Positions 1 to 64,000 of a DNA stretch of 64,000 nucleotides are shown piece by piece. How positions within the stretch are numbered: the stretch's first letter is position 1; each line of letters starts with the position of its first letter. This DNA is from an uncultured Bacteroidota bacterium (lineage in GTDB: Bacteria; Bacteroidota; Bacteroidia; AKYH767-A; OLB10), in contig CAINEC010000007.1 of the NCBI GenBank assembly GCA_903847585.1, forward strand, positions 8,112 to 72,111, written 5' to 3'. Position numbers and translations under genes: made by a program. The notes beneath the pieces are model-generated. The model was given only the letters and a program-made list of their open reading frames with translations. It had not been told where the DNA came from and ran no database searches.

Positions 1-1148
1 TTTACACTACGTGCCATATCGGTTACCTCTTCCGGACGTTCATCAATTAATAAAATAATTAAATAAACTTCTGGATGGTTTGATGCAATGGCATTCGCAA
101 CTTCTTTTAATAAAACCGTTTTACCCGTCTTAGGCTGCGCTACAATTAATCCACGTTGTCCTTTACCAATCGGAGTAAATAAATCCATTACACGCGTTGA
201 ATAATTCGATGGACCATGAATTAAATTGAACTTTTCATGAGCAAACAATGGCGTTAAGAAATCAAATGGCACACGATCACGAATAATCTCAGGTGCTTGT
301 CCGTTGATGGTTTCTATTTTCACTAATGGAAAATATTTTTCGCCCTCACGGGGAGGCCTTACCGCACAACGAATAGTGTCACCCGTTTTTAATCCGTATT
401 GCTTAATATGATTTTGCGCTACAAAAACATCATCAGGAGATGGTAAGTAGTTATAGTCTGATGAACGTAAGAATCCAAATCCTTCCGGCATTAATTCCAA
501 TACACCTTCTGTTTGCACATTACCGCCAAAGTCAAATGCAGGCTCTTGGTTTTGCACAGGACGTCTGTTTTGAAATTCGCGTTGCGGATAAGCAGGCTTT
601 TGGTTTTCATGTGCTGGTCGTGCCGGTGCAGGTTCTTTTACATCTTGCGTTGGAGCAGGAGTAGTATTTTCTACAACCGTAGGTGCAGCAACAGGAGCAG
701 ATTCAGCAACCACTGTTGGTGCTTGTTGTCTTGCAGGAGGAGCAACACGCTCTTCACCTTCTGGTTTACCTGGAATAATTCGCATACGCTTTGGACGACC
801 ATCGTTATTGTCAGGTTGCGTACGAACTTGTGCAGGTGCAGGAGCACTTGTTTTTTCAGCTGCTACTTCTGATTTTTCTTCTTTCACGGCCCTTGGTTTT
901 TTAACCTCCGTTTCTTCTTTTGCAGGAGCTGTTTTCTTCGCTTTCACTGGCTTCGATGATTCAACTTTTGCAGGGGCATCAATACCTAATCCAGCATAAT
1001 CGATATCTGGATGCAAGGCTTGATGGTCTAGGATTTTGTAAACTAAATCTTGTTTTTTAAGATTTTCAAAAGCTTCAATTTTTAATTTTTTTGCCAGATC
1101 TTTTAGTTCAGGCAATAGCTTTTCATTCAACTGAATGATGTCAAACAT
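1..1148 (-). CDS. rho: Transcription termination factor Rho (N-terminal ~382 codons; gene runs off the left edge)
   Basis: Absent from the ORF track because there is no stop in the window. Manual reverse translation from ATG (1148-1146) gives [22 protein letters not shown]..., then [29 protein letters not shown] (Rho RNA-binding CSD). It continues with [23 protein letters not shown]...[13 protein letters not shown] (Walker A and ATPase core). Confidence 0.93.
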
Positions 1149-1405
1149 AATATTTCTTTAAAGGTTTGTAAAAACATATACGCTCTTGAGCGTTACAATT
1201 TTTAAATGAGATAAGTTGGGAGTTGTGATTTCTTCGACAATTCGAAGAGGTAGCAGAACAAAAATCGCCAGACAGGCAATTACACTGCAATAATACGGCT
1301 TTTTAACATATAATGTCAAGACTTCTATTCAAAATCTCCATATTTTATTAACAAGGCTATATGCACTAAGTAGGGCATTTATTGATTTTTAGATAATTTA
1401 GCCCC

Positions 1406-1888
1406 ATGATACAACGCATTCAAACCTTATATCTTGCCCTTATTGCTGCTATTTGCTTCACGGTTGCCTCTGTGAAATTGTACGAATTGACCCCTGGAGA
1501 AACGGCTAAAAGCAGCATTTCATACACAGCTACGGTCTGGAAAATTACTGGTACCGATAAAGCTCAGGAAACAGTAATCTCTAATGCCCCATATCTTGGT
1601 TTGATTCTATTATTTGTTGGATTCTTGTCCTTAATCACAGCCTGGATGTATAAATCAAGAAAAAAGCAAATGACGATTTGTAAAATCATGTTGTTATGCT
1701 CACTAGCTTGGGTAGGATTTTTCCTATCAGGTATCAATACGCTTCGTGTATTATCAGGAGCAGGGTATCAGTTTAAACTTTATCCTTTCACGGCAATTGT
1801 AGTGCTTGTTCCGCTGTTTATCGTGCTTGCACTTCGTGGAATTAAAAAAGATGATGAGTTAGTCCGTTCAGCCGATCGTTTACGCTAA
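1406..1888 (+). CDS. Small multi-pass membrane protein (DUF4293-like)
   Basis: 160-aa ORF with about 4 hydrophobic segments and a conserved-looking MIQRIQTLYLALIA N-terminus. Family label is from memory. Confidence 0.55.
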   Translation: MIQRIQTLYLALIAAICFTVASVKLYELTPGETAKSSISYTATVWKITGTDKAQETVISNAPYLGLILLFVGFLSLITAWMYKSRKKQMTICKIMLLCSLAWVGFFLSGINTLRVLSGAGYQFKLYPFTAIVVLVPLFIVLALRGIKKDDELVRSADRLR

Positions 1889-2386
1889 GGAGCCTCTTAA
1901 TCCGAGTTCAATTACTTCTGCATTCTGCATTTTACCTGCGTTTATTTCAAAGCGTATCATGGTCCTCATTTTATGAAATCCATGTACGCCAGCTGCACCC
2001 GGATTCATATGTAAAATCCCTAATTGCTGATCACGGACAACTTTTAAAATATGGCTATGTCCGCAGATAAATAAATCAGGCCTGTTCATAATCAGTTTTT
2101 CTTTTATGCCCTTGGAATAACGGGTAGGATATCCGCCAATATGTGTGATAAAAACTTTTAATCCTTCGCATGTAAAAAACAAATCCAACGGAAAAGCCGA
2201 ACGTAATACATGTCCGTCGACATTGCCATAAACAGCCCTTAACGGTTTTAATTTAGCAATGCGATCAGTTAATTCAATTGTGCCGATATCACCTGCATGC
2301 CATACTTCATCAGCATTAGCAACATGCGATAGAATAGCATCATCTAGGTAGCCATGTGTATCGGATAATAAAAGGATTTTCTTCAT
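1880..2386 (-). CDS. Metallophosphoesterase, YfcE/MJ0936 family
   Basis: Motifs LSDTHG, HAGD, GNVD and CGHSH in canonical calcineurin-like phosphoesterase order. 168 aa. Confidence 0.85.
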   Translation of the reverse strand: MKKILLLSDTHGYLDDAILSHVANADEVWHAGDIGTIELTDRIAKLKPLRAVYGNVDGHVLRSAFPLDLFFTCEGLKVFITHIGGYPTRYSKGIKEKLIMNRPDLFICGHSHILKVVRDQQLGILHMNPGAAGVHGFHKMRTMIRFEINAGKMQNAEVIELGLRGSLA

Positions 2387-2388
2387 CC

Positions 2389-3156
2389 TTAAATATTCTC
2401 CAATGCTTCATTCGACATCCAGCCGGTATTGCCATTGGCAATTTTGATTTTCTTCCAGCCTTCTTGCTCTTCCACGATTTCTACCTTGGTGCCATTGTGT
2501 AGCAAAAACAAATTAGTTCCCTTTGCATCAGGAGCACTTTTAGCATACGCGCTGCTATCCATAATAATAGCAAAGCTATAGTTGTAAATTAATCGATTCG
2601 CTGATCTTGCAACGATAAACAAGCAAAGTGATAATCCGAAAATAATTGTTGCAGCGTAAAAGCTTTTCTTTTTCTTCTCTACGGTTTTAGCAAACAAATA
2701 GATTAAAAACATTCCTGCGGCTATCCATAGTGTTATAATTGCAAATGCCGACCATTCAGTAGGAGAGAAGGTGGTAATAAAAATACTCCACCATTTTTCG
2801 TAAAACAATTGCGGAATAGGATCAATTTTGTCAGAAGCCTTCGCATTTGCCAGTTTTAAATTATACTCGATGTCTTCATCAGCAGGAGCAATCTTTTTAG
2901 CTCGCTCATAATTCAAAATCGCTTTTGCATAATCGCCTGTTTTGTAATAGCAATTACCAAGATTAAAAAACAAGGCCGTGCTTTTCTTTCCGTCATTCAC
3001 CAGGTTTTGATATTGCATGCTCGCCTCTGCATAATTACCCGATTTGTAAAGCTTGCTTGCTTTTTCATACTGTTGTTCTGCTGTAGGACTATTTGCTGCA
3101 GAAACAGCAAAGCATGTTGAAAGGATGCATAGTAGTATTAAAAAATAATTTCTCAT
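2389..3156 (-). CDS. TPR plus C-terminal SH3-like membrane protein (BatE-like)
   Basis: Signal peptide, TPR-like repeats (YEKASKLYKSGNYAEA..., GNCYYKTGDYAKAILNYERA), 2 TM segments and a C-terminal SH3b-like GWKKIKIANGNTGWM. Overlaps the stop of the upstream BatD-like gene by 4 nt. Confidence 0.65.
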   Translation of the reverse strand: MRNYFLILLCILSTCFAVSAANSPTAEQQYEKASKLYKSGNYAEASMQYQNLVNDGKKSTALFFNLGNCYYKTGDYAKAILNYERAKKIAPADEDIEYNLKLANAKASDKIDPIPQLFYEKWWSIFITTFSPTEWSAFAIITLWIAAGMFLIYLFAKTVEKKKKSFYAATIIFGLSLCLFIVARSANRLIYNYSFAIIMDSSAYAKSAPDAKGTNLFLLHNGTKVEIVEEQEGWKKIKIANGNTGWMSNEALENI

Positions 3157-5006
3157 GACTTCATTCCTCCTTCGATATCGGTTATGATTTGAATAGCGTC
3201 TTGATAAAGCTTGTTCGATTGTGCCGTAACATCTAATCCGCCATATTGAGCCATCTCACACGTAGCAATACAATTCGTGAATTGTTGAATTGATTGTTCG
3301 CTCACATTTTTACTTTTTAATTGCTCCGCGATATTTTCTTTTGAAAGTTCGGAAACAGGTATCGTTAGTTTGTCACTCGCATAACCCCATAATGCTTTTG
3401 ATATTTCTTCAAACGCTAAAGCATGCTTATTTTCATTAATTAATTTACCTGCAGATGCTAATCGCTTTTGCGCATAGGCTGTTGCTTTCTTACTTCTCAC
3501 TAAAACGGAATTCGCAGCGTTGAATGCAGATTGTCGCTTGTAATAAACTCCACCAGCGGCAGCCAATAAAGGCGTAAGGCATAATACATAAAACAACCAT
3601 GATCCAAAAAATCTTCCTCCATCAGAAGGGAATAATTGTTTATCGGTTTTTAAGTAACGAATATCTCTTCCCAATACTTGCACATCACTCTTCGATCCTG
3701 AACTGCTTGCGGATGATGAACCACTTCCTTTACCCACTTTGATTTTAAATGGACCTGCCGTTTTCGATACGTATTGTTGTTTTGCTAAATCGAAATAAGT
3801 AAATGTTACTGGTGGAATTTCATAATCACCTTCGTGTCTTGGGATAATTAAATACTCAATCGTTTTACTTCCATTAACACCCGCATCACTTGCTTTGTAA
3901 TTCTCTCCAATTTTCGGATCATATGTTTCTAAATCTTCTGGAAAGCTTACATCGGGAGCAGTAGCTAATTTCAAATTTCCATTACCTGTAATTTTAAATT
4001 TCAAGTTGACAGGTTCATTTTCTTTAGTTACGGATTTATCTAAGCTTGCATCAAACGATAAAGATCCAACAGCACCACTATAAGTAGCCGGTGCAGTCCC
4101 TGGTAATTCTTTCACATTTATTTTTACAGGAATACTCTTCGCAGTACATTTAACTTGCTGAACTCCTCCAAAGGCATCTGCAAAAAACGGATCGTTAAAC
4201 ATTCCAAAAGGATCCATCATTCGCTGATTTCTTACTCTTATTCGAGCAATACATTCTAATTCCATCGGATCAATTGTAAGTACACCTGATTGCTGCGGGA
4301 AAAGGACAGCCTTCTTTATAACGGCTGTGGTGTAACGTACTCCATCAATCACTTCAACACTGGTAGGAGGAGGGTTAGGTATTTCAATATCTTGATTCCA
4401 GAATCCATTAAAAGCTGGCGCCTTCGAAACAGAATAACTATTAACGTCAATGTTGGTGTAAATTTTAAAAGTAACTGTCAATGCTTCTCCTTCAAATACA
4501 GAACTCTTATTGACAATTGCTCTTACGAATAAATTTTTATCACTTATTCCTTCAGATTGATTTCCGTTTTGTCCTCTGTTATTTGGATTGCCACCCTGTT
4601 GAGGATTTCCTTTTACAACAGTTAAATTGACAATATTTGAATTGATGCGTTTGCCTTGTACTTCAATAGAGGCTGGTCCGATTTTAAAATTGCCTTCTGA
4701 CTTAGGCTGTAAAAAGAAGGTGAATGATAATGACTGTGTATAGGAATTATTGACAATGCTAATATTGTTACTTTTGTTTGGTCCGCTTAAAACATTGAAG
4801 TTGCTTAAGTCAGGCGAACGAAAGTTTTGTCCATCGCAATTCAAAGTAAATGTTACTTGAAATTGTTCTCCTACACCAACCGTCGACTTAGATGCTGTAG
4901 CAGATAGAAATGCATTTTGTGCATAGCCGAAACAACTAAGTAGTATGAAAGAAAGTAATAATCCCAGTTTGAGTTTAATCCGGTACATCTGAAAGATTTT
5001 TTGCAA
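3153..5006 (-). CDS. BatD-like (oxygen-tolerance family) secreted/membrane-anchored protein
   Basis: 617 aa with signal peptide, repeated Ig-like beta modules, a C-terminal TM segment and a helical tail, which is the BatD architecture. An alternative start at 4988 (MYRIKL) is possible. Confidence 0.7.
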   Translation of the reverse strand: MQKIFQMYRIKLKLGLLLSFILLSCFGYAQNAFLSATASKSTVGVGEQFQVTFTLNCDGQNFRSPDLSNFNVLSGPNKSNNISIVNNSYTQSLSFTFFLQPKSEGNFKIGPASIEVQGKRINSNIVNLTVVKGNPQQGGNPNNRGQNGNQSEGISDKNLFVRAIVNKSSVFEGEALTVTFKIYTNIDVNSYSVSKAPAFNGFWNQDIEIPNPPPTSVEVIDGVRYTTAVIKKAVLFPQQSGVLTIDPMELECIARIRVRNQRMMDPFGMFNDPFFADAFGGVQQVKCTAKSIPVKINVKELPGTAPATYSGAVGSLSFDASLDKSVTKENEPVNLKFKITGNGNLKLATAPDVSFPEDLETYDPKIGENYKASDAGVNGSKTIEYLIIPRHEGDYEIPPVTFTYFDLAKQQYVSKTAGPFKIKVGKGSGSSSASSSGSKSDVQVLGRDIRYLKTDKQLFPSDGGRFFGSWLFYVLCLTPLLAAAGGVYYKRQSAFNAANSVLVRSKKATAYAQKRLASAGKLINENKHALAFEEISKALWGYASDKLTIPVSELSKENIAEQLKSKNVSEQSIQQFTNCIATCEMAQYGGLDVTAQSNKLYQDAIQIITDIEGGMKS

Positions 5007-5059
5007 AATAAATTATTTGAGATTAAACAAATTAGCCATTAACAAATCATTAACGCTAA

Positions 5060-5563
5060 TTATTCAAGGTAAACGGCTTCGCTTCCTTCAGTAAGGTCAA
5101 CACGAATATGTTCTTGCAGGGTAGTGCTTAGTGTGATTCCCACAAAGTCAGCAGCTACGGGATAGCGTTTATGATCTCTGTTTACCAATAAGGCAGTTCT
5201 TATTTTTTTGACATCTCCCTCTAAAAATGGCTTTAAGCTATACATCAGCGTCTTTCCAGAGTTCAATACATCATCAACAATTATGATTGTTTTGTTTTTG
5301 AAATCGGCAATCTGGTGATTCGGATTTAGCTGGTAATTCGTTGGATTTTCTTTATCCAATTTGATTTCAATGAGTCGTGTAGGAACAGGGCATATTGATT
5401 TCAATACCTCGTTTAACAACACAGCAAAGCGATACCCGCTATTACTTATTCCTGCTATGATCAACTCTTGTTCATTGCTTGAATCCTCGTAAATCTGATA
5501 AGCAATTCTGTCGATTCGTTGTTTTATCTGAACCGCGTTGAGTATTAAACTAGGTTGATTCAT
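5060..5563 (-). CDS. Phosphoribosyltransferase family protein, PyrR-like
   Basis: PRPP-binding loop IIIVDDVLNSGKT. The C-terminal pattern RYPVAADFVGITLSTTLQEHIRVDL resembles the PyrR layout. Confidence 0.6.
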   Translation of the reverse strand: MNQPSLILNAVQIKQRIDRIAYQIYEDSSNEQELIIAGISNSGYRFAVLLNEVLKSICPVPTRLIEIKLDKENPTNYQLNPNHQIADFKNKTIIIVDDVLNSGKTLMYSLKPFLEGDVKKIRTALLVNRDHKRYPVAADFVGITLSTTLQEHIRVDLTEGSEAVYLE

Positions 5564-5567
5564 TTTC

Positions 5568-6119
5568 TTATTCTTGATATTCGGTTATAGCTGGAAATTC
5601 TCTTAAGCGACCACCACCCCAGAAATATTTTTGATAATATTCTTCTTTCAGATCACTGATAATAACACCGTTTGATGTGCTCGAGTGAATGAATTTGTCA
5701 TTGCCTAAATAGAGCCCAACATGGGAAACTTCTGAATGTCTAATCTTGAAAAATACAATATCACCTTCCTTTAATTCTGATTTGTTAATTTTTTCTACTT
5801 CGTTGTAAATTTCGGAGCATCTTCTTCCTTTTAGCTTAACACCGTAAACACCATTGTACATGCAGGTAACAAATCCTGAGCAATCAACTCCGTTTAGCGA
5901 CATGCCAGCAGAGCGATAGGGTGTACCTAGCCAAGTTTCTAAGGTGTCGTACAAAAGTGAATTAAACTTATCAGGAACCTGAAAACCGAATACCTGCGAG
6001 TAATATCCGTTTTGGTAGCAATAATAACTATCTCCATAGGCATCCGTAGTGGATACCTGAGCATATCCGCCTTGGTAGGCAAATAAAAGTGCTAATAAGA
6101 TAATTTTAAATGAATTCAC
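5568..6119 (-). CDS. NlpC/P60 (C40) cell-wall peptidase
   Basis: Signal peptide. Catalytic context GVDCSGFV ... HVGLYLGNDKFIHSS, the Cys/His motifs of the C40 family. Confidence 0.85.
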   Translation of the reverse strand: MNSFKIILLALLFAYQGGYAQVSTTDAYGDSYYCYQNGYYSQVFGFQVPDKFNSLLYDTLETWLGTPYRSAGMSLNGVDCSGFVTCMYNGVYGVKLKGRRCSEIYNEVEKINKSELKEGDIVFFKIRHSEVSHVGLYLGNDKFIHSSTSNGVIISDLKEEYYQKYFWGGGRLREFPAITEYQE

Positions 6120-6128
6120 AGGTCAAAT

Positions 6129-6725
6129 TTAAGCATTATTTACTGATTTTTTCAGAGATAAAACCACGAAGAGTTCATTCCCCTTACGTGGAGCAATGGA
6201 ATTATAGCATTCTTCCATTTTTCTGATCTCAAAATAATCATCAAATAACGTCCAATACTCGTCTTTAGTGCCTCCAAAGGGTGGCCCTTGCTTTTCAAAT
6301 TTGCAATTAAATAACACCCCGACTAATTTCCCATCGGGATTTAAGAGGCGCTGCATTTTCTCTACATAGGATTTTCGCAACGAAGGATCTAAAGCACAGA
6401 AAAAGGTTTGCTCTAAGATTAAATCAAATTTTTCTTCCAGGTCAAAAAAATCGATTAGTATCAAATGATCTTTTGGAAAATCAGGAAATTGCTTGCTGAA
6501 ATTATTCAAAGGTTCAGCAACATAATCCAGTAAAAATACATTGGTAAATCCTTGTTGCCATAGGTAGGCTGCTTCATGCGCGTTACCACAACCAGGAATT
6601 AATATCTTAATTGACTTATCAGTTAGTTGATCGATGTATTCTTTGATGGGAGTCGTAATCGTTCCTGCATCCCAGCCTGTTTGCTGCGTGGCATATCGCT
6701 CTTGCCAATAATTGCTATTTAACAT
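6129..6725 (-). CDS. SAM-dependent methyltransferase, thiopurine-S-methyltransferase-like
   Basis: YWQERY...TGWD N-terminus and LIPGCGNAHEA SAM motif I. 198 aa. Confidence 0.7.
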   Translation of the reverse strand: MLNSNYWQERYATQQTGWDAGTITTPIKEYIDQLTDKSIKILIPGCGNAHEAAYLWQQGFTNVFLLDYVAEPLNNFSKQFPDFPKDHLILIDFFDLEEKFDLILEQTFFCALDPSLRKSYVEKMQRLLNPDGKLVGVLFNCKFEKQGPPFGGTKDEYWTLFDDYFEIRKMEECYNSIAPRKGNELFVVLSLKKSVNNA

Positions 6726-7599
6726 TGGATGGAGTTAGAATGAATAATGATTTAGGTTCAACGGTGACAGTAATTTCATTTACAGGTTCCATCGATTCAC
6801 CATCAATATGCAAATGAACAGGTTTGTTTGATCTTGCTATAAACGATTTGCATTTATAGGTTTGAATGTATTTATTGTCTTTTAATTTTCCTGTAAACAA
6901 ACGATATAAAATAGCTGGAATATTTAACACCGGTGGTAGTTCAACGGCAACTATTTCAATTATTCCATCAGTTAAATCTGCGGTAGGTGCAATAATAGCT
7001 GCATTACCAAACTGACTCGCATTAGCAATCACTAACATGTGTTTTTTTACTTGCTTCTTCTGATTGTCGAAGGAGATTTCAAAATCTTGTAAGGGATATT
7101 TGAAATACTCAGTAAGTCCGATTTTAGTGTAAGTAGAAAGTCCTCGTTTACCATGATGATTAAAACGATATGCCACATAACCATCAAAGCCAAATCCTGA
7201 TACGTTTACTGCAAATCGGTTGTTGATCGTTAGTGTATCAATACTATTTACCTTAGCATTGTAAAGTTGAAGTATGGCTTGGTTGTAATCGGTACTCATT
7301 CCAATATGTTTGGCGAGTCCATTACCTGATCCCATAGGAATAATCCCTAATGCTGCATCTTTCCCTTTTAAAACAGAACCCACTTCGTTGATGGTGCCAT
7401 CGCCACCAACGGCTATGAAGTAACGAACTCCATCTTCTAATCCTTTTGAAGTAATTTCTTTCGCATGTCCGCCATATTCTGTTTGGCAAATCGTTAATTG
7501 AAATAACTCATTCAGCTTAGAAATTTTAATTGCATCAGCAGCTCGTTGTCCTAACCCTTTTCCTGAAATAGGATTGTAAATGACGATCGCTTTGTTCAT
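6715..7599 (-). CDS. Lipid kinase, diacylglycerol-kinase catalytic-domain family (YegS/BmrU-like)
   Basis: NPISGKG, AVGGDGTINEV and PMGSGNGLA motifs. Overlaps neighbours on both sides, consistent with an operon. Confidence 0.85.
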   Translation of the reverse strand: MNKAIVIYNPISGKGLGQRAADAIKISKLNELFQLTICQTEYGGHAKEITSKGLEDGVRYFIAVGGDGTINEVGSVLKGKDAALGIIPMGSGNGLAKHIGMSTDYNQAILQLYNAKVNSIDTLTINNRFAVNVSGFGFDGYVAYRFNHHGKRGLSTYTKIGLTEYFKYPLQDFEISFDNQKKQVKKHMLVIANASQFGNAAIIAPTADLTDGIIEIVAVELPPVLNIPAILYRLFTGKLKDNKYIQTYKCKSFIARSNKPVHLHIDGESMEPVNEITVTVEPKSLFILTPSNVK

Positions 7600-9479
7600 G
7601 GTTTACAAATGGTATTAGTAAGCATTGCGTTTCTGAATTCTTGTAAGTAGGCTTTTAAAAGCAATTCTTCTTTATTGAATTTTATTTTATTATTTACCAA
7701 GTTATTCTTTAGTAAACTATCGTTCGATAAATCGTAAACACCAGTAGTTTTCTCACCATCAAACTGCACTAATTTTTTATCACTGATAAGTTGCCAGATG
7801 CCATTACTGTAATTCATGTTAAACGAATTTGTAGCATTAATTGGATTTCCAAATGCACTGAACTTACCTGAGTAATGCAGCATTTTTAAAGTGGTAGGTA
7901 AAATGTCGGTTTGTTGCGTAATGCCCTCGTAATTGCCTTTTAATTTTAACGCAGGACAGAAATAAATAATCGGAATAGCAAATTGACCTGCCGAATTCGT
8001 ATAGTAGTCGCCGTTAGAAGGCCCCGTATGATCAGCAACGATGATAAACAGGGTATTGTTAAACCATTTTTTTGTTGAGGCATTTTTGAAAAACAATTCA
8101 AGCGCATAGTCGGCATAGCGTACGCTTTCGTGATATTTTTCTTTTCCTTTCGGGAATTTATTTTTGAATTTAGCAGGTATTACATAAGGGTCGTGAGAAG
8201 AAAGTGAAAAGAAGGCGCAGTGAAATGGTTCTTTCATATCGCTAACTTTTTCATTCATGAAATTCAAAAACGAATCATCATAAATTCCCCATCGTCCGTC
8301 ATCATCTTCTGCTTTACCTTTGTATTCATTCTTCCCAAAGTATTTTTGATATCCAGCTACCTTACTGAAATTATCAAATCCCATCGTGCCGTTATGCCCG
8401 CCATGAAAGAAGGCAGTGCTATAACCCGAATTGCCAAGTATCGACGCAAATGAATTTATTCGGTTCACGTTATAGGCTCCCGTAATAAATGGTTCATCGG
8501 TTAAATGAGGTATCGAACTTAATATTGCTGGAATTCCTTCTATAGAGCGTTTTCCATTGGCAAAAGCATTGGTGCAAATCAGACTTTCTTTTGCTAATGA
8601 ATCAAGAAATGGAGTGTAGGTTTCTCCATTCGTAAAGCTTCCTATTAAATGTTTTGAAAAGCTTTCCATTACTAATACAACAACATTTAGTTTTTGAAAT
8701 GGTATGCTATCACTATAAGTTTTTTCGTAATTGAAAATATCCTTTGCTTGCTGATCATCTAAATATTTTACTGATGGAATGGGGTCATCTCTCCACGATT
8801 TTAAAATGGTAAATGGAGTATTTAAAATTAGTGGGACTTCATTCGGATTAACACCTGTGATGGCATTTTGAATACTAATTGGTCGCATTTGTAATCCACC
8901 TCTTATCCCAATAAAGGATGTTCCAATTATTAAAATATAAATGATTAATCGAAGTAAGATGGAAGGCTCAGCTAATTGCTTCGTTTTTTTGTAGCGCTGA
9001 TTGATTTTTTTAATCATCACCATGGAAACAACAATCAGAATGATTAATACTAAAAGTAAATACCAATAGTTAAGTAGGTAGTTGCCAAGATTATTATTGA
9101 CATCGTCGCCTAAGCTTATCAAACTAAAAAAATCAGCGGTAGTTCTTTTGCCTGTATATTCAAACCACGCTGTATCGATTAAATTTAGAAGAGCGCTAAT
9201 TCCAATTACTAATATTAAATATCCATCGGCAACGGTCCTCCAGAATTTATTAGTGTAAATCTTTAATGGGGCAGCTTCCACAAGTAAAACCGGCGACATT
9301 AATAAACAGATAGCACTAATGTCGAAGCGCAAACCGTAAATGAAATCAAGTAGTAAGCTATTTCCGCCCGTTTGAATATAGTTCAAATAAAACAGCAATC
9401 GGAGTGATGAATAAATGAACAATAGTAATGCAAGCTTCATTAGCAGCGCTTTGTATTGTTGGTAACCGACTTTATTCAT
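7596..9479 (-). CDS. LTA-synthase-family sulfatase-fold transferase (phosphoglycerol/phosphoethanolamine transferase-like)
   Basis: N-terminal 5-TM region plus an extracytoplasmic alkaline-phosphatase/sulfatase domain (VVLVMESFS, FHGGHNGTMGFD, ADHTGP). Confidence 0.8.
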   Translation of the reverse strand: MNKVGYQQYKALLMKLALLLFIYSSLRLLFYLNYIQTGGNSLLLDFIYGLRFDISAICLLMSPVLLVEAAPLKIYTNKFWRTVADGYLILVIGISALLNLIDTAWFEYTGKRTTADFFSLISLGDDVNNNLGNYLLNYWYLLLVLIILIVVSMVMIKKINQRYKKTKQLAEPSILLRLIIYILIIGTSFIGIRGGLQMRPISIQNAITGVNPNEVPLILNTPFTILKSWRDDPIPSVKYLDDQQAKDIFNYEKTYSDSIPFQKLNVVVLVMESFSKHLIGSFTNGETYTPFLDSLAKESLICTNAFANGKRSIEGIPAILSSIPHLTDEPFITGAYNVNRINSFASILGNSGYSTAFFHGGHNGTMGFDNFSKVAGYQKYFGKNEYKGKAEDDDGRWGIYDDSFLNFMNEKVSDMKEPFHCAFFSLSSHDPYVIPAKFKNKFPKGKEKYHESVRYADYALELFFKNASTKKWFNNTLFIIVADHTGPSNGDYYTNSAGQFAIPIIYFCPALKLKGNYEGITQQTDILPTTLKMLHYSGKFSAFGNPINATNSFNMNYSNGIWQLISDKKLVQFDGEKTTGVYDLSNDSLLKNNLVNNKIKFNKEELLLKAYLQEFRNAMLTNTICKP

Positions 9480-9564
9480 GACGCAAATTTAGTCAGTATA
9501 ACCGAACTATTTTAAAATAGCTCCTTGTTATCCTCGGAAATCTTAATTTTGAAAAAAAATAAGA

Positions 9565-9993
9565 ATGAAAGCGCAAGATATTATTAATCATTTAGGCTTA
9601 ATTGAACATCCCGAAGGTGGATATTACAAGGAAACATACCGAAGTGAAACGGAAGGAGATTTTGAAGGGTTTGAAGGTAAAAGAAATCTTGGGACGGCTA
9701 TTTATTTTCTGATGCTCGGCGGACAATCAACTTTACCTCATCGTATTAAGAGTGATGAGCTATGGTTTTATCAATACGGATCTTCTTGTGAAATCGTTGA
9801 AATTGATGATGATGGTGTTGAGCGCATTATCCGATTAGGCTCTGATTTAGCCAATGGTGAAGTGTTGCAGCATGTAGTGAAAGCAGGGCTTTGGTTTTAT
9901 TCTCGTGTAAAGGCTGAAAATGATTTTTGCCTTGCCGCTTGTCATGTTAATCCTGGGTTTGATTTTCAAGATTTTGAAATAAAATCCAATTAA
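9565..9993 (+). CDS. Cupin-fold protein (DUF985-like)
   Basis: LIEHPEGGYYKETYRS N-terminus and GFDFQDFE C-terminus, typical of DUF985 cupins. Confidence 0.7.
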   Translation: MKAQDIINHLGLIEHPEGGYYKETYRSETEGDFEGFEGKRNLGTAIYFLMLGGQSTLPHRIKSDELWFYQYGSSCEIVEIDDDGVERIIRLGSDLANGEVLQHVVKAGLWFYSRVKAENDFCLAACHVNPGFDFQDFEIKSN

Positions 9994-10017
9994 GCCAAAT
10001 TTTTATATTTTCGAGGT

Positions 10018-10440
10018 ATGAATAAGTTACAACTACTTCTTTTTTGTTTTATCATTTCTTTGGTATCGGCATGTGCTGTAAGTGAAGAGGAAAAAGCAGC
10101 CGATTTACAACGTCATCGCGACTCGGTAGCTGCTGCGGAGGCCATGATTCGTTCCGCTGAATTGGCAAATGAGTCAAGAGCCAATGCACTGAAGTCGATT
10201 AATCAGGATGCCTTAAAAAATGATTCAATCATCCGAAAGGATAGCATTTTCAAAGCAGTAAAGGATACCAATGCAGTTGTAAAAACAGATTCTTCCTCAG
10301 TAAAAAAGCCAGCACCATTAAAGCCTAAAACAGAGGTTAAGCCTGCTGCAAAGAAGATTGAACAGGCCAAGCCTGCGGAGAAGAAAAAGACAACTCCCTC
10401 AAATACGAACGGTGCTAAAAAGGCAGGTCAAAAGAAATAA
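10018..10440 (+). CDS. Lys/Ala-rich lipoprotein, unknown function
   Basis: Lipobox LVSAC after a signal peptide, with a low-complexity K/A/P-rich tail. Confidence 0.5.
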   Translation: MNKLQLLLFCFIISLVSACAVSEEEKAADLQRHRDSVAAAEAMIRSAELANESRANALKSINQDALKNDSIIRKDSIFKAVKDTNAVVKTDSSSVKKPAPLKPKTEVKPAAKKIEQAKPAEKKKTTPSNTNGAKKAGQKK

Positions 10441-10489
10441 TGTGAATTAATACTTTTAATTCATCTTTTATTTAAATTTGCCTCTTGAA

Positions 10490-12562
10490 ATGCTAGCCCT
10501 ATCAATACAGTTCCTCGCCCCCGGATTTTTTGCAGGACTTATTTTTTTAGCAATACCGATACTTATTCATTTATTTAATTTCCGAAGGTACAAGAAGGTC
10601 GAATTTACCAATGTACGTTTTCTTCGTGAGCTAAAGGAAGAAACAACGAAGCTTAATAAGCTAAAGCATTTACTGATTTTACTTTGTCGTTTACTTGCTA
10701 TTGCGTTCCTCGTATTTGCATTTACAAAGCCAGTTATTCCATTAACAGCAGAGAAGAAGCTGAAGAATCAAAAGAATATTTCTGTATTCGTCGATAATTC
10801 TTTTAGTATGGAAGGGGTTAGTAAAGACGGTCCTTTGCTCGAGGTAGCAAAAAAGAAAGCGATTGAAGTGGCTAATGCTTACCCATCAACTGCGCGTTTC
10901 CAATTACTAACGAATGATTTTCTTTCGGTTCACCAGCGACTCCTTACTAAAGAAGAATTCATTGATGAAGTAGATAGGGTGAAAGTGTCTCCCGTTTCTA
11001 AAACAATGTCGCAGATTGTTGCTCGACAGTTAGATGCTTTCAATATCCAAGCGAATGAGGAAAAAGAGCTTTTTATCATTTCTGATTTTCAAAAGTCAGC
11101 GGCAGATATCAATCAAATTAAAATTGATTCATTAGCGCATCTTAACTTTATTGAGTTGCCCGTACAAAATTCTTCTAATGCTTATATCGATTCATGCTGG
11201 ATTGAAAGTCCGATTGTGCAGTTAAACAAAACGGTTGAATTGGCAGTGCGTGTAAATAATAGTGGTGAAGAAGATTTAGATAATGTTCCGGTTACATTAA
11301 AAATTAATGGAACACAACGAGCTGTTGCTTCTTGTGTTGTGGCTGCTAATAGTTCTGCAATAGTGAAGATGAGTTTTACAATTGCGCAACCAGGCTGGCA
11401 AAAGATGAAAGTTTCTATCACTGATCAGCCAATCGTATTTGATGATGATTATTTTCTCTCATTTAATGTAAAAGAAAATTTATCGGTGATTGCACTTGAT
11501 GGTAATAACCCAGGACCATACTTAAGAGCATTATACGCTAACGATCCGTTTTTTAAATTTTCATCGGTCCCTGTTAATCAAGTTGATTATTCTGTCATGC
11601 AAAACAGTCAGGTGATTGTTTTAAATCAATTGAGAGAAATATCAAATGGACTTTCGGAAGAGCTTAAAAAGTTTTTGCAAAAAGGAGGTTCTGTAATTTG
11701 TTTTCCAGATTCAGCAATCGATTTAAATTCCTATTCTCCTGCATTGACTTCTTTGGTAGGAGAAAGTTATTCTTCGTTGATCAGAACAAATGATAAAGTC
11801 GCGAAAATTGATTTTAAAAATGGAATTTTTAATGATGTGTTTGATGAGTCCACAAAGAATCAGGCAAATCTTGATTTGCCAAAGGTTAATGCCTATTACT
11901 CGTTAAATACTGCTGTGGCTTCAGGAAGAAACTCGTTGATGCAGTTAGAGTCAGGCGCAAGTTTCTTATCAGAGTATTCTGTTGGAAAAGGAAAGATGTA
12001 TTTGTTTACAGTTCCGTTAAATAGTTCTTTCTGTAATTTATCACAGCATGCTTTAATTGTTCCGCTATTGTATAAGATGGCCATCTTAAGCTTGAATCTT
12101 CCGCAAAACAGTGCTATCATAGGTGAAAAAGACGAGTTGTTTGTAAGTGAAAATATTTCAGTAGGAGATAATGTACTTCACCTGAAAAATGATGAGAATA
12201 AAACAGATATTGTTCCACAATTGAAAACAGTTAATGGTGGAATGCAAATTACGACGAATGGTTTGTTAACGAATGCTGGATATTATAATCTGACGAATGC
12301 CAATACTACCTACGCTGTTTTTTCATTCAACTATAATCGTAAAGAATCAAACATGCAATTCATGAGCGAGGATGATCTGAAGTCGAAAGCCGAAGAGGCG
12401 CATTTAACGAATTATGCTTTTTATAATGATCAGGGTGGAAGTCTTACGAAGAAAATTAGCAGACTATCAGAGGGAATTGCGCTTTGGAAATATTGCATCA
12501 TTATCGCACTCCTTGCATTCTTAGCAGAAATATTAATTATTAGAATCTGGAAAACAATATGA
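10490..12562 (+). CDS. BatA N-terminal (aerotolerance regulator N-terminal) domain membrane protein
   Basis: N-terminus ...FLAIPILIHLFNFRRYKKVEF is the BatA_N signature, and there is a C-terminal TM anchor. The track ORF begins at a TTG (10478), so ATG 10490 is preferred. Confidence 0.7.
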   Translation: MLALSIQFLAPGFFAGLIFLAIPILIHLFNFRRYKKVEFTNVRFLRELKEETTKLNKLKHLLILLCRLLAIAFLVFAFTKPVIPLTAEKKLKNQKNISVFVDNSFSMEGVSKDGPLLEVAKKKAIEVANAYPSTARFQLLTNDFLSVHQRLLTKEEFIDEVDRVKVSPVSKTMSQIVARQLDAFNIQANEEKELFIISDFQKSAADINQIKIDSLAHLNFIELPVQNSSNAYIDSCWIESPIVQLNKTVELAVRVNNSGEEDLDNVPVTLKINGTQRAVASCVVAANSSAIVKMSFTIAQPGWQKMKVSITDQPIVFDDDYFLSFNVKENLSVIALDGNNPGPYLRALYANDPFFKFSSVPVNQVDYSVMQNSQVIVLNQLREISNGLSEELKKFLQKGGSVICFPDSAIDLNSYSPALTSLVGESYSSLIRTNDKVAKIDFKNGIFNDVFDESTKNQANLDLPKVNAYYSLNTAVASGRNSLMQLESGASFLSEYSVGKGKMYLFTVPLNSSFCNLSQHALIVPLLYKMAILSLNLPQNSAIIGEKDELFVSENISVGDNVLHLKNDENKTDIVPQLKTVNGGMQITTNGLLTNAGYYNLTNANTTYAVFSFNYNRKESNMQFMSEDDLKSKAEEAHLTNYAFYNDQGGSLTKKISRLSEGIALWKYCIIIALLAFLAEILIIRIWKTI

Positions 12563-13839
12563 AAATAGCATTTCACGGTGTTACAATTGCCGACCCTCGT
12601 TCTGAATTCAATGGTAAACAGGTTGATGTTTTAATTTCTGATGGAGTAGTTTCAGAAATTGTAGAACATTCTTCGGATAGACGATACAGTGATGATGTTG
12701 ATGTAAAGAACTGTGCAGGTGTTTTTTTATCTCCCGGATGGCTTGATATGAAAGCTAATTTTAGAGAGCCAGGATACGAGCAGAAAGAAACAATTGAAAG
12801 TGGACAAGCTGCAGCGGCGAAAGGTGGATTTACAGCAGTGCTATTAATGCCATCTGTTAATCCCGTAATTCAAAAGCGCGCGGATGTTGAATTTCTGAAA
12901 GGAAAATCGAAGCAGAGTAATGTGGATGTTTATATCGCAGGAGCATTAACTGTAAATAGAGAAGGGAAGGAGCTTGCTGAATTATATGATATGCAGTTAG
13001 GCGGTGCCGTTATATTTACGGATGATAAAAAAGCAATTAATAACAGCGGACTTTTACTAAGAGGTTTACAGTACGCAGATAATATTGGAGCCAAGGTAAT
13101 TGTTTATGCTGATGATAAATCACTTTCAGGAGACTCATTAGCCAATGAAAGTGCAATAACAACCAAGCTCGGATTTAAAGGTTCTCCTTCAATCGCTGAA
13201 GGAATTGCATTAGAGCGAGACATTCGTTTAGCTGAATACGCAAATACGCCTTTGCATTGTAGTGGCATTTCAACATCTGAAGCTGTAGATGCGATTCGTA
13301 CAGCAAAGCAAATGGGATTACCAATAACTGCTGAAGTGAATGTGGCGAATTTGTTTTTTACAGATGAGGTCTTGAATACTTTTGATAGTAACTATAAAGT
13401 GAAGCCTCCATTTCGTGGTACAACCGATAAAGAAGTTTTACAAGAAGCGCTATTAGATGGTACAATCGATTGTGTTGTTACGGATCACTCACCGGAAGAC
13501 ATTGAATCGAAAGATGTAGAATTTGAATATGCAGCCTACGGAATGATTGGATTGGAAACAGCCTATTCGGTTTTGAATTCAGCTCTTGATGGAAAATTAA
13601 ATCCAGATCATGTGGCAAACATACTTTCTATCAATCCACGTTCTATTATTGGTGTAGATGTTCCTACAATATCAACAGGTGTTGTTGCTAATTTCACCTT
13701 GTTTAATCCAACAGCAGAAGTTGTTTATACTGCTAATGACTTTAAGTCTAAATCACGCAACACACCATTCATTAACCATCCACTGAAAGGGAAGGTGATG
13801 ATGGCTATCAATAAAACGGTGTTGTCGGATAATTTCTAG
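12559..13839 (+). CDS. Dihydroorotase-like amidohydrolase with degenerate metal site (PyrC'-like)
   Basis: Collinear with type I dihydroorotases (REPGYEQKETIESGQAAAAKGGFT, VTDHSP). The HxH zinc motif reads DMKANF instead. Start overlaps the upstream stop (ATGA). Confidence 0.8.
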   Translation: MKIAFHGVTIADPRSEFNGKQVDVLISDGVVSEIVEHSSDRRYSDDVDVKNCAGVFLSPGWLDMKANFREPGYEQKETIESGQAAAAKGGFTAVLLMPSVNPVIQKRADVEFLKGKSKQSNVDVYIAGALTVNREGKELAELYDMQLGGAVIFTDDKKAINNSGLLLRGLQYADNIGAKVIVYADDKSLSGDSLANESAITTKLGFKGSPSIAEGIALERDIRLAEYANTPLHCSGISTSEAVDAIRTAKQMGLPITAEVNVANLFFTDEVLNTFDSNYKVKPPFRGTTDKEVLQEALLDGTIDCVVTDHSPEDIESKDVEFEYAAYGMIGLETAYSVLNSALDGKLNPDHVANILSINPRSIIGVDVPTISTGVVANFTLFNPTAEVVYTANDFKSKSRNTPFINHPLKGKVMMAINKTVLSDNF

Positions 13840-16800
13840 TTATTTAAAACTGAAATAATTCGTTTGCTGAATTACGACAGGGTTTTTACTCCACGTTTCA
13901 ATTGAGTTTCTATGTCGGAAAACGATATAGTACGAATTACCTAACAATGTTGCAGGTATGGTACTCGTTGAATTTCCGGTTGTATCAAGCGTTGTTGTAA
14001 CGGTATGCACTAACGCAAATGGACTAATAGCTTCGTGTAATTCAATTCGTATGGTATCAGACTCATTTGCTGATGAAACAGCATTTAATGTTCCTCCATT
14101 ATTATAAAAGCCTTCAATATATGCGGCCACATTCAGTGTTAAGAAATTAGTAATGGTAATCGTTCCTGAGCTAGCTGCTCCGCAAGGAGTAACCACACTC
14201 AATGGTCCTGATGTAGCTCCCGCAGGAATAGTGGCTGTGATAGAAGTAGGACTATTAATCGTGTAATTACTTATCGTTCCTCCATTAATAGAAACACTAC
14301 TTGTATTTGCAAGATTAGTCCCTGTAATAGTAATTGTTCCACCTACAGGAATTGTGGTAGGTGTAATGGAAGTTATAGTTGGAGAGTTGGTAATCGATAC
14401 ATTTATGCTGTTGGATAATTTAGTACAGTTGCTTCCTGCATATGGGAAGGAAATCGACCAGTTTTGAATTCTACCGGTATCTATAGCCGCTCTATCAAAA
14501 GCAACTAACGACCAATTACCATTCGGATTTATTTTCCCATTTCCTAATGATGCAAATGTTGTTGCTGATGTTGCGTTAGTACATCCCGTAACAGTGAACG
14601 TTGCATTCCATGGTTTAAATAATCCTGTATAAGGCGCTCCTGCGGTTCCCAAAATAGCTGTACCCGAATCAGCAAAAATTGTGTTGGTGAAATTATCACC
14701 ACTGTTATTAGTATTTCCTGTCTGATCGCTTAATCCGATTCTTGTTCCATCAGGTGCTTGCAAATAAATATCTAAGTCGCCTACCCATGTATGTGTGATG
14801 TTCATCTTTACATAGATACCACTTGACCTGATTGTTCCGTTATATCCACTTACACTAATAGTATTTGTTGCAGCAGTACATGAGTTATCTGTAATGAATG
14901 TTGTTGATGTAGAATTAAATGTTTGTGCACCAATAGGAGTAATGGAAGCTACTACATCATAACTTCCTGTTGTTGTGGCAAGATAAGTATTACCTGTCGC
15001 ACCACTGATGTTATTCCCATTCAATCGCCATTGGTAATTGTAACCAGGTTGAGCAGTAAAACTTAATTGAACTCCTTGATTACTGCAAGAAGTTGTTGAA
15101 CCACTCGCCGCTATAACAGGTGTTATTGGAGCACTAGACACATTAACGGATAAACTTGCACTCGCACCATTTCCACATCCATTTACTCCTTGAACGGTAA
15201 TAGTCCCTGATTGTGCGGTATCACTAAAGTCTGTCAAAATAATATTTGTAGTATTACCACTAATAATTTGCACACCACTAGGAGTCGTCCATAAATAACT
15301 TGTAGCATTGGCAATTGTTGAGACAGAATAGTTAATATTTTTATCGCCCTGGCAAAGCGCAATTGTTCCTGTTATACTTCCAGGTGTTAGCGGTAGTGCA
15401 TTAACAGTAACTGCATAATTCGAAGAGGCTGGTCCATTGCCACATATATTACTTGTAGAAACACTAATATTTCCACTGATCGCATTGGCTGCTATAGTAC
15501 AAGTTATTGCGTTTGTATTTGCTCCAGTTGTAATTGTAAATCCTGTTGGCAACGACCAATTGTAAGTAGTAGCATTGGCAACTGCAGTGCAAGTGTAACT
15601 AACATTTGTTTGACCTTGGCAAATTGTTGTCGGTCCTGAAATTATTCCTGATGTAGTAATTGAATTTTGAATAGAAATGTTTGCGCCATTATCAGTCCCA
15701 ATGATGGATGGATTAGAGGCAATCACCCTAATACGATAACCATTTCCAGCGGGGGTGTTAGATGGGATCGTGCAACTGATGCTTCCAGTATTCGCTGTTG
15801 ATGATAAAGACCCAATGCTAATTGGAGAAGCAAAACTTCCCGCTGCATTTGATAACTGCACAGTAAAATTATTTCCTGTGTTCGCAGGTCCATCGCCACT
15901 ATAGCTGACATTTAATGTAGATCCACTGCAATACGTGGTTGTTGTAAGTGCTGAAGTATTTAACGTAGAAAGCACAGTTGATCCTGCTGCAATTGTAAAG
16001 TTGGTGTTAGAGATGTCGAAGAAAATATTTCCAACACTTTGAACTTTTATTCTTGCTGTGGTGGATAAGTAAGCTGGAACAGTTATCGTTTCTGTACCAT
16101 CATTAGGAGTTGAACTCAATATGGTGATAGGGTAGGTAAAACCTCCATCGGTTGAAAGAAGAATAGCAACATTTGCACAAGAAATAGGACTTGCTGTTGT
16201 ATTAGATACATTCCAGGTTACTAATGCTGATTGTCCTGTATTCCATGTTAAATTAGTATTTGGACTTGTTACTGCAAATGCTGTTGTTGTATTAATAACA
16301 TTGACTTTCACTGTATCTTCTGGATGCATTACACCGCCACCACCTATTCGGTTATCCCTTACCGTTATTCTGAATTTTAATGTACGCGCATAAGATGGAA
16401 GTAATTCGCCGATGGTGGTAACATTATTTACGATATCACTGATTTTTGGAAATGTTCTGCTTGTACTACTCACAGGGGAGAAAGGTCTAAAGATTGGCGC
16501 ATCACCAACTGGCGCATTCCAGTTTCCTGCAGCTCCTAGATCGAATTCTTCCCAACAATACGTTAAGGCATCTCCGTTAGCATCGCTTCCTGTTGCTGTT
16601 AGCTCAAACGGTGTTTGAAAAGGAATAGAGTAGGTAAGAGCAGTCGGTGTTACGGTAGGAGGAGTGTTTCCTGTGTTGGTTGTTGTTGGACAAGTGCTAC
16701 CGCTTCCTGTAGTAATATAAGTTGTAATCTGATCAAAGCTTTTTGTGTGAAAATAGGGAATACTATTCGGCGCTAAATCGTTGGTGGCTGTGCATATTCC

Positions 16801-17928
16801 AGCATAAGCCATAATGGTAATACCGCTTCCTGGTTCATATGCTGTAGTTGCTGTTCGGTTACCACTACATGATCCAGTTGATGCATTAAATGTATGTTGT
16901 GCACCAAATTGATGTCCCATTTCGTGTGCTACATAATCAATGTCGAAAGCATCACCAACAGGACTACCTGATCCAGTAACACCACCCGCTTTATTGGCAG
17001 TACAAGGAACACCCAAATAGGCTACTCCACCACCACCAGTACTGAATACATGTCCAATATCGTAATTAGCTGAACCAATAATATTATTACAGGTTGTAAT
17101 ATTTTCCCCAAGCATTGTTGAACCATTCGTATTTGTAAAAGGATCGGTGGATGCGTTTGTATAAATTAGTAAAGTGTCGTTAGGAATTAATGTAAACTTT
17201 ACTGCTAATTCATCGGAATAAACTGCATTCACACGATTAACAGAAGCCACCATACCAGCTAATGCACCTGCTTTTGTGCCTCCATAAAATGCGGCATATT
17301 CACCCGTACATGAAAGTGCTAATCGATAATTACGAAGTTGTGTTCCATGCGTTCTTTGGTTATTGGTTGTGTTATTAAATGATCGAACTTCTTTTATAAG
17401 GTCATCCGTTTCACAACTAAATCCTGTACTTCTGTTAAAGTTTTTCTTTTCATAAAGTATACAATTCTGTGTATCAAAATTGTTTAAGGGATCATAATAA
17501 AACACACCATCTTGTGAGGTGATCATTATATGAAGTCCTATAGGTGATATACTCAAAGCAAGTTTCGCACTTGGATCATTAATACCTTGACCTCTGTAAG
17601 TTTGAATTTCACTAAACACTTTATTTAAATCGGGATGCATTACGTAAACCTTCTTCACTTCGAAAACGATTTGCTTTTGATTGCTTACTGGTACATTCAA
17701 ATACAAGGTATTCTTGCTTTTGATGTTTTCGGTGGGAGCTTTTAATAGTTCATTGAAAAGCAACGAATGATTATAGGTAATTCCCAAATATTCTTGAGGG
17801 TATGCGTATCTAGCAGGAGCTGTTGCATATTGCTCATTAGTCCAAAGGGAGAAAAAGTTTGCTATTTGCGCATTTGCAAATTGACAAATTAAGAATGATA
17901 AGAATAATAGAGAAGCCCTTTTTTTCAT
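13840..17928 (-). CDS. Giant secreted metzincin (reprolysin/M12B-like) zinc metalloprotease with Ig-like repeats, proprotein-convertase P-domain and IPT/TIG domain
   Basis: Signal peptide MKKRASLLFLSFLICQFANAQ. HEMGHQFGAQH at 16894-16926. Two ~80-aa Cys-containing Ig/PKD-like repeats (ICQGQTNVSY.., LCQGDKNINY..). P-domain signature HTWVGDLDIYLQAPDG, and IPT-like ITSITPTTIPVGGTITITGTNL. Confidence 0.8.
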   Translation of the reverse strand: MKKRASLLFLSFLICQFANAQIANFFSLWTNEQYATAPARYAYPQEYLGITYNHSLLFNELLKAPTENIKSKNTLYLNVPVSNQKQIVFEVKKVYVMHPDLNKVFSEIQTYRGQGINDPSAKLALSISPIGLHIMITSQDGVFYYDPLNNFDTQNCILYEKKNFNRSTGFSCETDDLIKEVRSFNNTTNNQRTHGTQLRNYRLALSCTGEYAAFYGGTKAGALAGMVASVNRVNAVYSDELAVKFTLIPNDTLLIYTNASTDPFTNTNGSTMLGENITTCNNIIGSANYDIGHVFSTGGGGVAYLGVPCTANKAGGVTGSGSPVGDAFDIDYVAHEMGHQFGAQHTFNASTGSCSGNRTATTAYEPGSGITIMAYAGICTATNDLAPNSIPYFHTKSFDQITTYITTGSGSTCPTTTNTGNTPPTVTPTALTYSIPFQTPFELTATGSDANGDALTYCWEEFDLGAAGNWNAPVGDAPIFRPFSPVSSTSRTFPKISDIVNNVTTIGELLPSYARTLKFRITVRDNRIGGGGVMHPEDTVKVNVINTTTAFAVTSPNTNLTWNTGQSALVTWNVSNTTASPISCANVAILLSTDGGFTYPITILSSTPNDGTETITVPAYLSTTARIKVQSVGNIFFDISNTNFTIAAGSTVLSTLNTSALTTTTYCSGSTLNVSYSGDGPANTGNNFTVQLSNAAGSFASPISIGSLSSTANTGSISCTIPSNTPAGNGYRIRVIASNPSIIGTDNGANISIQNSITTSGIISGPTTICQGQTNVSYTCTAVANATTYNWSLPTGFTITTGANTNAITCTIAANAISGNISVSTSNICGNGPASSNYAVTVNALPLTPGSITGTIALCQGDKNINYSVSTIANATSYLWTTPSGVQIISGNTTNIILTDFSDTAQSGTITVQGVNGCGNGASASLSVNVSSAPITPVIAASGSTTSCSNQGVQLSFTAQPGYNYQWRLNGNNISGATGNTYLATTTGSYDVVASITPIGAQTFNSTSTTFITDNSCTAATNTISVSGYNGTIRSSGIYVKMNITHTWVGDLDIYLQAPDGTRIGLSDQTGNTNNSGDNFTNTIFADSGTAILGTAGAPYTGLFKPWNATFTVTGCTNATSATTFASLGNGKINPNGNWSLVAFDRAAIDTGRIQNWSISFPYAGSNCTKLSNSINVSITNSPTITSITPTTIPVGGTITITGTNLANTSSVSINGGTISNYTINSPTSITATIPAGATSGPLSVVTPCGAASSGTITITNFLTLNVAAYIEGFYNNGGTLNAVSSANESDTIRIELHEAISPFALVHTVTTTLDTTGNSTSTIPATLLGNSYYIVFRHRNSIETWSKNPVVIQQTNYFSFK

Positions 17929-17975
17929 AACTGAAATATTACATGATGCAATTTATAAAAAACGGGGGGAATAAA

Positions 17976-18008
17976 AAAACCTGTAGTGAATACTACAGGT
18001 TTTTTTAT
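17976..18008 (-). terminator. Intrinsic terminator after the 1511-aa cargo gene
   Basis: aaaaaaacctgtagt-gaat-actacaggttttttt: perfect 8-bp stem flanked by A- and T-runs, 18 nt downstream of the stop at 18026. Confidence 0.8.
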
Positions 18009-18025
18009 TTCAGGTATTAATTCAA

Positions 18026-21000
18026 TTACTTGGTAACAACCATTCTTCTTGTGATTGTTTTTCCGTTGTAATTTAACGTATACATATACATTCCTTCAGA
18101 AAGTGTTGCAGTGTTGAAGTATACTGTGTGTAAACCAGCACCTTCGTTTCCATCAACAAGTACTGCGATTGTTTGTCCTAATAAATCAGTAACTGTTATG
18201 TTAACTTGACCAAATTCAGGGATAACAAAATCGATAGCTGTATTTGTCATAGAAGGGTTAGGATAGTTCTGGCTTAATCCGAAGTTATCAGTTGCAATTT
18301 CATTTACACCTAATGGAGTACATAATCCTAAGTCAGTGATACAAACATCATCAATTACCCATCCTTCGTCTACTGCTGAATAATCAGAAGCAAACTTCCA
18401 ACGAACAATCATTTGTGTATTTGCACCAGGATCTAATGTCTTTTCAGTCTTGAACCAGCTTGTTCTGTTTCCTGTAAATCCGAATACTGTTGGGTTGCTA
18501 GGATTTAAAGCTGTTACATAAGTGTAGTTAGGACTTGCACCATATAATTGAATATTTGGTGTTCCTGCATAATCTATGTTGTTCCAAGATTGACCGTAGT
18601 CAACAGAGTAATCTACACCACCACCATCTGCACCATACTCCATTTTGTAACGGTTCCAGAATTCTAATTTATAGCAGTGACCAGCTTCAACACGAACTAA
18701 TGCAGAGAATAATCCAGCTGAATCGATGTTAGTATAGTTACCACTTAAATCAGTTGCCCATGCTTTTGCTCCACTATGTGTTCCACTTAATGTAGGTTTT
18801 GTTGGGTTACCCATTTGCCATGATTCATCGTAAGCATAAGAGTCAGAGTTTGCAGTTACCCATTGACTTCCACTTTCAAAGTCAGTACAGAAAGGTAATT
18901 GACTTGTTGTTACTGAATCGAATACTAATACATTGATACAAACAGTATCGTCTAATTGATAATTGTCTGTTTGGTTATTTGGGTCATACGTATAAACACA
19001 AACTTCATGATATCCTGGAACAGCAATCCAATTAGTGCTGAATGCATGTAATTTAGAGCTATCAGTAGCTAAACCACCAATTGCGCTATAGTCTACAAAG
19101 TCAGAACTAGCAATGTTACCATCAATTGATAATACTGCCATGTGGTTATTGATTGTAAATACACCGTTGTTCTTAATGTTTCCAGAGAAATTAACTGGTT
19201 GACCAGGGAATAATAACTGATTTTGAACTGTAGTATTTACAACTGTTGGAGTTACAGATAATGGAATTGGTACAAATAATTCAAAGTTGTCAACTGAAAC
19301 TCCGTCCATTGTTCCAAAGTTATTGGCGAACACAAAACGGAACTGAATTAAGTTCGGAGATGTACCACCGTTAGTCGCATTTTCTAAGTTTTTGATTTCA
19401 CTCTTAATCCAACCACCTGAAATATCATCCCAGATATCTACATTGTTATACCAGTTAGTTGCATCAGTTGTTAATGCTGGTTGTAATCTTGTCCAGGTGT
19501 TATTGTTATTTAAGCAGTACTCAATGTAGAAATCAGGGCCGAACGTATTCATGTCACGATTCTGCATGAAACGTAATGTAGCGCCTGCTGCATTTGTCAA
19601 ATCGAAATAAGGTGTGTACAAATAAGCTTGAGTTGCACCAGCTACTGCACTTGTTAAGTTCATATCCCAACATGTGATAGGAGAGAATGCACCTGTAGTT
19701 ACGCCGAAGTTTGGAGTTCCAAATTCCCAAGCATTACCTGCTGAAGCTAAAGGATCAGCTGCTGGAGCCCAACCGATGTTTCCATTTTCGAAATTATCTG
19801 TGTAGTAGTTAGTATAAGTCGGCGTAATAGTCGGCTGACCATAGATAATTGTAGAAGCGGTATCATTTAAGTTATTTACATCTCCAGGCAATTCTGTCCA
19901 TGCAGTTACTGTTACAGGTCCCGCAACCATGTTAAATGGAGGTAAGTTGATATCTAAATTTGAACATGGTGCTAATGAACCTGTCCAAACAAATGATGCT
20001 GATGCACCACTTGATGTTACATAAGAGATAGGAATTGATGTTACTGTTTGCGTAGCACTTGCATTTGATAAGGTAGCAATCAATGAAACTGGTGTTCCTG
20101 CTGGAGCATTTGTAATACCACCACCTAGAACTGTAATTCCAACATCGTTACCATTTGTACCAGTTACACAGAAATCATCGATTGTAGCACCACCATTTAA
20201 TGTAATAATACCATCAGATGAGAAAGTGAAACGGAATTGAACAGCAGTTGAACTTCCTAATACATTATTTAAACAACATAATTTATAGGAAGGGAAGAAC
20301 CATCCTGAAGCTGGACCAGACCATGCATCCAACGCTGTAAAGTTAGGTTGTAATGGAATGTTCTCATTATACCAGTCTTTAGCACAATTAGGATCATTAG
20401 GAATATAATTCCAAGTAACACCACCGTCATTTGTGTATTCTAAAATAACACCATCCCATCCTTTTTCTGCATCATAAAACATAGCGAATTTTAATTCTCC
20501 CGTTGTGATGTTACTCATATCTAAGTAAGGAGTGTATAGGTAAGTTAAGTCATTGTTGCCGTAAGCTGCATTTAAGTTTACGTCCCATGCGTTAGAGCCT
20601 GAGTAAGCTGATGCAGGATTACCAGTTCCTGGCGTTCCTAATTCCCAAACGTCAGCTGCATTTTGGTTAGGCGCTACGTTAGCAGACCAACCTTGGTTAC
20701 CACTTTCGAAATCATCACATAAAGGCGCTGTTAATGTAGGGATACCAACTAAACTTACACAAACACTGTCATTTGTATGGTCGCAATCACCCGCTAAGTC
20801 AGTCCACATACAAACTGTAAATGCGCCTGATTGAGCAGTAATAGAATTTAAGATATAATTAATTTGAGCACCTGGAGTTAATGGACCTGCAATTTGAGTC
20901 GTTACTGGCGCACCATTATTCACAGTATATGTAAAGTCAAAGTTCGATTGAGGTGCAGTACCATAGTTCTCTAAAGTAAGATCGATATTTACTGGCTGAC

Positions 21001-22561
21001 CAGCAGGGATACCTGTTCCATTTGAAGGAGAGTTAAGGGCGTTAATACCAACATCACCTGCACAAGGAATAGTAACACAGAAATCGTCAATCCAAAAACC
21101 TAAACGCTGAACAGAAATATCAGATGTAAATTTAAAACGGAACTGAATGGTTGGTTGTCCCATTAATCCAGTTACAGTACCAAGTTTATAGCTTGATTTG
21201 TTCCATACAGTTGTGTTTGGAACACCTGTCCAGGCATCAATTGTCCCCCCTGAAATTGTTCCATTATACCAATTTAATCCATTAGGGTCATTTTGCACCC
21301 CGATTGTTGTCCATGTAGGTGAAGCAACTGTAGGGTCAGATGAAAACTGTAAAACAACTCCATCATAATTGTTCTCAAGATTTGTTACTTGCCAGAAAGT
21401 CATGTTCGCTAAAGAAACACCTGCGAAGTCCCAGATAGGAGTTGAAACATAAGATTCACTATTATCTTGATAAGTTCCACTTAATGGAAAACCTAATACA
21501 TTGCTTCCTCCGTGTGGAGTAACAATAGACGTATTACCAATTTCCCATGGTGTACCCGCTACTGTATTGAATCCCCACAATTGTTGTGAACCAGAAACGT
21601 TTTCAAAGTCATCACAAAAAGGAATACTTGCACCATCACTAACAATAAAGCAAGATGTATCTGAAGAACCAATATTGAAGCAACCATCGTAAGCATCAAT
21701 GTACCAACAAACAGTGTCTCCAATGTTTGCAGGGAATAACTGTCCATACCAAGTTGTGTCTGGGTAGAACAAGAACATACCACCAGTTGATGAGTAAGGA
21801 CTACTATTTACTGAGTATAAAAGGTCTGCAAACTGAATTGGTGTAGGTGAGTTATCGTAGATATTAGCATAAACATCATAAGGACCTGTGTTATAAACTG
21901 GGCCATTCCAAGTTGGGAATCCCGGAGTGTTTACGATTGTTGGAGGAATCAATTCACATGGTGATGCAATCACTTCTAAATCATCTAATAACCAACCATA
22001 TCTTCCTGCCATACCGTTGTTACTGCTAAAGTCTACCAATGTAAAACGAACGATTACGTTGTTTGCATTAGCAGCCAAAACTGAAATGTCAAAACTTTCG
22101 TTTTGCCACCAGTTTGCAGCAGGTGCTGTTGGTGTACCCGGCGCCCATATTCCGTAAGAAAGCTCGCTGTAACGATTTCCTTGGTTGATAAAATCGGCAC
22201 TGCCTAGGTAGGTACTGTTAGTTCCAGTAACCTGCGTCCAAGTAGCCCCATTGTCGATAGAAACTTCAATTTTAGCAGTATCTGTAAATTCAATTTTACA
22301 AATTTGCTTAAAGTTTAACACAACATAGTTGTTTCCTGCAGTCGAAAATGAGTTGCTGGTTAATGTAACTGTCTGACCATTTCCATATTGCCCTCTGTAT
22401 GAGTTAGGAGCACTAGTAGAATAGTTAGCATCGATGTTCCAGCCAGGATTTCCTGCTGAGGTTAGACCATAAGGACCTGGTCCGTCGAAGTTCTCTGTGA
22501 ACTGCGCCTTTAACATCGTTACATTAACGAATAACAAAAGCGTAAGTATCAGTCGTTTCAT
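18026..22561 (-). CDS. Giant T9SS cargo protein with five MAM-like/choice-of-anchor modules alternating with CARDB-like Ig domains
   Basis: Signal peptide MKRLILTLLLFVNVTMLKAQ at the internal ATG 22561. Five repeats of (C)DDFE..G...W....W(E/Q)xG(T/N)P. C-terminal 80 aa (18026-18268) match a T9SS type-A sorting domain (NYPNPS...GMYMYTL...RRMVVTK). Confidence 0.8.
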   Translation of the reverse strand: MKRLILTLLLFVNVTMLKAQFTENFDGPGPYGLTSAGNPGWNIDANYSTSAPNSYRGQYGNGQTVTLTSNSFSTAGNNYVVLNFKQICKIEFTDTAKIEVSIDNGATWTQVTGTNSTYLGSADFINQGNRYSELSYGIWAPGTPTAPAANWWQNESFDISVLAANANNVIVRFTLVDFSSNNGMAGRYGWLLDDLEVIASPCELIPPTIVNTPGFPTWNGPVYNTGPYDVYANIYDNSPTPIQFADLLYSVNSSPYSSTGGMFLFYPDTTWYGQLFPANIGDTVCWYIDAYDGCFNIGSSDTSCFIVSDGASIPFCDDFENVSGSQQLWGFNTVAGTPWEIGNTSIVTPHGGSNVLGFPLSGTYQDNSESYVSTPIWDFAGVSLANMTFWQVTNLENNYDGVVLQFSSDPTVASPTWTTIGVQNDPNGLNWYNGTISGGTIDAWTGVPNTTVWNKSSYKLGTVTGLMGQPTIQFRFKFTSDISVQRLGFWIDDFCVTIPCAGDVGINALNSPSNGTGIPAGQPVNIDLTLENYGTAPQSNFDFTYTVNNGAPVTTQIAGPLTPGAQINYILNSITAQSGAFTVCMWTDLAGDCDHTNDSVCVSLVGIPTLTAPLCDDFESGNQGWSANVAPNQNAADVWELGTPGTGNPASAYSGSNAWDVNLNAAYGNNDLTYLYTPYLDMSNITTGELKFAMFYDAEKGWDGVILEYTNDGGVTWNYIPNDPNCAKDWYNENIPLQPNFTALDAWSGPASGWFFPSYKLCCLNNVLGSSTAVQFRFTFSSDGIITLNGGATIDDFCVTGTNGNDVGITVLGGGITNAPAGTPVSLIATLSNASATQTVTSIPISYVTSSGASASFVWTGSLAPCSNLDINLPPFNMVAGPVTVTAWTELPGDVNNLNDTASTIIYGQPTITPTYTNYYTDNFENGNIGWAPAADPLASAGNAWEFGTPNFGVTTGAFSPITCWDMNLTSAVAGATQAYLYTPYFDLTNAAGATLRFMQNRDMNTFGPDFYIEYCLNNNNTWTRLQPALTTDATNWYNNVDIWDDISGGWIKSEIKNLENATNGGTSPNLIQFRFVFANNFGTMDGVSVDNFELFVPIPLSVTPTVVNTTVQNQLLFPGQPVNFSGNIKNNGVFTINNHMAVLSIDGNIASSDFVDYSAIGGLATDSSKLHAFSTNWIAVPGYHEVCVYTYDPNNQTDNYQLDDTVCINVLVFDSVTTSQLPFCTDFESGSQWVTANSDSYAYDESWQMGNPTKPTLSGTHSGAKAWATDLSGNYTNIDSAGLFSALVRVEAGHCYKLEFWNRYKMEYGADGGGVDYSVDYGQSWNNIDYAGTPNIQLYGASPNYTYVTALNPSNPTVFGFTGNRTSWFKTEKTLDPGANTQMIVRWKFASDYSAVDEGWVIDDVCITDLGLCTPLGVNEIATDNFGLSQNYPNPSMTNTAIDFVIPEFGQVNITVTDLLGQTIAVLVDGNEGAGLHTVYFNTATLSEGMYMYTLNYNGKTITRRMVVTK

Positions 22562-22617
22562 AAGTAAGTATTTGGTTTTTTTCAGTTGGTTTTTTATTCT
22601 CAGATTTTGTGAATTTT

Positions 22618-22625
22618 CAAAAATA
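22618..22625 (-). promoter_or_regulatory. Candidate Bacteroidota -7 promoter box (TATTTTTG) for the cargo gene
   Basis: The minus strand reads TATTTTTG (TAnnTTTG consensus) about 55 nt upstream of ATG 22561. It lies inside the track ORF's N-terminal extension, which argues against that extension. No clear -33 TTTG seen. Confidence 0.35.
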
Positions 22626-22721
22626 GAAAAATTCTGATATAACACAGCATATCCTGCTCGATTTTTAGCACGAATTTTCAACAATTGTTTTACTTCTGTT
22701 ATGTCAATATCTTTTGCAATA

Positions 22722-22755
22722 AAAAAACCGAGGTAAACCCCGGCTTTTTCAATCG
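22722..22755 (-). terminator. Probable intrinsic terminator after hmgA
   Basis: aaaaaaaccgagg-taaa-ccccggcttttt: GC-rich imperfect hairpin with flanking A/T runs just downstream of the stop at 22766. Confidence 0.6.
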
Positions 22756-22765
22756 TTTTTTGCTG

Positions 22766-23923
22766 TTATTCAATCCATGATCTGTAGTAGTCGTCCGACA
22801 TGATTTTAACCCCTTCTTCGGTCAGCCAAAGTGGCTTAAATGTGTCAACCATTACAGCTAATTCCATTGTTTCTTTTTTTCCGATGCTTTTTTCTACTGT
22901 GCCTGGATGTGGCCCATGAGGGATACCAGCAGGGTGTAATGTTATTTGACCCTGTGTAACAGATTTTCTGCTCATAAAGTCTCCATCAACATAGTACAAT
23001 ACTTCATCAGAATCAACATTGCTGTGGTTGTAAGGCGCCGGAATTGATAACGGATGGTAATCATACATTCTTGGCACAAATGAACAAATTACAAAATTAT
23101 GCGCCTCAAATGTTTGATGAATTGGTGGTGGCATATGAAGTCTTCCTGTTATAGGCTCAAAGTCTTGAATATTAAAAGCATAAGGGTATAAATTACCATC
23201 CCATCCAATCGCATCAAATGGGTGGGTTGCATAAATATATGGATACACAATACCCTGTTTTTTAATCATTACTTTGAAGTCTCCCGTTTCGTTATGAGTC
23301 TTCATGTTTTCTGGTCTTCTGATGTCGCGCTCACACATTGGTGCATGTTCCTCAAACTGACCATAATTGTTCATGTAGCGCTTCGGAAACTCAATAGCCG
23401 TGAACGAATCAACGATAAATAGTCGGTTGTTCTCATCGTTAAAGTGTAGTTGAAATATGGTTCCTCTCGGAATTACTAAATAATCACCATACCCAAATTC
23501 AATATCTCCATAAATGGTCTTTAAAATTCCTGATCCTTTATGTACAAAAATCACTTCGTCGGCATCAGCATTTTTTAAGTAATAATCACTAATTGATTTC
23601 CTTGGAGCTGCAAGTGAAATATGTAAATCATTATTTACTAATACTGCCTTTTTGCTGTCAATATAATCATCCTCAGGCTCAATGTTAAATCCTAAAAAGC
23701 TCTGATGCTTTAAAAAGCGTTGAGCAACAATTTTTGGCTCTCTAGAAAATGGTTCTCCTAATGACTTAACCATAGTAGGAGGATGACAATGATAAATAAG
23801 AGAGTAAATGTTAGAAAATCCATGCGTGGAAACTAATTCTTCAGCATATAGTTCACCTTGTTCATTTCTAAACTGTGTATGTCTTTTGCGTGGTATCGAC
23901 CCTTGTTTGTGATATTGAGGCAT
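22766..23923 (-). CDS. hmgA: Homogentisate 1,2-dioxygenase
   Basis: MPQYHKQGSIPRKRHTQFR... N-terminus typical of the bacteroidetal HGD. Cupin core with HPAGIPHGPHPG. The track ORF extends to 23989, but the MPQYHK start is preferred. Confidence 0.85.
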   Translation of the reverse strand: MPQYHKQGSIPRKRHTQFRNEQGELYAEELVSTHGFSNIYSLIYHCHPPTMVKSLGEPFSREPKIVAQRFLKHQSFLGFNIEPEDDYIDSKKAVLVNNDLHISLAAPRKSISDYYLKNADADEVIFVHKGSGILKTIYGDIEFGYGDYLVIPRGTIFQLHFNDENNRLFIVDSFTAIEFPKRYMNNYGQFEEHAPMCERDIRRPENMKTHNETGDFKVMIKKQGIVYPYIYATHPFDAIGWDGNLYPYAFNIQDFEPITGRLHMPPPIHQTFEAHNFVICSFVPRMYDYHPLSIPAPYNHSNVDSDEVLYYVDGDFMSRKSVTQGQITLHPAGIPHGPHPGTVEKSIGKKETMELAVMVDTFKPLWLTEEGVKIMSDDYYRSWIE

Positions 23924-24018
23924 AATATTTTTTTGACTGATGCGAATATCGGAAATATATTCACTTTTTAGTCCGACAAATTTAGCCAATGGTTACTTTT
24001 GTATCCAAATTTTAAAAT

Positions 24019-25035
24019 ATGAAACTTGTCAGTATTAATACACCTAAAGGACCTGCTGTAGCATTTTATGTTAACGGAAAGATTTATCCTTATTCCGAAT
24101 TAGCAGCTATTATGGGCGTTTCAGCTCCATTTTCAATGAAAGAATTATTGGATGGTGAAGAGAAATCGATGGATGAAGCACGTAAAATGGAATTGAATAT
24201 CCTGGAAGGGAAAATAGATTATGTTGGTTTAGAATGGAACGCTGTTAATATGTTGGCTCCGGTTCCTCAGCCTACATCTTGTCGTGATGGTTATGCTTTC
24301 CGTCAGCATGTGGCCGCAGCTCGCCGTAATCGTGGAGTGGAGATGATTCCAGAGTTTGATGAATACCCGATTTTTTATTTTACTAACCATAATGCTATTC
24401 AAGGACCTGGAGATATTTATTGTATGCCGGACCATTTCCGTCAGTTAGATTTTGAATTGGAAGCTGCCGTTGTACTAGGTAAACGTGGAAGAAATGTAAA
24501 AGCCAAAGACGCAGATCAATATATTGCCGGCTATATGATTATGAATGATATGTCAGCGCGACTTTTACAAATGGAAGAGATGAAATTAAATCTCGGACCC
24601 GCTAAAGGAAAAGATTTTTCAACTGTTATTGGTCCTTATATGGTAACTCCAGATGAACTTGAAGCTTTTAAAGTGGCTGCTAAAAAAGATCACGAAGGGA
24701 ATAATTATAACTTGGCAATGAAATGCTGGGTGAATGGAGTGCAGGTTAGTGAAGGGAATATGGCTGATATGGATTGGACCTTTGCTGAAATCATTGAGCG
24801 CTGTGCCTATGGTGCGGATATTTTTCCGGGTGATGTGATTGGATCTGGAACTGTTGGTACAGGCTGTTTCCTTGAATTAAATGGAACAGGTAAATTAAAT
24901 GATCCAAATTATCCGGTTCAATGGCTTCAAGAAGGCGATGTTGTGGAAATGTCGATAGATGGATTAGGCTGCCTCCAAAACACAATCAAAAAAGAAAATT
25001 CCGATTTTTCTATTCTCAATCTAAAGAAGAAATAG
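24019..25035 (+). CDS. Fumarylacetoacetate hydrolase family protein
   Basis: FAH-fold motifs (DFELEAAVVLGK, MNDMSAR, GDVIGSGTVG). Divergent from hmgA, consistent with Tyr/Phe catabolism. Confidence 0.85.
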   Translation: MKLVSINTPKGPAVAFYVNGKIYPYSELAAIMGVSAPFSMKELLDGEEKSMDEARKMELNILEGKIDYVGLEWNAVNMLAPVPQPTSCRDGYAFRQHVAAARRNRGVEMIPEFDEYPIFYFTNHNAIQGPGDIYCMPDHFRQLDFELEAAVVLGKRGRNVKAKDADQYIAGYMIMNDMSARLLQMEEMKLNLGPAKGKDFSTVIGPYMVTPDELEAFKVAAKKDHEGNNYNLAMKCWVNGVQVSEGNMADMDWTFAEIIERCAYGADIFPGDVIGSGTVGTGCFLELNGTGKLNDPNYPVQWLQEGDVVEMSIDGLGCLQNTIKKENSDFSILNLKKK

Positions 25036-25045
25036 CATGAAACAG

Positions 25046-25080
25046 AAAAGTCCAGACATTGTCTGGACTTTTGTTTTTTT
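25046..25080 (+). terminator. Intrinsic terminator of the FAH-family gene
   Basis: gtccagac-att-gtctggac (8-bp perfect stem) followed by ttttgttttttt. Confidence 0.85.
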
Positions 25081-25098
25081 TAGACTTGGCCTTTAAAA

Positions 25099-25412
25099 TA
25101 TCAGAGGGGAGACAGGCCCCCCTCGTGATATCAACCTAAAAACCTAACCATTTCTTTTACATTAACTCTAGTTTAGTCAGCACGAAGTAGCCTTACGGGG
25201 CTACTTCATAACTGACAATCAACCTGAAAAGCTAACCATGCTTTTGATTAACTGATTTTTTAAATTTTAAGCTGTCTATTGAGAGTAGTCTTACGGGACT
25301 ACTCTCCAGACATTTAACCTAAAACACCAAAACCATTTAATCTTGCCTTACGGGGCAAAATGTTTTTATTGTTATGTGGAACCTTAAAAATCATAAACCT
25401 TACGGGGTTTAT
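25099..25412 (+). ncRNA. Candidate structured RNA: tandem array of five stem-loops with shared UUACGG apex and AACCUAAAA-type tails (no family recognised)
   Basis: Hairpins at 25099-25130, 25176-25216, 25274-25311, 25343-25358 and 25393-25412. The last four are capped by c(c/t)ttacggg(g/a). Tails: tcaacctaaaaacctaacca (25131-25150), tcaacctgaaaagctaacca (25219-25238), taacctaaaacaccaaaacca (25315-25335). The strand call rests on the U.G closing pair and a U-run after hairpin 4. Confidence 0.45.
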
Positions 25413-25574
25413 AAATTTTAAATCCAAATTATATCATGTTTTCAGAACGAATGATTCAATTGCTGAATCTGAGTTGTATAACGGAAGGTCGTTTTCTTTG
25501 GTTACATTTTTTTGAAAGTTTTTTTTATTTCAATTAATGTTACCCTAAAATCAAAATCAACCAACACTATTTTG

Positions 25575-25582
25575 TAATTTTG
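25575..25582 (+). promoter_or_regulatory. Candidate -7 box (TAATTTTG) for ribBA
   Basis: Matches TAnnTTTG 19 nt upstream of ATG 25601. No properly spaced -33 TTTG found. Confidence 0.3.
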
Positions 25583-25600
25583 CAGCGACAAAAAATAACC

Positions 25601-26818
25601 ATGGGAAGCTTTAAATTAAATACAATCGCCGAGGCATTGCAAGATCTGCGGGAGGGTAAGATTATTATTGTTGTTGATGATGAGGATCGTGAAAACGAAG
25701 GTGATTTCGTGATAGCCTCTCAAAGTGTTACTCCTGAAGTAGTAAATTTTATGGCTACACATGGCAAAGGACTAATATGCGTATCAATATCAGAATCACG
25801 CTGTGAGGAGTTGCAATTACCAATGATGGTCAATACAAACACAGCCTCTCATGAAACAGCATTTACAGTTTCAGTTGATCTATTGGGTAATGGCTGTACA
25901 ACTGGTATTTCTGCATCCGATCGTGCTAAAACTATTCAGGCAATGATTGATGTAAACACTAAGCCTTCTGACCTTGGTCGACCAGGACATATATTCCCGC
26001 TGAAAGCGAAAACTGGTGGTGTGCTTAGAAGAGCAGGTCACACAGAGGCTTCTATGGACCTTGCATCATTAGCTGGATTTTATCCTTCAGGAACGATCGT
26101 TGAAATTATGAATGAAGATGGCTCAATGGCTCGTCTTCCTCAATTAATTGAGATTGCAGAGCGTTTCAGTATGAAAATAATTTCTATTGAAGCACTTATT
26201 AAATATCGTTTAGAGCATGAAACATTAATTCATAGAAATATTGAAGTGGAAATGCCAACTGAGTATGGCGATTTTAAACTGATTGCTTACACTCAATCGA
26301 ACAACGGTATGGAACATCTTGCCTTAGTGAAAGGTGAGTGGACAATTGACGAGCCTGTGCTTGTGCGTGTGCATTCATCTTGCTTAACTGGTGATATCTT
26401 TGGATCATGTCGTTGTGATTGTGGTCCACAATTGCATCAAGCTATGAAGAAGATAGAAGCTGAAGGTAAAGGTGCAATCGTTTATATGAATCAAGAAGGT
26501 AGAGGAATTGGTCTACTTAATAAATTGAAAGCATATAAACTTCAAGAAGAAGGATTAGATACCGTTGAAGCTAATTTGCAACTCGGATTTAAAATGGATG
26601 AGCGAGATTATGGTGTTGGTGCGCAAATTATCCGCGACTTAGGTATCGCTAAAATGAAATTAATGTCGAATAATCCAACTAAACGTGCAGGATTAATTGG
26701 CTATGGATTAGAAATATTAGAACGAGTGCCAATTGAAATAGAGTCGAATGAACATAACGAGTTTTATCTTAAAACGAAAAGAGATAAAATGGGACATTTA
26801 ATAAAATCAAAAGATTAA
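25601..26818 (+). CDS. ribBA: Bifunctional 3,4-dihydroxy-2-butanone-4-phosphate synthase / GTP cyclohydrolase II
   Basis: [11 protein letters not shown] and GHTEAS (DHBP synthase half). [22 protein letters not shown] zinc site and NQEGRGIGL (GCH II half). ATG at 25601 preferred over the TTG at 25580. Confidence 0.95.
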
Positions 26819-26825
26819 TTTACTA

Positions 26826-28220
26826 ATGACACTTATAAAATCAATATCAGGAATAAGAGGAACCATTGGCGGAATTCAAGGCGATGGATTAACACCTTTA
26901 GATGTAGTGAAGTTTACAGCTGCCTATGCTGTTTGGTTGAAAAATCAAAATCAAAGTGAAGCCTGTAAAGTGGTTGTAGGACGTGACGCGAGAATTTCAG
27001 GTGAAATGGTTTCAGGTTTAGTGATTTCTACGTTGGTATCGATGGGAGTTGATGTAATTAATACCGGACTTTCAACAACACCTACAGTTGAAATGGATGT
27101 TCCGTTTCATAAAGCGAGTGGAGGAATCATTCTAACGGCAAGCCATAACCCTAAACAATGGAATGCTCTAAAATTGTTAAACAATAAAGGCGAATTTATT
27201 TCTGCAGCAGATGGAGAAGAACTTTTGAGAATAGCAGAAAGTGATGAGTTGATTTTTGCTGATGTAAATAAGTTAGGAAAGATTTCCGATGATCATGATT
27301 CTATTAATCGTCACATACAAAGTATTTTAGCATTACCTTATGTGGATGTAAATGCAATCAAGGAAAAGAATTTTAAAGTTGCTATTGATTGTGTTAATTC
27401 AACTGGTGGTATTGCTGTACCTGCTCTATTAAAAGCATTAGGAGTTGAAAATATTTTAGCGCTTTATTGTGAGCCTAACGGACAGTTTCCTCATAATCCA
27501 GAGCCATTGCCGGAGAATTTAACAGAGATAGCTAAAGAAATTAAAAAGAAAGGTGCGCATGTTGGATTAGTAGTGGATCCTGATGTGGATAGGCTTGCTA
27601 TCGTATGTGAAGATGGTGAAATGTTCGGTGAGGAGTATACGTTAGTAGCAATAGCCGATTTTGTTTTGCAACATAAAAAAGGAAATACAGTTTCTAATTT
27701 ATCATCAACTCGTGCGTTGCGTGATGTAACCGAAAAGCATGGCTGTACTTATGCTGCTGCTGCTGTTGGAGAAGTCAATGTTGTAACTAAGATGAAAGAA
27801 ACAAATGCAGTTATTGGTGGTGAAGGAAATGGTGGAGTAATTCTTCCAGAGTTACATTACGGACGTGATGCATTAGCAGGTATTGCAATTTTCTTAACGC
27901 AGCTTGCAAAGTATGGAAAGAGTTGTTCAATGTTAAGAGCGTCTTATCCTGATTATTATATTTCAAAAAATAAAATCGAATTAACACCGGAGATTAATGT
28001 TGATGAAGTACTAGAAGGGATTAAAACGAAATATTCGGCTCAACCAATTAATACAATCGACGGAGTTAAAATAGAATTCAATAAAGAGTGGGTGCACCTT
28101 CGTAAATCAAATACGGAGCCTATCATTCGAATTTATTCTGAAAGTGAATCAATGACAACTGCAGATAATCTAGCAGAGAAAATAATTTCCGATATCAAAG
28201 AAATAATCACATCTAATTAA
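26826..28220 (+). CDS. glmM: Phosphoglucosamine mutase / phosphohexomutase
   Basis: GIRGTIGG, active-site TASHNP, Mg loop DPDVDR and GEGNGG sugar-binding loop. Substrate assignment follows the usual annotation of this bacteroidetal form. Confidence 0.75.
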   Translation: MTLIKSISGIRGTIGGIQGDGLTPLDVVKFTAAYAVWLKNQNQSEACKVVVGRDARISGEMVSGLVISTLVSMGVDVINTGLSTTPTVEMDVPFHKASGGIILTASHNPKQWNALKLLNNKGEFISAADGEELLRIAESDELIFADVNKLGKISDDHDSINRHIQSILALPYVDVNAIKEKNFKVAIDCVNSTGGIAVPALLKALGVENILALYCEPNGQFPHNPEPLPENLTEIAKEIKKKGAHVGLVVDPDVDRLAIVCEDGEMFGEEYTLVAIADFVLQHKKGNTVSNLSSTRALRDVTEKHGCTYAAAAVGEVNVVTKMKETNAVIGGEGNGGVILPELHYGRDALAGIAIFLTQLAKYGKSCSMLRASYPDYYISKNKIELTPEINVDEVLEGIKTKYSAQPINTIDGVKIEFNKEWVHLRKSNTEPIIRIYSESESMTTADNLAEKIISDIKEIITSN

Positions 28221-28233
28221 TCAATCGAAATTT

Positions 28234-29367
28234 ATGAAAGTCTATCTCGATAATGCCGCAACAACAGCTATTCATCCCGATGTAGTAGAAGCGATGATTC
28301 CTGTATTGCAAAGTCAATTTGGAAATCCTTCTTCTATTCATGCTTACGGACGTGAAGTTCGTTCGTTGATTGAGACATCACGAAAGAAAGTAGCATCGTT
28401 GTTAAAAACATCTCCGGCAGAAATATTTTTTACATCCGGCGGTACCGAAGCTGATAATATGGCCATTCGTTGTGGAATGCATGATTTAGGCTTAAAGCAT
28501 GCTATTACTTCTGCGTTAGAACATCATGCTGTTTTGCATACGTTAGAAGAGCTTGCACATAAAGGAGAAATCAAGTTGAGTCTTGTTAATGTTGATGAAC
28601 AAGGTCATGTAGATTTAAATCATTTAGAAGAATTGTTAAAGAACAACGATCGTAGTTTTGTCTCTTTGATGCATGCTAATAATGAAATTGGAACATTGCT
28701 TCCGTTACAGCAAGTAGGCGATTTGTGCAGAAAGTATGATGCAATTTTTCATTCTGATACAGTTCAGACAATGGGACATTTTGAACATGATTTGTCATCA
28801 TTGCCGATTGATTTTGTCACTTGTGCTGCGCATAAATTTCACGGACCAAAAGGTATTGGATTTTTATACATCAATAATCGTGTGAAGATAAAGCCGTTTA
28901 TCACTGGTGGTGCTCAAGAGCGTAATATGCGTGGAGGAACGGAGAATGTTTATGGAATTGTAGGATTAGCAAAGGCATTAGAAATTGCTTACGCTGACAT
29001 GCAAGAAGATATGGCTCATGTAAAAGGTTTGAAAAATTACATGGCTGATCGATTAAAAAATGAAATTGAAGGAGTGAAGTTTAATGGTGATATAACAGAT
29101 GATAGTTTGTACACTGTTTTAAATGTATCATTCCCGAAAATCGATAGTGCTGAAATGTTGTTGTTTAATTTAGATATCGCTGGTATTGCTTGTTCTGCAG
29201 GTAGTGCCTGTTCTTCAGGAAGTAATGTTGGTTCTCATGTTTTACGCGGAATTAATGCAGACATGTCGCGACCATCTATTCGTTTTTCGTTTTGTCGCTT
29301 TACAACAAAAGAGGAAATTGATTATACCGTTGAGAAATTAAAGGAACTCTTTTTAGTTACTGCCTAA
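28234..29367 (+). CDS. Cysteine desulfurase (NifS/IscS class V aminotransferase)
   Basis: YLDNAATT, PLP-lysine context AAHKFHGPKG and active-site loop SAGSACSSGS. Confidence 0.9.
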   Translation: MKVYLDNAATTAIHPDVVEAMIPVLQSQFGNPSSIHAYGREVRSLIETSRKKVASLLKTSPAEIFFTSGGTEADNMAIRCGMHDLGLKHAITSALEHHAVLHTLEELAHKGEIKLSLVNVDEQGHVDLNHLEELLKNNDRSFVSLMHANNEIGTLLPLQQVGDLCRKYDAIFHSDTVQTMGHFEHDLSSLPIDFVTCAAHKFHGPKGIGFLYINNRVKIKPFITGGAQERNMRGGTENVYGIVGLAKALEIAYADMQEDMAHVKGLKNYMADRLKNEIEGVKFNGDITDDSLYTVLNVSFPKIDSAEMLLFNLDIAGIACSAGSACSSGSNVGSHVLRGINADMSRPSIRFSFCRFTTKEEIDYTVEKLKELFLVTA

Positions 29368-30413
29368 GCTTTACAATACTTGAGAAACAGATCTTTCATT
29401 AAAATTGAGAGGTCTGTTTTTTCTTTTAGCATGGTTTCTTTACGAAGCTTAAATACTTCTTTTAAATCGCCTTGTTCAATGAGCGTTTTCGTTGTTTCAA
29501 ATAGTTTTTCTCTATCTGATGTTCGAATGCCAAAAGTTAATTGATACTTGTGCTCTAATTCTTCCAAATAGCCAATCTCACCAACAAAATCGTTGAATCG
29601 TATAGAAGGAGTTCCTAGAACTGCCGCTTCAGCAGCCATCGTCTGACTATCTCCGATATACATTTTTGCAAAGGCCATTGCATGATGTATATGTAATGGG
29701 TTTATGCTGATGCGATATGGTTCCAGTTCTTTTGAAAGTTCTCGCTCGCTTGTAATATAAACTCGTCCATATGGAGAAATTAATTCGATAAGTTTTAATG
29801 CTAGCGCATCATCGATTCCTTTTCTTCCTTCATCATGATGTGCATTTAACTTGGCAAATCGTAAGATGATAAAATCTTTTTCTTGTATGTATTTCTTAAC
29901 GATAGACTCATCAGCAAGAAAATGATTCGGATGCAAATAAGCTAGTTCATGGTAACTATCGTATCCTGTTTTTTTATAATTCCATTTTCCACAGTCGCAG
30001 CAATGAGGCGCTAAAACGGTTGTCGCCATTGGATAAGCCACTTTTGCAAATAAAGGAACAACATCAGCATCGTCTTCATTCACAACAATTGATGGTATGC
30101 CTGTGATTTTTCCAATATGCGTAATTTCAGCAGAAGTTCCAGCCATCAAATGCGGCTTGTATTGTAACACGATTTTAAGTAGCGCTAATTCTCTTTTTAA
30201 TAAGGCTAATGCAATTTTAAATTTGGAGTCGCCACGTTCTTTCGAATGAATATTGGTATAGTCCCAACCTTGATTTTTAAGTAGTTCTTCTAATATATCT
30301 TTCTTCTTAATTAGAATCTTAACATCATGTCCAGCTTCTTTCAAAAGAATGATTGTATTCTTGAATAAGTGAAAGTGGGCTGGATGCCCCATGTATATTA
30401 TAATTCTTTTCAT
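29364..30413 (-). CDS. DUF354-family protein (GT-B/epimerase-like fold), last gene of the polysaccharide locus
   Basis: MKRIIIYMGHPAHFHLFKN... is the DUF354 N-terminal signature. Start at 30413 gives a 4-nt overlap with the upstream stop, whereas the track ORF start at 30467 is a 58-nt overlap. Confidence 0.65.
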   Translation of the reverse strand: MKRIIIYMGHPAHFHLFKNTIILLKEAGHDVKILIKKKDILEELLKNQGWDYTNIHSKERGDSKFKIALALLKRELALLKIVLQYKPHLMAGTSAEITHIGKITGIPSIVVNEDDADVVPLFAKVAYPMATTVLAPHCCDCGKWNYKKTGYDSYHELAYLHPNHFLADESIVKKYIQEKDFIILRFAKLNAHHDEGRKGIDDALALKLIELISPYGRVYITSERELSKELEPYRISINPLHIHHAMAFAKMYIGDSQTMAAEAAVLGTPSIRFNDFVGEIGYLEELEHKYQLTFGIRTSDREKLFETTKTLIEQGDLKEVFKLRKETMLKEKTDLSILMKDLFLKYCKA

Positions 30414-31585
30414 TTTTCTGATTCGATTAATTCTGCTAATGCTAAAAACATCCATGCCTGTCCCCAACGGATATACGATGTTTTGTCCTTGAAAAATTTA
30501 TACACTCTATAATAGAAATATCCTTTTTTTGATTGCATATTTTCGATGGTCCATTCCGCAATTGATTTAGCGAAGGAGTGTAACTCTGATGAATTATGTT
30601 TTAATCTGCACAAAGTAATTATTCCTTGAGCTTGATAGTGGATGTCTGTTGGATATAGTTTAGGAATTCTAAATAACGATCGTCCATTCGGTTCAAATTG
30701 CTGTAGGATATAAAAGCTGCACCCTTTGTTTAGTGATTGCTCGATGGTCTCATCTTTGATTTCGCAAAGCGTTGCAATGTTTGATATAGACTCTAATACA
30801 AATCCCTGATGAAAATCGGTTTGCGTTCGTTCGTTACCGTTAGATTTATTTTTACTATAGGCCCAATGTCCATCACTATGTTGTTTGTTTACTACATAGT
30901 TAATTATATGATGACATTTTTTCTTTATTGATTCATTTTTTGTTATAGCATAATTGATGGCTAAAATTTCTCCCGCCAATAATGACGCATTGTAACAGAT
31001 ATCTTTTTTTTCTGTTGAATAGCTATAGCAAATTCCTGATTCCTCTTCTGTAAAAGCTAAATCGCATAATACAAAATCAGAAGCAGATAGTATGATTGAT
31101 TTGATTTCTTCAGTTGGTTTAACTTTATATGCTTCGTAAAAACCTTTTATAATAAATGCTGTTGCAACTGAAGTGGGAGAGTAGGGCTTTAAATATTTTT
31201 CAGGACTACACCATCCAAAATTATATCCCCAGCAATAACCACTATATCCTTTTGTGCTTAACTCTTTTAATAAATTAATCAGTAATTCTATTTGTGGTGA
31301 ATAATCTTTCGATGGTTGCTTTTGTTGTAATACTGCATATGCATGTAACATTAATCCTAAACCCTTTGGATTGTAATCTTTTTTGATTCCTAATAAAGGA
31401 CGTATGTTAATGGGATTTCTTTTTTGGACTTGTGTGGCAATGATAGCTAACCATTTATTGATACTTACAAAAGGAATAAACGACATTAATGTATCATAAG
31501 GGTCATAGCCTTTATAAGACTCTCCTTCGATATAGTTCTGCAGTTTAATTAATGATTCTTCAATGCGCGACATAGTACTATTCAA
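30410..31585 (-). CDS. Hypothetical protein, possibly an (alpha/alpha) toroid-fold polysaccharide-modifying enzyme
   Basis: 391 aa with no signal peptide or TM segment. Periodic aromatic-rich helical repeats (GYCWGYNFGW, HWAYS, WGQAWMFLAL). The fold call is inference only. Confidence 0.35.
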   Translation of the reverse strand: MNSTMSRIEESLIKLQNYIEGESYKGYDPYDTLMSFIPFVSINKWLAIIATQVQKRNPINIRPLLGIKKDYNPKGLGLMLHAYAVLQQKQPSKDYSPQIELLINLLKELSTKGYSGYCWGYNFGWCSPEKYLKPYSPTSVATAFIIKGFYEAYKVKPTEEIKSIILSASDFVLCDLAFTEEESGICYSYSTEKKDICYNASLLAGEILAINYAITKNESIKKKCHHIINYVVNKQHSDGHWAYSKNKSNGNERTQTDFHQGFVLESISNIATLCEIKDETIEQSLNKGCSFYILQQFEPNGRSLFRIPKLYPTDIHYQAQGIITLCRLKHNSSELHSFAKSIAEWTIENMQSKKGYFYYRVYKFFKDKTSYIRWGQAWMFLALAELIESEK

Positions 31586-33704
31586 CCTTTATTGATTGTC
31601 CGTTGCTACGAATAGAGGTGATTGCTTTAAAAGTAGCAAGCATTGAATTGTAGATTTCTTCAAACGCAATTGGGTTTGACTTCCCTTCTTTTATTGAATT
31701 GATAAATTCAATTATTTCTTGCTGATGACCTTTATCTTGTTTCTGTTCGATTTTTTTATTTGTTTTACCAAACATGTTTAAGGATTTGAAATCATCGAGT
31801 ATATACGTGTTTCCTCCATTATATACTTCTATTCTTTCTTTTGCTAAATCTTTTGATCCATTAGCGTAATAACAAATATTAGCAATACTTCCATTTTCCA
31901 TTATCAAATTGATGGTCACCGTATCTTCGGTATTGTCGGCCGTTAGCATGCTGAAGCCTGAAACATATTTCACTTTACTTCCTGCAATGAAAGCACATAA
32001 ATCTATAAAGTGGCAAACTTCTCCAATGATTCTTCCTCCTCCAATTTTAGGATTTTGTGTCCAGTGATCAGCAGCTACCAATCCAGCATTGATTCGGTAA
32101 TGAATGGAAACTGGACTCTCACTACTTGTTTTTGATTTTATCATTTGAAGTAGTGGTGAAAATCGTCTGTTAAATCCAACCATGATATTGCCCTGATGTT
32201 TTTCGATATCAGCTTTAAGAATGTTTAATTCTTCCTCATTCAAACAAAGGGGTTTTTCTACAAATACATTCTTGCTATTCTCAACGCCTTTTTTTACATA
32301 TTCAAAATGACTATCATGTCGTGTAGTAATAAAAATCGTATTGATGTTTTCATCAGCAAATAAATCATTTACTTCATTCGTGCAATAATTAAATTTATAC
32401 TTCTGAGAGATGTTTATTGCATTATTCGACTTTCCAGTAGTAAGTCCAACAAATGAACTTTCTGTATTTGCGATTCTCGGTAAAAGGATGTTTTGTGCAA
32501 ATGATCCAGCTCCAATTAATCCGATATTAACCTTGCTGGCTTTTTTAGTTTGATTAAGAACAACTTTAGACTCTAGTTTCTTATCAATATCATATTTCAA
32601 TACTATTCCAGCAAATGGCTCACTTCTTTCCAAAATTAAATCATATGCGGACTTAGCATTAGAAAATGCAAATTCATGAGTGATGATTTTATCAATGGCT
32701 ATTTTTTGATCTTGTAATAATTTAGCAAAAGCCTGCATATTGCGTGTTTCTGTCCACCTAACATAAGCATAAGGATAATCAATTCCTTCTTCCTCAAATT
32801 CCGCATCATAACGACCAGGGCCATACGAACAAGACATTTTTAATTCAAGCTCTTTGATATAGTAATTCTTTCGAGAGAAGCCTGTTGGAACAGCACCTAC
32901 AATAATTACTTTTCCTTTCTTTCTGCAAATTTCTCCTGCTAATTCGATAGGGTCGTTTGAATTAGTACTTGCAGTGATAATTACAGCATCTGCACCATAA
33001 CCATTGGTGAATTCATTTATTTTGTTGGAGAGTAGTTCATCATTTCTTGATAATGCTAAATCAGCTCCCATCATTTTGGCTTTAGCAACTTGATTAGGGT
33101 CAATGTCAATTGCAATAACATTTACTCCTGATGCTTTCAATAGAGATACAGTAATCTGCCCAATTAATCCTAATCCGATTACTACACAATTTTCTGCCAA
33201 GCGCAAATCCGCTTGTCTAATGCCTTGCATCGCTATAGCTCCAACTGTTGTAAAGCATGCCGACTTTAAATCTGCATTATCGTTAAGCTTTACACATAGA
33301 TTAACAGAGATTGCCACTACTTCAGCATGAACAGCACCTGATCCACCACAAGCTACTTTATCGCCAATTTTAAAATCTTTTACATCATCAGCAACAGCAA
33401 TAATTTCTCCTGCACAACTATAGCCTAATGCACTTGGAGCATCGAGTTTGTTCATCACCATTTTATAAGTTTCGAATAGCCCAATTGTTTTAGCTGTTTG
33501 AATAACTTTTTTTACTTCTTCCTTTCTTGCTCTTGCTTTACCAATATATCCTAATCGCGCATCTTTAACAGTCTTTCCTTCAGTACCTGCGCTTATCAAT
33601 GAATAGTGATTACGAACTAGCACTTGGCCTGCATTTAACGCAGGGAATGGAACCTGCATAATTTGCATTGCTCCATCTTTTAAGTTTTGCGTCAGTTGTT
33701 CCAT
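31578..33704 (-). CDS. Bi-domain oxidoreductase: N-terminal zinc-type alcohol dehydrogenase (MDR) fused to C-terminal Gfo/Idh/MocA dehydrogenase
   Basis: The N-terminal half has an MDR pattern with Rossmann VIGLGLIGQ. The C-terminal half has IGLIGAGSFAQN, EKPL and GFNRRFSP, typical of Gfo/Idh/MocA. Confidence 0.8.
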   Translation of the reverse strand: MEQLTQNLKDGAMQIMQVPFPALNAGQVLVRNHYSLISAGTEGKTVKDARLGYIGKARARKEEVKKVIQTAKTIGLFETYKMVMNKLDAPSALGYSCAGEIIAVADDVKDFKIGDKVACGGSGAVHAEVVAISVNLCVKLNDNADLKSACFTTVGAIAMQGIRQADLRLAENCVVIGLGLIGQITVSLLKASGVNVIAIDIDPNQVAKAKMMGADLALSRNDELLSNKINEFTNGYGADAVIITASTNSNDPIELAGEICRKKGKVIIVGAVPTGFSRKNYYIKELELKMSCSYGPGRYDAEFEEEGIDYPYAYVRWTETRNMQAFAKLLQDQKIAIDKIITHEFAFSNAKSAYDLILERSEPFAGIVLKYDIDKKLESKVVLNQTKKASKVNIGLIGAGSFAQNILLPRIANTESSFVGLTTGKSNNAINISQKYKFNYCTNEVNDLFADENINTIFITTRHDSHFEYVKKGVENSKNVFVEKPLCLNEEELNILKADIEKHQGNIMVGFNRRFSPLLQMIKSKTSSESPVSIHYRINAGLVAADHWTQNPKIGGGRIIGEVCHFIDLCAFIAGSKVKYVSGFSMLTADNTEDTVTINLIMENGSIANICYYANGSKDLAKERIEVYNGGNTYILDDFKSLNMFGKTNKKIEQKQDKGHQQEIIEFINSIKEGKSNPIAFEEIYNSMLATFKAITSIRSNGQSIKVE

Positions 33705-33706
33705 TG

Positions 33707-34804
33707 TTAAGCTGTTATTTGATTTATAATTGTTGTTAATCGTTGAACCATTTTCTCTTCAGTAAAATTTGCCTCATATAGTTCTCTCGATTTTTTACTC
33801 ATCGAATTTCTTAAACTTTCGTCATTTACTAAAATAGCTATTTTGTTGGCTATTTCCTCGGGCGATTTAGACTTTACTATAAATCCATTCTCCCCATCAA
33901 TTACCGATTCTACAATTGCTCCTTGATCAGTGCTGATTACTGGCAGCGATGAAGCCATTGCCTCAATGATAACCCATGGATGTCCTTCAGGTGCACGAGG
34001 AGGAAATAAGAAAATGTCTGATTGCGACATTAATTCAAATTTTCGATTACTCTCACTTTGAGAATAAAAATTGACATCAAGGTTATTGTCATTCACAATT
34101 TGGAGACTCTTGTTTTTTATCTCTTCATTTCTCCATCCACCGATAATATCAAATTTGCAAACGATATTATTTTCTGCTAGTATTTTTGCAGCGTCAATTA
34201 CATCTTCAATTCCTTTTGATGGTTGTAAATTGCCCAAGTATAAAACTTTTATTTTGTCACTTACTTTTTTTCTAACTGGTAAATCATAAGTACCACCATT
34301 CGGACAAACAAAAATTTTATTTTCCGGTAGATATTCTTCAAATAAATATTTCAAGTTGTTGCCTAGTACGATTACACCTTCACATTTATTCAATGTGGAT
34401 TTAACATACCAACGTGTTAGCGCATTGGATCGATTCATCCAGATTTTAAATTCACTACCTCTTAGATGAAGAAGAACTTTTGTTTTTAGTTGTAAACAGA
34501 TATAAATATAAATGGAGTCTTTTATGAATCCTATTGTTGATTGACTAAATGGTATAAGTGCTAATTCAGGTCGATATTTTTTATTGATCTTAATTAGTTT
34601 CTTATAGATGTCTAAATTCCTTTTTAATTTATCGAAGTTAAACTTACCTATGTTTTTTAAATCTGAATTTACTTTCGTATCTACATGCAACAAATTAAAA
34701 TTGCGCGATAAATCAGACTGTAATAACAATGCAGTTGCAATAGATGGCCCCATATAAGGTGGAGGCAGCTTGCCTAAGAGTAATATGTTTTTTTTATCGC
34801 TCAT
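33707..34804 (-). CDS. Glycosyltransferase, GT4-like (GT-B fold)
   Basis: The C-terminal EGHPWVIIEAMASSLPVISTDQGAIVESV motif is the EX7E region of GT4 enzymes. Confidence 0.85.
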   Translation of the reverse strand: MSDKKNILLLGKLPPPYMGPSIATALLLQSDLSRNFNLLHVDTKVNSDLKNIGKFNFDKLKRNLDIYKKLIKINKKYRPELALIPFSQSTIGFIKDSIYIYICLQLKTKVLLHLRGSEFKIWMNRSNALTRWYVKSTLNKCEGVIVLGNNLKYLFEEYLPENKIFVCPNGGTYDLPVRKKVSDKIKVLYLGNLQPSKGIEDVIDAAKILAENNIVCKFDIIGGWRNEEIKNKSLQIVNDNNLDVNFYSQSESNRKFELMSQSDIFLFPPRAPEGHPWVIIEAMASSLPVISTDQGAIVESVIDGENGFIVKSKSPEEIANKIAILVNDESLRNSMSKKSRELYEANFTEEKMVQRLTTIINQITA

Positions 34805-36069
34805 GAATACTGCATTTTTTTAGGGAGTGATGCATAAGCTACTACTGGAAACATAAAGTACATCCATGGTGCATATAATGTTGGAATAGTGCTGACAGAC
34901 CATAAAAGCAAGGATGCAGTTGTAGAAATCAATAGGAATTTTTCCGGAATTAAAAGTTGAAAATAGGCGGTGTTTATTAAAATGAAATATATTGTATAGG
35001 CGCCAACTCCTATAAAGCCTGTTAAGAATAATAAACGAACATAGTCGGAGTGCATGCCGGCACTAATCATATTATCTGTTTCTTTAAAATTAGAACTCGG
35101 TACACCTATAAAGTGATTCAATACTGGCATCTGTTCCCATATCTCAAAATATTTTTCCCATCGACTCATCCTTCCGTTAAGTGCTTGCGACTTATCATTT
35201 TCATTATCTACAACTTTGATTTCTTTGTCAATTAATGGAGCAATTTGCTTGTTGTAAATATCTTCAGCAAAGAATAATCCTCCAATAATACAAACAAAAA
35301 ATACTACGATTAATCCTTTCACATTTTTAAGGTTATGTACCATCAAAAACACAAAAACTGTTAATGTTACGGCCCACGTTGATACCTGCTTAATTTTAGT
35401 TAATCCAAAAAAAACAATCATTAGTGTAACAACAATATGAAATGGAGTTACTTTAAGTTTTGTTTTATTATAGATATACGTTAAGAAGTAATAACTCATC
35501 GTGATAAATAAAATCTCGATGTAGATTGCATAATTCATAATGTCTGCATAAGCACCACGAATTCGGGCACCACCACCACGTCCTTCACTCACATACTCAA
35601 CCGCAATTGGGTTAAAAATCGATTCGTAAAACATCATTCCTAATGGGAAGATGCATGCTAGTAAACATGCGAATAAGATTCCATCGAGATCAGCTTTTGA
35701 TTGAACAAACATCCTGCAATAGAAGAAAATTAAAGCTGGTGTAGTATACTTAATCACATCACCGATTGATGATATAGACAACTGTGTAGCATAGAAAATT
35801 AAACAGTTTCCGACCAAGAAGTAGGTAAATAATTTAAACGGACTGTCATAAACAGATTGTTTAATGCGTGCTAGTTTATTAGAGGTAGCGCTAATTAAAA
35901 TTAATATGGGAGTTAATACTCCAACAATGTAAAGCGGACTTGCTAACGAAGATGTTTCTTTCAGCTCATAAAAATTATCGACGATTGGTCTGATTAATAT
36001 CAGAACAATAAACCATTTTTTAGTAATGTGCAGCGACTTAAACCACTTGAGCCAAATTCGAAAGTTCAT
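34801..36069 (-). CDS. O-antigen polymerase/ligase-like polytopic membrane protein (Wzy candidate)
   Basis: 422 aa with more than 10 predicted TM segments and one large loop, located inside a glycosyltransferase cluster. Confidence 0.65.
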   Translation of the reverse strand: MNFRIWLKWFKSLHITKKWFIVLILIRPIVDNFYELKETSSLASPLYIVGVLTPILILISATSNKLARIKQSVYDSPFKLFTYFLVGNCLIFYATQLSISSIGDVIKYTTPALIFFYCRMFVQSKADLDGILFACLLACIFPLGMMFYESIFNPIAVEYVSEGRGGGARIRGAYADIMNYAIYIEILFITMSYYFLTYIYNKTKLKVTPFHIVVTLMIVFFGLTKIKQVSTWAVTLTVFVFLMVHNLKNVKGLIVVFFVCIIGGLFFAEDIYNKQIAPLIDKEIKVVDNENDKSQALNGRMSRWEKYFEIWEQMPVLNHFIGVPSSNFKETDNMISAGMHSDYVRLLFLTGFIGVGAYTIYFILINTAYFQLLIPEKFLLISTTASLLLWSVSTIPTLYAPWMYFMFPVVAYASLPKKMQYS

Positions 36070-36117
36070 AATCTTTAATTTTTACTCGGCAATTATGCTT
36101 TGTAAAAATAGTTTTTG

Positions 36118-37272
36118 TTAGATAAATAAGTGCAATGACGTTTTTATAGCCTTCACAAACCCCGTCGAGGCCTTTGAAAGTGAAGCATTGTTACGGATAA
36201 AGTCCCCAGCTTGTTTCCCTAATTCCTGAGCTTTTTCCGGATTTTCGATAATAAAATTGATTTTTTCTACTATTTCCTCTTTATTTTGATAATCTACAAT
36301 GTAACCATTAACACCATTGTTGATTAAATCTTCACTTGCCCCAGCATTTATAGAAGACAGACAAGGTACACCCGCAGCCATAGCTTCGTTTAGTACAAGT
36401 CCCCAAATGTCAAAGTCGGTTTGGAATAACAATGCCTTTGCTTTAGCAAAGTAGGGAGGAAGTTCTTCTTTCTGCTTAAATCCGTGAAATTTTATTTGAT
36501 TTGAAAGTTGATAATCAACAACCATTTTTTCTAGTGCTTGTTTGCTTTCTCCATCACCAATTATGTCAATACAAAAATCACTGCGTCGTGATTTTAAAAT
36601 TTTAGCAATTTCAATTAACTGACCAACATTTTTTCTTGGCACTAAATAACCAAGATAAATAAAGTGATGTATTCCATCATTAACGATTGCAGCTCTGTGT
36701 TTTTCTGTTTCTTGTTCAAAGAAACTTGTGTCGACTGTATTAGTTGCAATAAAAACTTTTTCTTCTCGAGCGCCTATACTTGTTAAATAGGATTTTGCTT
36801 TAGTTCCGTAAGCAACAAATGCAGATGCGAAACGAGTTAACAGTTTTCTTTGCATCGTTCTTACTAGACTATCTTTCCTTCCTTTTTTGGCTATTGAACC
36901 ATTCCAGATTATATACGGGGTTCGATTAAGCAAAGAATATAAAAATACTTTTACTGTAGCGCTTGAAAATCCTGATACAATTATTGCATCTGGCTTTTCT
37001 TTTTTCAATTGTTGACTAAGTCCTTTGTAGGTAAAATAAGAATTCTCTGTGTTGTTCCCAATCGTAATGGCTTCGTTATCTAAAAAAGAATAATCAAATT
37101 GAAATTCATTTTCATTCAATTGAAAGAGCCTTCTTTTATAAGTTTTATTTGCAAAAATTATTTTTAAATGAATATTCTCATTTTTTAATTGCTTAGAAAG
37201 CTCGTTGAATAACGGAACGCGATAGGGGTTGGGTATGTTGGTAATTAAAAGGACCTTCTTCATTACATCCAT
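36118..37272 (-). CDS. Glycosyltransferase, GT4-like
   Basis: WGLVLNEAMAAGVPCLSSINAGASEDLI EX7E region. The alternative start MKKV at 37263 overlaps the asnB-like stop by 1 nt. Confidence 0.85.
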   Translation of the reverse strand: MDVMKKVLLITNIPNPYRVPLFNELSKQLKNENIHLKIIFANKTYKRRLFQLNENEFQFDYSFLDNEAITIGNNTENSYFTYKGLSQQLKKEKPDAIIVSGFSSATVKVFLYSLLNRTPYIIWNGSIAKKGRKDSLVRTMQRKLLTRFASAFVAYGTKAKSYLTSIGAREEKVFIATNTVDTSFFEQETEKHRAAIVNDGIHHFIYLGYLVPRKNVGQLIEIAKILKSRRSDFCIDIIGDGESKQALEKMVVDYQLSNQIKFHGFKQKEELPPYFAKAKALLFQTDFDIWGLVLNEAMAAGVPCLSSINAGASEDLINNGVNGYIVDYQNKEEIVEKINFIIENPEKAQELGKQAGDFIRNNASLSKASTGFVKAIKTSLHLFI

Positions 37273-39161
37273 TTTTTAAACCATTGCATAATGAAATAAA
37301 TCGTCCAAAGATTATTCGTGTAATCTTTCTTCCCGTTCTTCATTGCATTAATTTGTGTTTTTAATCCCGACTCACTAAAAATATCGATGTTTTTACAAAA
37401 GCTGCTTAAATCACTTTCAATATTTCTGATAATAATATCTTGCGACCATTCTCTCAATGGAACACAGAATCCCATTTTCTTTCGATAAAGGATTTCATTT
37501 GGTAATGTCCCTTCTAGCGATTTTTTTAAAATGTATTTTGGTATTTTGTTTTTTGACTTTAGCGAATATGGAATCGACAATGCATAATCTACAAATTCAT
37601 AATCTAAAAAAGGATTTCGAATTTCAATACTATGTGCCATGCCTATACGGTCCATTCGATACAGGTATTTAGCAGGAATCAAATACTTATATCCCAAGTA
37701 GCACATCCAGTCTTTATCACTTAACCAATTGTTTTTCTCTCGAATTTTTTGAAATTCTGTAAGATGCTTTTTAATTACATCATAAGAATCTAATGAAGAA
37801 TGATTGCTTAGAAATTCAGATGATAAGATTTGTTTTTTAGTACTTTCTTTAAATGCTTTTGCTCCTCCCCAAAATAATTCTTGTCCTTTAGCAGCACGGT
37901 AAATTATTTCTTTAATACCTGTTTTGTTATCATCATAGCCTATCGTTGATGATGCAAGTTGTAATAGACTTTTAGGAAGCTTGTTCAATAAATTGTAATA
38001 AGGATATATCTGCTCATATTTTTGCCAACTATTATATCCTGCTAATAGTTCATCGGCACCGTCTCCCGTTTGTACAACAATCGTGTTGTGCTTCCTTGCT
38101 AATTCAGAAATAAAATAAACAGGAATACAAGTGGCATCAGCCATTGGCTCATCAAATATGGACACAACAGAGGGTAAAAAGTTTTCGATATCTTCTTTGC
38201 CAACTATTTTTTCATAATGATCGGTATTAAATTGCTTTGCTATTTTTTGAGCATAAATCCGCTCATCATAGTCAGGCTGTCCTTCAAATCCAACAGAGAA
38301 TGTTTTAATAGTTCCTTCTGTTCTTGCTCTCATCATTGCAACTACTGCACTGGAATCGACACCTCCACTTAAAAAAGCCCCAACAGGTACATCGGCCACC
38401 ATTCTTAAATCAACCGACTTATTTAATTTTTCATATAAAGTTTCTTCAATTGACTTTTCAGATGTATGATTTAAATTCTGATAGTGAATATTATAATACG
38501 AACTCATCTCGAAAATACCATTATTACTAACGGTCATGTATTCACCAGCACCAAGTTTTTTAATGCCTTTAAAAAATGTTGAAGGGGCATCTACATGATT
38601 AAAGGTTAAAAAGTGATAGAGCGCTTCTTCATCAATTTCTTTCTTTATCCAAGGTAATTCTAAGAGCGCTTTTATTTCAGATGAAAAAGAAAATACTCCG
38701 CCCATAATAGAGTAGTAGAGCGGTTTTTTACCAGCCCTGTCTCTAGCTAGTTTTAAAACATTATTCTTATTATCGAAATAAGCAAATGCAAACATTCCAT
38801 TTAGTTTATGTAATGCAGCATGCCCTTCTTTCTGATATAGTTGTAATAGTACTTCGGTGTCACTGTCGGATTTAAAAACGCAATCAGTGATTTCTTTTTT
38901 TATGGATTGATAATTATAAATCTCCCCATTAAAAACAATACAGTTCCCTCTTTCATCAAACATGGGTTGATGCCCAGCTTCTGACAAATCAATGATGCTT
39001 AATCGTAAATGTCCAAGTGCAAGTCCTTTTTCAGTATTGATATATGTTCCCTGATCATCAGGTCCTCTATGTTGAATACGTTGGTTCATGCGTGCTAGGT
39101 ATTCACTCGCTTCATTTGGCAAGCTGTTTCCCAGCATCATGAATCCGTTAATTCCGCACAT
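37263..39161 (-). CDS. Asparagine synthase (glutamine-hydrolysing)-family amidotransferase
   Basis: N-terminal MCGI nucleophile Cys2, RGPDD, and PP-loop SGGVDSS. Confidence 0.9.
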   Translation of the reverse strand: MCGINGFMMLGNSLPNEASEYLARMNQRIQHRGPDDQGTYINTEKGLALGHLRLSIIDLSEAGHQPMFDERGNCIVFNGEIYNYQSIKKEITDCVFKSDSDTEVLLQLYQKEGHAALHKLNGMFAFAYFDNKNNVLKLARDRAGKKPLYYSIMGGVFSFSSEIKALLELPWIKKEIDEEALYHFLTFNHVDAPSTFFKGIKKLGAGEYMTVSNNGIFEMSSYYNIHYQNLNHTSEKSIEETLYEKLNKSVDLRMVADVPVGAFLSGGVDSSAVVAMMRARTEGTIKTFSVGFEGQPDYDERIYAQKIAKQFNTDHYEKIVGKEDIENFLPSVVSIFDEPMADATCIPVYFISELARKHNTIVVQTGDGADELLAGYNSWQKYEQIYPYYNLLNKLPKSLLQLASSTIGYDDNKTGIKEIIYRAAKGQELFWGGAKAFKESTKKQILSSEFLSNHSSLDSYDVIKKHLTEFQKIREKNNWLSDKDWMCYLGYKYLIPAKYLYRMDRIGMAHSIEIRNPFLDYEFVDYALSIPYSLKSKNKIPKYILKKSLEGTLPNEILYRKKMGFCVPLREWSQDIIIRNIESDLSSFCKNIDIFSESGLKTQINAMKNGKKDYTNNLWTIYFIMQWFKKWM

Positions 39162-39162
39162 G

Positions 39163-40239
39163 TTATAAAGATAAGTAAACTTGGTTAATTGCTAAATCCA
39201 TTTTTTCAATGGAGAATTTCTGAGCGAATGCTTTACGATGATTTCGAAGCTTAGTTTCATTTATATCAATGGAGTGTTCAACTATTGAGTCAATAAAGAT
39301 TGTTAGCTCTTTTGTATTTTCAAAAACCATGTTGGGTTCACACTTATTTACTAATTCGGCTAATCCACCGCCATCACTATATACCGCTACTGCACATCCA
39401 TAAGAATAAGCCTCTATGGCAACAAGCCCAAATGCCTCATTGGTAGAAGGGGCAATTAATAGATCCCACTGGCTATAATAACTCGATAAATTATTTTTGA
39501 ATCCTAAAAGTTCGATTGTGTCAGTTAAATTATTTTTAGAAATCAGATGGATGATGCTCTCTTTCTGAGGACCATCGCCAATGAGTTCTATACTGATTTT
39601 AGATTTATCGCTTATAGCAGCGATGGCTTCTATTAGGCGATCAACTCTTTTTACCTCTACTAATCGACCAACAAATCCAATCCGAATAGTATCCGATGAT
39701 TTTGTTTGCTCTTCAATTATCAGGGGTAATTCAACTCCGTTATAAACAACACTTAATGACTTCGACTTTAGATGGTATTTTGCAATTGCTGTTGTTTTTG
39801 AAAATTCAGAATTGAAAGTGATGTGGTTGGCATATTTATTTAAAAATAATTCTTGAAGCTTTTTAGAAAACTTCTCTGAAATTCCTTGCTTTCTTTCAAA
39901 AGCAAAGTTGCCATGTTCGGTAAAAACAATTTTTCGTTTTGAACGAATAGCTGCAAGAGCAATTATTGGATTGAAAGAATGAAGATGGAGAATATCATAT
40001 TGCTTAAACATTTTCACACATTCATTAATTTTAGAAAAATTACTGCTTCCTTTTTTGAAATTGCCTTTTATTAAGTCAATGTTTTTTTCTTGTGCTTTTT
40101 CAATTAATGGTCCTTCTGATTTAGCAGCAAAGAGTGTAGGTTTTACAATATCATTATTTTGCTGCGCTATTGCTAAATTAAGCACAACGCTTTCTATCCC
40201 TCCGATATTCGACGACCATATGATATGTAAAACTTTCAT
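39163..40239 (-). CDS. Glycosyltransferase, GT4-like
   Basis: MKVLHIIWSSNIGGIE N-terminus and EAFGLVAIEAYSYGCAV EX7E region. ATG at 40239 sits 1 nt after the upstream stop. Confidence 0.85.
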   Translation of the reverse strand: MKVLHIIWSSNIGGIESVVLNLAIAQQNNDIVKPTLFAAKSEGPLIEKAQEKNIDLIKGNFKKGSSNFSKINECVKMFKQYDILHLHSFNPIIALAAIRSKRKIVFTEHGNFAFERKQGISEKFSKKLQELFLNKYANHITFNSEFSKTTAIAKYHLKSKSLSVVYNGVELPLIIEEQTKSSDTIRIGFVGRLVEVKRVDRLIEAIAAISDKSKISIELIGDGPQKESIIHLISKNNLTDTIELLGFKNNLSSYYSQWDLLIAPSTNEAFGLVAIEAYSYGCAVAVYSDGGGLAELVNKCEPNMVFENTKELTIFIDSIVEHSIDINETKLRNHRKAFAQKFSIEKMDLAINQVYLSL

Positions 40240-40240
40240 T

Positions 40241-40957
40241 TTATTTTTTTGATACTGTGATATAGCCAATTGGTCCGTAGCTAAATTTTCTAAATGCAGA
40301 TTTTAAAATAGGTAGTGGTCGTAAAGCCATGTATACTAATTGTGGTATCATCACCGTGATAAACAACAATGGATTAAACCATTGACCTAATAATTTGATT
40401 CGAGTAGCTTTCGCTAATAAATTCCAGAAACGCAATACAGGCTTCACAAGTAAGGTAATCCCGGCACCAACTACATCACTAACAGGATAAACAGATAGAT
40501 CTCTAAATCCACCTTTTTCAATTGTGTATTTTAATCCATATTGCGTGAAGCGATAATTATCCCATTGACCATCTGCAATCGGCACAAGATAGGGCGTAGT
40601 AAGAATGAGTGTTCCGCCTTTTTTTAATAATCTATAGCACTCATTAATTAATTCAGATGGTTCCTTCATATCTTGCATCACCTCTGTACATAAGATACAA
40701 TCAACGCTTTCATCAGGCAATGGGACATCGGTAGCTGAACAGTAAATGTCTATTGCTTTTTGTGGGAAAGGCATATCTGCCATTTCAGCCCCAATCGATT
40801 TGTCGAAATAGTTTTTATAAATCGAATAGTAGGGACGAGGTCCACATCCTAAATCAAGTAATGTAGCATCTTTAAAAGGATTATTTTTAAAATACTCTTT
40901 TAAGAAATCGTATCTCCAATTATTTTCGATTAACGCTCCAGGGTTTTTTAATTCCAT
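40241..40957 (-). CDS. Class I SAM-dependent methyltransferase
   Basis: LLDLGCGPRP motif I and LKKGGTLILT post-II region. Confidence 0.8.
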   Translation of the reverse strand: MELKNPGALIENNWRYDFLKEYFKNNPFKDATLLDLGCGPRPYYSIYKNYFDKSIGAEMADMPFPQKAIDIYCSATDVPLPDESVDCILCTEVMQDMKEPSELINECYRLLKKGGTLILTTPYLVPIADGQWDNYRFTQYGLKYTIEKGGFRDLSVYPVSDVVGAGITLLVKPVLRFWNLLAKATRIKLLGQWFNPLLFITVMIPQLVYMALRPLPILKSAFRKFSYGPIGYITVSKK

Positions 40958-40959
40958 TG

Positions 40960-41985
40960 TTAAACTAATTTTGACATTAAACTTGTTGTAAGTAATCCTA
41001 ATTTTGGAAAATGTAATTGATTATACATTTTCATTTCTTTGAAGAACTGAATTCTTTTCTCTAATATACTGTTTTCACATTTATCTGTATCTGGTAATGA
41101 AAACTCAAACTTGTTGAATCTGTTCATTAGTTTTAAATATCTTTTTTGACCAATCGGAGCAATGAAAGATGGAAAAAGGATTCCCTCGCGTGAATATGTT
41201 ATTGATGAAGATGATTTTAGTACTATGTTTTTTGAGAAGTTTCTACTTACGGTTGTAGGTAAATAAATTTCATCTTTTTCAAAAATAGATTTTAAAAAAT
41301 GGGAATAGGAATTATAAAATTCTAAAAACCACTTTTTAATTTCTACATCGCCTGGCTTTTGCAAGTGCCAATTAGCAATCCATTCTTTTGCTCTGGCTAT
41401 ATGCTTGTCGATTGGGGTATTACTAAGGTTTAAATAATTCAAATCATAGGTAAGTCCTTTAGTATGCTGAAGCAAATCCCTTAATTTAATTATTCCATAT
41501 TCTTTCTGTAGCGTTAAGTCGATATAGTTAGTAAATAAGAATTCTAAAGCTGTTTGTTTTTTTAGAGCTAATAATTCTTCATTCGAAACTAAAATATCGT
41601 TACCTTCAGGTTGTTCTCCGAAAATTAATTTTTGATTGTCCCACATCGCGTAGGATTTATTCTGAAACCAATGTTGCTCTGAAAGTGCCATTACTCCATG
41701 TGTAAACAACAATCTTTCTCTTTCTGTTAGATCGGAAATTATGTCACCACTAAAACAGCACTCTTTTTTAAAAGTGATCAGCAAGTCAATATCAGAAATG
41801 CCTGGTTGATTTACACCTCCAAAAGTACAGATGCATTTAACAGCTGGATTGGTTTTCAGCGAATCAACAACTTTTTCATATAAATGAAAGTAGTCTTCTT
41901 TTTGATAGCCTGTTAAAGGATAATTGATGATCTGCATACTAGAAATGAAGTTTACCAATTTTAAATCCTGTGAATTTGGCATCAA
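40960..41985 (-). CDS. Minimal nucleotidyltransferase-fold protein (paralogue 2), function unknown
   Basis: FGGVNQPGISDIDLLITF matches the pol-beta NTase hG[GS]x(9-13)DxD pattern, followed by THGV. A likely alternative start at 41937 (MQIINYP) abuts the upstream stop. Confidence 0.55.
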   Translation of the reverse strand: MMPNSQDLKLVNFISSMQIINYPLTGYQKEDYFHLYEKVVDSLKTNPAVKCICTFGGVNQPGISDIDLLITFKKECCFSGDIISDLTERERLLFTHGVMALSEQHWFQNKSYAMWDNQKLIFGEQPEGNDILVSNEELLALKKQTALEFLFTNYIDLTLQKEYGIIKLRDLLQHTKGLTYDLNYLNLSNTPIDKHIARAKEWIANWHLQKPGDVEIKKWFLEFYNSYSHFLKSIFEKDEIYLPTTVSRNFSKNIVLKSSSSITYSREGILFPSFIAPIGQKRYLKLMNRFNKFEFSLPDTDKCENSILEKRIQFFKEMKMYNQLHFPKLGLLTTSLMSKLV

Positions 41986-43339
41986 TTAAAGTTGAATTGC
42001 CCAATGGGCTGATTGTATGAATACCCTTTATACTTTTATTTTTGAAATCTTCTGGAGAGAACACTTCAATAATCTTTTCAGCATATTTTGTTTCTGATAG
42101 TTCTATGATTTCATTGAAAACTATTTTGCCACCATAGGTTAATCCGCTATTTTGTGAAGGACGAATAATTTTTCCTCCTATTTTGATAAAGCTTCCTGCT
42201 GGACGTGCATTAACGATTGAAGTAACAATTGGATTCAATGGATGAGGTTTCCATTGACCTGTTAATTCATCAGCAAAAAAAAGATTTAATTGATGATCCG
42301 ACATCTTATGTTTGGATGTTGTGCAGAAAAGCCAATATTTATCGTTGTGTTTTAAGATGGTATTGTCTACTCCAGGAAAATTATCAATTATTGTTTTTAT
42401 CATTTCCATTTCCTGTTTATTATCATTCCATTTGTATAGGTCAATCGAATTGGTCTGGTGTGTTTCTGGAATAATATAAATTTCGTTTGAGTCTTCCAAT
42501 ACAAACGGATAACTAAAGTGGAAATCAGCTTTTAATTTAAATACAATTCTTTGTGTTAAGCGTTCGCTTACTTCAATATGCCCTTTCTTTTTATTCCAAT
42601 TGTATTTCTCATAAATGATATAGTCGCCATTTCCTGTAGTAAAACCAAAAGGGTCAGCGATAAAATCTCGTTTGTTTTTAGTTTTTATCCACTGTACTTG
42701 TTTAAGCAGTATTTTGTTTTTTAGCACTTCCGAAACGGTGTTTTCTATAATACCAGTTTTCCAATAATGGTAGGTAAATGCAGTTTTAAGGTAATGCTTT
42801 ATCTTCTTAATGAAAAGTTCAAACTTGTATTTTCTAATTGGTATTGACTTCGGATGATTGTCTTGCCAGATTGTTTGGTTCTCAATATGGAAACGATTTA
42901 TCGATTCAATCAATAAGTTTGGAATTTTAGCAATTATAAATTTAAATGATCGATTATACGAATGATGGATTAGTAAATAGCGATGTCCATGTATTTGAAA
43001 AGATTGTTTTCCTGCAAACGTTTTTATTGTATTCAGAAAAAAACTATCATCATTATTGATAATGCTTTGATATAATTCTCTAGATATTCCTGATCGCAAA
43101 TTAGAAATAAATGGAATTTGTATAAGATTTTCGTGCGGATAATCTTTCTTAAATAGCGTATGGGTTGTAAAATTAATTACGAAATTATATTCCTTGGCCT
43201 TGGGGAAACTTTTTCGCAATTCGTGATTCCACTGAATAGTTTCAATAGAGCAGTTTAAATCAGACAATAGTTGTTTCCTGCATTTCTCAATTAGAGATTG
43301 CATAAATCCTTTGTCGATTATAAATGCTATTTTAATCAT
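41939..43339 (-). CDS. Two-domain hypothetical protein: degenerate formyltransferase-like N-terminal half plus beta-propeller-like C-terminal half (GH43/GINT1-like)
   Basis: The central HYWKTGI...FIADPF...YIIYEKY..KGHI pattern recalls the bacterial family annotated 'glucosamine inositolphosphorylceramide transferase-like'. The N-terminal half lacks the HxSLLPxxRG catalytic motif (reads IPFISNLRSG). Assignment is from memory. Confidence 0.4.
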   Translation of the reverse strand: MIKIAFIIDKGFMQSLIEKCRKQLLSDLNCSIETIQWNHELRKSFPKAKEYNFVINFTTHTLFKKDYPHENLIQIPFISNLRSGISRELYQSIINNDDSFFLNTIKTFAGKQSFQIHGHRYLLIHHSYNRSFKFIIAKIPNLLIESINRFHIENQTIWQDNHPKSIPIRKYKFELFIKKIKHYLKTAFTYHYWKTGIIENTVSEVLKNKILLKQVQWIKTKNKRDFIADPFGFTTGNGDYIIYEKYNWNKKKGHIEVSERLTQRIVFKLKADFHFSYPFVLEDSNEIYIIPETHQTNSIDLYKWNDNKQEMEMIKTIIDNFPGVDNTILKHNDKYWLFCTTSKHKMSDHQLNLFFADELTGQWKPHPLNPIVTSIVNARPAGSFIKIGGKIIRPSQNSGLTYGGKIVFNEIIELSETKYAEKIIEVFSPEDFKNKSIKGIHTISPLGNSTLIDAKFTGFKIGKLHF

Positions 43340-44273
43340 TCGGCCTTAAACTAATGATAAACAAAAGCAATTCACCTTTGATTTCTGATAAGGTGGTAAT
43401 GGCTTCTAAAGGTGTTTGTGATTTGCTTTTAATTTTTTTAATTGTTGTTTTTTTTAATTCTGACTTCTGTATTTTTTTTTGATGCCAGTTTGTTCTGATG
43501 TTCTCTAACTTCCTAATTAAAGATGTTTCATTTGATGGTAGTTGATTTTTAATTAAATCAAAGCTATCTTTTTTAGAAGTGTAATTTTGGTTTTTAGATT
43601 GTAAATATGAACAGGGGAGGAGTAATAATTCACTTAACATATTTTTGAAAAAATACTGGTTATGCCATTTGTCTTCCTGATCTAATTTGTTCTGAATACT
43701 TACTTTTAGTTTGTTAAACGAATTTGAGTAGTTTGATTTGTTTCTGTTATTGATTTGGAATTTACTATCTCCATAAATAACTTTCGACTCTTTTATAAGA
43801 TGGTAAATTATTGCATCGGAATTGTCCAACAATTCACTTTTGCTAATAACTAAAACACCATGATGTTGTAAGCAATCTTGTAGATGTGCTGTTAAATTAA
43901 TTTGTTCGATTAGTTTTTTTAGTTTGCTTGCCGAATTGTAATCAGTAAATTCAATTTCGTCATAAATCAATACGCCATCAAAATCACTGTAGTTAGTAAT
44001 TTCGTCTGACGCGATACTTCCAAATACTGTAAGCGCTATTTTATTTTCAAAATTATAATTAGAGCATAGTAATTCAAGTTCTTTAGCTAAAATATTATTT
44101 GAATTTAATGCTGGTAATTCTACTAGTTCTACATTTTTTAAAGTGTTTTTTTGTAGAATTGAATTCGCATCGACAAAAATTGAGAACACTAAACGAGCAG
44201 GTAAAATATTTGATAGGTATTTACTTGTTCTGCTAGTGTAGCCACTACTCAAATATTTCGACAGATTAGTCAT
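43332..44273 (-). CDS. Minimal nucleotidyltransferase-fold protein (paralogue 1), function unknown
   Basis: FGSIASDEITNYSDFDGVLIYD (G-S...DxD NTase motif) followed by HHGV, the same layout as the 40960-41985 product. K/N-rich helical C-terminal half. Confidence 0.55.
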   Translation of the reverse strand: MTNLSKYLSSGYTSRTSKYLSNILPARLVFSIFVDANSILQKNTLKNVELVELPALNSNNILAKELELLCSNYNFENKIALTVFGSIASDEITNYSDFDGVLIYDEIEFTDYNSASKLKKLIEQINLTAHLQDCLQHHGVLVISKSELLDNSDAIIYHLIKESKVIYGDSKFQINNRNKSNYSNSFNKLKVSIQNKLDQEDKWHNQYFFKNMLSELLLLPCSYLQSKNQNYTSKKDSFDLIKNQLPSNETSLIRKLENIRTNWHQKKIQKSELKKTTIKKIKSKSQTPLEAITTLSEIKGELLLFIISLRPND

Positions 44274-46779
44274 TGCTTTCTAAAAAGTTAATAATATTTG
44301 AAACTCTTATTTTAAATGTGTTTTGTTGCACATCAAATCTTGCTTGGCTGGCAATGATGGCTGATTTTTCTTCATCCTCTATTGCCATCTTTATTTTCTT
44401 AGCTAATTCATGTTCGTTTTCAGGCGCTACGAAATAGCAATTGTGTTCATTTAGTATGTCTTGTGTTGCAGGGTAGTTTGGAGTGATAATCGGATTTCCT
44501 GTTAACATGTATTCACATATTTTATTGGGGAAATTGTAGTTTACATCGTGCCCTTGTTTAGTGTAATAAGAAACTAGTATGTCTGCTGCAAACTGATAGT
44601 ATTTTATTTTTTGATAATCGTGAATGTAACCAGTGAAAACTGCGTTCTTTATACCATTGTCATCACACCATTCTTTCCAATAATCAACAGCTATAGGTTT
44701 TCCGCCAGTAAATATAAATTCATATTCAGGAAGTTTTTTAGCTGCTTTAAGAATATATTCTAATTCTAAATTATAATCGATTGCCAGCTTTCCGGTATAA
44801 ACAACCACTGGTTTTGAATGCTTGATTTCAAGTATGTCTCTTGCTTCAAATTTATCAATATAATCATCGGCTTGATCCTGGGTTATTGGATTAGATGAAA
44901 TGATTGTTTTGTTAATCGGATAGTTTGTTAATTGATAAATTGAATTGATGATTGATGAATTGGTTGCAATAATATTATCGCATAGTCCATAACTCCAATG
45001 AAATAGTTTTTTCTTGCTGAAGTCATGCGCCCAATAAGTGAACTTTAAGTTTTTTCTATTAAATGCTTTTGTTATTAAGAACGGAAATAAAATAGCAAGA
45101 CTTCTTGATATGACGATGTAATTATAATTTTTATCTCTTGAAAGTTTTCTGATTTGTAAATAATTTAGAATAACGATTTTCATCAGATTAAACTTTCCAC
45201 TTACATCAGATTTAAAATTTGTATTTAAATAATGAATGTTTAGTTTGTCGGAGATTCCATAAATTCTTGGTACATCATCTTTAGAAATATTATCTTCTCT
45301 TTTTACATAGGGAACGACCAAGTGTATGGTTCTATCATTTTGCACATATCCATCACAAAAGCGAACATCGCTAAGCTGATTAGTTCTAGGTCTTAAAATA
45401 TCATATGGTGATAAATAAATGTAAACTGTTTCTCTAGTATCATCGCTTAATGTAATTTTTTTGTTGATCCTTTTTAAGCAATAAAAAGCGAAAGAGAAAT
45501 TAATAAATAAATTAGCAGATAATAATCCTATTGCAACTCCAACTGGTCCTAAATGTGGGGTTAGAAAATATGCTATTATGAAGTTGATAATAATGGCAAT
45601 CGAGTAAATTTTTATTCTTTTATTGGTGAGATTAAGTCCTTGCATTAAAGGCGTAGTCCAAAATAAAATAGAGCCTGAGGCAGCTCCTAGAAAATGAATA
45701 AAAAATGTTGGGACTGATTGAATAAATGAAGGTCCGTAAACGAATGTAATTATATCACCCTTTAAGAAGAAGATAACGAGTGTTGCAATAGCAGAGGGAA
45801 TTATTGCGATGCTTGTTATTTTACCCATCATTAATCTAAGTTCCTTCCATTTGTTTTGAGCTACTAGGTGTGCTAATTGAGGATAGATGGAAGTTACTAG
45901 AGGGTCTGTAACAGTTAAAATCGCGTAAGCCAGTTTTTTTGAAACAGTATAAAAACCTACCGCGGCGTGTGTTCCAAAGAGGTTCAAAAGAAGAATATCT
46001 CCTTGATTTAAAAATGTTTTTAATGTGTTGCCGAATGAATTTCCGAAAATAAAATGTCTTACTTCGGCATAATGACTTTTAATAGCACTTGCTGGTGTTT
46101 TAAAATATGGGAGCAAGTCCTTTCTTAATTCAATGATGACTGACAAATTACAAATTAATGAGTTCAGTAATTTAGTCGATATGACTGTGTAAAAGAAGTA
46201 TTCAAGATTATTTGGGAAATAATAGATGGAAAGTGTAATTGCGGCAAATTCAACAGTGTCCATTATTATTTGAACAATTGAATTTACTTTAAATCGATAA
46301 TAAATTTTTAATACTGCTCTTCCAATATTATCTAAAAAGCAAACGCCATTTACAGCTGCATATAGGATAATAAATTTCTGAAGTCCTTCTATATCGAAGA
46401 AGTGTGGATATAAAAAGTAGGTTATTATTGCAATCACAATTACTGATAGCAATGCGGAAAGCATACTATACATTATACCTCTTTTCAGCAGGCTAATTAC
46501 TTTTTCTGGAGATTTGTGCGATATAAATTGAGCACCAAATTTTATTATTCCAAGCGGCACATTAAGTTTAATCACCTCTTGAATGGTGAGCACAAATGCA
46601 ATTATTACAGAATAAATACCCAGGATTTCTGCACCTAATCCGCGTGCTATGACAATTGATCGCAAAAAGGCGAGCAACACACCATAAACGTTCGACACAA
46701 AAACCCAGACACTATTTTTGAATAGTGTCTGAGTTTCTCCGTCTAAAGCAGATTTTAGTTTAGCACGAATTTGTTTCAT
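44266..46779 (-). CDS. Fusion protein: MOP-family flippase (Wzx-like) N-terminal half plus GT-B glycosyltransferase C-terminal half
   Basis: Residues 1 to ~440 contain about 12 hydrophobic segments in a typical polysaccharide-flippase layout. Residues ~450-837 are soluble, with the GT-B C-terminal motif NFPNKICEYMLTGNPIITPNYPATQDIL. Confidence 0.7.
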   Translation of the reverse strand: MKQIRAKLKSALDGETQTLFKNSVWVFVSNVYGVLLAFLRSIVIARGLGAEILGIYSVIIAFVLTIQEVIKLNVPLGIIKFGAQFISHKSPEKVISLLKRGIMYSMLSALLSVIVIAIITYFLYPHFFDIEGLQKFIILYAAVNGVCFLDNIGRAVLKIYYRFKVNSIVQIIMDTVEFAAITLSIYYFPNNLEYFFYTVISTKLLNSLICNLSVIIELRKDLLPYFKTPASAIKSHYAEVRHFIFGNSFGNTLKTFLNQGDILLLNLFGTHAAVGFYTVSKKLAYAILTVTDPLVTSIYPQLAHLVAQNKWKELRLMMGKITSIAIIPSAIATLVIFFLKGDIITFVYGPSFIQSVPTFFIHFLGAASGSILFWTTPLMQGLNLTNKRIKIYSIAIIINFIIAYFLTPHLGPVGVAIGLLSANLFINFSFAFYCLKRINKKITLSDDTRETVYIYLSPYDILRPRTNQLSDVRFCDGYVQNDRTIHLVVPYVKREDNISKDDVPRIYGISDKLNIHYLNTNFKSDVSGKFNLMKIVILNYLQIRKLSRDKNYNYIVISRSLAILFPFLITKAFNRKNLKFTYWAHDFSKKKLFHWSYGLCDNIIATNSSIINSIYQLTNYPINKTIISSNPITQDQADDYIDKFEARDILEIKHSKPVVVYTGKLAIDYNLELEYILKAAKKLPEYEFIFTGGKPIAVDYWKEWCDDNGIKNAVFTGYIHDYQKIKYYQFAADILVSYYTKQGHDVNYNFPNKICEYMLTGNPIITPNYPATQDILNEHNCYFVAPENEHELAKKIKMAIEDEEKSAIIASQARFDVQQNTFKIRVSNIINFLESND

Positions 46780-46794
46780 CGTCTACTTTTTAAG

Positions 46795-49281
46795 TTAGGC
46801 TTTGGAACTCTTTCGTTTAAATAGCTTTTTAAAAGTAGATTTCAAACTTTTTCTTTCTTTATCTTCTTCGTAATAGCCATAACCATAGCCATAACCGTAT
46901 CCGTAGCCATATCCATAACCATAACCATATTCATAACCGTAGCCATAGCTTCTGTTAGATGCCTTAATAGCGTTGAATACAATACATACATTTTTAAGCT
47001 TACCTTCACTATAAAGCTTATTGATAAAGTTCAAGTGGTGTTTTCTGGTAACACGTTGACGAACCACGTATATGCTTATATCAACATATTTCGATAATAC
47101 CATCGCATCGGTTATTAAACCAATAGGAGGTGTATCTAAAATAATGTAATCGTAGTTTGCCTTAAGATAAACAAATAGCTCATCCATTTTTGGAGAGATA
47201 ATTAATTCAGAAGGGTTAGGAGGTTTAGGTCCTGATAGGATAATATCAAGATTAGGAATTGTACCTGAATTCTGAATAATTTCTTTTTCATTGTTCAATC
47301 CAATAAGGTAGTTACTTAATCCAATCTCAGATACGAAGTCGAAACCAATCGTAATTTTCGGTTTACGTAAATCGCAACCAACTAGAATAGTTTTTCTTCC
47401 TGACATGGCCATCATACAGGCTAGATTCACGGAAGTAAAACTTTTTCCTTCTGATGATATCGACGATGTTACGAGAATCGTTGCTTTTTGATTTCCCTGA
47501 TTGAAATATTGTAAGTTCGTACGAATCGTTCTAAACGCTTCAGAGATATGCGAATTTGGTTTTTCTGTAACAACCAGGCTAGACTTTGAAGCACTTAATC
47601 CAATCATACCAATTACTGGAATGTTAGTTTTTGAATCTAAATCGTTACGGTCAATAATTCGATCGTTAAACGCTGTTCTGATGTAAATAAAGAATGCAGG
47701 TAAAATTAATCCGAATATAACGGCGATGGTATAACTTAAACTTTTGATTGGTTTAAGTGGTTTTATAAATGTTCTTGCATTGTCAATTATTCTATTGTCT
47801 GCTGTAGTTGAAGCTAGTAGAATAGCAGTCTCTGCTTTTTTCTGTAATAAGTAGGAGTAAAGTTGTTCTTTAATGTTTGAACCTCTTAACATACCTTGTA
47901 ATTCACGCTGAGCTGTTGGTAATCTTCTTAACTTAGATTCAACACTGCCTCGCTGACTTCTTGCTTCACCTAATGAAGCATTGATACCACTTTTCAGGGA
48001 TTTAATATTCTCTGATAAAGCTGCTTTAGTATTTGCAATCTCTGTATTTAAACTTACCATTAAAGGGTTATCTTCTTTAGATAAGTTTGACTGCGACTTT
48101 TTCTTATTTTCTAATTCGTTTAGTTTTAAAACGAGACTTTGTAAAAGCGGATCGTTTACTAAAATACTTCCTGGTGAAATATTGCCCGTTAAATTTTTAT
48201 TGTCGGAATTAACATAACCACCTAAATAATCAAGAAAACTACTTTGAACTGCCAATTGTGAAATTTGCCCATTGAAGTTTTTTACACTTTCTAAATATGC
48301 GTTTGCTTCAATTGATAAATCGGTTATCCCTCTTGAAACTCTGAATTTCTCAACATTTACTTCGTTCTCATTAATCTCTCCTGTTAATGCACCTAACTGC
48401 TGTTCGATAAAGTTCAACGTGTTAACTGCATACTCATTTTTAACTTCTATTCCTTTCTTTACATATAGTTCGCAAAGTTTATTTAAGAAGGCTTCATTCT
48501 TAGATGGCGTGGCTCCCTGAATAGATATTTGGAGCATTGATGCTTGTTTGCTAATTGGTTCTGCTTTTAATGCACTTTGATAAATATCTGTAAGTAGATT
48601 TTTATCAGCAACCTTAATAATAAATTTACGCTTTGAAAATTTTTTAGATTCGTATGGCTGTCGACTAAAGTCAGATGTCTTATCGATTGAAAATATTCCT
48701 AAATCATTACTGATTTTACGATTGAATAAATAGTATCCAATATATTCTGTATTGCCTTTAGTGTAGGTGAGTTTGTATTTATTGCTATTGATAATTTCTA
48801 ATTTGATAGAAGTATTAAAAGCAAGATTATATAAAGTATCTTCTTTTAAATCAAAAGGCTTCAACGCAAATATTTCAGACGTCTTTACATCTCCAATTAA
48901 GTAATAACTTTTGTAAAGTTGTAGCTCTTCAATTGTTTTAGAAATCAACATTCGAGATCGTATGATGCCGATTTCGTTTTCAATTCCGCCCTCATTATTA
49001 AAGGCTCCAAGCTGCGTTAGTAAATCACTACTATTTACATTCTTCTTCTCATCTTTAATTAATACAGTGCATGAAGAAAAATAGACTCTGTCGGCATACC
49101 AGTTATAGAAGTATGCTGTAACCAAAGAAAGGCTTAATGTATAAACATATAAATACCAATAGCGAAGGAAATACTTGTTTATTATTTGCGAAATGTTAAT
49201 CGTGTTTTCGCTTTCGTTCTTCTGATCGTTATTAGGGTTGTTTACTTTGTAGTCGTGAGCGGTAGTAGTGTCCTGATTCAT
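46795..49281 (-). CDS. wzc: Polysaccharide co-polymerase / BY-kinase (Wzc/GumC-like tyrosine autokinase)
   Basis: Wzz-like periplasmic coiled-coil region between two TM segments. Walker A SSISSEGKS, A' VGCDLRKP and B YIILDTPP. C-terminal Tyr cluster. Confidence 0.85.
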   Translation of the reverse strand: MNQDTTTAHDYKVNNPNNDQKNESENTINISQIINKYFLRYWYLYVYTLSLSLVTAYFYNWYADRVYFSSCTVLIKDEKKNVNSSDLLTQLGAFNNEGGIENEIGIIRSRMLISKTIEELQLYKSYYLIGDVKTSEIFALKPFDLKEDTLYNLAFNTSIKLEIINSNKYKLTYTKGNTEYIGYYLFNRKISNDLGIFSIDKTSDFSRQPYESKKFSKRKFIIKVADKNLLTDIYQSALKAEPISKQASMLQISIQGATPSKNEAFLNKLCELYVKKGIEVKNEYAVNTLNFIEQQLGALTGEINENEVNVEKFRVSRGITDLSIEANAYLESVKNFNGQISQLAVQSSFLDYLGGYVNSDNKNLTGNISPGSILVNDPLLQSLVLKLNELENKKKSQSNLSKEDNPLMVSLNTEIANTKAALSENIKSLKSGINASLGEARSQRGSVESKLRRLPTAQRELQGMLRGSNIKEQLYSYLLQKKAETAILLASTTADNRIIDNARTFIKPLKPIKSLSYTIAVIFGLILPAFFIYIRTAFNDRIIDRNDLDSKTNIPVIGMIGLSASKSSLVVTEKPNSHISEAFRTIRTNLQYFNQGNQKATILVTSSISSEGKSFTSVNLACMMAMSGRKTILVGCDLRKPKITIGFDFVSEIGLSNYLIGLNNEKEIIQNSGTIPNLDIILSGPKPPNPSELIISPKMDELFVYLKANYDYIILDTPPIGLITDAMVLSKYVDISIYVVRQRVTRKHHLNFINKLYSEGKLKNVCIVFNAIKASNRSYGYGYEYGYGYGYGYGYGYGYGYGYYEEDKERKSLKSTFKKLFKRKSSKA
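46870..46947 (-). repeat. In-frame hexanucleotide tandem repeat encoding (Tyr-Gly)n at the Wzc C-terminus
   Basis: The plus strand reads gta ata gcc ata acc ata gcc ata acc gta tcc gta gcc ata tcc ata acc ata acc ata ttc ata acc gta gcc ata. This encodes YGYGYEYGYGYGYGYGYGYGYGYGYY, 14 Tyr in 26 residues by my codon-by-codon reading. Confidence 0.9.
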
Positions 49282-49309
49282 TGTTCAAATTGATTAAGTA
49301 AGTAATATG

Positions 49310-50092
49310 TTATCGGTTAAATAACACAAATGCGGCTAACGTTCCTAAACTGATGATTAAAGGAGCTATTTTGTAGAAGTTGTCTGACTGTGATACTTTA
49401 TCTTTCACAGGTGGTACATATAATATGTCGTTTGAATGTAAATAGTAATAAGGAGAGTAAAACAAATCTCTTCTTGTTAAGTCAATAGGAATATAAATTT
49501 TTTCTCCCTTAACTTCACGGATTAGCATTACTTCTTTTCTATTTCCAAAAATGGATAAGTCGCCAGCCAATCCAATTGCTTCTGGCAATGTTAGTTTTTC
49601 ATTTGTTACTGTGTATACTCCAGGATGCGTCACTTCACCCAATAAAGTTACTTTGAAATTTTCAAAATATATCCTTACACTCGGTTGCTGTAAATATTTT
49701 TCTAATTGCTTTTGGATGTAGTCTTTTGCTTGAATAGTTGACAATCCGACTACTTTAATTTTGCCTACTACCGGCATATCGATATTTCCTTCAGCATCTA
49801 CCAGATATCCAACATTCGGACGAGTAGAGTAACTATCACCTACGGTAGGCCCTTCGGATTTACTAAATACATTAAAAAAGGTTGTTGCTTCAGGGTTTAA
49901 ACTGCTTACATAAATTGATAAGATATCGTAAGGCTGTATCACCGATACATAATGATCTTCAATAAATTTTTGCTTGCTAACTACTGCTGTGTCCTTCGAT
50001 TCTTGAAAGTAAGTTACCTCAAGTACGTTCCTGCATGAGCCTAAAAACAATAATAAAGTAAGTGCAATAAAAGATCTTGTAATCTTTTTCAT
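49310..50092 (-). CDS. wza: Polysaccharide export outer-membrane lipoprotein (Wza-like, Poly_export plus SLBB)
   Basis: Lipobox LFLGSC, Poly_export-like PYDILSIYV, and SLBB-like GEVTHPGVYTV. First gene of the locus. Confidence 0.8.
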   Translation of the reverse strand: MKKITRSFIALTLLLFLGSCRNVLEVTYFQESKDTAVVSKQKFIEDHYVSVIQPYDILSIYVSSLNPEATTFFNVFSKSEGPTVGDSYSTRPNVGYLVDAEGNIDMPVVGKIKVVGLSTIQAKDYIQKQLEKYLQQPSVRIYFENFKVTLLGEVTHPGVYTVTNEKLTLPEAIGLAGDLSIFGNRKEVMLIREVKGEKIYIPIDLTRRDLFYSPYYYLHSNDILYVPPVKDKVSQSDNFYKIAPLIISLGTLAAFVLFNR

Positions 50093-50288
50093 AATTGTGT
50101 GTGGTTTGATTGAATATGCCCTTTCGGGTGGACTTTATACTGAAAATTTTCTACGATGTTACATAAAATCTAAACATCTTCGAATAAACTTTATGTTGAC
50201 TAAAATGTTAATTTAATCTGACGAAACTCATTTGCGTAGGTTAGTCGTAACTATTATTTTAGCAAAGTTAATTAGACCCGTTATTCCG

Positions 50289-51239
50289 ATGGATATAAAT
50301 GTAAAAATGGATGATTTATCCGAAAAAGAAAATGCCTTCAACGACAGTATCCAAGCTGGTAAAGTAATCGAACCCAAAGATTGGATGCCTGAAAAGTATC
50401 GTAAGCAATTATTGAGAATGATGTCACAACATGCTCATTCAGAGGTAGTTGGGATGCTACCAGAAGGTAATTGGATTTCAAGAGCTCCTTCATTAGCACG
50501 TAAGGCTATCTTAATCGCCAAGGTTCAAGATGAGGCTGGCCATGGGTTGTACATCTACAGCGCAGCAGAAACTTTAGGTATGGATCGCTCAGAAATGATT
50601 GATCAACTTTTGTCCGGCAAAGCAAAATATTCCTCCATATTCAATTACCCGACTTTAACATGGGCGGATATTGGAGCCATCGGTTGGTTGGTAGACGGAG
50701 CAGCAATCGTGAATCAAACGGTGTTGGCTAAGTGTTCTTACGGACCTTACTCACGTGCGATGTTACGTATTTGTAGAGAAGAGAATTTTCATAATAAACA
50801 AGGTTATCAGATTTTAGCTTATCTAATGCGTGGTACTCAAGAGCAAAAAGACATGGCTCAGGATGCTATGAATCGTTGGTGGTGGCCTGCTCTGATGATG
50901 TTCGGTCCTTCTGATAAGGAGTCGCCAAACAGCGCAGATCTTTTGAAATGGAAGGTGAAGTTGTTTACAAATGACGATTTACGTCAGCGATTTATTGATA
51001 GAACAGTGGAGCAAGCTCAGGCTATCGGTTTAAAAATTCCAGATGATAAACTGAAATGGAATGAGGAAACTCGCCATTATGATTTCGGAGAAATAAACTG
51101 GGATGAATTCTTCCAAGTAATCAACGGTAATGGTCCTTGTAATAAGTTGCGTTTGAAACAACGTAATGATGCACATGCAAACGGACAGTGGGTGCGCGAC
51201 GCAGCTAAAGCATATGCAGCAAAGAAAAAAGTGAATTAA
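50289..51239 (+). CDS. paaA: 1,2-phenylacetyl-CoA epoxidase, catalytic subunit A
   Basis: Near-collinear with E. coli PaaA as I recall it: [54 protein letters not shown]. The start could be 50289 or 50307. Confidence 0.92.
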
Positions 51240-51260
51240 TAATTTAATTGATTAGTTATA

Positions 51261-51551
51261 ATGGAATCAAATCATCAATGGCCTACGTGGGAAGTGTTCA
51301 CACAAAAGAAACAAGGTGCACCTCATGAGCATGCAGGAAGCGTTCACGCTCCTGATGGTGAAATTGCTCTTTTAAATGCAAGAGATGTTTATAGTAGAAG
51401 ACAAGAAGGAGTTAATATTTGGGTTGTTCCAAGTGATGCTATCATCGCTTCTTCTCCGGAAGATGCAGGAGCATTCTTCGATCCTGCAAATGATAAAATG
51501 TATCGCTCTCCAAACTTTTTCAAAACAGCCGACGGGTTAAAACAAATATGA
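51261..51551 (+). CDS. paaB: 1,2-phenylacetyl-CoA epoxidase subunit B
   Basis: 96 aa with WEVF...KQGAPHEHAGSVHA and NIWVVP motifs, positioned after paaA. Confidence 0.9.
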   Translation: MESNHQWPTWEVFTQKKQGAPHEHAGSVHAPDGEIALLNARDVYSRRQEGVNIWVVPSDAIIASSPEDAGAFFDPANDKMYRSPNFFKTADGLKQI

Positions 51552-52318
51552 TGACGGATTTAAATAAGGCGTTAATTGATTTTTGTCTACGTATCGCTGA
51601 TAATTCATTAATACATGCGCAACGAATTTCTGAGTGGACTGGTCATGGGCCTATCCTCGAAGAAGATATTGCGATGAGTAACGTAGCACTAGATCTAATT
51701 GGTCAGTCACGTGGCTTTTATACTTATGCCGCACAGATAGAAGGCGATGGGAAAACAGAAGATTTTTATGCGTTTCGTAGAGGAGAAAGAGAGTTTAGAA
51801 ATAAATTAATGGTAGAGCAACCCGATAATAAAGATTTCGGATTTACTATGATGAAGTTGTTTTTAAATGGCTGTTTCGATTATCTGATGTTTCGTGATTT
51901 AATGAAGAGCACCGATGAAACAATTTCAGGACTTGCAGCTAAATCAATTAAGGAGGTTACTTATCACGTTCGACACGCAGGCGATTGGATAGTTCGTTTA
52001 GGTGATGGCACAGAAGAAAGTCATCAGCGTATTCAAAATTCCTTAAACGAGTTATGGCCATATACGAATGAGCTTTTTGAGCAAGATAGTGTAGATGCTT
52101 TATTAATCAGCAACGGAATTGCATTCGATAAAGAAAAGTTTCGTGACGAATGGACAAAAATGGTACATGAAATTTTTGCAAAAGCAACATTGCCTGTTCC
52201 TGAAAATAATACTTATTCCCCAACTGGTGGTTTGAAAGGAATACATAGTGAGCATTTAGGTTATCTTTTAGCTGAAATGCAGTACCTGCCTCGAACATAT
52301 CCTGACGCCGTATGGTAA
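51548..52318 (+). CDS. paaC: 1,2-phenylacetyl-CoA epoxidase subunit C
   Basis: Ferritin-like 256-aa protein (LRIADNSLIHAQRISEW). 4-nt overlap with paaB. Confidence 0.88.
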   Translation: MMTDLNKALIDFCLRIADNSLIHAQRISEWTGHGPILEEDIAMSNVALDLIGQSRGFYTYAAQIEGDGKTEDFYAFRRGEREFRNKLMVEQPDNKDFGFTMMKLFLNGCFDYLMFRDLMKSTDETISGLAAKSIKEVTYHVRHAGDWIVRLGDGTEESHQRIQNSLNELWPYTNELFEQDSVDALLISNGIAFDKEKFRDEWTKMVHEIFAKATLPVPENNTYSPTGGLKGIHSEHLGYLLAEMQYLPRTYPDAVW

Positions 52319-52806
52319 CTTTAGAATCCAGTGAAATCTGGGACTTGTTAAATTCGATTCCTGATCCTGAGGTTCCCGCTATTAGCATTGTTGAATTAGG
52401 CGTTGTTCGAGATGTGCGAATTACTGATTCAAATGTCGAAGTTGATATTACCCCAACTTATTCTGGTTGCCCTGCATTAAAGAGTATGGAGGAGCAAATA
52501 AGAGCAAAACTTTTATTGGTTGGTTTAACTCCAATTATTAAAACGATTTATAAACCGGCATGGACAACCGATTGGATGAGCGATGAAACCAAGGAAAAGT
52601 TAAGAGCCTATGGAATTGCACCTCCTGAGAAACTGAGTTTCGAAAATTTACATCCTTTTGCCAATAATGATAAAGGTCCAGTGGCTTGTCCTTTTTGTAG
52701 CTCAACAGACACCTCACTTACCAGCCGATTTGGTTCCACTGCTTGCAAAGCGTTACACTTTTGTAATGGTTGCAGACAACCATTTGAGCAGTTCAAATGT
52801 CATTGA
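52312..52806 (+). CDS. paaD: Phenylacetate-CoA oxygenase subunit D (SUF-like Fe-S assembly domain plus C-terminal Cys cluster)
   Basis: DPEVPAISIVELGVVRDV, then CPFC...C..C, typical of PaaD. Confidence 0.88.
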   Translation: MVTLESSEIWDLLNSIPDPEVPAISIVELGVVRDVRITDSNVEVDITPTYSGCPALKSMEEQIRAKLLLVGLTPIIKTIYKPAWTTDWMSDETKEKLRAYGIAPPEKLSFENLHPFANNDKGPVACPFCSSTDTSLTSRFGSTACKALHFCNGCRQPFEQFKCH

Positions 52807-52873
52807 TACTTCATTCATAAATATAGCTTAACGAAAGCCTTTTTTAGTTTTCTTTGTAGTAAGAAATTTAAAG

Positions 52874-53650
52874 ATGAGCTTAATAACTGCTACGATTGAA
52901 AATGGGGTAGGACGAATCAAGTTAAACCGCCCGGAAAAGTTTAATAGTTTTAATCGCGAAATGGCTTTGCAAATGCAAGCTGCAATCGACAATTTTTCTA
53001 CTGATAATACAGTTAGATGCATCTTAGTTGAAGCTGAAGGTAAAGCGTTTTGTGCTGGTCAGGATTTATCAGAGGCTATAGCTCCTGATGGACCAGGAAT
53101 TCAAAAAATTGTTGATGAGCATTATAACCCAATCATAATTAAAATCCGTGAAGCACAGAAGCCTGTTGTAGCAGTGGTACACGGTGTTGCTGCGGGAGCA
53201 GGAGCTAACATCGCATTAGCATGTGATATCGTTTTAGCAGGAGAATCGGCATCTTTCATACAAGCATTTAGTAAAATCGGTTTAATTCCAGATAGTGGTG
53301 GAACATTCTTTTTACCGCGACTAATAGGTTCACAACGTGCTGCAGGATTAATGATGCTGGCAGATAAGGTAGGAGGTAAAGAAGCTGCAGAAATGGGAAT
53401 GGTGTATAAGTGTTTTGCTGATGATGTACTTAAATCGGAAGCAGATAAGATTTGTATTCAATTAGCGAATATGCCTACTAAAGGGATCGCCTTAACGAAA
53501 ATGTTGTTGAATCAATCAGCAACATCAGATTTAAAACAACAACTTAAGTTAGAAGAAGTGTATCAGGCACAAGCTGGTCAAACTTATGATCATAAAGAAG
53601 GAGTAAATGCCTTTCTTGAAAAGCGATTGCCTGTATTTAAAGGAGAATAA
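52874..53650 (+). CDS. paaG: Crotonase-family 2-(1,2-epoxy-1,2-dihydrophenyl)acetyl-CoA isomerase / enoyl-CoA hydratase
   Basis: Closely parallels E. coli PaaG as recalled: LNRPEKFNSFN, FCAGQDL, HGVAAGAGANIALACDIV, FSKIGLIPDSGGT, EGVNAFLEKRLPVF. Confidence 0.8.
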   Translation: MSLITATIENGVGRIKLNRPEKFNSFNREMALQMQAAIDNFSTDNTVRCILVEAEGKAFCAGQDLSEAIAPDGPGIQKIVDEHYNPIIIKIREAQKPVVAVVHGVAAGAGANIALACDIVLAGESASFIQAFSKIGLIPDSGGTFFLPRLIGSQRAAGLMMLADKVGGKEAAEMGMVYKCFADDVLKSEADKICIQLANMPTKGIALTKMLLNQSATSDLKQQLKLEEVYQAQAGQTYDHKEGVNAFLEKRLPVFKGE

Positions 53651-53651
53651 T

Positions 53652-54821
53652 ATGTTATCAGAAAAATCAATTGTTGGAGTTATCGGTGCGGGAGCAATGG
53701 GGAGTGGTATTGCACAAGTAGCAGCATCTGCTGGTCATTCTGTTTTTTTGTTTGATGCCAAAGAAGGAGCTGCCGCTAATGCAGTAAAGAAGACGGAAGC
53801 TTCATTGAATAAGCTAGTAGAGAAGGGGAAAATGTCGCTGGAGGATGTAACGGCTCTGTGTAGCCGAATTACAGTTATCGATTCATTGAGTGGATTTGCT
53901 TCTGCTGATTTAATCATAGAAGCAGTTGTTGAAATACTAGAAGTAAAAAAAGAAATATTTTCAGCTTTAGAGAAAGTGGTTAGTACTTCATGTGTACTTG
54001 CATCAAACACTTCATCGCTTTCAGTAACTTCTGTTGCTGCAGCTTGTACTAATCCTGAACGAGTTATCGGATTGCATTTTTTTAATCCAGCTCCATTAAT
54101 GCCATTGGTAGAAGTAATTCCCGCGCTTCAAACAAAAGATGGTTTAGCAGAAGATTGTAAATCTTTAATGCAGGCTTGGAAAAAAGTTCCTGTAATTGCT
54201 AAAGATACTCCTGGTTTTATTGTGAATCGTGTGGCTCGTCCTTATTATGGTGAATCGCTAAAGATTGTTGAAGAAGGAATTGCTGATATGGCGACTGTTG
54301 ATGCTGCTATGCGAGAGAAAGGAGGATTTAAAATGGGACCTTTTGAATTGATGGATTTAATTGGTAACGATATTAATTACACCGTGACAGAAACCGTTTG
54401 GAAACAGTTTTATTTTGATGCTCGTTTTCGTCCTTCTTTAATTCAGAAGAAGATGGTAGAGTCAGGAAGACTCGGAAGAAAAACAGGAATGGGGTATTAC
54501 GATTACAGTGAAAATGCTGTTAAGCCAGAAGTAAAATCAGACGATGACTTATCAAGTGAAATTGTAATTCGTGTTTTAGCAATGCTCATCAATGAAGCAG
54601 CTGATGCACTTTATTATAAAATTGCTACAGCAGAAGACATCGATTTATCAATGACGAAAGGGGTGAACTATCCCAAGGGATTACTCAAGTGGGCAGATGA
54701 AATAGGAGTAGAGAAAGTGTTATCAATCTTGGATTCACTGTATGTGGAGTATCATGATGATCGTTATCGTGCATCTGTTTTATTACGCCAAATGGTTAGA
54801 GAGAATAAATCCTTTTTTTAA
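53652..54821 (+). CDS. paaH: 3-hydroxyacyl-CoA (3-hydroxyadipyl-CoA) dehydrogenase
   Basis: VIGAGAMGSGIAQ Rossmann motif, NTSSLS and HFFNPAP. ATG at 53652 preferred over the overlapping track start at 53607. Confidence 0.85.
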   Translation: MLSEKSIVGVIGAGAMGSGIAQVAASAGHSVFLFDAKEGAAANAVKKTEASLNKLVEKGKMSLEDVTALCSRITVIDSLSGFASADLIIEAVVEILEVKKEIFSALEKVVSTSCVLASNTSSLSVTSVAAACTNPERVIGLHFFNPAPLMPLVEVIPALQTKDGLAEDCKSLMQAWKKVPVIAKDTPGFIVNRVARPYYGESLKIVEEGIADMATVDAAMREKGGFKMGPFELMDLIGNDINYTVTETVWKQFYFDARFRPSLIQKKMVESGRLGRKTGMGYYDYSENAVKPEVKSDDDLSSEIVIRVLAMLINEAADALYYKIATAEDIDLSMTKGVNYPKGLLKWADEIGVEKVLSILDSLYVEYHDDRYRASVLLRQMVRENKSFF

Positions 54822-54837
54822 TTAATAAGAATCATTG

Positions 54838-55266
54838 ATGGAAGCTAATCAAGCCAATAAAATTGTTTCAAGAATGTATGACCACGATTGGTTTAGTCAG
54901 TGGTTAGGTATTGAAGTATTAGAAGTGGCTCCTGGTTTTTGTAAATTAAAAATGAAAATCAGAAAGGAAATGCTCAACGGATTTGGTATTGCTCATGGAG
55001 GAATTACCTATTCGCTTGCCGATAGTGCTTTAGCATTTTCTTCTAACTCTCACGGTCGTCAAAGTGTATCCGTTGAAACCTCTATATCACATACTGTTTC
55101 TTTGAAAGAAGATGATGTGATTTATGCAACATCAGAAGAAAAAAGTTTAACAAATAAAATCGGAATTTATTCCATCACTGTAACGAATGAACAAGGACAA
55201 ACAGTTGCGTTGTTCAAAGGAGTAGTTTACAGAACATCAAAGGAATGGTTCCCTCAAGAAAAATAA
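54838..55266 (+). CDS. paaI: Hotdog-fold hydroxyphenylacetyl-CoA thioesterase
   Basis: NGFGIAHGGITYSLADSA, the PaaI/4HBT motif. 142 aa. Confidence 0.85.
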   Translation: MEANQANKIVSRMYDHDWFSQWLGIEVLEVAPGFCKLKMKIRKEMLNGFGIAHGGITYSLADSALAFSSNSHGRQSVSVETSISHTVSLKEDDVIYATSEEKSLTNKIGIYSITVTNEQGQTVALFKGVVYRTSKEWFPQEK

Positions 55267-55267
55267 T

Positions 55268-56476
55268 ATGATTAAGAACGCATACATAGTTAATGGTGTT
55301 AGAACACCAATCGGTAATTTTGGAGGAACGTTAGCACCTGTCCGTGCAGATGATTTAGCTGCATTAGTTTTAAGAAAGCTGGCAGAAAAAAATAATGGTG
55401 TTGATTTTTCAGATGTAGGTGATGTAATTATGGGTTGCGCTAATCAGGCTGGTGAAGACAATCGAAACATTGCTCGTATGGCTACTTTGCTTGCAGGCTT
55501 GCCAGTATCAATTCCTGGAGAAACAGTCAATCGTTTGTGTGCATCAGGATTATCAGCTATTGCTTCTGCGGGACGTTCATTGATGTTAGGAGAAGCAGAT
55601 TTAATGATTGCTGGTGGAGTAGAACATATGACTCGAGGCCCTTGGGTGATTTCTAAAACATCTACACCTTATGGTCGCGATGCACAAATGTTCGATTCGA
55701 GTTTCGGATGGCGATTTATCAATCCACTAATGAAAGAAAAGTTTGGTGTAGATGCTATGGGTGAAACAGCAGAGAATCTTGCTGTTCGTGATAGTATTTC
55801 TCGTGAGGATCAAGATCAATTTGCTTTATGGTCGCAACAGAAAGCAGTAGCCGCACAAAAGGCAGGTAAATTTGAGAATGAAATCATAGCAGTTGAAATT
55901 CCACAGCGAAAAGGAGATCCGATTTTATTTACGGCAGATGAGTTCATAAAACCTTCTACTTCTATGGAAGGTCTTGCTAAATTAAAGCCTAGTTTTCGTA
56001 AAGACGGTACCGTTACTGCTGGTAATGCCAGCGGATTAAATGATGGTGCAGCGGCAATATTACTTGCATCCGAAGAAGGTTTGAAAAAAAATAATCTAAA
56101 AGCATTAAGCAGAATTGTATCTGTTGGCATTGCAGGTGTTGAGCCTCGTATTATGGGAATCGGTCCTGTAGAAGCTGCAAATAAAGCATTAAAAAATGCA
56201 GGACTTACCTGGGATGATATGGATATTATCGAGTTAAATGAAGCATTTGCTGCTCAAAGTTTAGCATGTATTCGTAGTTGGGGATTAGCAGACAATGATA
56301 GTCGTATTAATCCGAACGGAGGTGCGATAGCGTTAGGTCATCCATTAGGAATGAGCGGAGCAAGAATAGCACTTTCTGCATCCCATCAATTAGCCGAAGG
56401 AAACAAGAAGTTTGCAATGGTGACCATGTGTATTGGTGTAGGGCAGGGGTATGCAATGATTCTTGAGCGAGCATAA
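55268..56476 (+). CDS. paaJ: 3-oxoadipyl-CoA / acetyl-CoA C-acyltransferase (thiolase)
   Basis: VNRLCASGL active-site Cys, NPNGGAIALGHPLG and CIGVGQG thiolase signatures. Confidence 0.88.
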   Translation: MIKNAYIVNGVRTPIGNFGGTLAPVRADDLAALVLRKLAEKNNGVDFSDVGDVIMGCANQAGEDNRNIARMATLLAGLPVSIPGETVNRLCASGLSAIASAGRSLMLGEADLMIAGGVEHMTRGPWVISKTSTPYGRDAQMFDSSFGWRFINPLMKEKFGVDAMGETAENLAVRDSISREDQDQFALWSQQKAVAAQKAGKFENEIIAVEIPQRKGDPILFTADEFIKPSTSMEGLAKLKPSFRKDGTVTAGNASGLNDGAAAILLASEEGLKKNNLKALSRIVSVGIAGVEPRIMGIGPVEAANKALKNAGLTWDDMDIIELNEAFAAQSLACIRSWGLADNDSRINPNGGAIALGHPLGMSGARIALSASHQLAEGNKKFAMVTMCIGVGQGYAMILERA

Positions 56477-56480
56477 AAAA

Positions 56481-56503
56481 AGAGCACCCTTTTGAGGTGC
56501 CCT
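56481..56503. terminator. Bidirectional hairpin between convergent paaJ and the histidine kinase gene
   Basis: agagcacc-cttttga-ggtgccct: GC-rich stem preceded by an A-run. Confidence 0.55.
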
Positions 56504-56520
56504 GATTTCAAATTAAACAG

Positions 56521-57666
56521 CTATCTTTTTATAAACTCGAGAGGAATTAGTTCTCGCTTATATTCATTTATTGGTAAGCTAAAGAAGAAGGTGGTGCCAG
56601 TTCCAACTTCGCTGCTGAGCCAGATATTTCCTCCATGCGCCTCAACAATTCGCTTCGCGATAGTTAGTCCAAGACCAGTACTTTTTTCTCCATTTGTACT
56701 TGCTACACTCGTTCTTTCAAATGGTAGAAATACTCTGTGAATATCATTAGACGGAATTCCTTGGCCTTGATCTTTTACTGAAATAACAACATCACTTTCT
56801 TTTCTAATCACGTTGATTTCAACATGCGTATTTCCGAACGAAAACTTAATGGCGTTTGAAATTAAATTATTTAATACTTGTTGCAAATGAATTTTATCGA
56901 AGGCTACTTGCGGAATATTATCTCCTATATTGTAATCAAGTACAATTGATTTTGCATTTGCCGTTCGGATATTATCATTAATTGATTTTTGTATGATACC
57001 TGCGATTGAATCATTCTTTAAATTAAGATTCATTTTACCAGATTCTATTTTCGAAACATCAAGTAAGTTGTTTAATAGTTCAAGCATATCTCTTCCTGAA
57101 TCATGCATCATCTGAAGCATTTCTTTCATTTCGAATGACAATGTATCGCCTAATTCATCCTCAAGAATATGTACTAACGAAATGATATTACCTATTGGAT
57201 TTCTTAAATCATGTGATGCTACTCCAAGGAAATAATTTTTCTCTTGATTAAGTTTTGCAAGCTCTGCATTTTTGATTTCCAGTTCACGCTGTTGATCGTG
57301 AAGTTTTAATAGCGTATTTACTTTGGCTTGTGTAATATCTACATCTAGTGGCTTAAATAAATAATCTATGCAGCCTTCCTGATATCCTTTAAGCATGTAT
57401 TTCTTTTCCTTGCTAATAGCAGTTACAAATAGTATAGGAGTTTTCTTCGTTCTATTTGTTTGCTTTAACATATGAGCAACTTCAAATCCATCCATTACTG
57501 GCATTTGGACATCAAGTAATATTAATGCTATATGTTCACTGAAAGCGATTTTTAAGGCTTCTTCGCCTGATGAAGCTTTTAAAATAATCCTGTTTTCATT
57601 CGCGAGTATATTCTCAAGCGAGTATAAGTTTTCAGGGCGGTCGTCTACTAGTAATATTTTATGCAT
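56521..57666 (-). CDS. Hybrid response-regulator/histidine kinase (REC - HisKA - HATPase_c, no sensor or TM domain)
   Basis: REC: ILLVDDRPEN...LLDVQMPVMDG. H-box: ASHDLRNP. N box: NLISNAIKFS. G boxes: DQGQGIP and GLGLTIAK. Confidence 0.9.
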   Translation of the reverse strand: MHKILLVDDRPENLYSLENILANENRIILKASSGEEALKIAFSEHIALILLDVQMPVMDGFEVAHMLKQTNRTKKTPILFVTAISKEKKYMLKGYQEGCIDYLFKPLDVDITQAKVNTLLKLHDQQRELEIKNAELAKLNQEKNYFLGVASHDLRNPIGNIISLVHILEDELGDTLSFEMKEMLQMMHDSGRDMLELLNNLLDVSKIESGKMNLNLKNDSIAGIIQKSINDNIRTANAKSIVLDYNIGDNIPQVAFDKIHLQQVLNNLISNAIKFSFGNTHVEINVIRKESDVVISVKDQGQGIPSNDIHRVFLPFERTSVASTNGEKSTGLGLTIAKRIVEAHGGNIWLSSEVGTGTTFFFSLPINEYKRELIPLEFIKR

Positions 57667-57921
57667 TGGTTTGAAATATTTGATGCAGTAAAAATACCCT
57701 CGCTAAAAACCATGATTTTAAAAATATGGTTGGATTCTTACATTGTGATGTTTTGAAGGAATTATGTGATATGAAAAGTGTAAGAAATACAGGGAAATCA
57801 ACTAATAATAACACTATGTAAATAGAATTTCACTTGTAAATATCTACTGCACGTAATTAAAAATCGATGTAAGATTTTAAATGATAAAGTCGAAAAAATC
57901 AATCACGCAAATGCAATAAAA

Positions 57922-60249
57922 TCAAAAAGGATAACCAATTCCGAAGTTAAAAGTAACATCTGTTAAGTCATTAGCGCCAGCAGTCCAACGACTCCCTACC
58001 GGTTTTGAAGGGTCTTTCATTTTTACCGCCGCATCTAATCGGAAAATAAAGAAGGTAAAGTCACTTCGGATTCCAATACCAGAACCAATCGCAATTTCAT
58101 CTCCGAATGTATTTAAACTCACTCCTGAGCCAGGTTTGTCTTCCGAATCATTCAACAACCATATATTTCCAAAGTCTGTAAATACGGCCCCTTTTAAAAA
58201 CTTATATAGGTTAAATCGGTATTCAACATTACCAGTGATTTTAAATTCTCCAAACTGTTGAAATAAATCCGTTGTAACATTTGATCCGGGTCCAAGTGAG
58301 CGTGATCTCCATGCTCGGATATCATTGGGTCCGCCTGCGTAAAAGGCTTTTTCAAAAGGAACAAGTGTTGAATTTCCGTATGCATATCCTACACCTGATA
58401 CTAATCTTGTTACTAACGAAGATGTTTTGTTGAAGTTTAAATAATAACGGAAGTCAAAATCAGGTCGCACATATTGGGCATAACGAACTTTACCAATTAA
58501 GCGACTATTAGATTCCGATATTTTATAAGTATTAGTTGGAAGTAATGAAAGTGTGTTCCCTGCAAATTCAATATTGAATCGGAAAAAGGTGAAGTTGCCC
58601 GCCTTGCCTACAATTTGATTGTTATACAAATAACTAAAGCGGCCATTTATAATTAACTGATCTGTATAAGAGTTGATCAAGTTGATATTGTTGTATGATA
58701 ATAATTGTTCGTTGAATGCAGAATCTAAATCCACTTTCAAATAGTTGATCTCTGCAGGGTAAAAGTAAAAGCGATTGTATTTAGATATTCTCTTTGTAAA
58801 GTAATAAGATAAGTTGGCAAGTCGACGGAAGTATTCTGGTCGGCTTTGTACATTATAACCAATCGAAACTGAGGTAATGGGATTACTTACTTTTCTCGAA
58901 TTTCGAATAGTGAAAGGCCATAATCCTCTTGGAAAACTTAAACTTAATTCGGGACCAAATTCAAAGGTGTTGAAGAGTCCGAATTTATAAGCTTGATTTT
59001 CTTCTGTTGTTAATGATCGTTGTATTTCTAATCCACCTCTTATTTTAAATTCCAATAGTTCTGCTCCGCGAAAAACATTTTTATTTCTGTAGACAAAGCT
59101 TCCTGAAATTCCTAAGTTGCCACCGCTATTTGTTCCTTCTGCTTCAAATTTATACGACTGACGGTATTGTGGCGAAAGCATAATCTTACATTGATACTGA
59201 TTTCTGCCAAGACTATCTAATCCATCTATTTGTTCATATTTGATATTTACAAAACGAAATACACCTAGGTCCGCAAGTCGCTGGTAGGTTAAGTCAATAT
59301 TTTCTTGTGAGTAAAGTGAGTTCGGTTGAATGTAAATATGATCGGTTAAACGATTGAACTTATAGAGGAAAACTGTATCACGATTAGGATAAAAAACATA
59401 TTCATTAAAAACAGCACTATCGTTTATGGCTACACGATTTAAATCGATAGGCTCATAATCCATATCAACGCTTATGTTTTTATTTACGCCTAGCTGATGC
59501 TTCGGAATAATGCCATTTTTAATTTGTTCTTCCGTTGGATTAGGATTTGAAATAAGCATTGTGACTTCTGCTTGATTTGTTTTAAATCCTGTATCAACAA
59601 CAAATCGAATGTACTGCGAATTAAATGCGGCGAATCCGGTATTTCTCAACAATGAGGTAATCCGATCCCTTTCTTTTTGCAAGGTGGCAGATGAATAATT
59701 ATCACCTTTATGAATAACAGTTAATGAGTCGTTTTGTAATACTACCTGGCGTACTAACGAGTCATTAATATCATATTTTAGTTTTAGAAAAGTGTAGGGA
59801 GCATTACCCTGTAGGTTATAATATACAAATGATTTTTTCTTCCAATATTCAACGGAGTCGGAAACGACAGCGTTAAAAAAACCATTGTTCTGGAGTAAGG
59901 TGAGTAATTGCTCGCTTGATTTACGTACTTTAGAAGTATCAACTAATACTGGTTCTTCACCAACGGTTGATTTTAACCAATGATTAAATTTTGTTTCCTT
60001 TCCTCCGAAGGCAAAATTGTATACGCTTAAATGAAAGCGTACGAATCCGAAAATTTTCCTGTTAGGCTTTTGCTTAATAACCGCATTAAAGTTTTCTTTT
60101 AATTCGGGTCTGTCTGTTTTAATTGTATTTTTACAAAGCAAGTGCTTTCCATCAGGAACACTTTTGGTGGCCGAGCATCCCGTAAGGAATATAATCGATA
60201 AAAAAGATAAAATGACAACTAAGTAAATATTGTCTTTATGGCTCTTCAT
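57922..60249 (-). CDS. BamA/TamA (Omp85) family outer-membrane protein
   Basis: Lipoprotein-type signal (LTGC), POTRA-like N-terminal region, and a C-terminal beta-barrel ending in the FNFGIGYPF terminal aromatic signature. Confidence 0.8.
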   Translation of the reverse strand: MKSHKDNIYLVVILSFLSIIFLTGCSATKSVPDGKHLLCKNTIKTDRPELKENFNAVIKQKPNRKIFGFVRFHLSVYNFAFGGKETKFNHWLKSTVGEEPVLVDTSKVRKSSEQLLTLLQNNGFFNAVVSDSVEYWKKKSFVYYNLQGNAPYTFLKLKYDINDSLVRQVVLQNDSLTVIHKGDNYSSATLQKERDRITSLLRNTGFAAFNSQYIRFVVDTGFKTNQAEVTMLISNPNPTEEQIKNGIIPKHQLGVNKNISVDMDYEPIDLNRVAINDSAVFNEYVFYPNRDTVFLYKFNRLTDHIYIQPNSLYSQENIDLTYQRLADLGVFRFVNIKYEQIDGLDSLGRNQYQCKIMLSPQYRQSYKFEAEGTNSGGNLGISGSFVYRNKNVFRGAELLEFKIRGGLEIQRSLTTEENQAYKFGLFNTFEFGPELSLSFPRGLWPFTIRNSRKVSNPITSVSIGYNVQSRPEYFRRLANLSYYFTKRISKYNRFYFYPAEINYLKVDLDSAFNEQLLSYNNINLINSYTDQLIINGRFSYLYNNQIVGKAGNFTFFRFNIEFAGNTLSLLPTNTYKISESNSRLIGKVRYAQYVRPDFDFRYYLNFNKTSSLVTRLVSGVGYAYGNSTLVPFEKAFYAGGPNDIRAWRSRSLGPGSNVTTDLFQQFGEFKITGNVEYRFNLYKFLKGAVFTDFGNIWLLNDSEDKPGSGVSLNTFGDEIAIGSGIGIRSDFTFFIFRLDAAVKMKDPSKPVGSRWTAGANDLTDVTFNFGIGYPF

Positions 60250-60292
60250 TTTCAGCTGTAAAAATACAATATTAAACGAATATTAAATTTCA

Positions 60293-61048
60293 ATGGCTTC
60301 TAAATCAACCATAAGTTTTTTACGTTCTCTTCAACAAAAGAAATTCAGAAATGAGGAAGGATTGTTTATAGTGGAAGGTCCTAAAATGGTGTCCGAGGTA
60401 TTGAAGTCGGATTTCAAAGTCAAGCAGCTTTATGCTACCAGTAATTGGACACCCGACCAGCATACTTCCTTGCCATTAGAAATTGTTTCGGAAGCGGAGA
60501 TGGAGCGGGTGAGTGGACTTCAAACACCCAATAAAGTCTTGGCTGTTGTTGAGATGCCGATGATAGAAGGTCCTGTTAATACGCTATCTAAAGGCTTGCA
60601 TTTGCTTTTAGATCAGATCCAGGATCCTGGTAATCTTGGGACTATTATTCGCATTGCAGATTGGTTTGGGATATCATCTGTAATTTGTTCTCCTGATACT
60701 GCTGATGTATTTAATCCTAAAGTAATTCAAGCTTCTATGGGTAGTGTTTTTAATGTTAAAGTTCATTACACCTCGTTGGCAGATGTTTTAATTAAAAATG
60801 CGGCTGGAAATAAATGGCCTGTTTATGCCACGCTTTTATCCGGTGAAAATATTTACAATGCTGATTTTGCTGAATCCAGTTTTGTGATTTTAGGTAATGA
60901 AAGCCGCGGCGTAAATCCGGTTTTAAATTCATTCATAACTCAAGGGATTCACATTCCTCGCCCCTCAAATAAACCAAGTAAGGCAGAGTCGTTAAACGTG
61001 GCTGTTGCAGCAGGTATTGTTTGCAGCGAATATTGTAGAAAAAATTAA
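60293..61048 (+). CDS. TrmH/SpoU-family RNA 2'-O-methyltransferase
   Basis: DPGNLGTIIR, LGNESRG and SLNVAVAAGI SPOUT motifs. Confidence 0.88.
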   Translation: MASKSTISFLRSLQQKKFRNEEGLFIVEGPKMVSEVLKSDFKVKQLYATSNWTPDQHTSLPLEIVSEAEMERVSGLQTPNKVLAVVEMPMIEGPVNTLSKGLHLLLDQIQDPGNLGTIIRIADWFGISSVICSPDTADVFNPKVIQASMGSVFNVKVHYTSLADVLIKNAAGNKWPVYATLLSGENIYNADFAESSFVILGNESRGVNPVLNSFITQGIHIPRPSNKPSKAESLNVAVAAGIVCSEYCRKN

Positions 61049-61070
61049 CCCCTGAGATTAGCTTCAGGGG
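61049..61070. terminator. Bidirectional hairpin between convergent trmH-like and apaG genes
   Basis: cccctgag-atta-gcttcagggg begins immediately after the stop at 61048. Confidence 0.6.
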
Positions 61071-61094
61071 TCTTGGTTAACTGATTGTTGAGTG

Positions 61095-61487
61095 TCAGTT
61101 TAATCGTGATGGAACAACCATTTTAAATTCTGGAATTTTTACGAAAAAGAGTTTATGGTCTGTAACTCTCTCCATGAGGTAGGTTCCGTACATTTTTCCT
61201 ATTTCTGTATTTAGGTTACAACCAGAGACGTATCGATAGGTCTCGCCCGGCGCAATAAAAGGTTGCTCTCCAACAACACCTTCACCTTCAACTTCTCTAT
61301 GGGAGTTGTCAGATCCGATGATATGCCAATGTCGCTTTTTTAGTTGAACATTGTATTCGCTGTCGTTAGTAATTGTTATACGATAAGCAAAAACATATTG
61401 ACTGAATCCTGGAGTACTATGTGTTGGCTGGTAAAACGTTTCTACACTTACTTTTATCCCCGCTGTTACTTCTGTAAATATATTCAT
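61095..61487 (-). CDS. apaG: ApaG (DUF525) protein
   Basis: GIKVSVETFYQP..., RHWHIIGSDN..EVEGEGVVGEQP.IAPGE.Y.Y.S. Start at MNIFTE (61487) preferred over 61517. Confidence 0.88.
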   Translation of the reverse strand: MNIFTEVTAGIKVSVETFYQPTHSTPGFSQYVFAYRITITNDSEYNVQLKKRHWHIIGSDNSHREVEGEGVVGEQPFIAPGETYRYVSGCNLNTEIGKMYGTYLMERVTDHKLFFVKIPEFKMVVPSRLN

Positions 61488-61603
61488 GGTAGGTGAATGG
61501 CTTTTTAGGTTACCCAAAAATATAGCGGAAATTAATTACTCATGTCAAAATTTGACAAAGCGCATTAAAAGAGAGGTTAATGACCTTTATGATGGGTGAA
61601 AAA

Positions 61604-62911
61604 TTAATTCTCCAATTCCAAGTATCCTGAAAGTCGATCATAGCGACTTCCAATGTCTCTCGAATAAAAGAAAAGTTGATAGTTGTTTCTGGTTTCGAAG
61701 TGAGAGCCTTCAACCAATAGTGGTGAAGGGAAATTAGAAGATTTCTCCTTCACAAAGTATAAGTAGTTATAATAGCCTTGTTTAACTAATAGTGTTTTAT
61801 CATAACAGCCATTTTCTTCGTTGTAATTCATCGTGAAAGCTGGATTGAATTCCCAGTTAGAGAGCTCGCCAAATAAAAATACCTCCGCACTATCGAAGGC
61901 CTCCATTACGGGCAGATTAAAGTTCACGTAAACATAATCAGCTTCCAGGGCGTCATCACTTCCTTCATAAATTTTAATTAAAAAACGACCATTGATATCA
62001 TCTGAAACAGCATAACGTTGCGTGTTCTTTTTCTCTTCTCTTTTTAAGTAAACACTCGTTAATTTATTAAGCGAGTCAATTTGTATGTGATCAATATATT
62101 GCGTTAAAAATTTAATGCTTCTTACATCAAAATTTCTGAACTCGTTACCACCTTCAAATGTATTTTCCAAGTCGTAATTGTAATCCCATTCTTTATCTAC
62201 AATAAAAACAGGTTTTAATGTCGTTATAGCATTTTTGAAGTTGTTATTTTGAACAATTACAAGCTTACTATCATCGTAAGGATTGTTGATTTTGGTAGTT
62301 CCAATATTTACTTTCACATCTAATTCCTGATGGGTATTTCTGATTTCGATATCGTTAGCTCTTTGCACTTTCGTACTAAGTGCTGCTGTGTTTTCGGTAA
62401 TCCAGAAACGTTGGGTTAAGTAAATTTTCTCCGGATTTGAATTGTCATAAACAACTAAAAGATAATTTCCTGAAATAATCGGTTGTATATTCTCATTCGG
62501 AATGGTTAACTCGTAATGGTAATAATTCTGAATGGTATTGAATGAGTTTTTATAATTAAGAATATGATCAAAATTAAATCCGCTGATATAGTCGCTTTCG
62601 GTAAGAATACTTTTCTTTCCATCGCGATCATAATGGATAAATGTAAAACTCAAATCTTTTGCTTCTTCGCTTAGGTCATCAAACTGCAGCTTTAACTTTT
62701 CATTCGAGTTTAAAGCCAAAACAGGTTCACTTAAATTATTATTTAGTTTTGAAAAGATAATTGTCTTAAATGACTCATCGAATATTTTATTCTCGAACAA
62801 TAGTGAATCGGATGTCACCACTTGAGCAAACGATTGACTGCAAAAGAGGAGAACTACAGAAATAGCAGTGATTAATCTTCTGAAAGTAATTGCTCGTAGA
62901 TGGATTCCCAT
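61604..62911 (-). CDS. Secreted protein, possibly DUF5103 / T9SS plug-protein family
   Basis: Signal peptide ...LLFCSQSFAQ, 435 aa, beta-rich. The family label is a recollection rather than a verified match. Confidence 0.35.
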   Translation of the reverse strand: MGIHLRAITFRRLITAISVVLLFCSQSFAQVVTSDSLLFENKIFDESFKTIIFSKLNNNLSEPVLALNSNEKLKLQFDDLSEEAKDLSFTFIHYDRDGKKSILTESDYISGFNFDHILNYKNSFNTIQNYYHYELTIPNENIQPIISGNYLLVVYDNSNPEKIYLTQRFWITENTAALSTKVQRANDIEIRNTHQELDVKVNIGTTKINNPYDDSKLVIVQNNNFKNAITTLKPVFIVDKEWDYNYDLENTFEGGNEFRNFDVRSIKFLTQYIDHIQIDSLNKLTSVYLKREEKKNTQRYAVSDDINGRFLIKIYEGSDDALEADYVYVNFNLPVMEAFDSAEVFLFGELSNWEFNPAFTMNYNEENGCYDKTLLVKQGYYNYLYFVKEKSSNFPSPLLVEGSHFETRNNYQLFFYSRDIGSRYDRLSGYLELEN

Positions 62912-64000
62912 TCAGCTGTTAATGATTTTATTTCACTTTCAACCTCTCCTGTTTTACCTTGTAATTCTTTAACCGAATTAACATCTTTTAAAACATCTGG
63001 TTGACTCATTTTCAAATTTAACTCTTCTACTTTTTGCTTCAATGAATTGATTTGCTCTTCAATTTTTTTAGCTTTTTGCTCGAGCTTTTGCTTCTCTTTT
63101 TTGTTGGATGTGTTAGCAGGTTGCTCAACTTTAACTTCTTTCTTCTCTAACTTCGCTGAAGCATTTTTAGTCTTTTCGTTTTCTTTTTCTTTCGACTTTT
63201 TCAATTCGATGTATTGGTCGAATTCAACATAAGTGCCTGGATATTCTTTCAGCAAATGATCTTCGATATACCAGATTTTATTAGCGATACGCGATAAGAA
63301 GTAACGGTCGTGGGATACTACCACATAAGAGCCTTCATAACGGTTAAGGACATCCACCAATACATTCACACTTTGCATGTCAAGGTGATTGGTAGGCTCA
63401 TCGAGTAATAAGAAATTCGCTTTCGCAAGAATTGTTTTTGCTAAAGCCACACGTGCTCGTTCACCTCCCGATAAAACTTTAATTTTCTTAAATACCTCGT
63501 CGCCTTTTAATAGGAAGGCGCCTAATAAAGATCTCAAGTAAGTATCTGATTCTTCGGGTGCGAAAATCTGTAACTCTTCTAGAGCAGAGCTTTCTTTATT
63601 AAGTGACTCTAACTGATGCTGAGCATAGAACGAAGTAACTACATTGTAACCCGGTTCTGCTTTTCCTTCAAATTGTTCAGAGCCAAATAACATTCGTAGT
63701 AAGGTAGATTTCCCTTTCCCATTAGCACCAACAAATGCGATTTTATCTCCTCTTGAAACTTCTGCGTGCGCGTGATGAAAAATTACTTGGTTGCCGTAGC
63801 GCTTGTCTTCAATTTCCAATTTTTGTAGAACTCTTCCAGGGTTTTTGTCGACTGCAAATCGTACTCTAATTGCAGCAGAAGGACCTTCAACAGCTTCAAC
63901 TCTTTCTAGTTTTTCAAGCGCTTTCATTCTTGACTGAGCCGCACTCGCTTTTGATGCTTTGGCTTTAAATCGTTCAATAAATCGCTCTTGTTCTTTGATG
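62872..64000 (-). CDS. ABC-F family ATPase (C-terminal part; gene runs off the right edge)
   Basis: The frame stays open upstream of the track's Met at 63927 (IKEQERFIERFKAKASKASAAQSRMKALEKLE is the ABC-F inter-domain linker). It continues with Walker A GANGKGKST, signature LSGGER, Walker B LLLDEPTNHLD and a K/E-rich coiled-coil tail. Confidence 0.9.
   Translation of the reverse strand, partial: IKEQERFIERFKAKASKASAAQSRMKALEKLERVEAVEGPSAAIRVRFAVDKNPGRVLQKLEIEDKRYGNQVIFHHAHAEVSRGDKIAFVGANGKGKSTLLRMLFGSEQFEGKAEPGYNVVTSFYAQHQLESLNKESSALEELQIFAPEESDTYLRSLLGAFLLKGDEVFKKIKVLSGGERARVALAKTILAKANFLLLDEPTNHLDMQSVNVLVDVLNRYEGSYVVVSHDRYFLSRIANKIWYIEDHLLKEYPGTYVEFDQYIELKKSKEKENEKTKNASAKLEKKEVKVEQPANTSNKKEKQKLEQKAKKIEEQINSLKQKVEELNLKMSQPDVLKDVNSVKELQGKTGEVESEIKSLTAEWESIYEQLLSED

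Follow-up and report, generated by a model that had tools for sequence, protein, structure and literature searches.

Comparative analysis of the intergenic region between the FAH and ribBA genes of a 64-kb window (the whole stretch of DNA analysed, from an uncultured Bacteroidota bacterium) showed its tandem hairpin array to be one instance of a structured RNA element that covaries strongly, has not been described before and is present in about 48-50 species-level genomes of Bacteroidia (MAGs of uncultured organisms). The array is very likely to be a true, conserved structured element, and its functional strand is probably the minus strand, antisense to both FAH and ribBA. The initial annotation had recognised no RNA family in it, and Rfam searches agreed at both gathering and permissive thresholds: Rfam 15 gave no match over the whole window at the gathering threshold, the only match in 20 related loci was one tRNA, and a search of positions 24900-25750 at E values up to 10 returned sub-threshold matches only, mostly from the FAH terminator. 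A literature search by sequence gave no match to the array.

All five hairpins of the initial annotation were located in the window, next to the terminator of FAH:

25046-25072, FAH terminator, a perfect 12-bp hairpin between an A-run and a T-run, bidirectional
25099-25130, hairpin H1, with one bulged G
25184-25207, core of hairpin H2, flanked by GTCAG (25176-25180) and CTGAC (25212-25216)
25281-25306, core of hairpin H3, flanked by GTCT (25274-25277) and AGAC (25308-25311)
25343-25358, H4, a short apex-only hairpin reading uugCC-UUACGG-GGcaa on the sense strand
25393-25412, hairpin H5

Four perfect hairpins capped by the octamer CTTACGGG, together with H1 and the repeated tails, are far above chance expectation. 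The octamer does occur four times at hairpin apices of the array, as had been reported, and five times in the window against 0.40 expected, a count reached in none of 100 shuffles; the fifth copy (60179, minus strand) belongs to a lipoprotein signal-peptide codon run and carries no hairpin. A perfect-stem scan of the window (minimum stem 7 bp, loop 3-8 nt) recovered H2, H3 and H5 as the only hairpins with a TTACGG loop, the 5-bp stem of H4 being under the cutoff. Two of the array tails are alike at 18/20 positions, with 0.01 matches of that quality expected. The stems had been described as unrelated, which holds for H4 and H5, whose sequences differ, but not for H2 and H3, which share 90% identity across a 20-nt core with a single compensatory C-G to U-A change and are duplicates. 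No credible ORF was detected in the array on either strand; a small ORF in three relatives (ATG after module B, reading xALRG through the short hairpin) is not kept in the clade of the window and was rejected. The TAACTGA heptamer repeat, a motif from the literature, was likewise set aside, its two occurrences here being neither head-to-tail nor conserved in the family.

Read 5' to 3' on the minus strand, the repeat unit comprises a conserved 25-nt single-stranded, G/U-rich segment (..UUUUAGGUUGAUU), the first half of an outer helix (GUCAG), an internal loop, one strand of an inner helix (8-10 bp, variable) leading to the invariant CC CCGUAA GG apex, the returning strand of that helix, an internal loop and the closing CUGAC. 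In an alignment of 57 unique modules, 97.9% of the cells were paired, versus 19-43% in slid controls, and 103 cells were compensatory, values matched in none of 500 shuffles; compensatory (double) changes affect 8 of the 9 pairs of the inner helix. RNAalifold independently predicted the same structure. The helices covary strongly and the apex and single-stranded segment are fixed; the signature of selection on pairing that had been read from the window, a conserved loop on covarying stems, holds over about 50 species. All ten apex nucleotides are invariant, including those of the short hairpins and of terminator hairpins that have no segment. The segments fall into three types, each conserved in sequence across species; the folded strand has no C in them, and most of their length is predicted to stay single-stranded. 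These segments are the near-identical tails that the initial annotation placed after the hairpins; their likeness stands, but on the minus strand they precede the hairpins. In the window, the following elements were assigned:

25453-25469, minus strand, hairpin P1 (GATTCA/TGAATC), at the presumed 5' end
25439-25449, minus strand, conserved motif CGUUCUGAAAA (sense TTTTCAGAACG)
25384-25421, minus strand, H5, a degenerate third module that keeps the invariant apex and has lost the outer helix
25272-25334, minus strand, H3 module with G/U-rich segment, outer helix GUCU/AGAC, inner helix and apex (covariance-model match of 50.6 bits, E 1.8e-8)
25174-25242, minus strand, H2 module, canonical, outer helix GUCAG/CUGAC (covariance-model match of 74.8 bits, E 8e-14)
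25094-25154, minus strand, H1, a divergent end module that lacks the canonical apex and forms a G+C-rich hairpin with UGAUAUUUUA after it

The covariance model matched H1 at 25098-25154 (26.6 bits, E 0.004) and gave weak matches to H5 (16.4 bits), which is orthologous to a module of the relatives with the tail ATCAACCTAAAACCAAAC, and a 15.8-bit match to H4 (25343-25358, minus strand), whose position between modules is kept in relatives; no further array hairpins were found in the 64-kb window. The tail of H2, CTGACAATCAACCTGAAAAGCTAACC, is nearly invariant among relatives. At the position of P1 the relatives also have a hairpin, with entirely different stem sequences, and beside it the FAH-linked subclade has AGAACG without variation, the other subclade retaining AAAGAAC.

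The strand was assigned from non-Watson-Crick pairs, counted with strand-symmetric rules. On the ribBA-sense (plus) strand these total 39 A.C versus 6 G.U, with 17 versus 3 in the inner helices, 18 versus 2 in the outer helices, and 4 versus 1, beside 134 Watson-Crick pairs, in P1 (scored by an anchored script). Such an excess of A.C on the sense strand places the wobble pairs on the minus strand; since both T-to-C and G-to-A changes contribute, the asymmetry is not explained by a single mutational bias. The antisense strand also had the lower module MFE (Wilcoxon p 0.018) and the more stable window fold (-136.1 kcal/mol, z -9.65, versus -104.3, z -6.77, on the plus strand), energies that have to be read knowing that G/U-rich strands fold better in silico, functional or not.

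The initial annotation had favoured the plus strand, on which the apex can close by a U.G pair around a UACG tetraloop, a known stable motif; we know of no such motif matching CCGUAA, the minus-strand loop. A plus-strand RNA could be an sRNA following FAH, independent or derived from its 3' UTR, or a long ribBA leader, titrating a protein through its UACG-type loops and C/A-rich tails. It would suit the orientation of the array, which is that of both flanking genes, and the few P1 variants that can be extended with G.U pairs on the plus strand. A weak T-run does follow H4 on the plus strand, as had been noted, but is not conserved in relatives, and the last plus-strand hairpin has no U-run. 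Furthermore, ribBA has a promoter of its own downstream of the array, and in several relatives the first module begins about 15 nt past the upstream stop codon, which leaves no space for a plus-strand promoter. Together with the A.C excess, these observations make a plus-strand RNA improbable; the tetraloop argument is outweighed by the wobble asymmetry, the promoter-like motif and the position of the terminator, all of which indicate the minus strand.

Promoter-like and terminator-like signals bracket the element as a putative transcription unit:

25575-25582, plus strand, ribBA -7 box TAATTTTG, Bacteroidetes-type, with 19 nt separating it from the ATG at 25601
25497-25505, minus strand, -35-like block GTAACCAAA, preceded by an A-tract and aligning with (G/T)AACCTT in relatives
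25477-25483, minus strand, -10-like block CGTTATA, CGTT(T/A)AA in relatives
25092-25470, minus strand, putative non-coding RNA of about 380 nt, beginning just past the -10-like block and ending with the U-run that follows H1

The spacing of the two minus-strand blocks is fixed at 15-16 nt, the spacer varying in sequence and constant in length. Of 43 unique loci, 29 carry the two-block motif on the antisense strand; on the sense strand of these segments it turned up once. By its AAC...CGT form it resembles ECF-sigma promoters, whose AAC-bearing -35 and CGT-bearing -10 lie some 16-17 nt apart, and it may be a promoter of that kind. A 'P2' hairpin formerly placed between TTAAACG and AAGGTT is now read as the spacer, given its fixed length and variable sequence. 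In its minimal form, the motif should turn up about two times in 64 kb by chance; another AACC-N16-CGTT match, at 9648-9671 of the window and inside an apparent short minus-strand ORF (read by eye), was treated as chance, and Pfam detected no ECF sigma domain in ten ORFs near it. The canonical Bacteroidetes TAnnTTTG box was not found on the minus strand of the array. On the ribBA side, nearly every locus of the family has a perfect TAnnTTTG 15-75 nt ahead of the gene, and since the -7 box of the window is downstream of the array, the array is outside the ribBA 5' UTR made from that promoter. The FMN riboswitch, the usual RNA element before rib genes, shares with the array a position upstream of a riboflavin biosynthesis gene; it was rejected, as a -7 box belonging to ribBA itself separates the array from the start codon, and RF00050 had no match in the window or in the 20 related loci. 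The array also differs from it in probably folding on the opposite strand and in consisting of repeated hairpin modules instead of a single aptamer.

At the other end, a terminator scan identified on the minus strand the H1 hairpin (25124-25104, 8 pairs) with the tail TGATATTTTA, which by sequence is intrinsic-terminator-like. Of 51 loci, 20 have at least five U in the 10 nt past the distal structure (antisense) and 4 have them past the proximal structure (sense); the internal modules do not have the terminator pattern of a G+C-rich hairpin plus U-run. From the promoter-like motif and the terminator call together we infer the ends of the RNA and, with the pairing asymmetry, its strand.

The pattern scan covered 185,579 species genomes and returned 54 stretches, about 48 of them true and 6 chance matches in unrelated phyla. 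Each carrier genome has one array locus, with 1-3 pattern matches per locus. Every true locus lies 200-600 nt upstream of ribBA, always in the same relative orientation, a linkage that is based on few independent rearrangements; on its other side the array borders FAH or a glycosyltransferase, and hgmA, a phosphoglucomutase-family gene and an aminotransferase are further genes around the loci. The RibBA proteins of the hosts are about 70 to 99% identical to that of the window, and in syntenic relatives (78-99% RibBA identity) the array is retained and CCTTACGGGG is invariant. Two ENA contigs with identical RibBA have an identical intergenic region too; an exact-protein look-up with FAH gave no match. 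The apex is absent from all metagenome matches to RibBA, which are distant relatives (at most 75% identity) and thus mark the phylogenetic boundary of the array set.

A selfish or neutral repeat of the REP/BIME, MITE or terminator-cluster kind, without a function of its own, would account for the tandem duplication (2-6 module copies between species, with recent expansions in loci L103, L116 and L117) and for the terminator look of H1 and some distal hairpins. Like the REP/BIME elements of RAYT transposases, the array is an intergenic cluster of short imperfect palindromes, and GTAG occurs within the stems of H2 and H3. However, REPs are present in tens to hundreds of dispersed copies with conserved stems, often in alternating orientation, whereas the array occupies a single locus per genome in about 48 species and combines covarying, compensated stems with an invariant apex, conserved linear motifs and one orientation of its units in hosts of widely differing RibBA identity. 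As the initial annotation had supposed, it is not a dispersed repeat: besides the lack of other copies in the window, 407 kb of flanking DNA contained the apex octamer four times and in no case a hairpin. Neither a transposase or Rep gene nor a RAYT/transposase gene with terminal inverted repeats and target-site duplication was found at the array loci. Viral contigs gave no match to the module pattern, and their 15 matches to a two-apex pattern were all unrelated (tandem repeats, one CRISPR-like repeat and terminators). We therefore regard a selfish repeat as extremely unlikely.

An element acting as DNA was also considered, either as single-stranded hairpins bound by an HUH-type or other protein or with the conserved CTTAC-containing blocks as transcription-factor sites controlling ribBA. 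The tolerance of G.T mismatches would equally suit a single-stranded DNA hairpin on the minus strand. A hairpin adjoining a conserved single-stranded sequence recalls the substrates of HUH nucleases, and direct repeats (TCTTACA) close to the promoter of ribBA contain CTTAC as well. Nevertheless, the fixed chromosomal locus, with no mobility gene nearby and no dispersed copies, and the bracketing of the element by transcription signals speak for an RNA, and binding to double-stranded DNA would need no covarying stems; a role at the DNA level is accordingly judged very unlikely.

In the preferred reading, the array is the core of a non-coding RNA gene that is specific to this clade, present once per genome and encoded on the minus strand, divergent from ribBA and convergent with FAH. 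Transcription would start at the conserved ECF-sigma-like motif (A-tract, (G/T)AACCTT, N15-16, CGTTTAA), with P1 forming the 5' end of the RNA and the distal hairpin with its U-run, H1 in the window, the 3' end. Each transcript would thereby expose 2-6 copies of one invariant hexaloop and 2-4 copies of one linear motif. Because the hexaloop is repeated even on short and terminator hairpins and is joined by the linear motif, the RNA is most likely a multivalent platform, which may bind, and hence titrate or assemble, a partner (probably a protein) that is specific for the loop; the location of the gene beside ribBA may stem from regulatory DNA common to both. Taken as a whole, with the titration or scaffold mechanism included, this reading is tentative and falls somewhat short of an even chance. 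Titration of the CsrB/RsmZ type is an analogy, and no known protein-binding consensus was recognised in the loop (no GGA, no A1/G4 of ANTAR targets).

The same minus-strand RNA might instead act through base pairing, with the 25-nt G/U-rich segment or the loop as a seed beside a protective hairpin; it may be processed into several similar sRNAs directed against C/A-rich mRNA regions, by analogy with GcvB, the tandem CcsR RNAs and LhrC. The three segment types, conserved, C-free and by prediction mostly unpaired, would suit this mode of action, and one segment is complementary to the start region of ribBA in the species group of the window (z -3.4 to -5.1). This complementarity is not family-wide, however (median z 0.08 over 43 loci for the ribBA 5' region), and a pure seed leaves unexplained the ten invariant apex nucleotides on hairpins without a segment. 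A base-pairing mechanism is in our view rather unlikely.

Among known RNAs, CsrB, RsmZ and RsmY of Gammaproteobacteria resemble the array RNA in carrying many copies of a short invariant loop motif on variable stems, in being modular and prone to duplication, and in being single-copy genes with their own promoter and terminator (both putative here). Their motif is A(N)GGA, whereas the array loops are invariably CCGUAA (UUACGG on the sense strand) and the defining GGA is absent from them; the array RNA further differs in the second, 25-nt linear motif of each module and in its Bacteroidia host. To our knowledge, the phylum of this host is generally regarded as Hfq-less and has no known Csr/Rsm system, and Bacteroidota largely do without the Hfq, ProQ and CsrA hubs of most bacterial sRNA biology. 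Post-transcriptional regulation is almost unexplored in Bacteroidota outside the gut Bacteroides, and a conserved single-copy RNA with an invariant repeated loop and textbook covariation offers a bait for a new RNA-binding partner in Bacteroidia that are abundant in freshwater and activated sludge. A more specific proposal, which we hold to be unlikely, is that the element represents a stress-sigma-driven class of multivalent regulatory RNAs in Bacteroidia, whose CCGUAA loops and G/U-rich linkers would capture a loop-specific RNA-binding protein as a functional analogue of Csr/Rsm, the position beside ribBA tying it to riboflavin or redox physiology.

Rhodobacter CcsR1-4 (the 'cuckoo' RNAs) and Listeria LhrC1-5 consist of homologous hairpins in tandem; alternative sigma factors or stress induce them, and their loops, identical in sequence, act as seeds. 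Those loops are C-rich and anti-SD-like (CCUCCUCCC / UCCC), each unit is either an sRNA of its own or one released by processing, and CcsR lies beside a DUF1127 gene; the array loop, in contrast, is not complementary to an SD sequence, and its genomic context is different. SD-led initiation is, as far as we know, largely missing from the host phylum. A CRISPR array was rejected, since here the stems differ, the inter-hairpin segments are conserved and no cas genes occur in the loci examined. An ANTAR dual hairpin, in which both hexaloops of the consensus carry A1 and G4, was dismissed because neither UUACGG nor CCGUAA has these bases, and a type III toxin-antitoxin system with ToxI-like repeats because both flanking genes encode metabolic enzymes. 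The ECF-sigma-dependent MicA, RybB and MicL of E. coli resemble the array RNA in the AAC...CGT two-block form of the promoter-like motif, and the array RNA would, like them, have a standalone sRNA gene with an intrinsic terminator; it is much longer and modular, and its putative promoter is assigned from conservation alone. As the reassignment of the array illustrates, comparative counting of wobble pairs can overturn a strand assignment made from a single sequence, and the alignment of 57 modules with its covariance model constitutes a family ready for Rfam-type curation.

The array lies in a 565-nt intergenic region between a fumarylacetoacetate-hydrolase-family gene (FAH) and ribBA. FAH is preceded by hgmA on the minus strand, ribBA is followed by a phosphoglucomutase-family gene and an aminotransferase, and G+C content is 35.6%; near-identical ENA metagenome contigs identify the source as an uncultured freshwater organism. 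FAH has its own terminator, a perfect 12-bp hairpin flanked by A- and T-runs. As the initial annotation had described, the region contains hairpin H1 and four perfect inverted repeats capped by CTTACGGG, H2 to H5.

Genes and hairpins of the FAH-ribBA region (window coordinates)
24019-25035, plus strand: FAH
25099-25130: H1, hairpin
25184-25207: core of H2, perfect inverted repeat with CTTACGGG cap; GTCAG/CTGAC outside
25281-25306: core of H3, perfect inverted repeat with CTTACGGG cap; GTCT/AGAC outside
25343-25358: H4, perfect inverted repeat with CTTACGGG cap
25393-25412: H5, perfect inverted repeat with CTTACGGG cap
25601-26818, plus strand: ribBA

The apex octamer is present in five copies in the window, where 0.40 would be expected, and no shuffle reached 5; the fifth copy (60179, minus strand) sits in the part of a lipoprotein gene that encodes the signal peptide and forms no hairpin. 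Of the perfect hairpins found across the whole window with a stem cutoff of 7 bp, only H2, H3 and H5 have a TTACGG loop; the 5-bp stem of H4 is too short for this cutoff. The tail repeat was also recovered (18/20 match between two 20-nt tails). The stems had been called unrelated; H2 and H3, however, are 90% identical over 20 nt with one compensated C-G to U-A change, and are thus paralogues. The heptamer TAACTGA occurs twice (25212-25218 and 25250-25256), not in tandem, and is not kept in relatives; it is known from head-to-tail intergenic repeats of Beggiatoaceae, Cyanobacteria and a few Bacteroidetes (PMC4679880).

The candidate proved to be conserved in syntenic relatives: on contigs with RibBA 78-93% identical to that of the window, the order hgmA-FAH-[520-610 nt]-ribBA and the array are retained, and most hairpins carry an unaltered decamer CCTTACGGGG on changing stems. 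The array is built from a repeated module of about 65-70 nt. On the ribBA-sense strand this reads GTCAG, 2-5 nt, the 5' arm of the inner helix (7-10 nt), CC-TTACGG-GG, the matching 3' arm, 3-5 nt, CTGAC and A(A)TCAACCT(A/G)AAA..ACCA. Arrays carry 2-6 apex hairpins (most commonly 3-4), made up of 2-4 full modules, with tails of three conserved types, and short apex-only hairpins such as H4. In an alignment of 57 unique modules, picked by rules tolerating antisense wobble, standard pairs account for 97.9% of cells, both partners vary in eight of nine inner-helix pairs and 103 cells are compensatory, values reached by none of 500 shuffles. Sliding the partner by 1-3 columns lowers pairing to 19-43%, and RNAalifold, unaided, returned the same structure. 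The covariance model built from this alignment scored H2 and H3 at 74.8 and 50.6 bits, respectively, and H4 and H5 weakly; H1 reached 26.6 bits (E 0.004) and is thus a divergent module that has lost its apex. In three related loci (L103, L116, L117) whole modules were recently duplicated in tandem, giving arrays of 5-7 apex hairpins in which the near-identical copies have a common wobble pair. In six others (L093, L106, L119, L123, L128, L143) the distal module is replaced by a different conserved element directly upstream of the first module (sense GAGCGCTTCTCGTCTC, antisense GAGACGAGAAGCGCUC).

One genome from each of 185,579 species was scanned with the stem-free pattern CCTTACGGGG-N5-30-CTGAC-N1-2-TCAACC, yielding 54 stretches. 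Six, found singly in unrelated genomes that are mostly rich in G+C, stay within a rough chance expectation of about 14 by our own arithmetic. The remaining 48 or so belong to Bacteroidia or Bacteroidota MAGs (coarse taxonomic labels), each with one locus in the scan and 1-3 pattern matches inside about 250 nt; approximately 8 kb of sequence was read per genome. When the window's neighbours were used as tblastn queries, ribBA was found 200-600 nt downstream of each of these arrays, with the relative orientation unchanged; on the other side, about half of the loci have FAH and the others a GT4-like glycosyltransferase. At 80 more distant ribBA loci (≤75% identity) both the decamer and covariance-model matches are missing, and the 407 kb of DNA next to the arrays contains four copies of the octamer, none of them capping a hairpin. 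The single ribBA-adjoining locus, together with absence from distant loci and of further hairpins from the flanks, ties the element to one locus and one clade, so that it is no dispersed repeat of the REP/MITE kind. That the array should be a functionless repeat is highly improbable: in this conserved single-copy element, compensatory change keeps the helices, and both the 10-nt apex and the 25-nt linear segments stay constant. Two Bifidobacterium-labelled MAG contigs with a Bacteroidota-type hgmA-FAH-array-ribBA arrangement (L098/L116, CALQEU020000002.1; L135, CAZPCA010000103.1; G+C 37-50%) are probably mis-binned or mislabelled.

The initial annotation had favoured the plus strand, where a U.G pair would close a UACG tetraloop; the comparative data point to the minus strand. 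Because the formal module set tolerated antisense wobble, the strand argument rests on strand-symmetric counts admitting any single mismatch with Watson-Crick pairs on both sides. On the sense strand, the inner helices of 68 unique hairpins contain 540 Watson-Crick, 17 A.C and 3 G.U pairs, the outer helices 18 A.C versus 2 G.U, and P1, an extra hairpin at the inferred 5' end, 4 A.C versus 1 G.U. Since each A.C pair reads as G.U on the complementary strand, the wobble pairs form on the minus strand, with 39 of them against 6 mismatches (binomial p ~1e-6 for the 40 inner- and outer-helix cases, which are not all independent and are spread over many different stems). They come from both G-to-A and T-to-C changes (e.g., GGATAGCC/GGCTACCC, GCCAG/CTGAC), so that a single mutational bias cannot account for the asymmetry. 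Module MFEs are also lower on the antisense strand (p 0.018), and the predicted folding energy of the window region is -136.1 kcal/mol (z -9.65) for the minus and -104.3 (z -6.77) for the plus strand, although in silico folding favours G/U-rich strands anyway. On the antisense strand, 20 of 51 unique loci have a U-run after the hairpin most distant from ribBA; the sense-strand counterpart, a U-run after the hairpin closest to ribBA, is seen in 4 of 51. In the glycosyltransferase-linked subclade the distal hairpin is a G+C-rich terminator-like stem, itself with the same apex, and a terminator scan of the window called H1 on the minus strand.

In nearly all family loci a perfect Bacteroidetes -7 box (TAnnTTTG) is found 15-75 nt upstream of the ribBA start, downstream of the array. 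ribBA is thus transcribed from that promoter, with the array lying outside its leader. The upstream stop codon is, in several relatives, about 15 nt away from the start of the first module, leaving no space for a sense-strand promoter; a plus-strand RNA is rated unlikely.

Transcription signals and elements of the predicted RNA (window coordinates)
25575-25582, plus strand: ribBA -7 box TAATTTTG, 19 nt before ATG
25505-25500, minus strand: GTAACC block of the two-block motif
25483-25477, minus strand: CGTTATA block of the two-block motif
25453-25469, minus strand: P1 hairpin, downstream of the promoter-like motif; stem wholly different between lineages
25449-25444, minus strand: conserved CGUUCU motif, between P1 and modules

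The most conserved blocks between array and ribBA promoter, read antisense, are an A-tract, (G/T)AACCTT, a spacer constant in length (15-16 nt) and free in sequence, and CGTT(T/A)AA. This two-block motif occurs antisense in 29 of 43 unique loci; read in the sense direction, the same segments contain it in one locus. It may be an ECF sigma promoter, the hallmarks of which are an AAC-containing -35 and a CGT-containing -10, its minimal pattern being not rare by chance. Promoter-like motif, P1, CGUUCU and modules would frame a minus-strand unit of roughly 380 nt (25470-25092), and we infer that the element is an RNA made from this strand; a single-stranded-DNA or transcription-factor element is rated more unlikely still than a plus-strand RNA. 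Between the promoter-like motif and the ribBA promoter, many relatives have two TCTTACA direct repeats about 11-12 bp apart (e.g., related locus L093, about 2785-2810, sense AAATCTTACAGGAATTCTTACAT; in opposite orientation in subclade 2, TTGTAAGAAA), which look like a response-regulator or transcription-factor site and have CTTAC in common with the hairpin apex.

No Rfam family matched, FMN riboswitch and Bacteroidetes motifs included, in line with the initial annotation. A CRISPR array was rejected, since stems differ and spacers are the conserved part, as were a coding sequence and a phage-borne element; from viral contigs the two-apex pattern retrieved only unrelated repeats. A CRISPR-like array in L154 (IMGVR_UViG_2775506835_000006, 9402-9746), unrelated to the family, has a repeat, GTTTCCGTCCCCTTACGGGGCGTGGATTTAGAC, that includes the same decamer. 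Literature searches by exact loop sequences returned no relevant paper, and by keyword only known motif catalogues already in Rfam. The hairpin-module family is undescribed within the libraries searched; known modular loop-displaying regulatory RNAs are alike in design but differ in motif, partner and lineage. Rfam found no FMN riboswitch at ribBA in this clade, where the gene has its own -7 box, or at 10 more distant Bacteroidota loci.

The feature constraining function most is the apex. Its invariance on long modules, on short hairpins without the linear segment and on terminal terminator hairpins argues for a loop-reading ligand, and the presence of several loops on each predicted transcript points to multivalent binding. 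We tentatively favour a minus-strand RNA that would display several identical loops as a multivalent platform, titrating or assembling a loop-specific partner, probably a protein. The main rival, a base-pairing RNA comparable to GcvB, CcsR or LhrC in which the G/U-rich segments would serve as seeds, appears possible but less probable. The H2 tail (25227-25240, AAAAGCTAACCATG) resembles the ribBA start region (25590-25603, AAAAAATAACCATG), which makes the initiation region of ribBA a complement of the proposed minus-strand RNA; this complementarity (z -3.4 to -5.1) is confined to the window's species group and, for this sole target examined, is not kept across the family. The constant ribBA linkage suggests a shared regulatory region, and is lightly weighed because independent rearrangements are few. 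Elsewhere in the window, two giant minus-strand ORFs (13840-17928 and 18026-22684) are separated by a perfect hairpin (17970-18009) with an 18-bp stem, a GAAT loop and flanking A- and T-runs; this hairpin is probably a strong terminator in both directions.

Follow-up and report, generated by a model that had tools for sequence, protein, structure and literature searches.

The described enzymes closest to the gene module considered here are the ANT enzymes [ANT(3'')(9)/AadA, AAD(9), and ANT(4')/kanamycin nucleotidyltransferase (KNTase)], which act on sugar hydroxyls and consist of an N-terminal pol-beta nucleotidyltransferase (NTase) domain followed by a helical domain. KNTase is a dimer with shared active sites. 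Two NTase domains also occur in tandem in GlnE, the glutamine synthetase adenylyltransferase, which modifies a protein. Among glycan-locus genes, the NTase superfamily includes LicD, fukutin, and FKRP, which decorate glycans from nucleotide-activated donors (PMC11666461). In a different fold, WbdD of E. coli O9a combines a kinase with a methyltransferase and caps the O-antigen with methyl phosphate (PMC3482155). The GINT1_N family (PF24793), in turn, includes bacterial proteins called "glucosamine inositolphosphorylceramide transferase family," which have a formyltransferase-like N-domain; we found no demonstrated activity for any member of this family in the literature.

The module lies in the window, a 64,000-nucleotide stretch of DNA from an uncultured Bacteroidota bacterium, where genes A, B, and C form a translationally coupled trio between a Wzx flippase-GT4 fusion and a Methyltransf_11 gene, within a locus of the Wzx/Wzy-dependent polysaccharide type (Table 1). 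The three minus-strand ORFs stand as initially annotated, and the overlaps and gap claimed for them can be read directly from the sequence. Specifically, the Wzx-GT fusion and A overlap by 8 nt (ATGACTAA, 44266-44273), A and B overlap by 8 nt (ATGATTAA, 43332-43339), the B stop codon (41939-41941) is separated by 1 nt from an ATG at 41937, and C and the methyltransferase gene are 2 nt apart. As listed, the C ORF has 341 aa from a TTG; since nearly all C homologues have 323-329 aa, the ATG at 41937 (325 aa) is the likely start, as had been suspected. No transmembrane segments were found in A, B, or C, which argues for cytoplasmic action, and profile searches of the 29-50 kb locus detected no CDP-alcohol synthase gene. 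The trio had also been described as richer in A/T than its surroundings, and its total GC (0.28-0.31) is indeed at the low end of a low-GC locus (0.31-0.35). Its GC3 (0.25-0.27), however, is the same as that of the neighbors (0.24-0.31), so the difference resides in amino-acid makeup, not codon usage. The separate acquisition read into it is thus not supported; the whole block is also syntenic in relatives whose B is only 45% identical.

Table 1. Positions of the module genes, their domains and motifs, and the neighboring genes in the window.
Feature	Position	Strand	Description
Wzx flippase-GT4 fusion	44266-46779	minus	Polysacc_synt residues 20-304, Glycos_transf_1 643-814 (Pfam)
Gene A	43332-44273	minus	313 aa; pol-beta-type NTase plus helical C-terminal domain; upstream member of the A-C pair
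A catalytic motif G85-S86-x10-D97-x-D99 (GSIASDEITNYSDFD)	43977-44021	minus	Translation; conserved in the A family
A D133-C-L-Q-H137-H138	43860-43877	minus	Candidate third carboxylate/general base, then His-His pair
Gene B	41939-43339	minus	466 aa; degenerate formyltransferase-like N-domain plus GINT1_N propeller
B N-terminal domain, residues 1-190	42770-43339	minus	Degenerate formyltransferase-like; family-profile matches
B C-terminal domain, residues 191-466	41942-42769	minus	GINT1_N five-bladed beta-propeller
Gene C	40960-41937	minus	325 aa from ATG at 41937; divergent NTase fold, helical middle domain, C-terminal alpha/beta domain
C motif G40-G-V-N-Q-P45-G-I-S-D49-I-D51	41785-41820	minus	Translation; invariant among protein-database homologues
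C H80	41698-41700	minus	Invariant His, strand after DxD; equivalent of A H138
Methyltransf_11 SAM-dependent methyltransferase	40241-40957	minus	Pfam E = 1.6e-13
GT4 gene	39163-40269	minus	Pfam; downstream companion of the A-C pair
AsnB-like glutamine amidotransferase	37263-39161	minus	Pfam; downstream companion of the A-C pair

Protein A carries the pol-beta motif set in full (GS, DxD, and a third Asp). It scores 21.6 bits against Pfam NTP_transf_2 (PF01909; gathering cut-off 21), this model and Polbeta (PF18765) match 32/32 A-family members (best E = 1e-7), and the A profile matched MNT, DrrA, AAD(9), and KNTase in the PDB with E = 2e-4 to 0.3. In 59 aligned A-family sequences, collected by their adjacency to C and not via the catalytic motif, the motif G and S and residues S96, D97, and D99 are conserved throughout (59/59). 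D133, which lies 34 residues past D99, is present in 56/59, while H137 and H138, at 38-39 residues, are present in 58/59 and 59/59, respectively; in the PDB alignment, the D133 region falls at about the position of the AAD(9) catalytic Glu strand. The helical domain further contains Lys/Lys/Arg, residues that could be triphosphate binders by analogy with ANT-type sugar O-nucleotidyltransferases.

Protein C, the hub of the module (1548 cluster representatives at E<=1e-3 in 50% identity clusters), carries this motif set only in part. G40, D49, and D51 are invariant, and position 41 varies (S, N, G, or H); the motif occurs in 63/63 genome loci, a count that is partly circular because the motif served as the search pattern. 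The C-family alignment has no conserved third carboxylate, and in its place stands H80, found in 61/61 aligned sequences and aligned by hhalign with the HHG motif of A. Hence, C itself may not be a nucleotidyltransferase. Its NTP_transf_2 scores (13.8-17.2 bits) are below the cut-off, with weak matches in 30/48 C-family members, while the AF2 model (pLDDT 93.9, pTM 0.91) found AadA and AAD(9) as best Foldseek matches (E ~2e-4), followed by 3c18, HalB, ANT(4'), LinB, and MNT. Profile-profile comparison by hhalign also linked A to C directly (E = 4e-5, probability 70%). The initial annotation had seen in both outer proteins a pol-beta signature followed by an HGV motif, and both are confirmed (G85-S86...D97-F-D99 with His-Gly-Val at H138 in A; G40-G41...S48-D49-I-D51 with His-Gly-Val at H80 in C). 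The Pfam matches, the C model, and the profile link likewise uphold an NTase fold for both proteins, and the common core and the conserved His after DxD, together with the hhalign link, indicate that A and C are probably distant paralogues, in agreement with the earlier proposal.

ANT enzymes head the structural matches of the C model and also figure among the top sequence-profile matches of A, with a similar overall architecture. Their catalytic Glu/Asp base lies ~38 residues past the DxD; A has D133 at 34 residues and H137/H138 at 38-39, and C has only H80. ANT enzymes differ from both proteins in several respects. Identity is only 12-14%, sequence matches are weak, and TM-scores are low (0.3-0.4), although the Foldseek E for C is significant. 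An invariant His at or next to the third-carboxylate position is specific to A and C, as is, for C, the extra C-terminal alpha/beta domain. Finally, A and C are a heterologous pair in biosynthetic glycan loci, not resistance genes.

The middle protein, B, is a clear member of the GINT1_N family (E = 6.4e-33; 114.5 bits, cut-off 27), and it retains every one of the 14 columns found invariant in 106 family sequences, including the polar residues D229 (in ADPF), E244, H274, E292, D325, H366, N369, R379, R393, H441, and D453. Its AF2 model (pLDDT 94.2) found GH117, GH43, and GH130 as best Foldseek matches (E ~1e-7, TM 0.35-0.5), with the five-bladed fold alone in common. Profile, model, and Foldseek search thus agree with its initial description as a GINT1_N/GH43-like five-bladed propeller; membership in glycoside hydrolase family 43 as such was rejected (20.9 bits, cut-off 32.2). 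The N-domain is formyltransferase-derived, as had been supposed. Specifically, the B-family profile matched Met-tRNA formyltransferase 4iqf (E = 4e-9), the ArnA formyltransferase domain (2e-7), and sugar N-formyltransferases, with formyltransferase matches down to 6e-6, and some longer B relatives pass the Pfam Formyl_trans_N cut-off; the longer relatives retain "HHGD..RG" and "LDAG." The clade that accompanies A and C (466-525 aa) departs in this from the wider GINT1_N family: the loop "W-S-F-H-H-G-D...R-G-x-P-x-x-F-W-E" is deleted and "LDAG" is gone, and the profile of this clade by itself gives only a weak formyltransferase match (26%). The window B has a gap of ~19 residues at the His loop, "FAGKQS" where LDAG would stand, and no Pfam match to Formyl_trans_N (PF00551). 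A working formyltransferase was therefore rejected, the loss extending beyond the HxSLLPxxRG-equivalent catalytic His loop, already recognized, to the LDAG Asp. Relatives of B of ~550 aa are found in Wzx/Wzy loci (Formosa, Evansella, and others), where they adjoin GT4 genes, while the clade associated with A and C is wedged between the two or fused to C.

A genome survey of 60 loci found by the C motif, all from MAGs, revealed that the conserved unit is the A-C pair, not the triad. An A gene accompanies C in ~53/57 assessable loci, across many phyla and in uncultured lineages only, with three further loci at contig edges. Directly upstream of C in 33 loci, the A-family ORF mostly overlaps it by 4-14 nt; one or two genes intervene in 16 loci (B in 11), A and C are fused in a single ORF in two (L067, 643 aa; L073, 632 aa), and A is farther off within the same locus in three (L028, L043, and L051). 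Some lineages have B as an additional, accessory partner: only a Bacteroidota subset carries it between A and C, and elsewhere it is fused to C, as six representatives of 50%-identity clusters show (P0231, P0234, P0243, P0264, P0272, and P0323). In three loci with the B-C fusion, no A gene was found within the sampled flanks, so C is not strictly A-dependent. The neighborhood comparison therefore supports the co-conservation of a module in glycan loci that had been envisaged for the triad, with its membership narrowed to A and C. Nor did the analysis turn up any of the outcomes set against the module at the outset, namely matches of all three proteins to characterized families, loss of the DxD, and lack of co-conservation.

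Across relatives, the neighbors are uniformly glycan genes, in keeping with the assignment of the module to a glycan locus. In most loci, the gene immediately upstream of A encodes a GT; a Methyltransf_11 gene directly flanks the A-C pair in many and lies between A and C in two (L046 and L053). In 35 loci that lack B, the neighbors of the pair encode GT1/GT4, AsnB-like proteins, class-I methyltransferases, Wzx, Wzy, and ABC exporters, and of the 99 genes downstream of the pair, 35 have GT4 domains and 16 are AsnB-like. Fusions name the same partners: in L064, C is fused to Methyltransf_11, and the same locus encodes a TPR-sulfotransferase-GT1-A fusion. Gene order and fusions suggest a functional link of the A-C pair with the Methyltransf_11 gene next to it and the GT4 genes on its flanks, although the methyltransferase, GT4, and AsnB association could in part stem from a locus type being inherited as a whole, not from direct coupling. 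The C-Methyltransf_11 fusion is reminiscent of WbdD, in which a phosphoryl-type transfer enzyme is likewise coupled to a class-I SAM methyltransferase, and L077 has genes for a Methyltransf_11 enzyme and an APH-type kinase a short way upstream of a B-C fusion, with Wzx in between. This is an analogy only, as WbdD has a protein-kinase-like fold and acts as a chain terminator in an ABC-transporter pathway, whereas A and C have an NTase fold in a Wzx/Wzy locus.

Given what was observed (the folds, the conserved motifs, the pairing and fusion of the genes, and the glycan context), we lean, if only slightly, toward A and C together forming a single conserved NTase-fold enzyme system that serves polysaccharide assembly or glycan tailoring together with the methyltransferase and GTs; how they associate, what they accept and donate, and by what chemistry are matters that we infer. 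A would be the canonical catalytic subunit, and C a diverged paralogue that retains the metal/nucleotide site (PGISDxD plus the invariant His) and has an additional alpha/beta domain, the two most likely forming a physically associated pair comparable to dimeric KNTase. Using an NTP or NDP-linked compound as donor, the pair may modify the lipid-linked repeat unit, presumably the fresh product of the neighboring GT4 enzymes, by attaching a nucleotidyl- or phosphate-linked substituent to one of its sugar hydroxyls, after which the adjacent Methyltransf_11 enzyme would methylate the substituent or the same sugar. In the Bacteroidota lineage, B would be an added partner whose formyltransferase-like domain is probably catalytically dead, while its GINT1_N propeller, with its complete conserved polar site, probably binds or processes the same sugar. 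More tentatively, A and C, joined in particular lineages by B and Methyltransf_11, may represent an unrecognized, widespread heteromeric class of NTase-fold glycan-tailoring enzymes that puts a nucleotidyl or phosphate substituent, possibly methyl-capped, on the exopolysaccharides of uncultured bacteria.

The fusions and overlaps suit consecutive enzymes of a pathway equally well as a physical complex. Under such a reading, A would make an NDP-alcohol or NDP-phospho-donor (from an NTP and a phosphorylated small molecule, e.g., glycerol-3-phosphate) and C would transfer the phospho-alcohol to the glycan in the manner of LicD/fukutin. LicD is an NTase superfamily subgroup that uses CDP conjugates (PMC11666461), and a donor-making A would account for the missing separate CDP-alcohol synthase and would fit a pair of divergent NTase-fold proteins in which A, and not C, has the full NTP-using motif set. 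Donor synthesis has a precedent in Tam41, an NTase-fold CDP-DAG synthase that the structural search with C did match, albeit at E = 0.2-0.4, and six loci, mutually close relatives, have a GpsA-like glycerol-3-phosphate dehydrogenase gene two positions upstream of A. Most loci, the window included, nevertheless lack a dedicated phospho-alcohol supply gene, and the link to the methyltransferase is left unaccounted for. As for LicD/fukutin membership itself, already raised in the initial annotation, A and C share the superfamily and the glycan loci but are always two different proteins, and the membership is not supported: the LicD model (PF04991) gave no match at E<=1 for A or C and none at E<=0.1 in 48 C-family and 32 A-family members, LicD/FKRP structures are absent from the best 50 Foldseek matches of C, and its nearest folds are ANT(3'')(9) adenylyltransferases. 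We consider successive donor synthesis and transfer unlikely.

It seems decidedly improbable that A and C are regulators that reversibly AMPylate or UMPylate an assembly protein (a GT or Wzc), one domain adding and the other removing the group. Two divergent NTase domains that cooperate, in some lineages within one polypeptide, do recall the tandem architecture of GlnE, and the A profile matches the AMPylator DrrA/SidM and MNT antitoxins. These matches are, however, weak (E ~1e-3) and do not extend past the generic NTase core, nor does any sequence match to GlnE; in structure, C is best matched by ANT enzymes, which modify small-molecule sugars, and the fusion partners (GT, methyltransferase, and the sugar-formyltransferase-like/propeller protein) all have tailoring functions. 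Least probable, to the point of being nearly negligible, is a non-glycan system hitch-hiking in the operon, such as an MNT-type toxin-antitoxin or NTase-based anti-phage defense, which had been offered as an alternative at the outset. It would draw on weak PADLOC matches of A to the candidate systems PDC-S09 and PDC-M70A (E = 1e-4 to 1e-2) and on a weak NCBIfam MntA match (17.6 bits, cut-off 60), yet A and C (313 and 325 aa) exceed MNT antitoxins (~100-150 aa) two- to threefold in size, no HEPN partner was found (HEPN_Swt1 only at E = 0.1), and GC3 does not set A, B, and C apart. Moreover, essentially every one of ~70 loci, which span many phyla, has the pair within a glycan gene cluster, and the pair shows translational coupling to GT genes as well as fusions to a GT and a methyltransferase. 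An MNT-HEPN type VII toxin-antitoxin was accordingly rejected on protein sizes, the MntA score, and the GT, methyltransferase, and AsnB neighbors, as were the known anti-phage NTases (CBASS CD-NTase and Hailong HalB), for which PADLOC gave 12-20 bits to the generic MNT core only and the Foldseek rank was low.

In polysaccharide loci, many genes are annotated just as "hypothetical" or "nucleotidyltransferase domain," which limits the prediction of glycan structure from sequence. With the A-C pair, one of these is now defined as a two-gene NTase-fold module that spans many phyla and counts ~1,500 cluster representatives (50% identity), and its partners (GT, methyltransferase, and GINT1_N propeller) are named by fusions. 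If its chemistry were solved, it would add a new tailoring reaction to the glycan toolbox, open a function of bacterial GINT1_N proteins to testing (and, by extension, one of the N-terminal domain of plant GINT1, as yet unexplained), and improve the annotation of EPS loci in metagenomes. Should the heteromeric NTase tailoring class prove true, both the decoration and the enzyme architecture would be ones undescribed for any characterized polysaccharide pathway.

Our results revealed that, among the three consecutive genes A (a pol-beta nucleotidyltransferase, NTase), B (a GINT1_N propeller with a formyltransferase-like N-domain) and C (a divergent NTase-fold protein), the conserved unit is the A-C pair. 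A scan for the C motif over one genome per GTDB species yielded 60 loci (L014-L073), all of them from metagenome-assembled genomes (MAGs), with no cultured isolate among the GTDB species representatives, and they span Bacteroidota, Acidobacteriota, Aminicenantes, Actinomycetota, Planctomycetota, Saccharibacteria, Alphaproteobacteria and others. A 3.4-kb contig, L039, is among them; its binning as a Thermoplasmata archaeon may be an error. When every ORF of the 60 loci was searched with A, B and C profiles, A lay directly upstream of C in 33, typically with an overlap of 4-14 nt. In 16 loci it lay upstream but was separated from C by one or two genes; the separating gene was B in 11 loci, GT4 in L048, and Methyltransf_11 in L046 and L053. 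A was found further off within the locus in three cases, in L028 about 5.5 kb upstream of C and on its strand, B being one of the genes in the interval, and in L043 and L051 on the strand opposite to C; three loci run into contig edges and one is without A. Insertion of B into the pair was confined to those Bacteroidota loci that are closest to the window. Further, an exhaustive C profile search over 1.84 billion cluster representatives gave 1548 matches at E<=1e-3, of which 844 reached E<=1e-10 and 320 reached E<=1e-30.

The surroundings of the pair were those of glycan loci in essentially every case. Among three genes on each side of the 35 pairs without B, those upstream included GT1/GT4 (15), class-I methyltransferases (10), Wzx (7), ABC exporters (6) and a GpsA-like dehydrogenase (6), and those downstream GT4 (35 of 99 genes), AsnB-like amidotransferases (16), methyltransferases (7) and Wzy (4), the usual gene order being GT - A - (B) - C - (Methyltransf_11) - GT4 - AsnB - GT4 - Wzy. 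In six related Bacteroidota loci (L009, L029, L034-L036 and L038), an MsbA-like ABC exporter, a GpsA-like protein (an NAD-dependent glycerol-3-phosphate dehydrogenase) and a 385-aa Methyltransf_11 protein precede the A-C pair in place of Wzx and GT, an arrangement that hints at a glycerol-phosphate link. Checked in other genomes, the full triad and its flanks are kept in Bacteroidota MAGs in which B is only 45% identical, and the objection that the three genes are not co-conserved outside this genome therefore falls away.

Coordinates of the triad, its neighbors and the related loci discussed here (related loci in their own numbering)
Feature	Position	Strand	Description
Polysaccharide locus	29-50 kb		Wza, Wzc, Wzx-GT4 fusion, A, B, C, Methyltransf_11, GT4, AsnB-like amidotransferase, GT4, Wzy, GT4
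Same locus, also	29-50 kb		ADH/GFO-IDH-MocA fusion, unknown gene, DUF354
Wzc-like tyrosine kinase	46795-49281	minus	Tyr-Gly repeat tail
Wzx-GT4 fusion	44266-46779	minus	837 aa
A	43332-44273	minus	ORF, 313 aa
B	41939-43339	minus	ORF, 466 aa
C	40960-41985 as listed	minus	ORF, 341 aa from TTG
Methyltransf_11	40241-40957	minus	hydrophobic C-terminal segment
GT4	39163-40269	minus	ORF as listed, TTG start
ADH_zinc_N-GFO/IDH/MocA fusion	31578-33704	minus	708 aa
L001	3776-7048		Wzx, Methyltransf_24, GT
L004	3747-7031		Wzx, Methyltransf_24, GT
L077	492-7067		B-C fusion contig
L079	1531-13236		B-C fusion cluster

ORF calls and a reading of the junctions bore out the initial annotation of three consecutive minus-strand genes with short overlaps, and the motifs it had quoted for A and C are present in the translations. 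Specifically, the end of the Wzx-GT gene and the start of A share 8 nt (ATGACTAA), as do the end of A and the start of B (ATGATTAA), a single base separates the B stop from an ATG at 41937, and the methyltransferase gene starts 2 bases past the end of C. Because nearly all C homologues are 323-329 aa long, this ATG, which gives 325 aa, is most likely the true start of C. The locus is of the Wzx/Wzy type, and paaA bounds it. No membrane segment was predicted in A, B or C, and they would thus act on the cytoplasmic side.

Several neighbors have features of their own. In L001 and L004, relatives with B 45% identical, three separate genes encoding Wzx (450 aa), Methyltransf_24 (247 aa) and a GT (373-389 aa) occupy the position of the single Wzx-GT4 protein in the window; Methyltransf_24 was therefore lost, and the genes flanking it fused, in the window's lineage. 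The Wzc-like kinase ends in a tail of unusually regular Tyr-Gly repeats (YGYGYEYGYGYGYGYGYGYGYGYGYY), presumably the autophosphorylation cluster, and residues ~194-216 of the Methyltransf_11 protein form a hydrophobic stretch at the C-terminal end (FNPLLFITVMIPQLVYMALRPL; Kyte-Doolittle 1.66 over 19 residues), a potential membrane anchor. The listed start of the adjoining GT4 ORF gives a 29-nt overlap with the methyltransferase gene and, given that its orthologues are 335-370 aa, the GT4 start may lie a little downstream. The ADH_zinc_N dehydrogenase-oxidoreductase fusion, also present in L011, L030 and L033, is conserved across several phyla at the distal end of such loci.

The assignment of both outer proteins to the NTase fold held. 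A matches Pfam NTP_transf_2 at 21.6 bits (threshold 21), and all 32 A-family members from the protein database match NTP_transf_2 and Polbeta. Against PDB sequences, the A family profile matched MNT-type NTases, DrrA, AAD(9) (a spectinomycin/streptomycin adenylyltransferase), URT1 and kanamycin nucleotidyltransferase, with E = 2e-4 to 0.3. Conservation was scored over 59 A-family sequences that were recovered solely by their position adjoining C, and hence were not selected on the scored residues; G85, S86, S96, D97, D99, H138 and K234 are invariant, and D133, H137, K210 and R260 nearly so. These motif matches and conserved residues make up everything expected of an active NTP-using NTase, which A is predicted to be.

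For C, we found no Pfam or NCBIfam family, and NTP_transf_2 was matched weakly by 30 of 48 family members. BLASTP of A against C gave nothing significant, and their relation was thus seen solely in profile-profile comparison, where hhalign linked the two over the NTase core (E = 4e-5, 70%) and aligned 'LQHHGVLVI' of A with 'LFTHGVMAL' of C. AlphaFold2 modeled C with confidence (pLDDT 93.9, pTM 0.91), and the best PDB matches of the model are AadA and AAD(9) (E ~2e-4, probability ~1, TM 0.3-0.4), followed by 3c18 (uncharacterised, NTase-like), Hailong HalB, ANT(4'), LinB and MNT antitoxins. G40, PGIS-D49-x-D51 and H80 are invariant, and no third carboxylate is conserved across the aligned C sequences. 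The LicD/fukutin kinship raised in the initial annotation was rejected: at E<=0.1 the LicD profile was matched by none of the 32 A-family members and none of the 48 of the C family, and LicD, fukutin and FKRP were all absent from the best 50 PDB structure matches of the C model.

B, correctly described from the start as a degenerate formyltransferase N-domain joined to a GINT1/GH43-like propeller, proved to be a clear GINT1_N member (E = 6e-33), and its AlphaFold2 model (pLDDT 94.2) matched five-bladed GH117, GH43 and GH130 propellers. Each of the 14 columns that do not vary over 106 homologues is retained in B, D229 of the 'ADPF' motif typical of this propeller clan being one of them. As a single sequence B had no matches in the PDB, and a family profile was needed; that of the whole B family matched Met-tRNA formyltransferase (E = 4e-9), the ArnA formyltransferase domain (2e-7) and sugar N-formyltransferases (6e-6), falling exactly on the catalytic His loop and the LDAG Asp. 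The Pfam threshold for Formyl_trans_N is reached by some relatives of 550 aa; in the window's clade the His loop is deleted and LDAG lost. Because hhalign of the clade's N-domain against those of the long relatives was weak (26% probability, residues 2-39 only), as direct profile evidence for that domain, its formyltransferase ancestry is drawn from positional homology in full-length alignments and the family profile. Stand-alone B relatives (in Formosa, Evansella and a MAG) adjoin GT4 genes in Wzx/Wzy loci without A or C.

Gene fusions place C as a hub, joined to A, B or a methyltransferase in different lineages. A and C form one ORF in two Saccharibacteria (L067, 643 aa; L073, 632 aa), and six of the best 150 C matches are B-C fusions, single chains of 596-920 aa that hold both GINT1_N and the C domain; in three of their contexts no A gene was seen within the sampled flanks. 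In L064 (Rhodothermales), Methyltransf_11 is a C-terminal domain fused onto C, and a TPR-sulfotransferase-GT1 protein carries A as its C-terminal domain. On L077, a short contig with no A gene, a Methyltransf_11 gene and an APH-family phosphotransferase (PF01636, 23.6 bits versus a cut-off of 23.2) lie close upstream of the B-C fusion, with Wzx between, a kinase-methyltransferase pairing that resembles WbdD. In L079 the genes after the B-C fusion encode two acyl carrier proteins, an acyl-CoA dehydrogenase, two AMP-binding ligases, a GNAT, a stand-alone Formyl_trans_N protein and KAS III, which suggests an acyl or formyl amino-sugar tailoring cluster.

The explanation we favor, at somewhat better than even confidence, is that A and C, embedded among the glycosyltransferases building the repeat unit, act as one physically associated NTase-fold enzyme. 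In the lipid-linked unit, as this grows, the enzyme would modify a sugar hydroxyl by transfer of a nucleotidyl- or phosphate-linked group, and the methyltransferase would act on what results. B, its formyltransferase half dead, would join as an additional partner that binds or processes sugars. Parallels, by analogy only, are offered by the ANT enzymes, which are dimeric and modify sugar hydroxyls, by LicD-type transferases, which fall in the same NTase superfamily (PMC11666461), and by the WbdD kinase-methyltransferase couple, which makes a methyl-phosphate cap (PMC3482155). Literature searches covering GINT1-like proteins of bacteria, NTase-fold enzymes of glycan loci, ANT-like genes of O-antigen clusters and WbdD yielded no characterised homologue.

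The main rival divides the work into two steps, A making an NDP-linked donor and C transferring it, and we regard it as unlikely. Regulatory nucleotidylylation of proteins by A and C appears more doubtful still. Least probable is a defense or toxin-antitoxin system hitch-hiking in the operon, a reading we rejected, given that PADLOC returned only generic-core matches and that the gene context is one of glycan synthesis. The suspicion that the triad was acquired separately fared no better: GC is 0.28-0.35 throughout the EPS locus versus 0.36-0.41 in the flanks, GC3 is flat over the locus (0.24-0.31) with A, B and C not distinct (0.25-0.27), and the block is syntenic with its relatives, leaving no sign that the triad arrived apart from its neighbors.

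A more fitting description of the unit is that of a paired NTase-fold module of glycan loci, widespread and uncharacterised, whose partners are lineage-specific. The A-C module would be a variant of a kind already known, the modification of glycans or sugars by members of the NTase superfamily.
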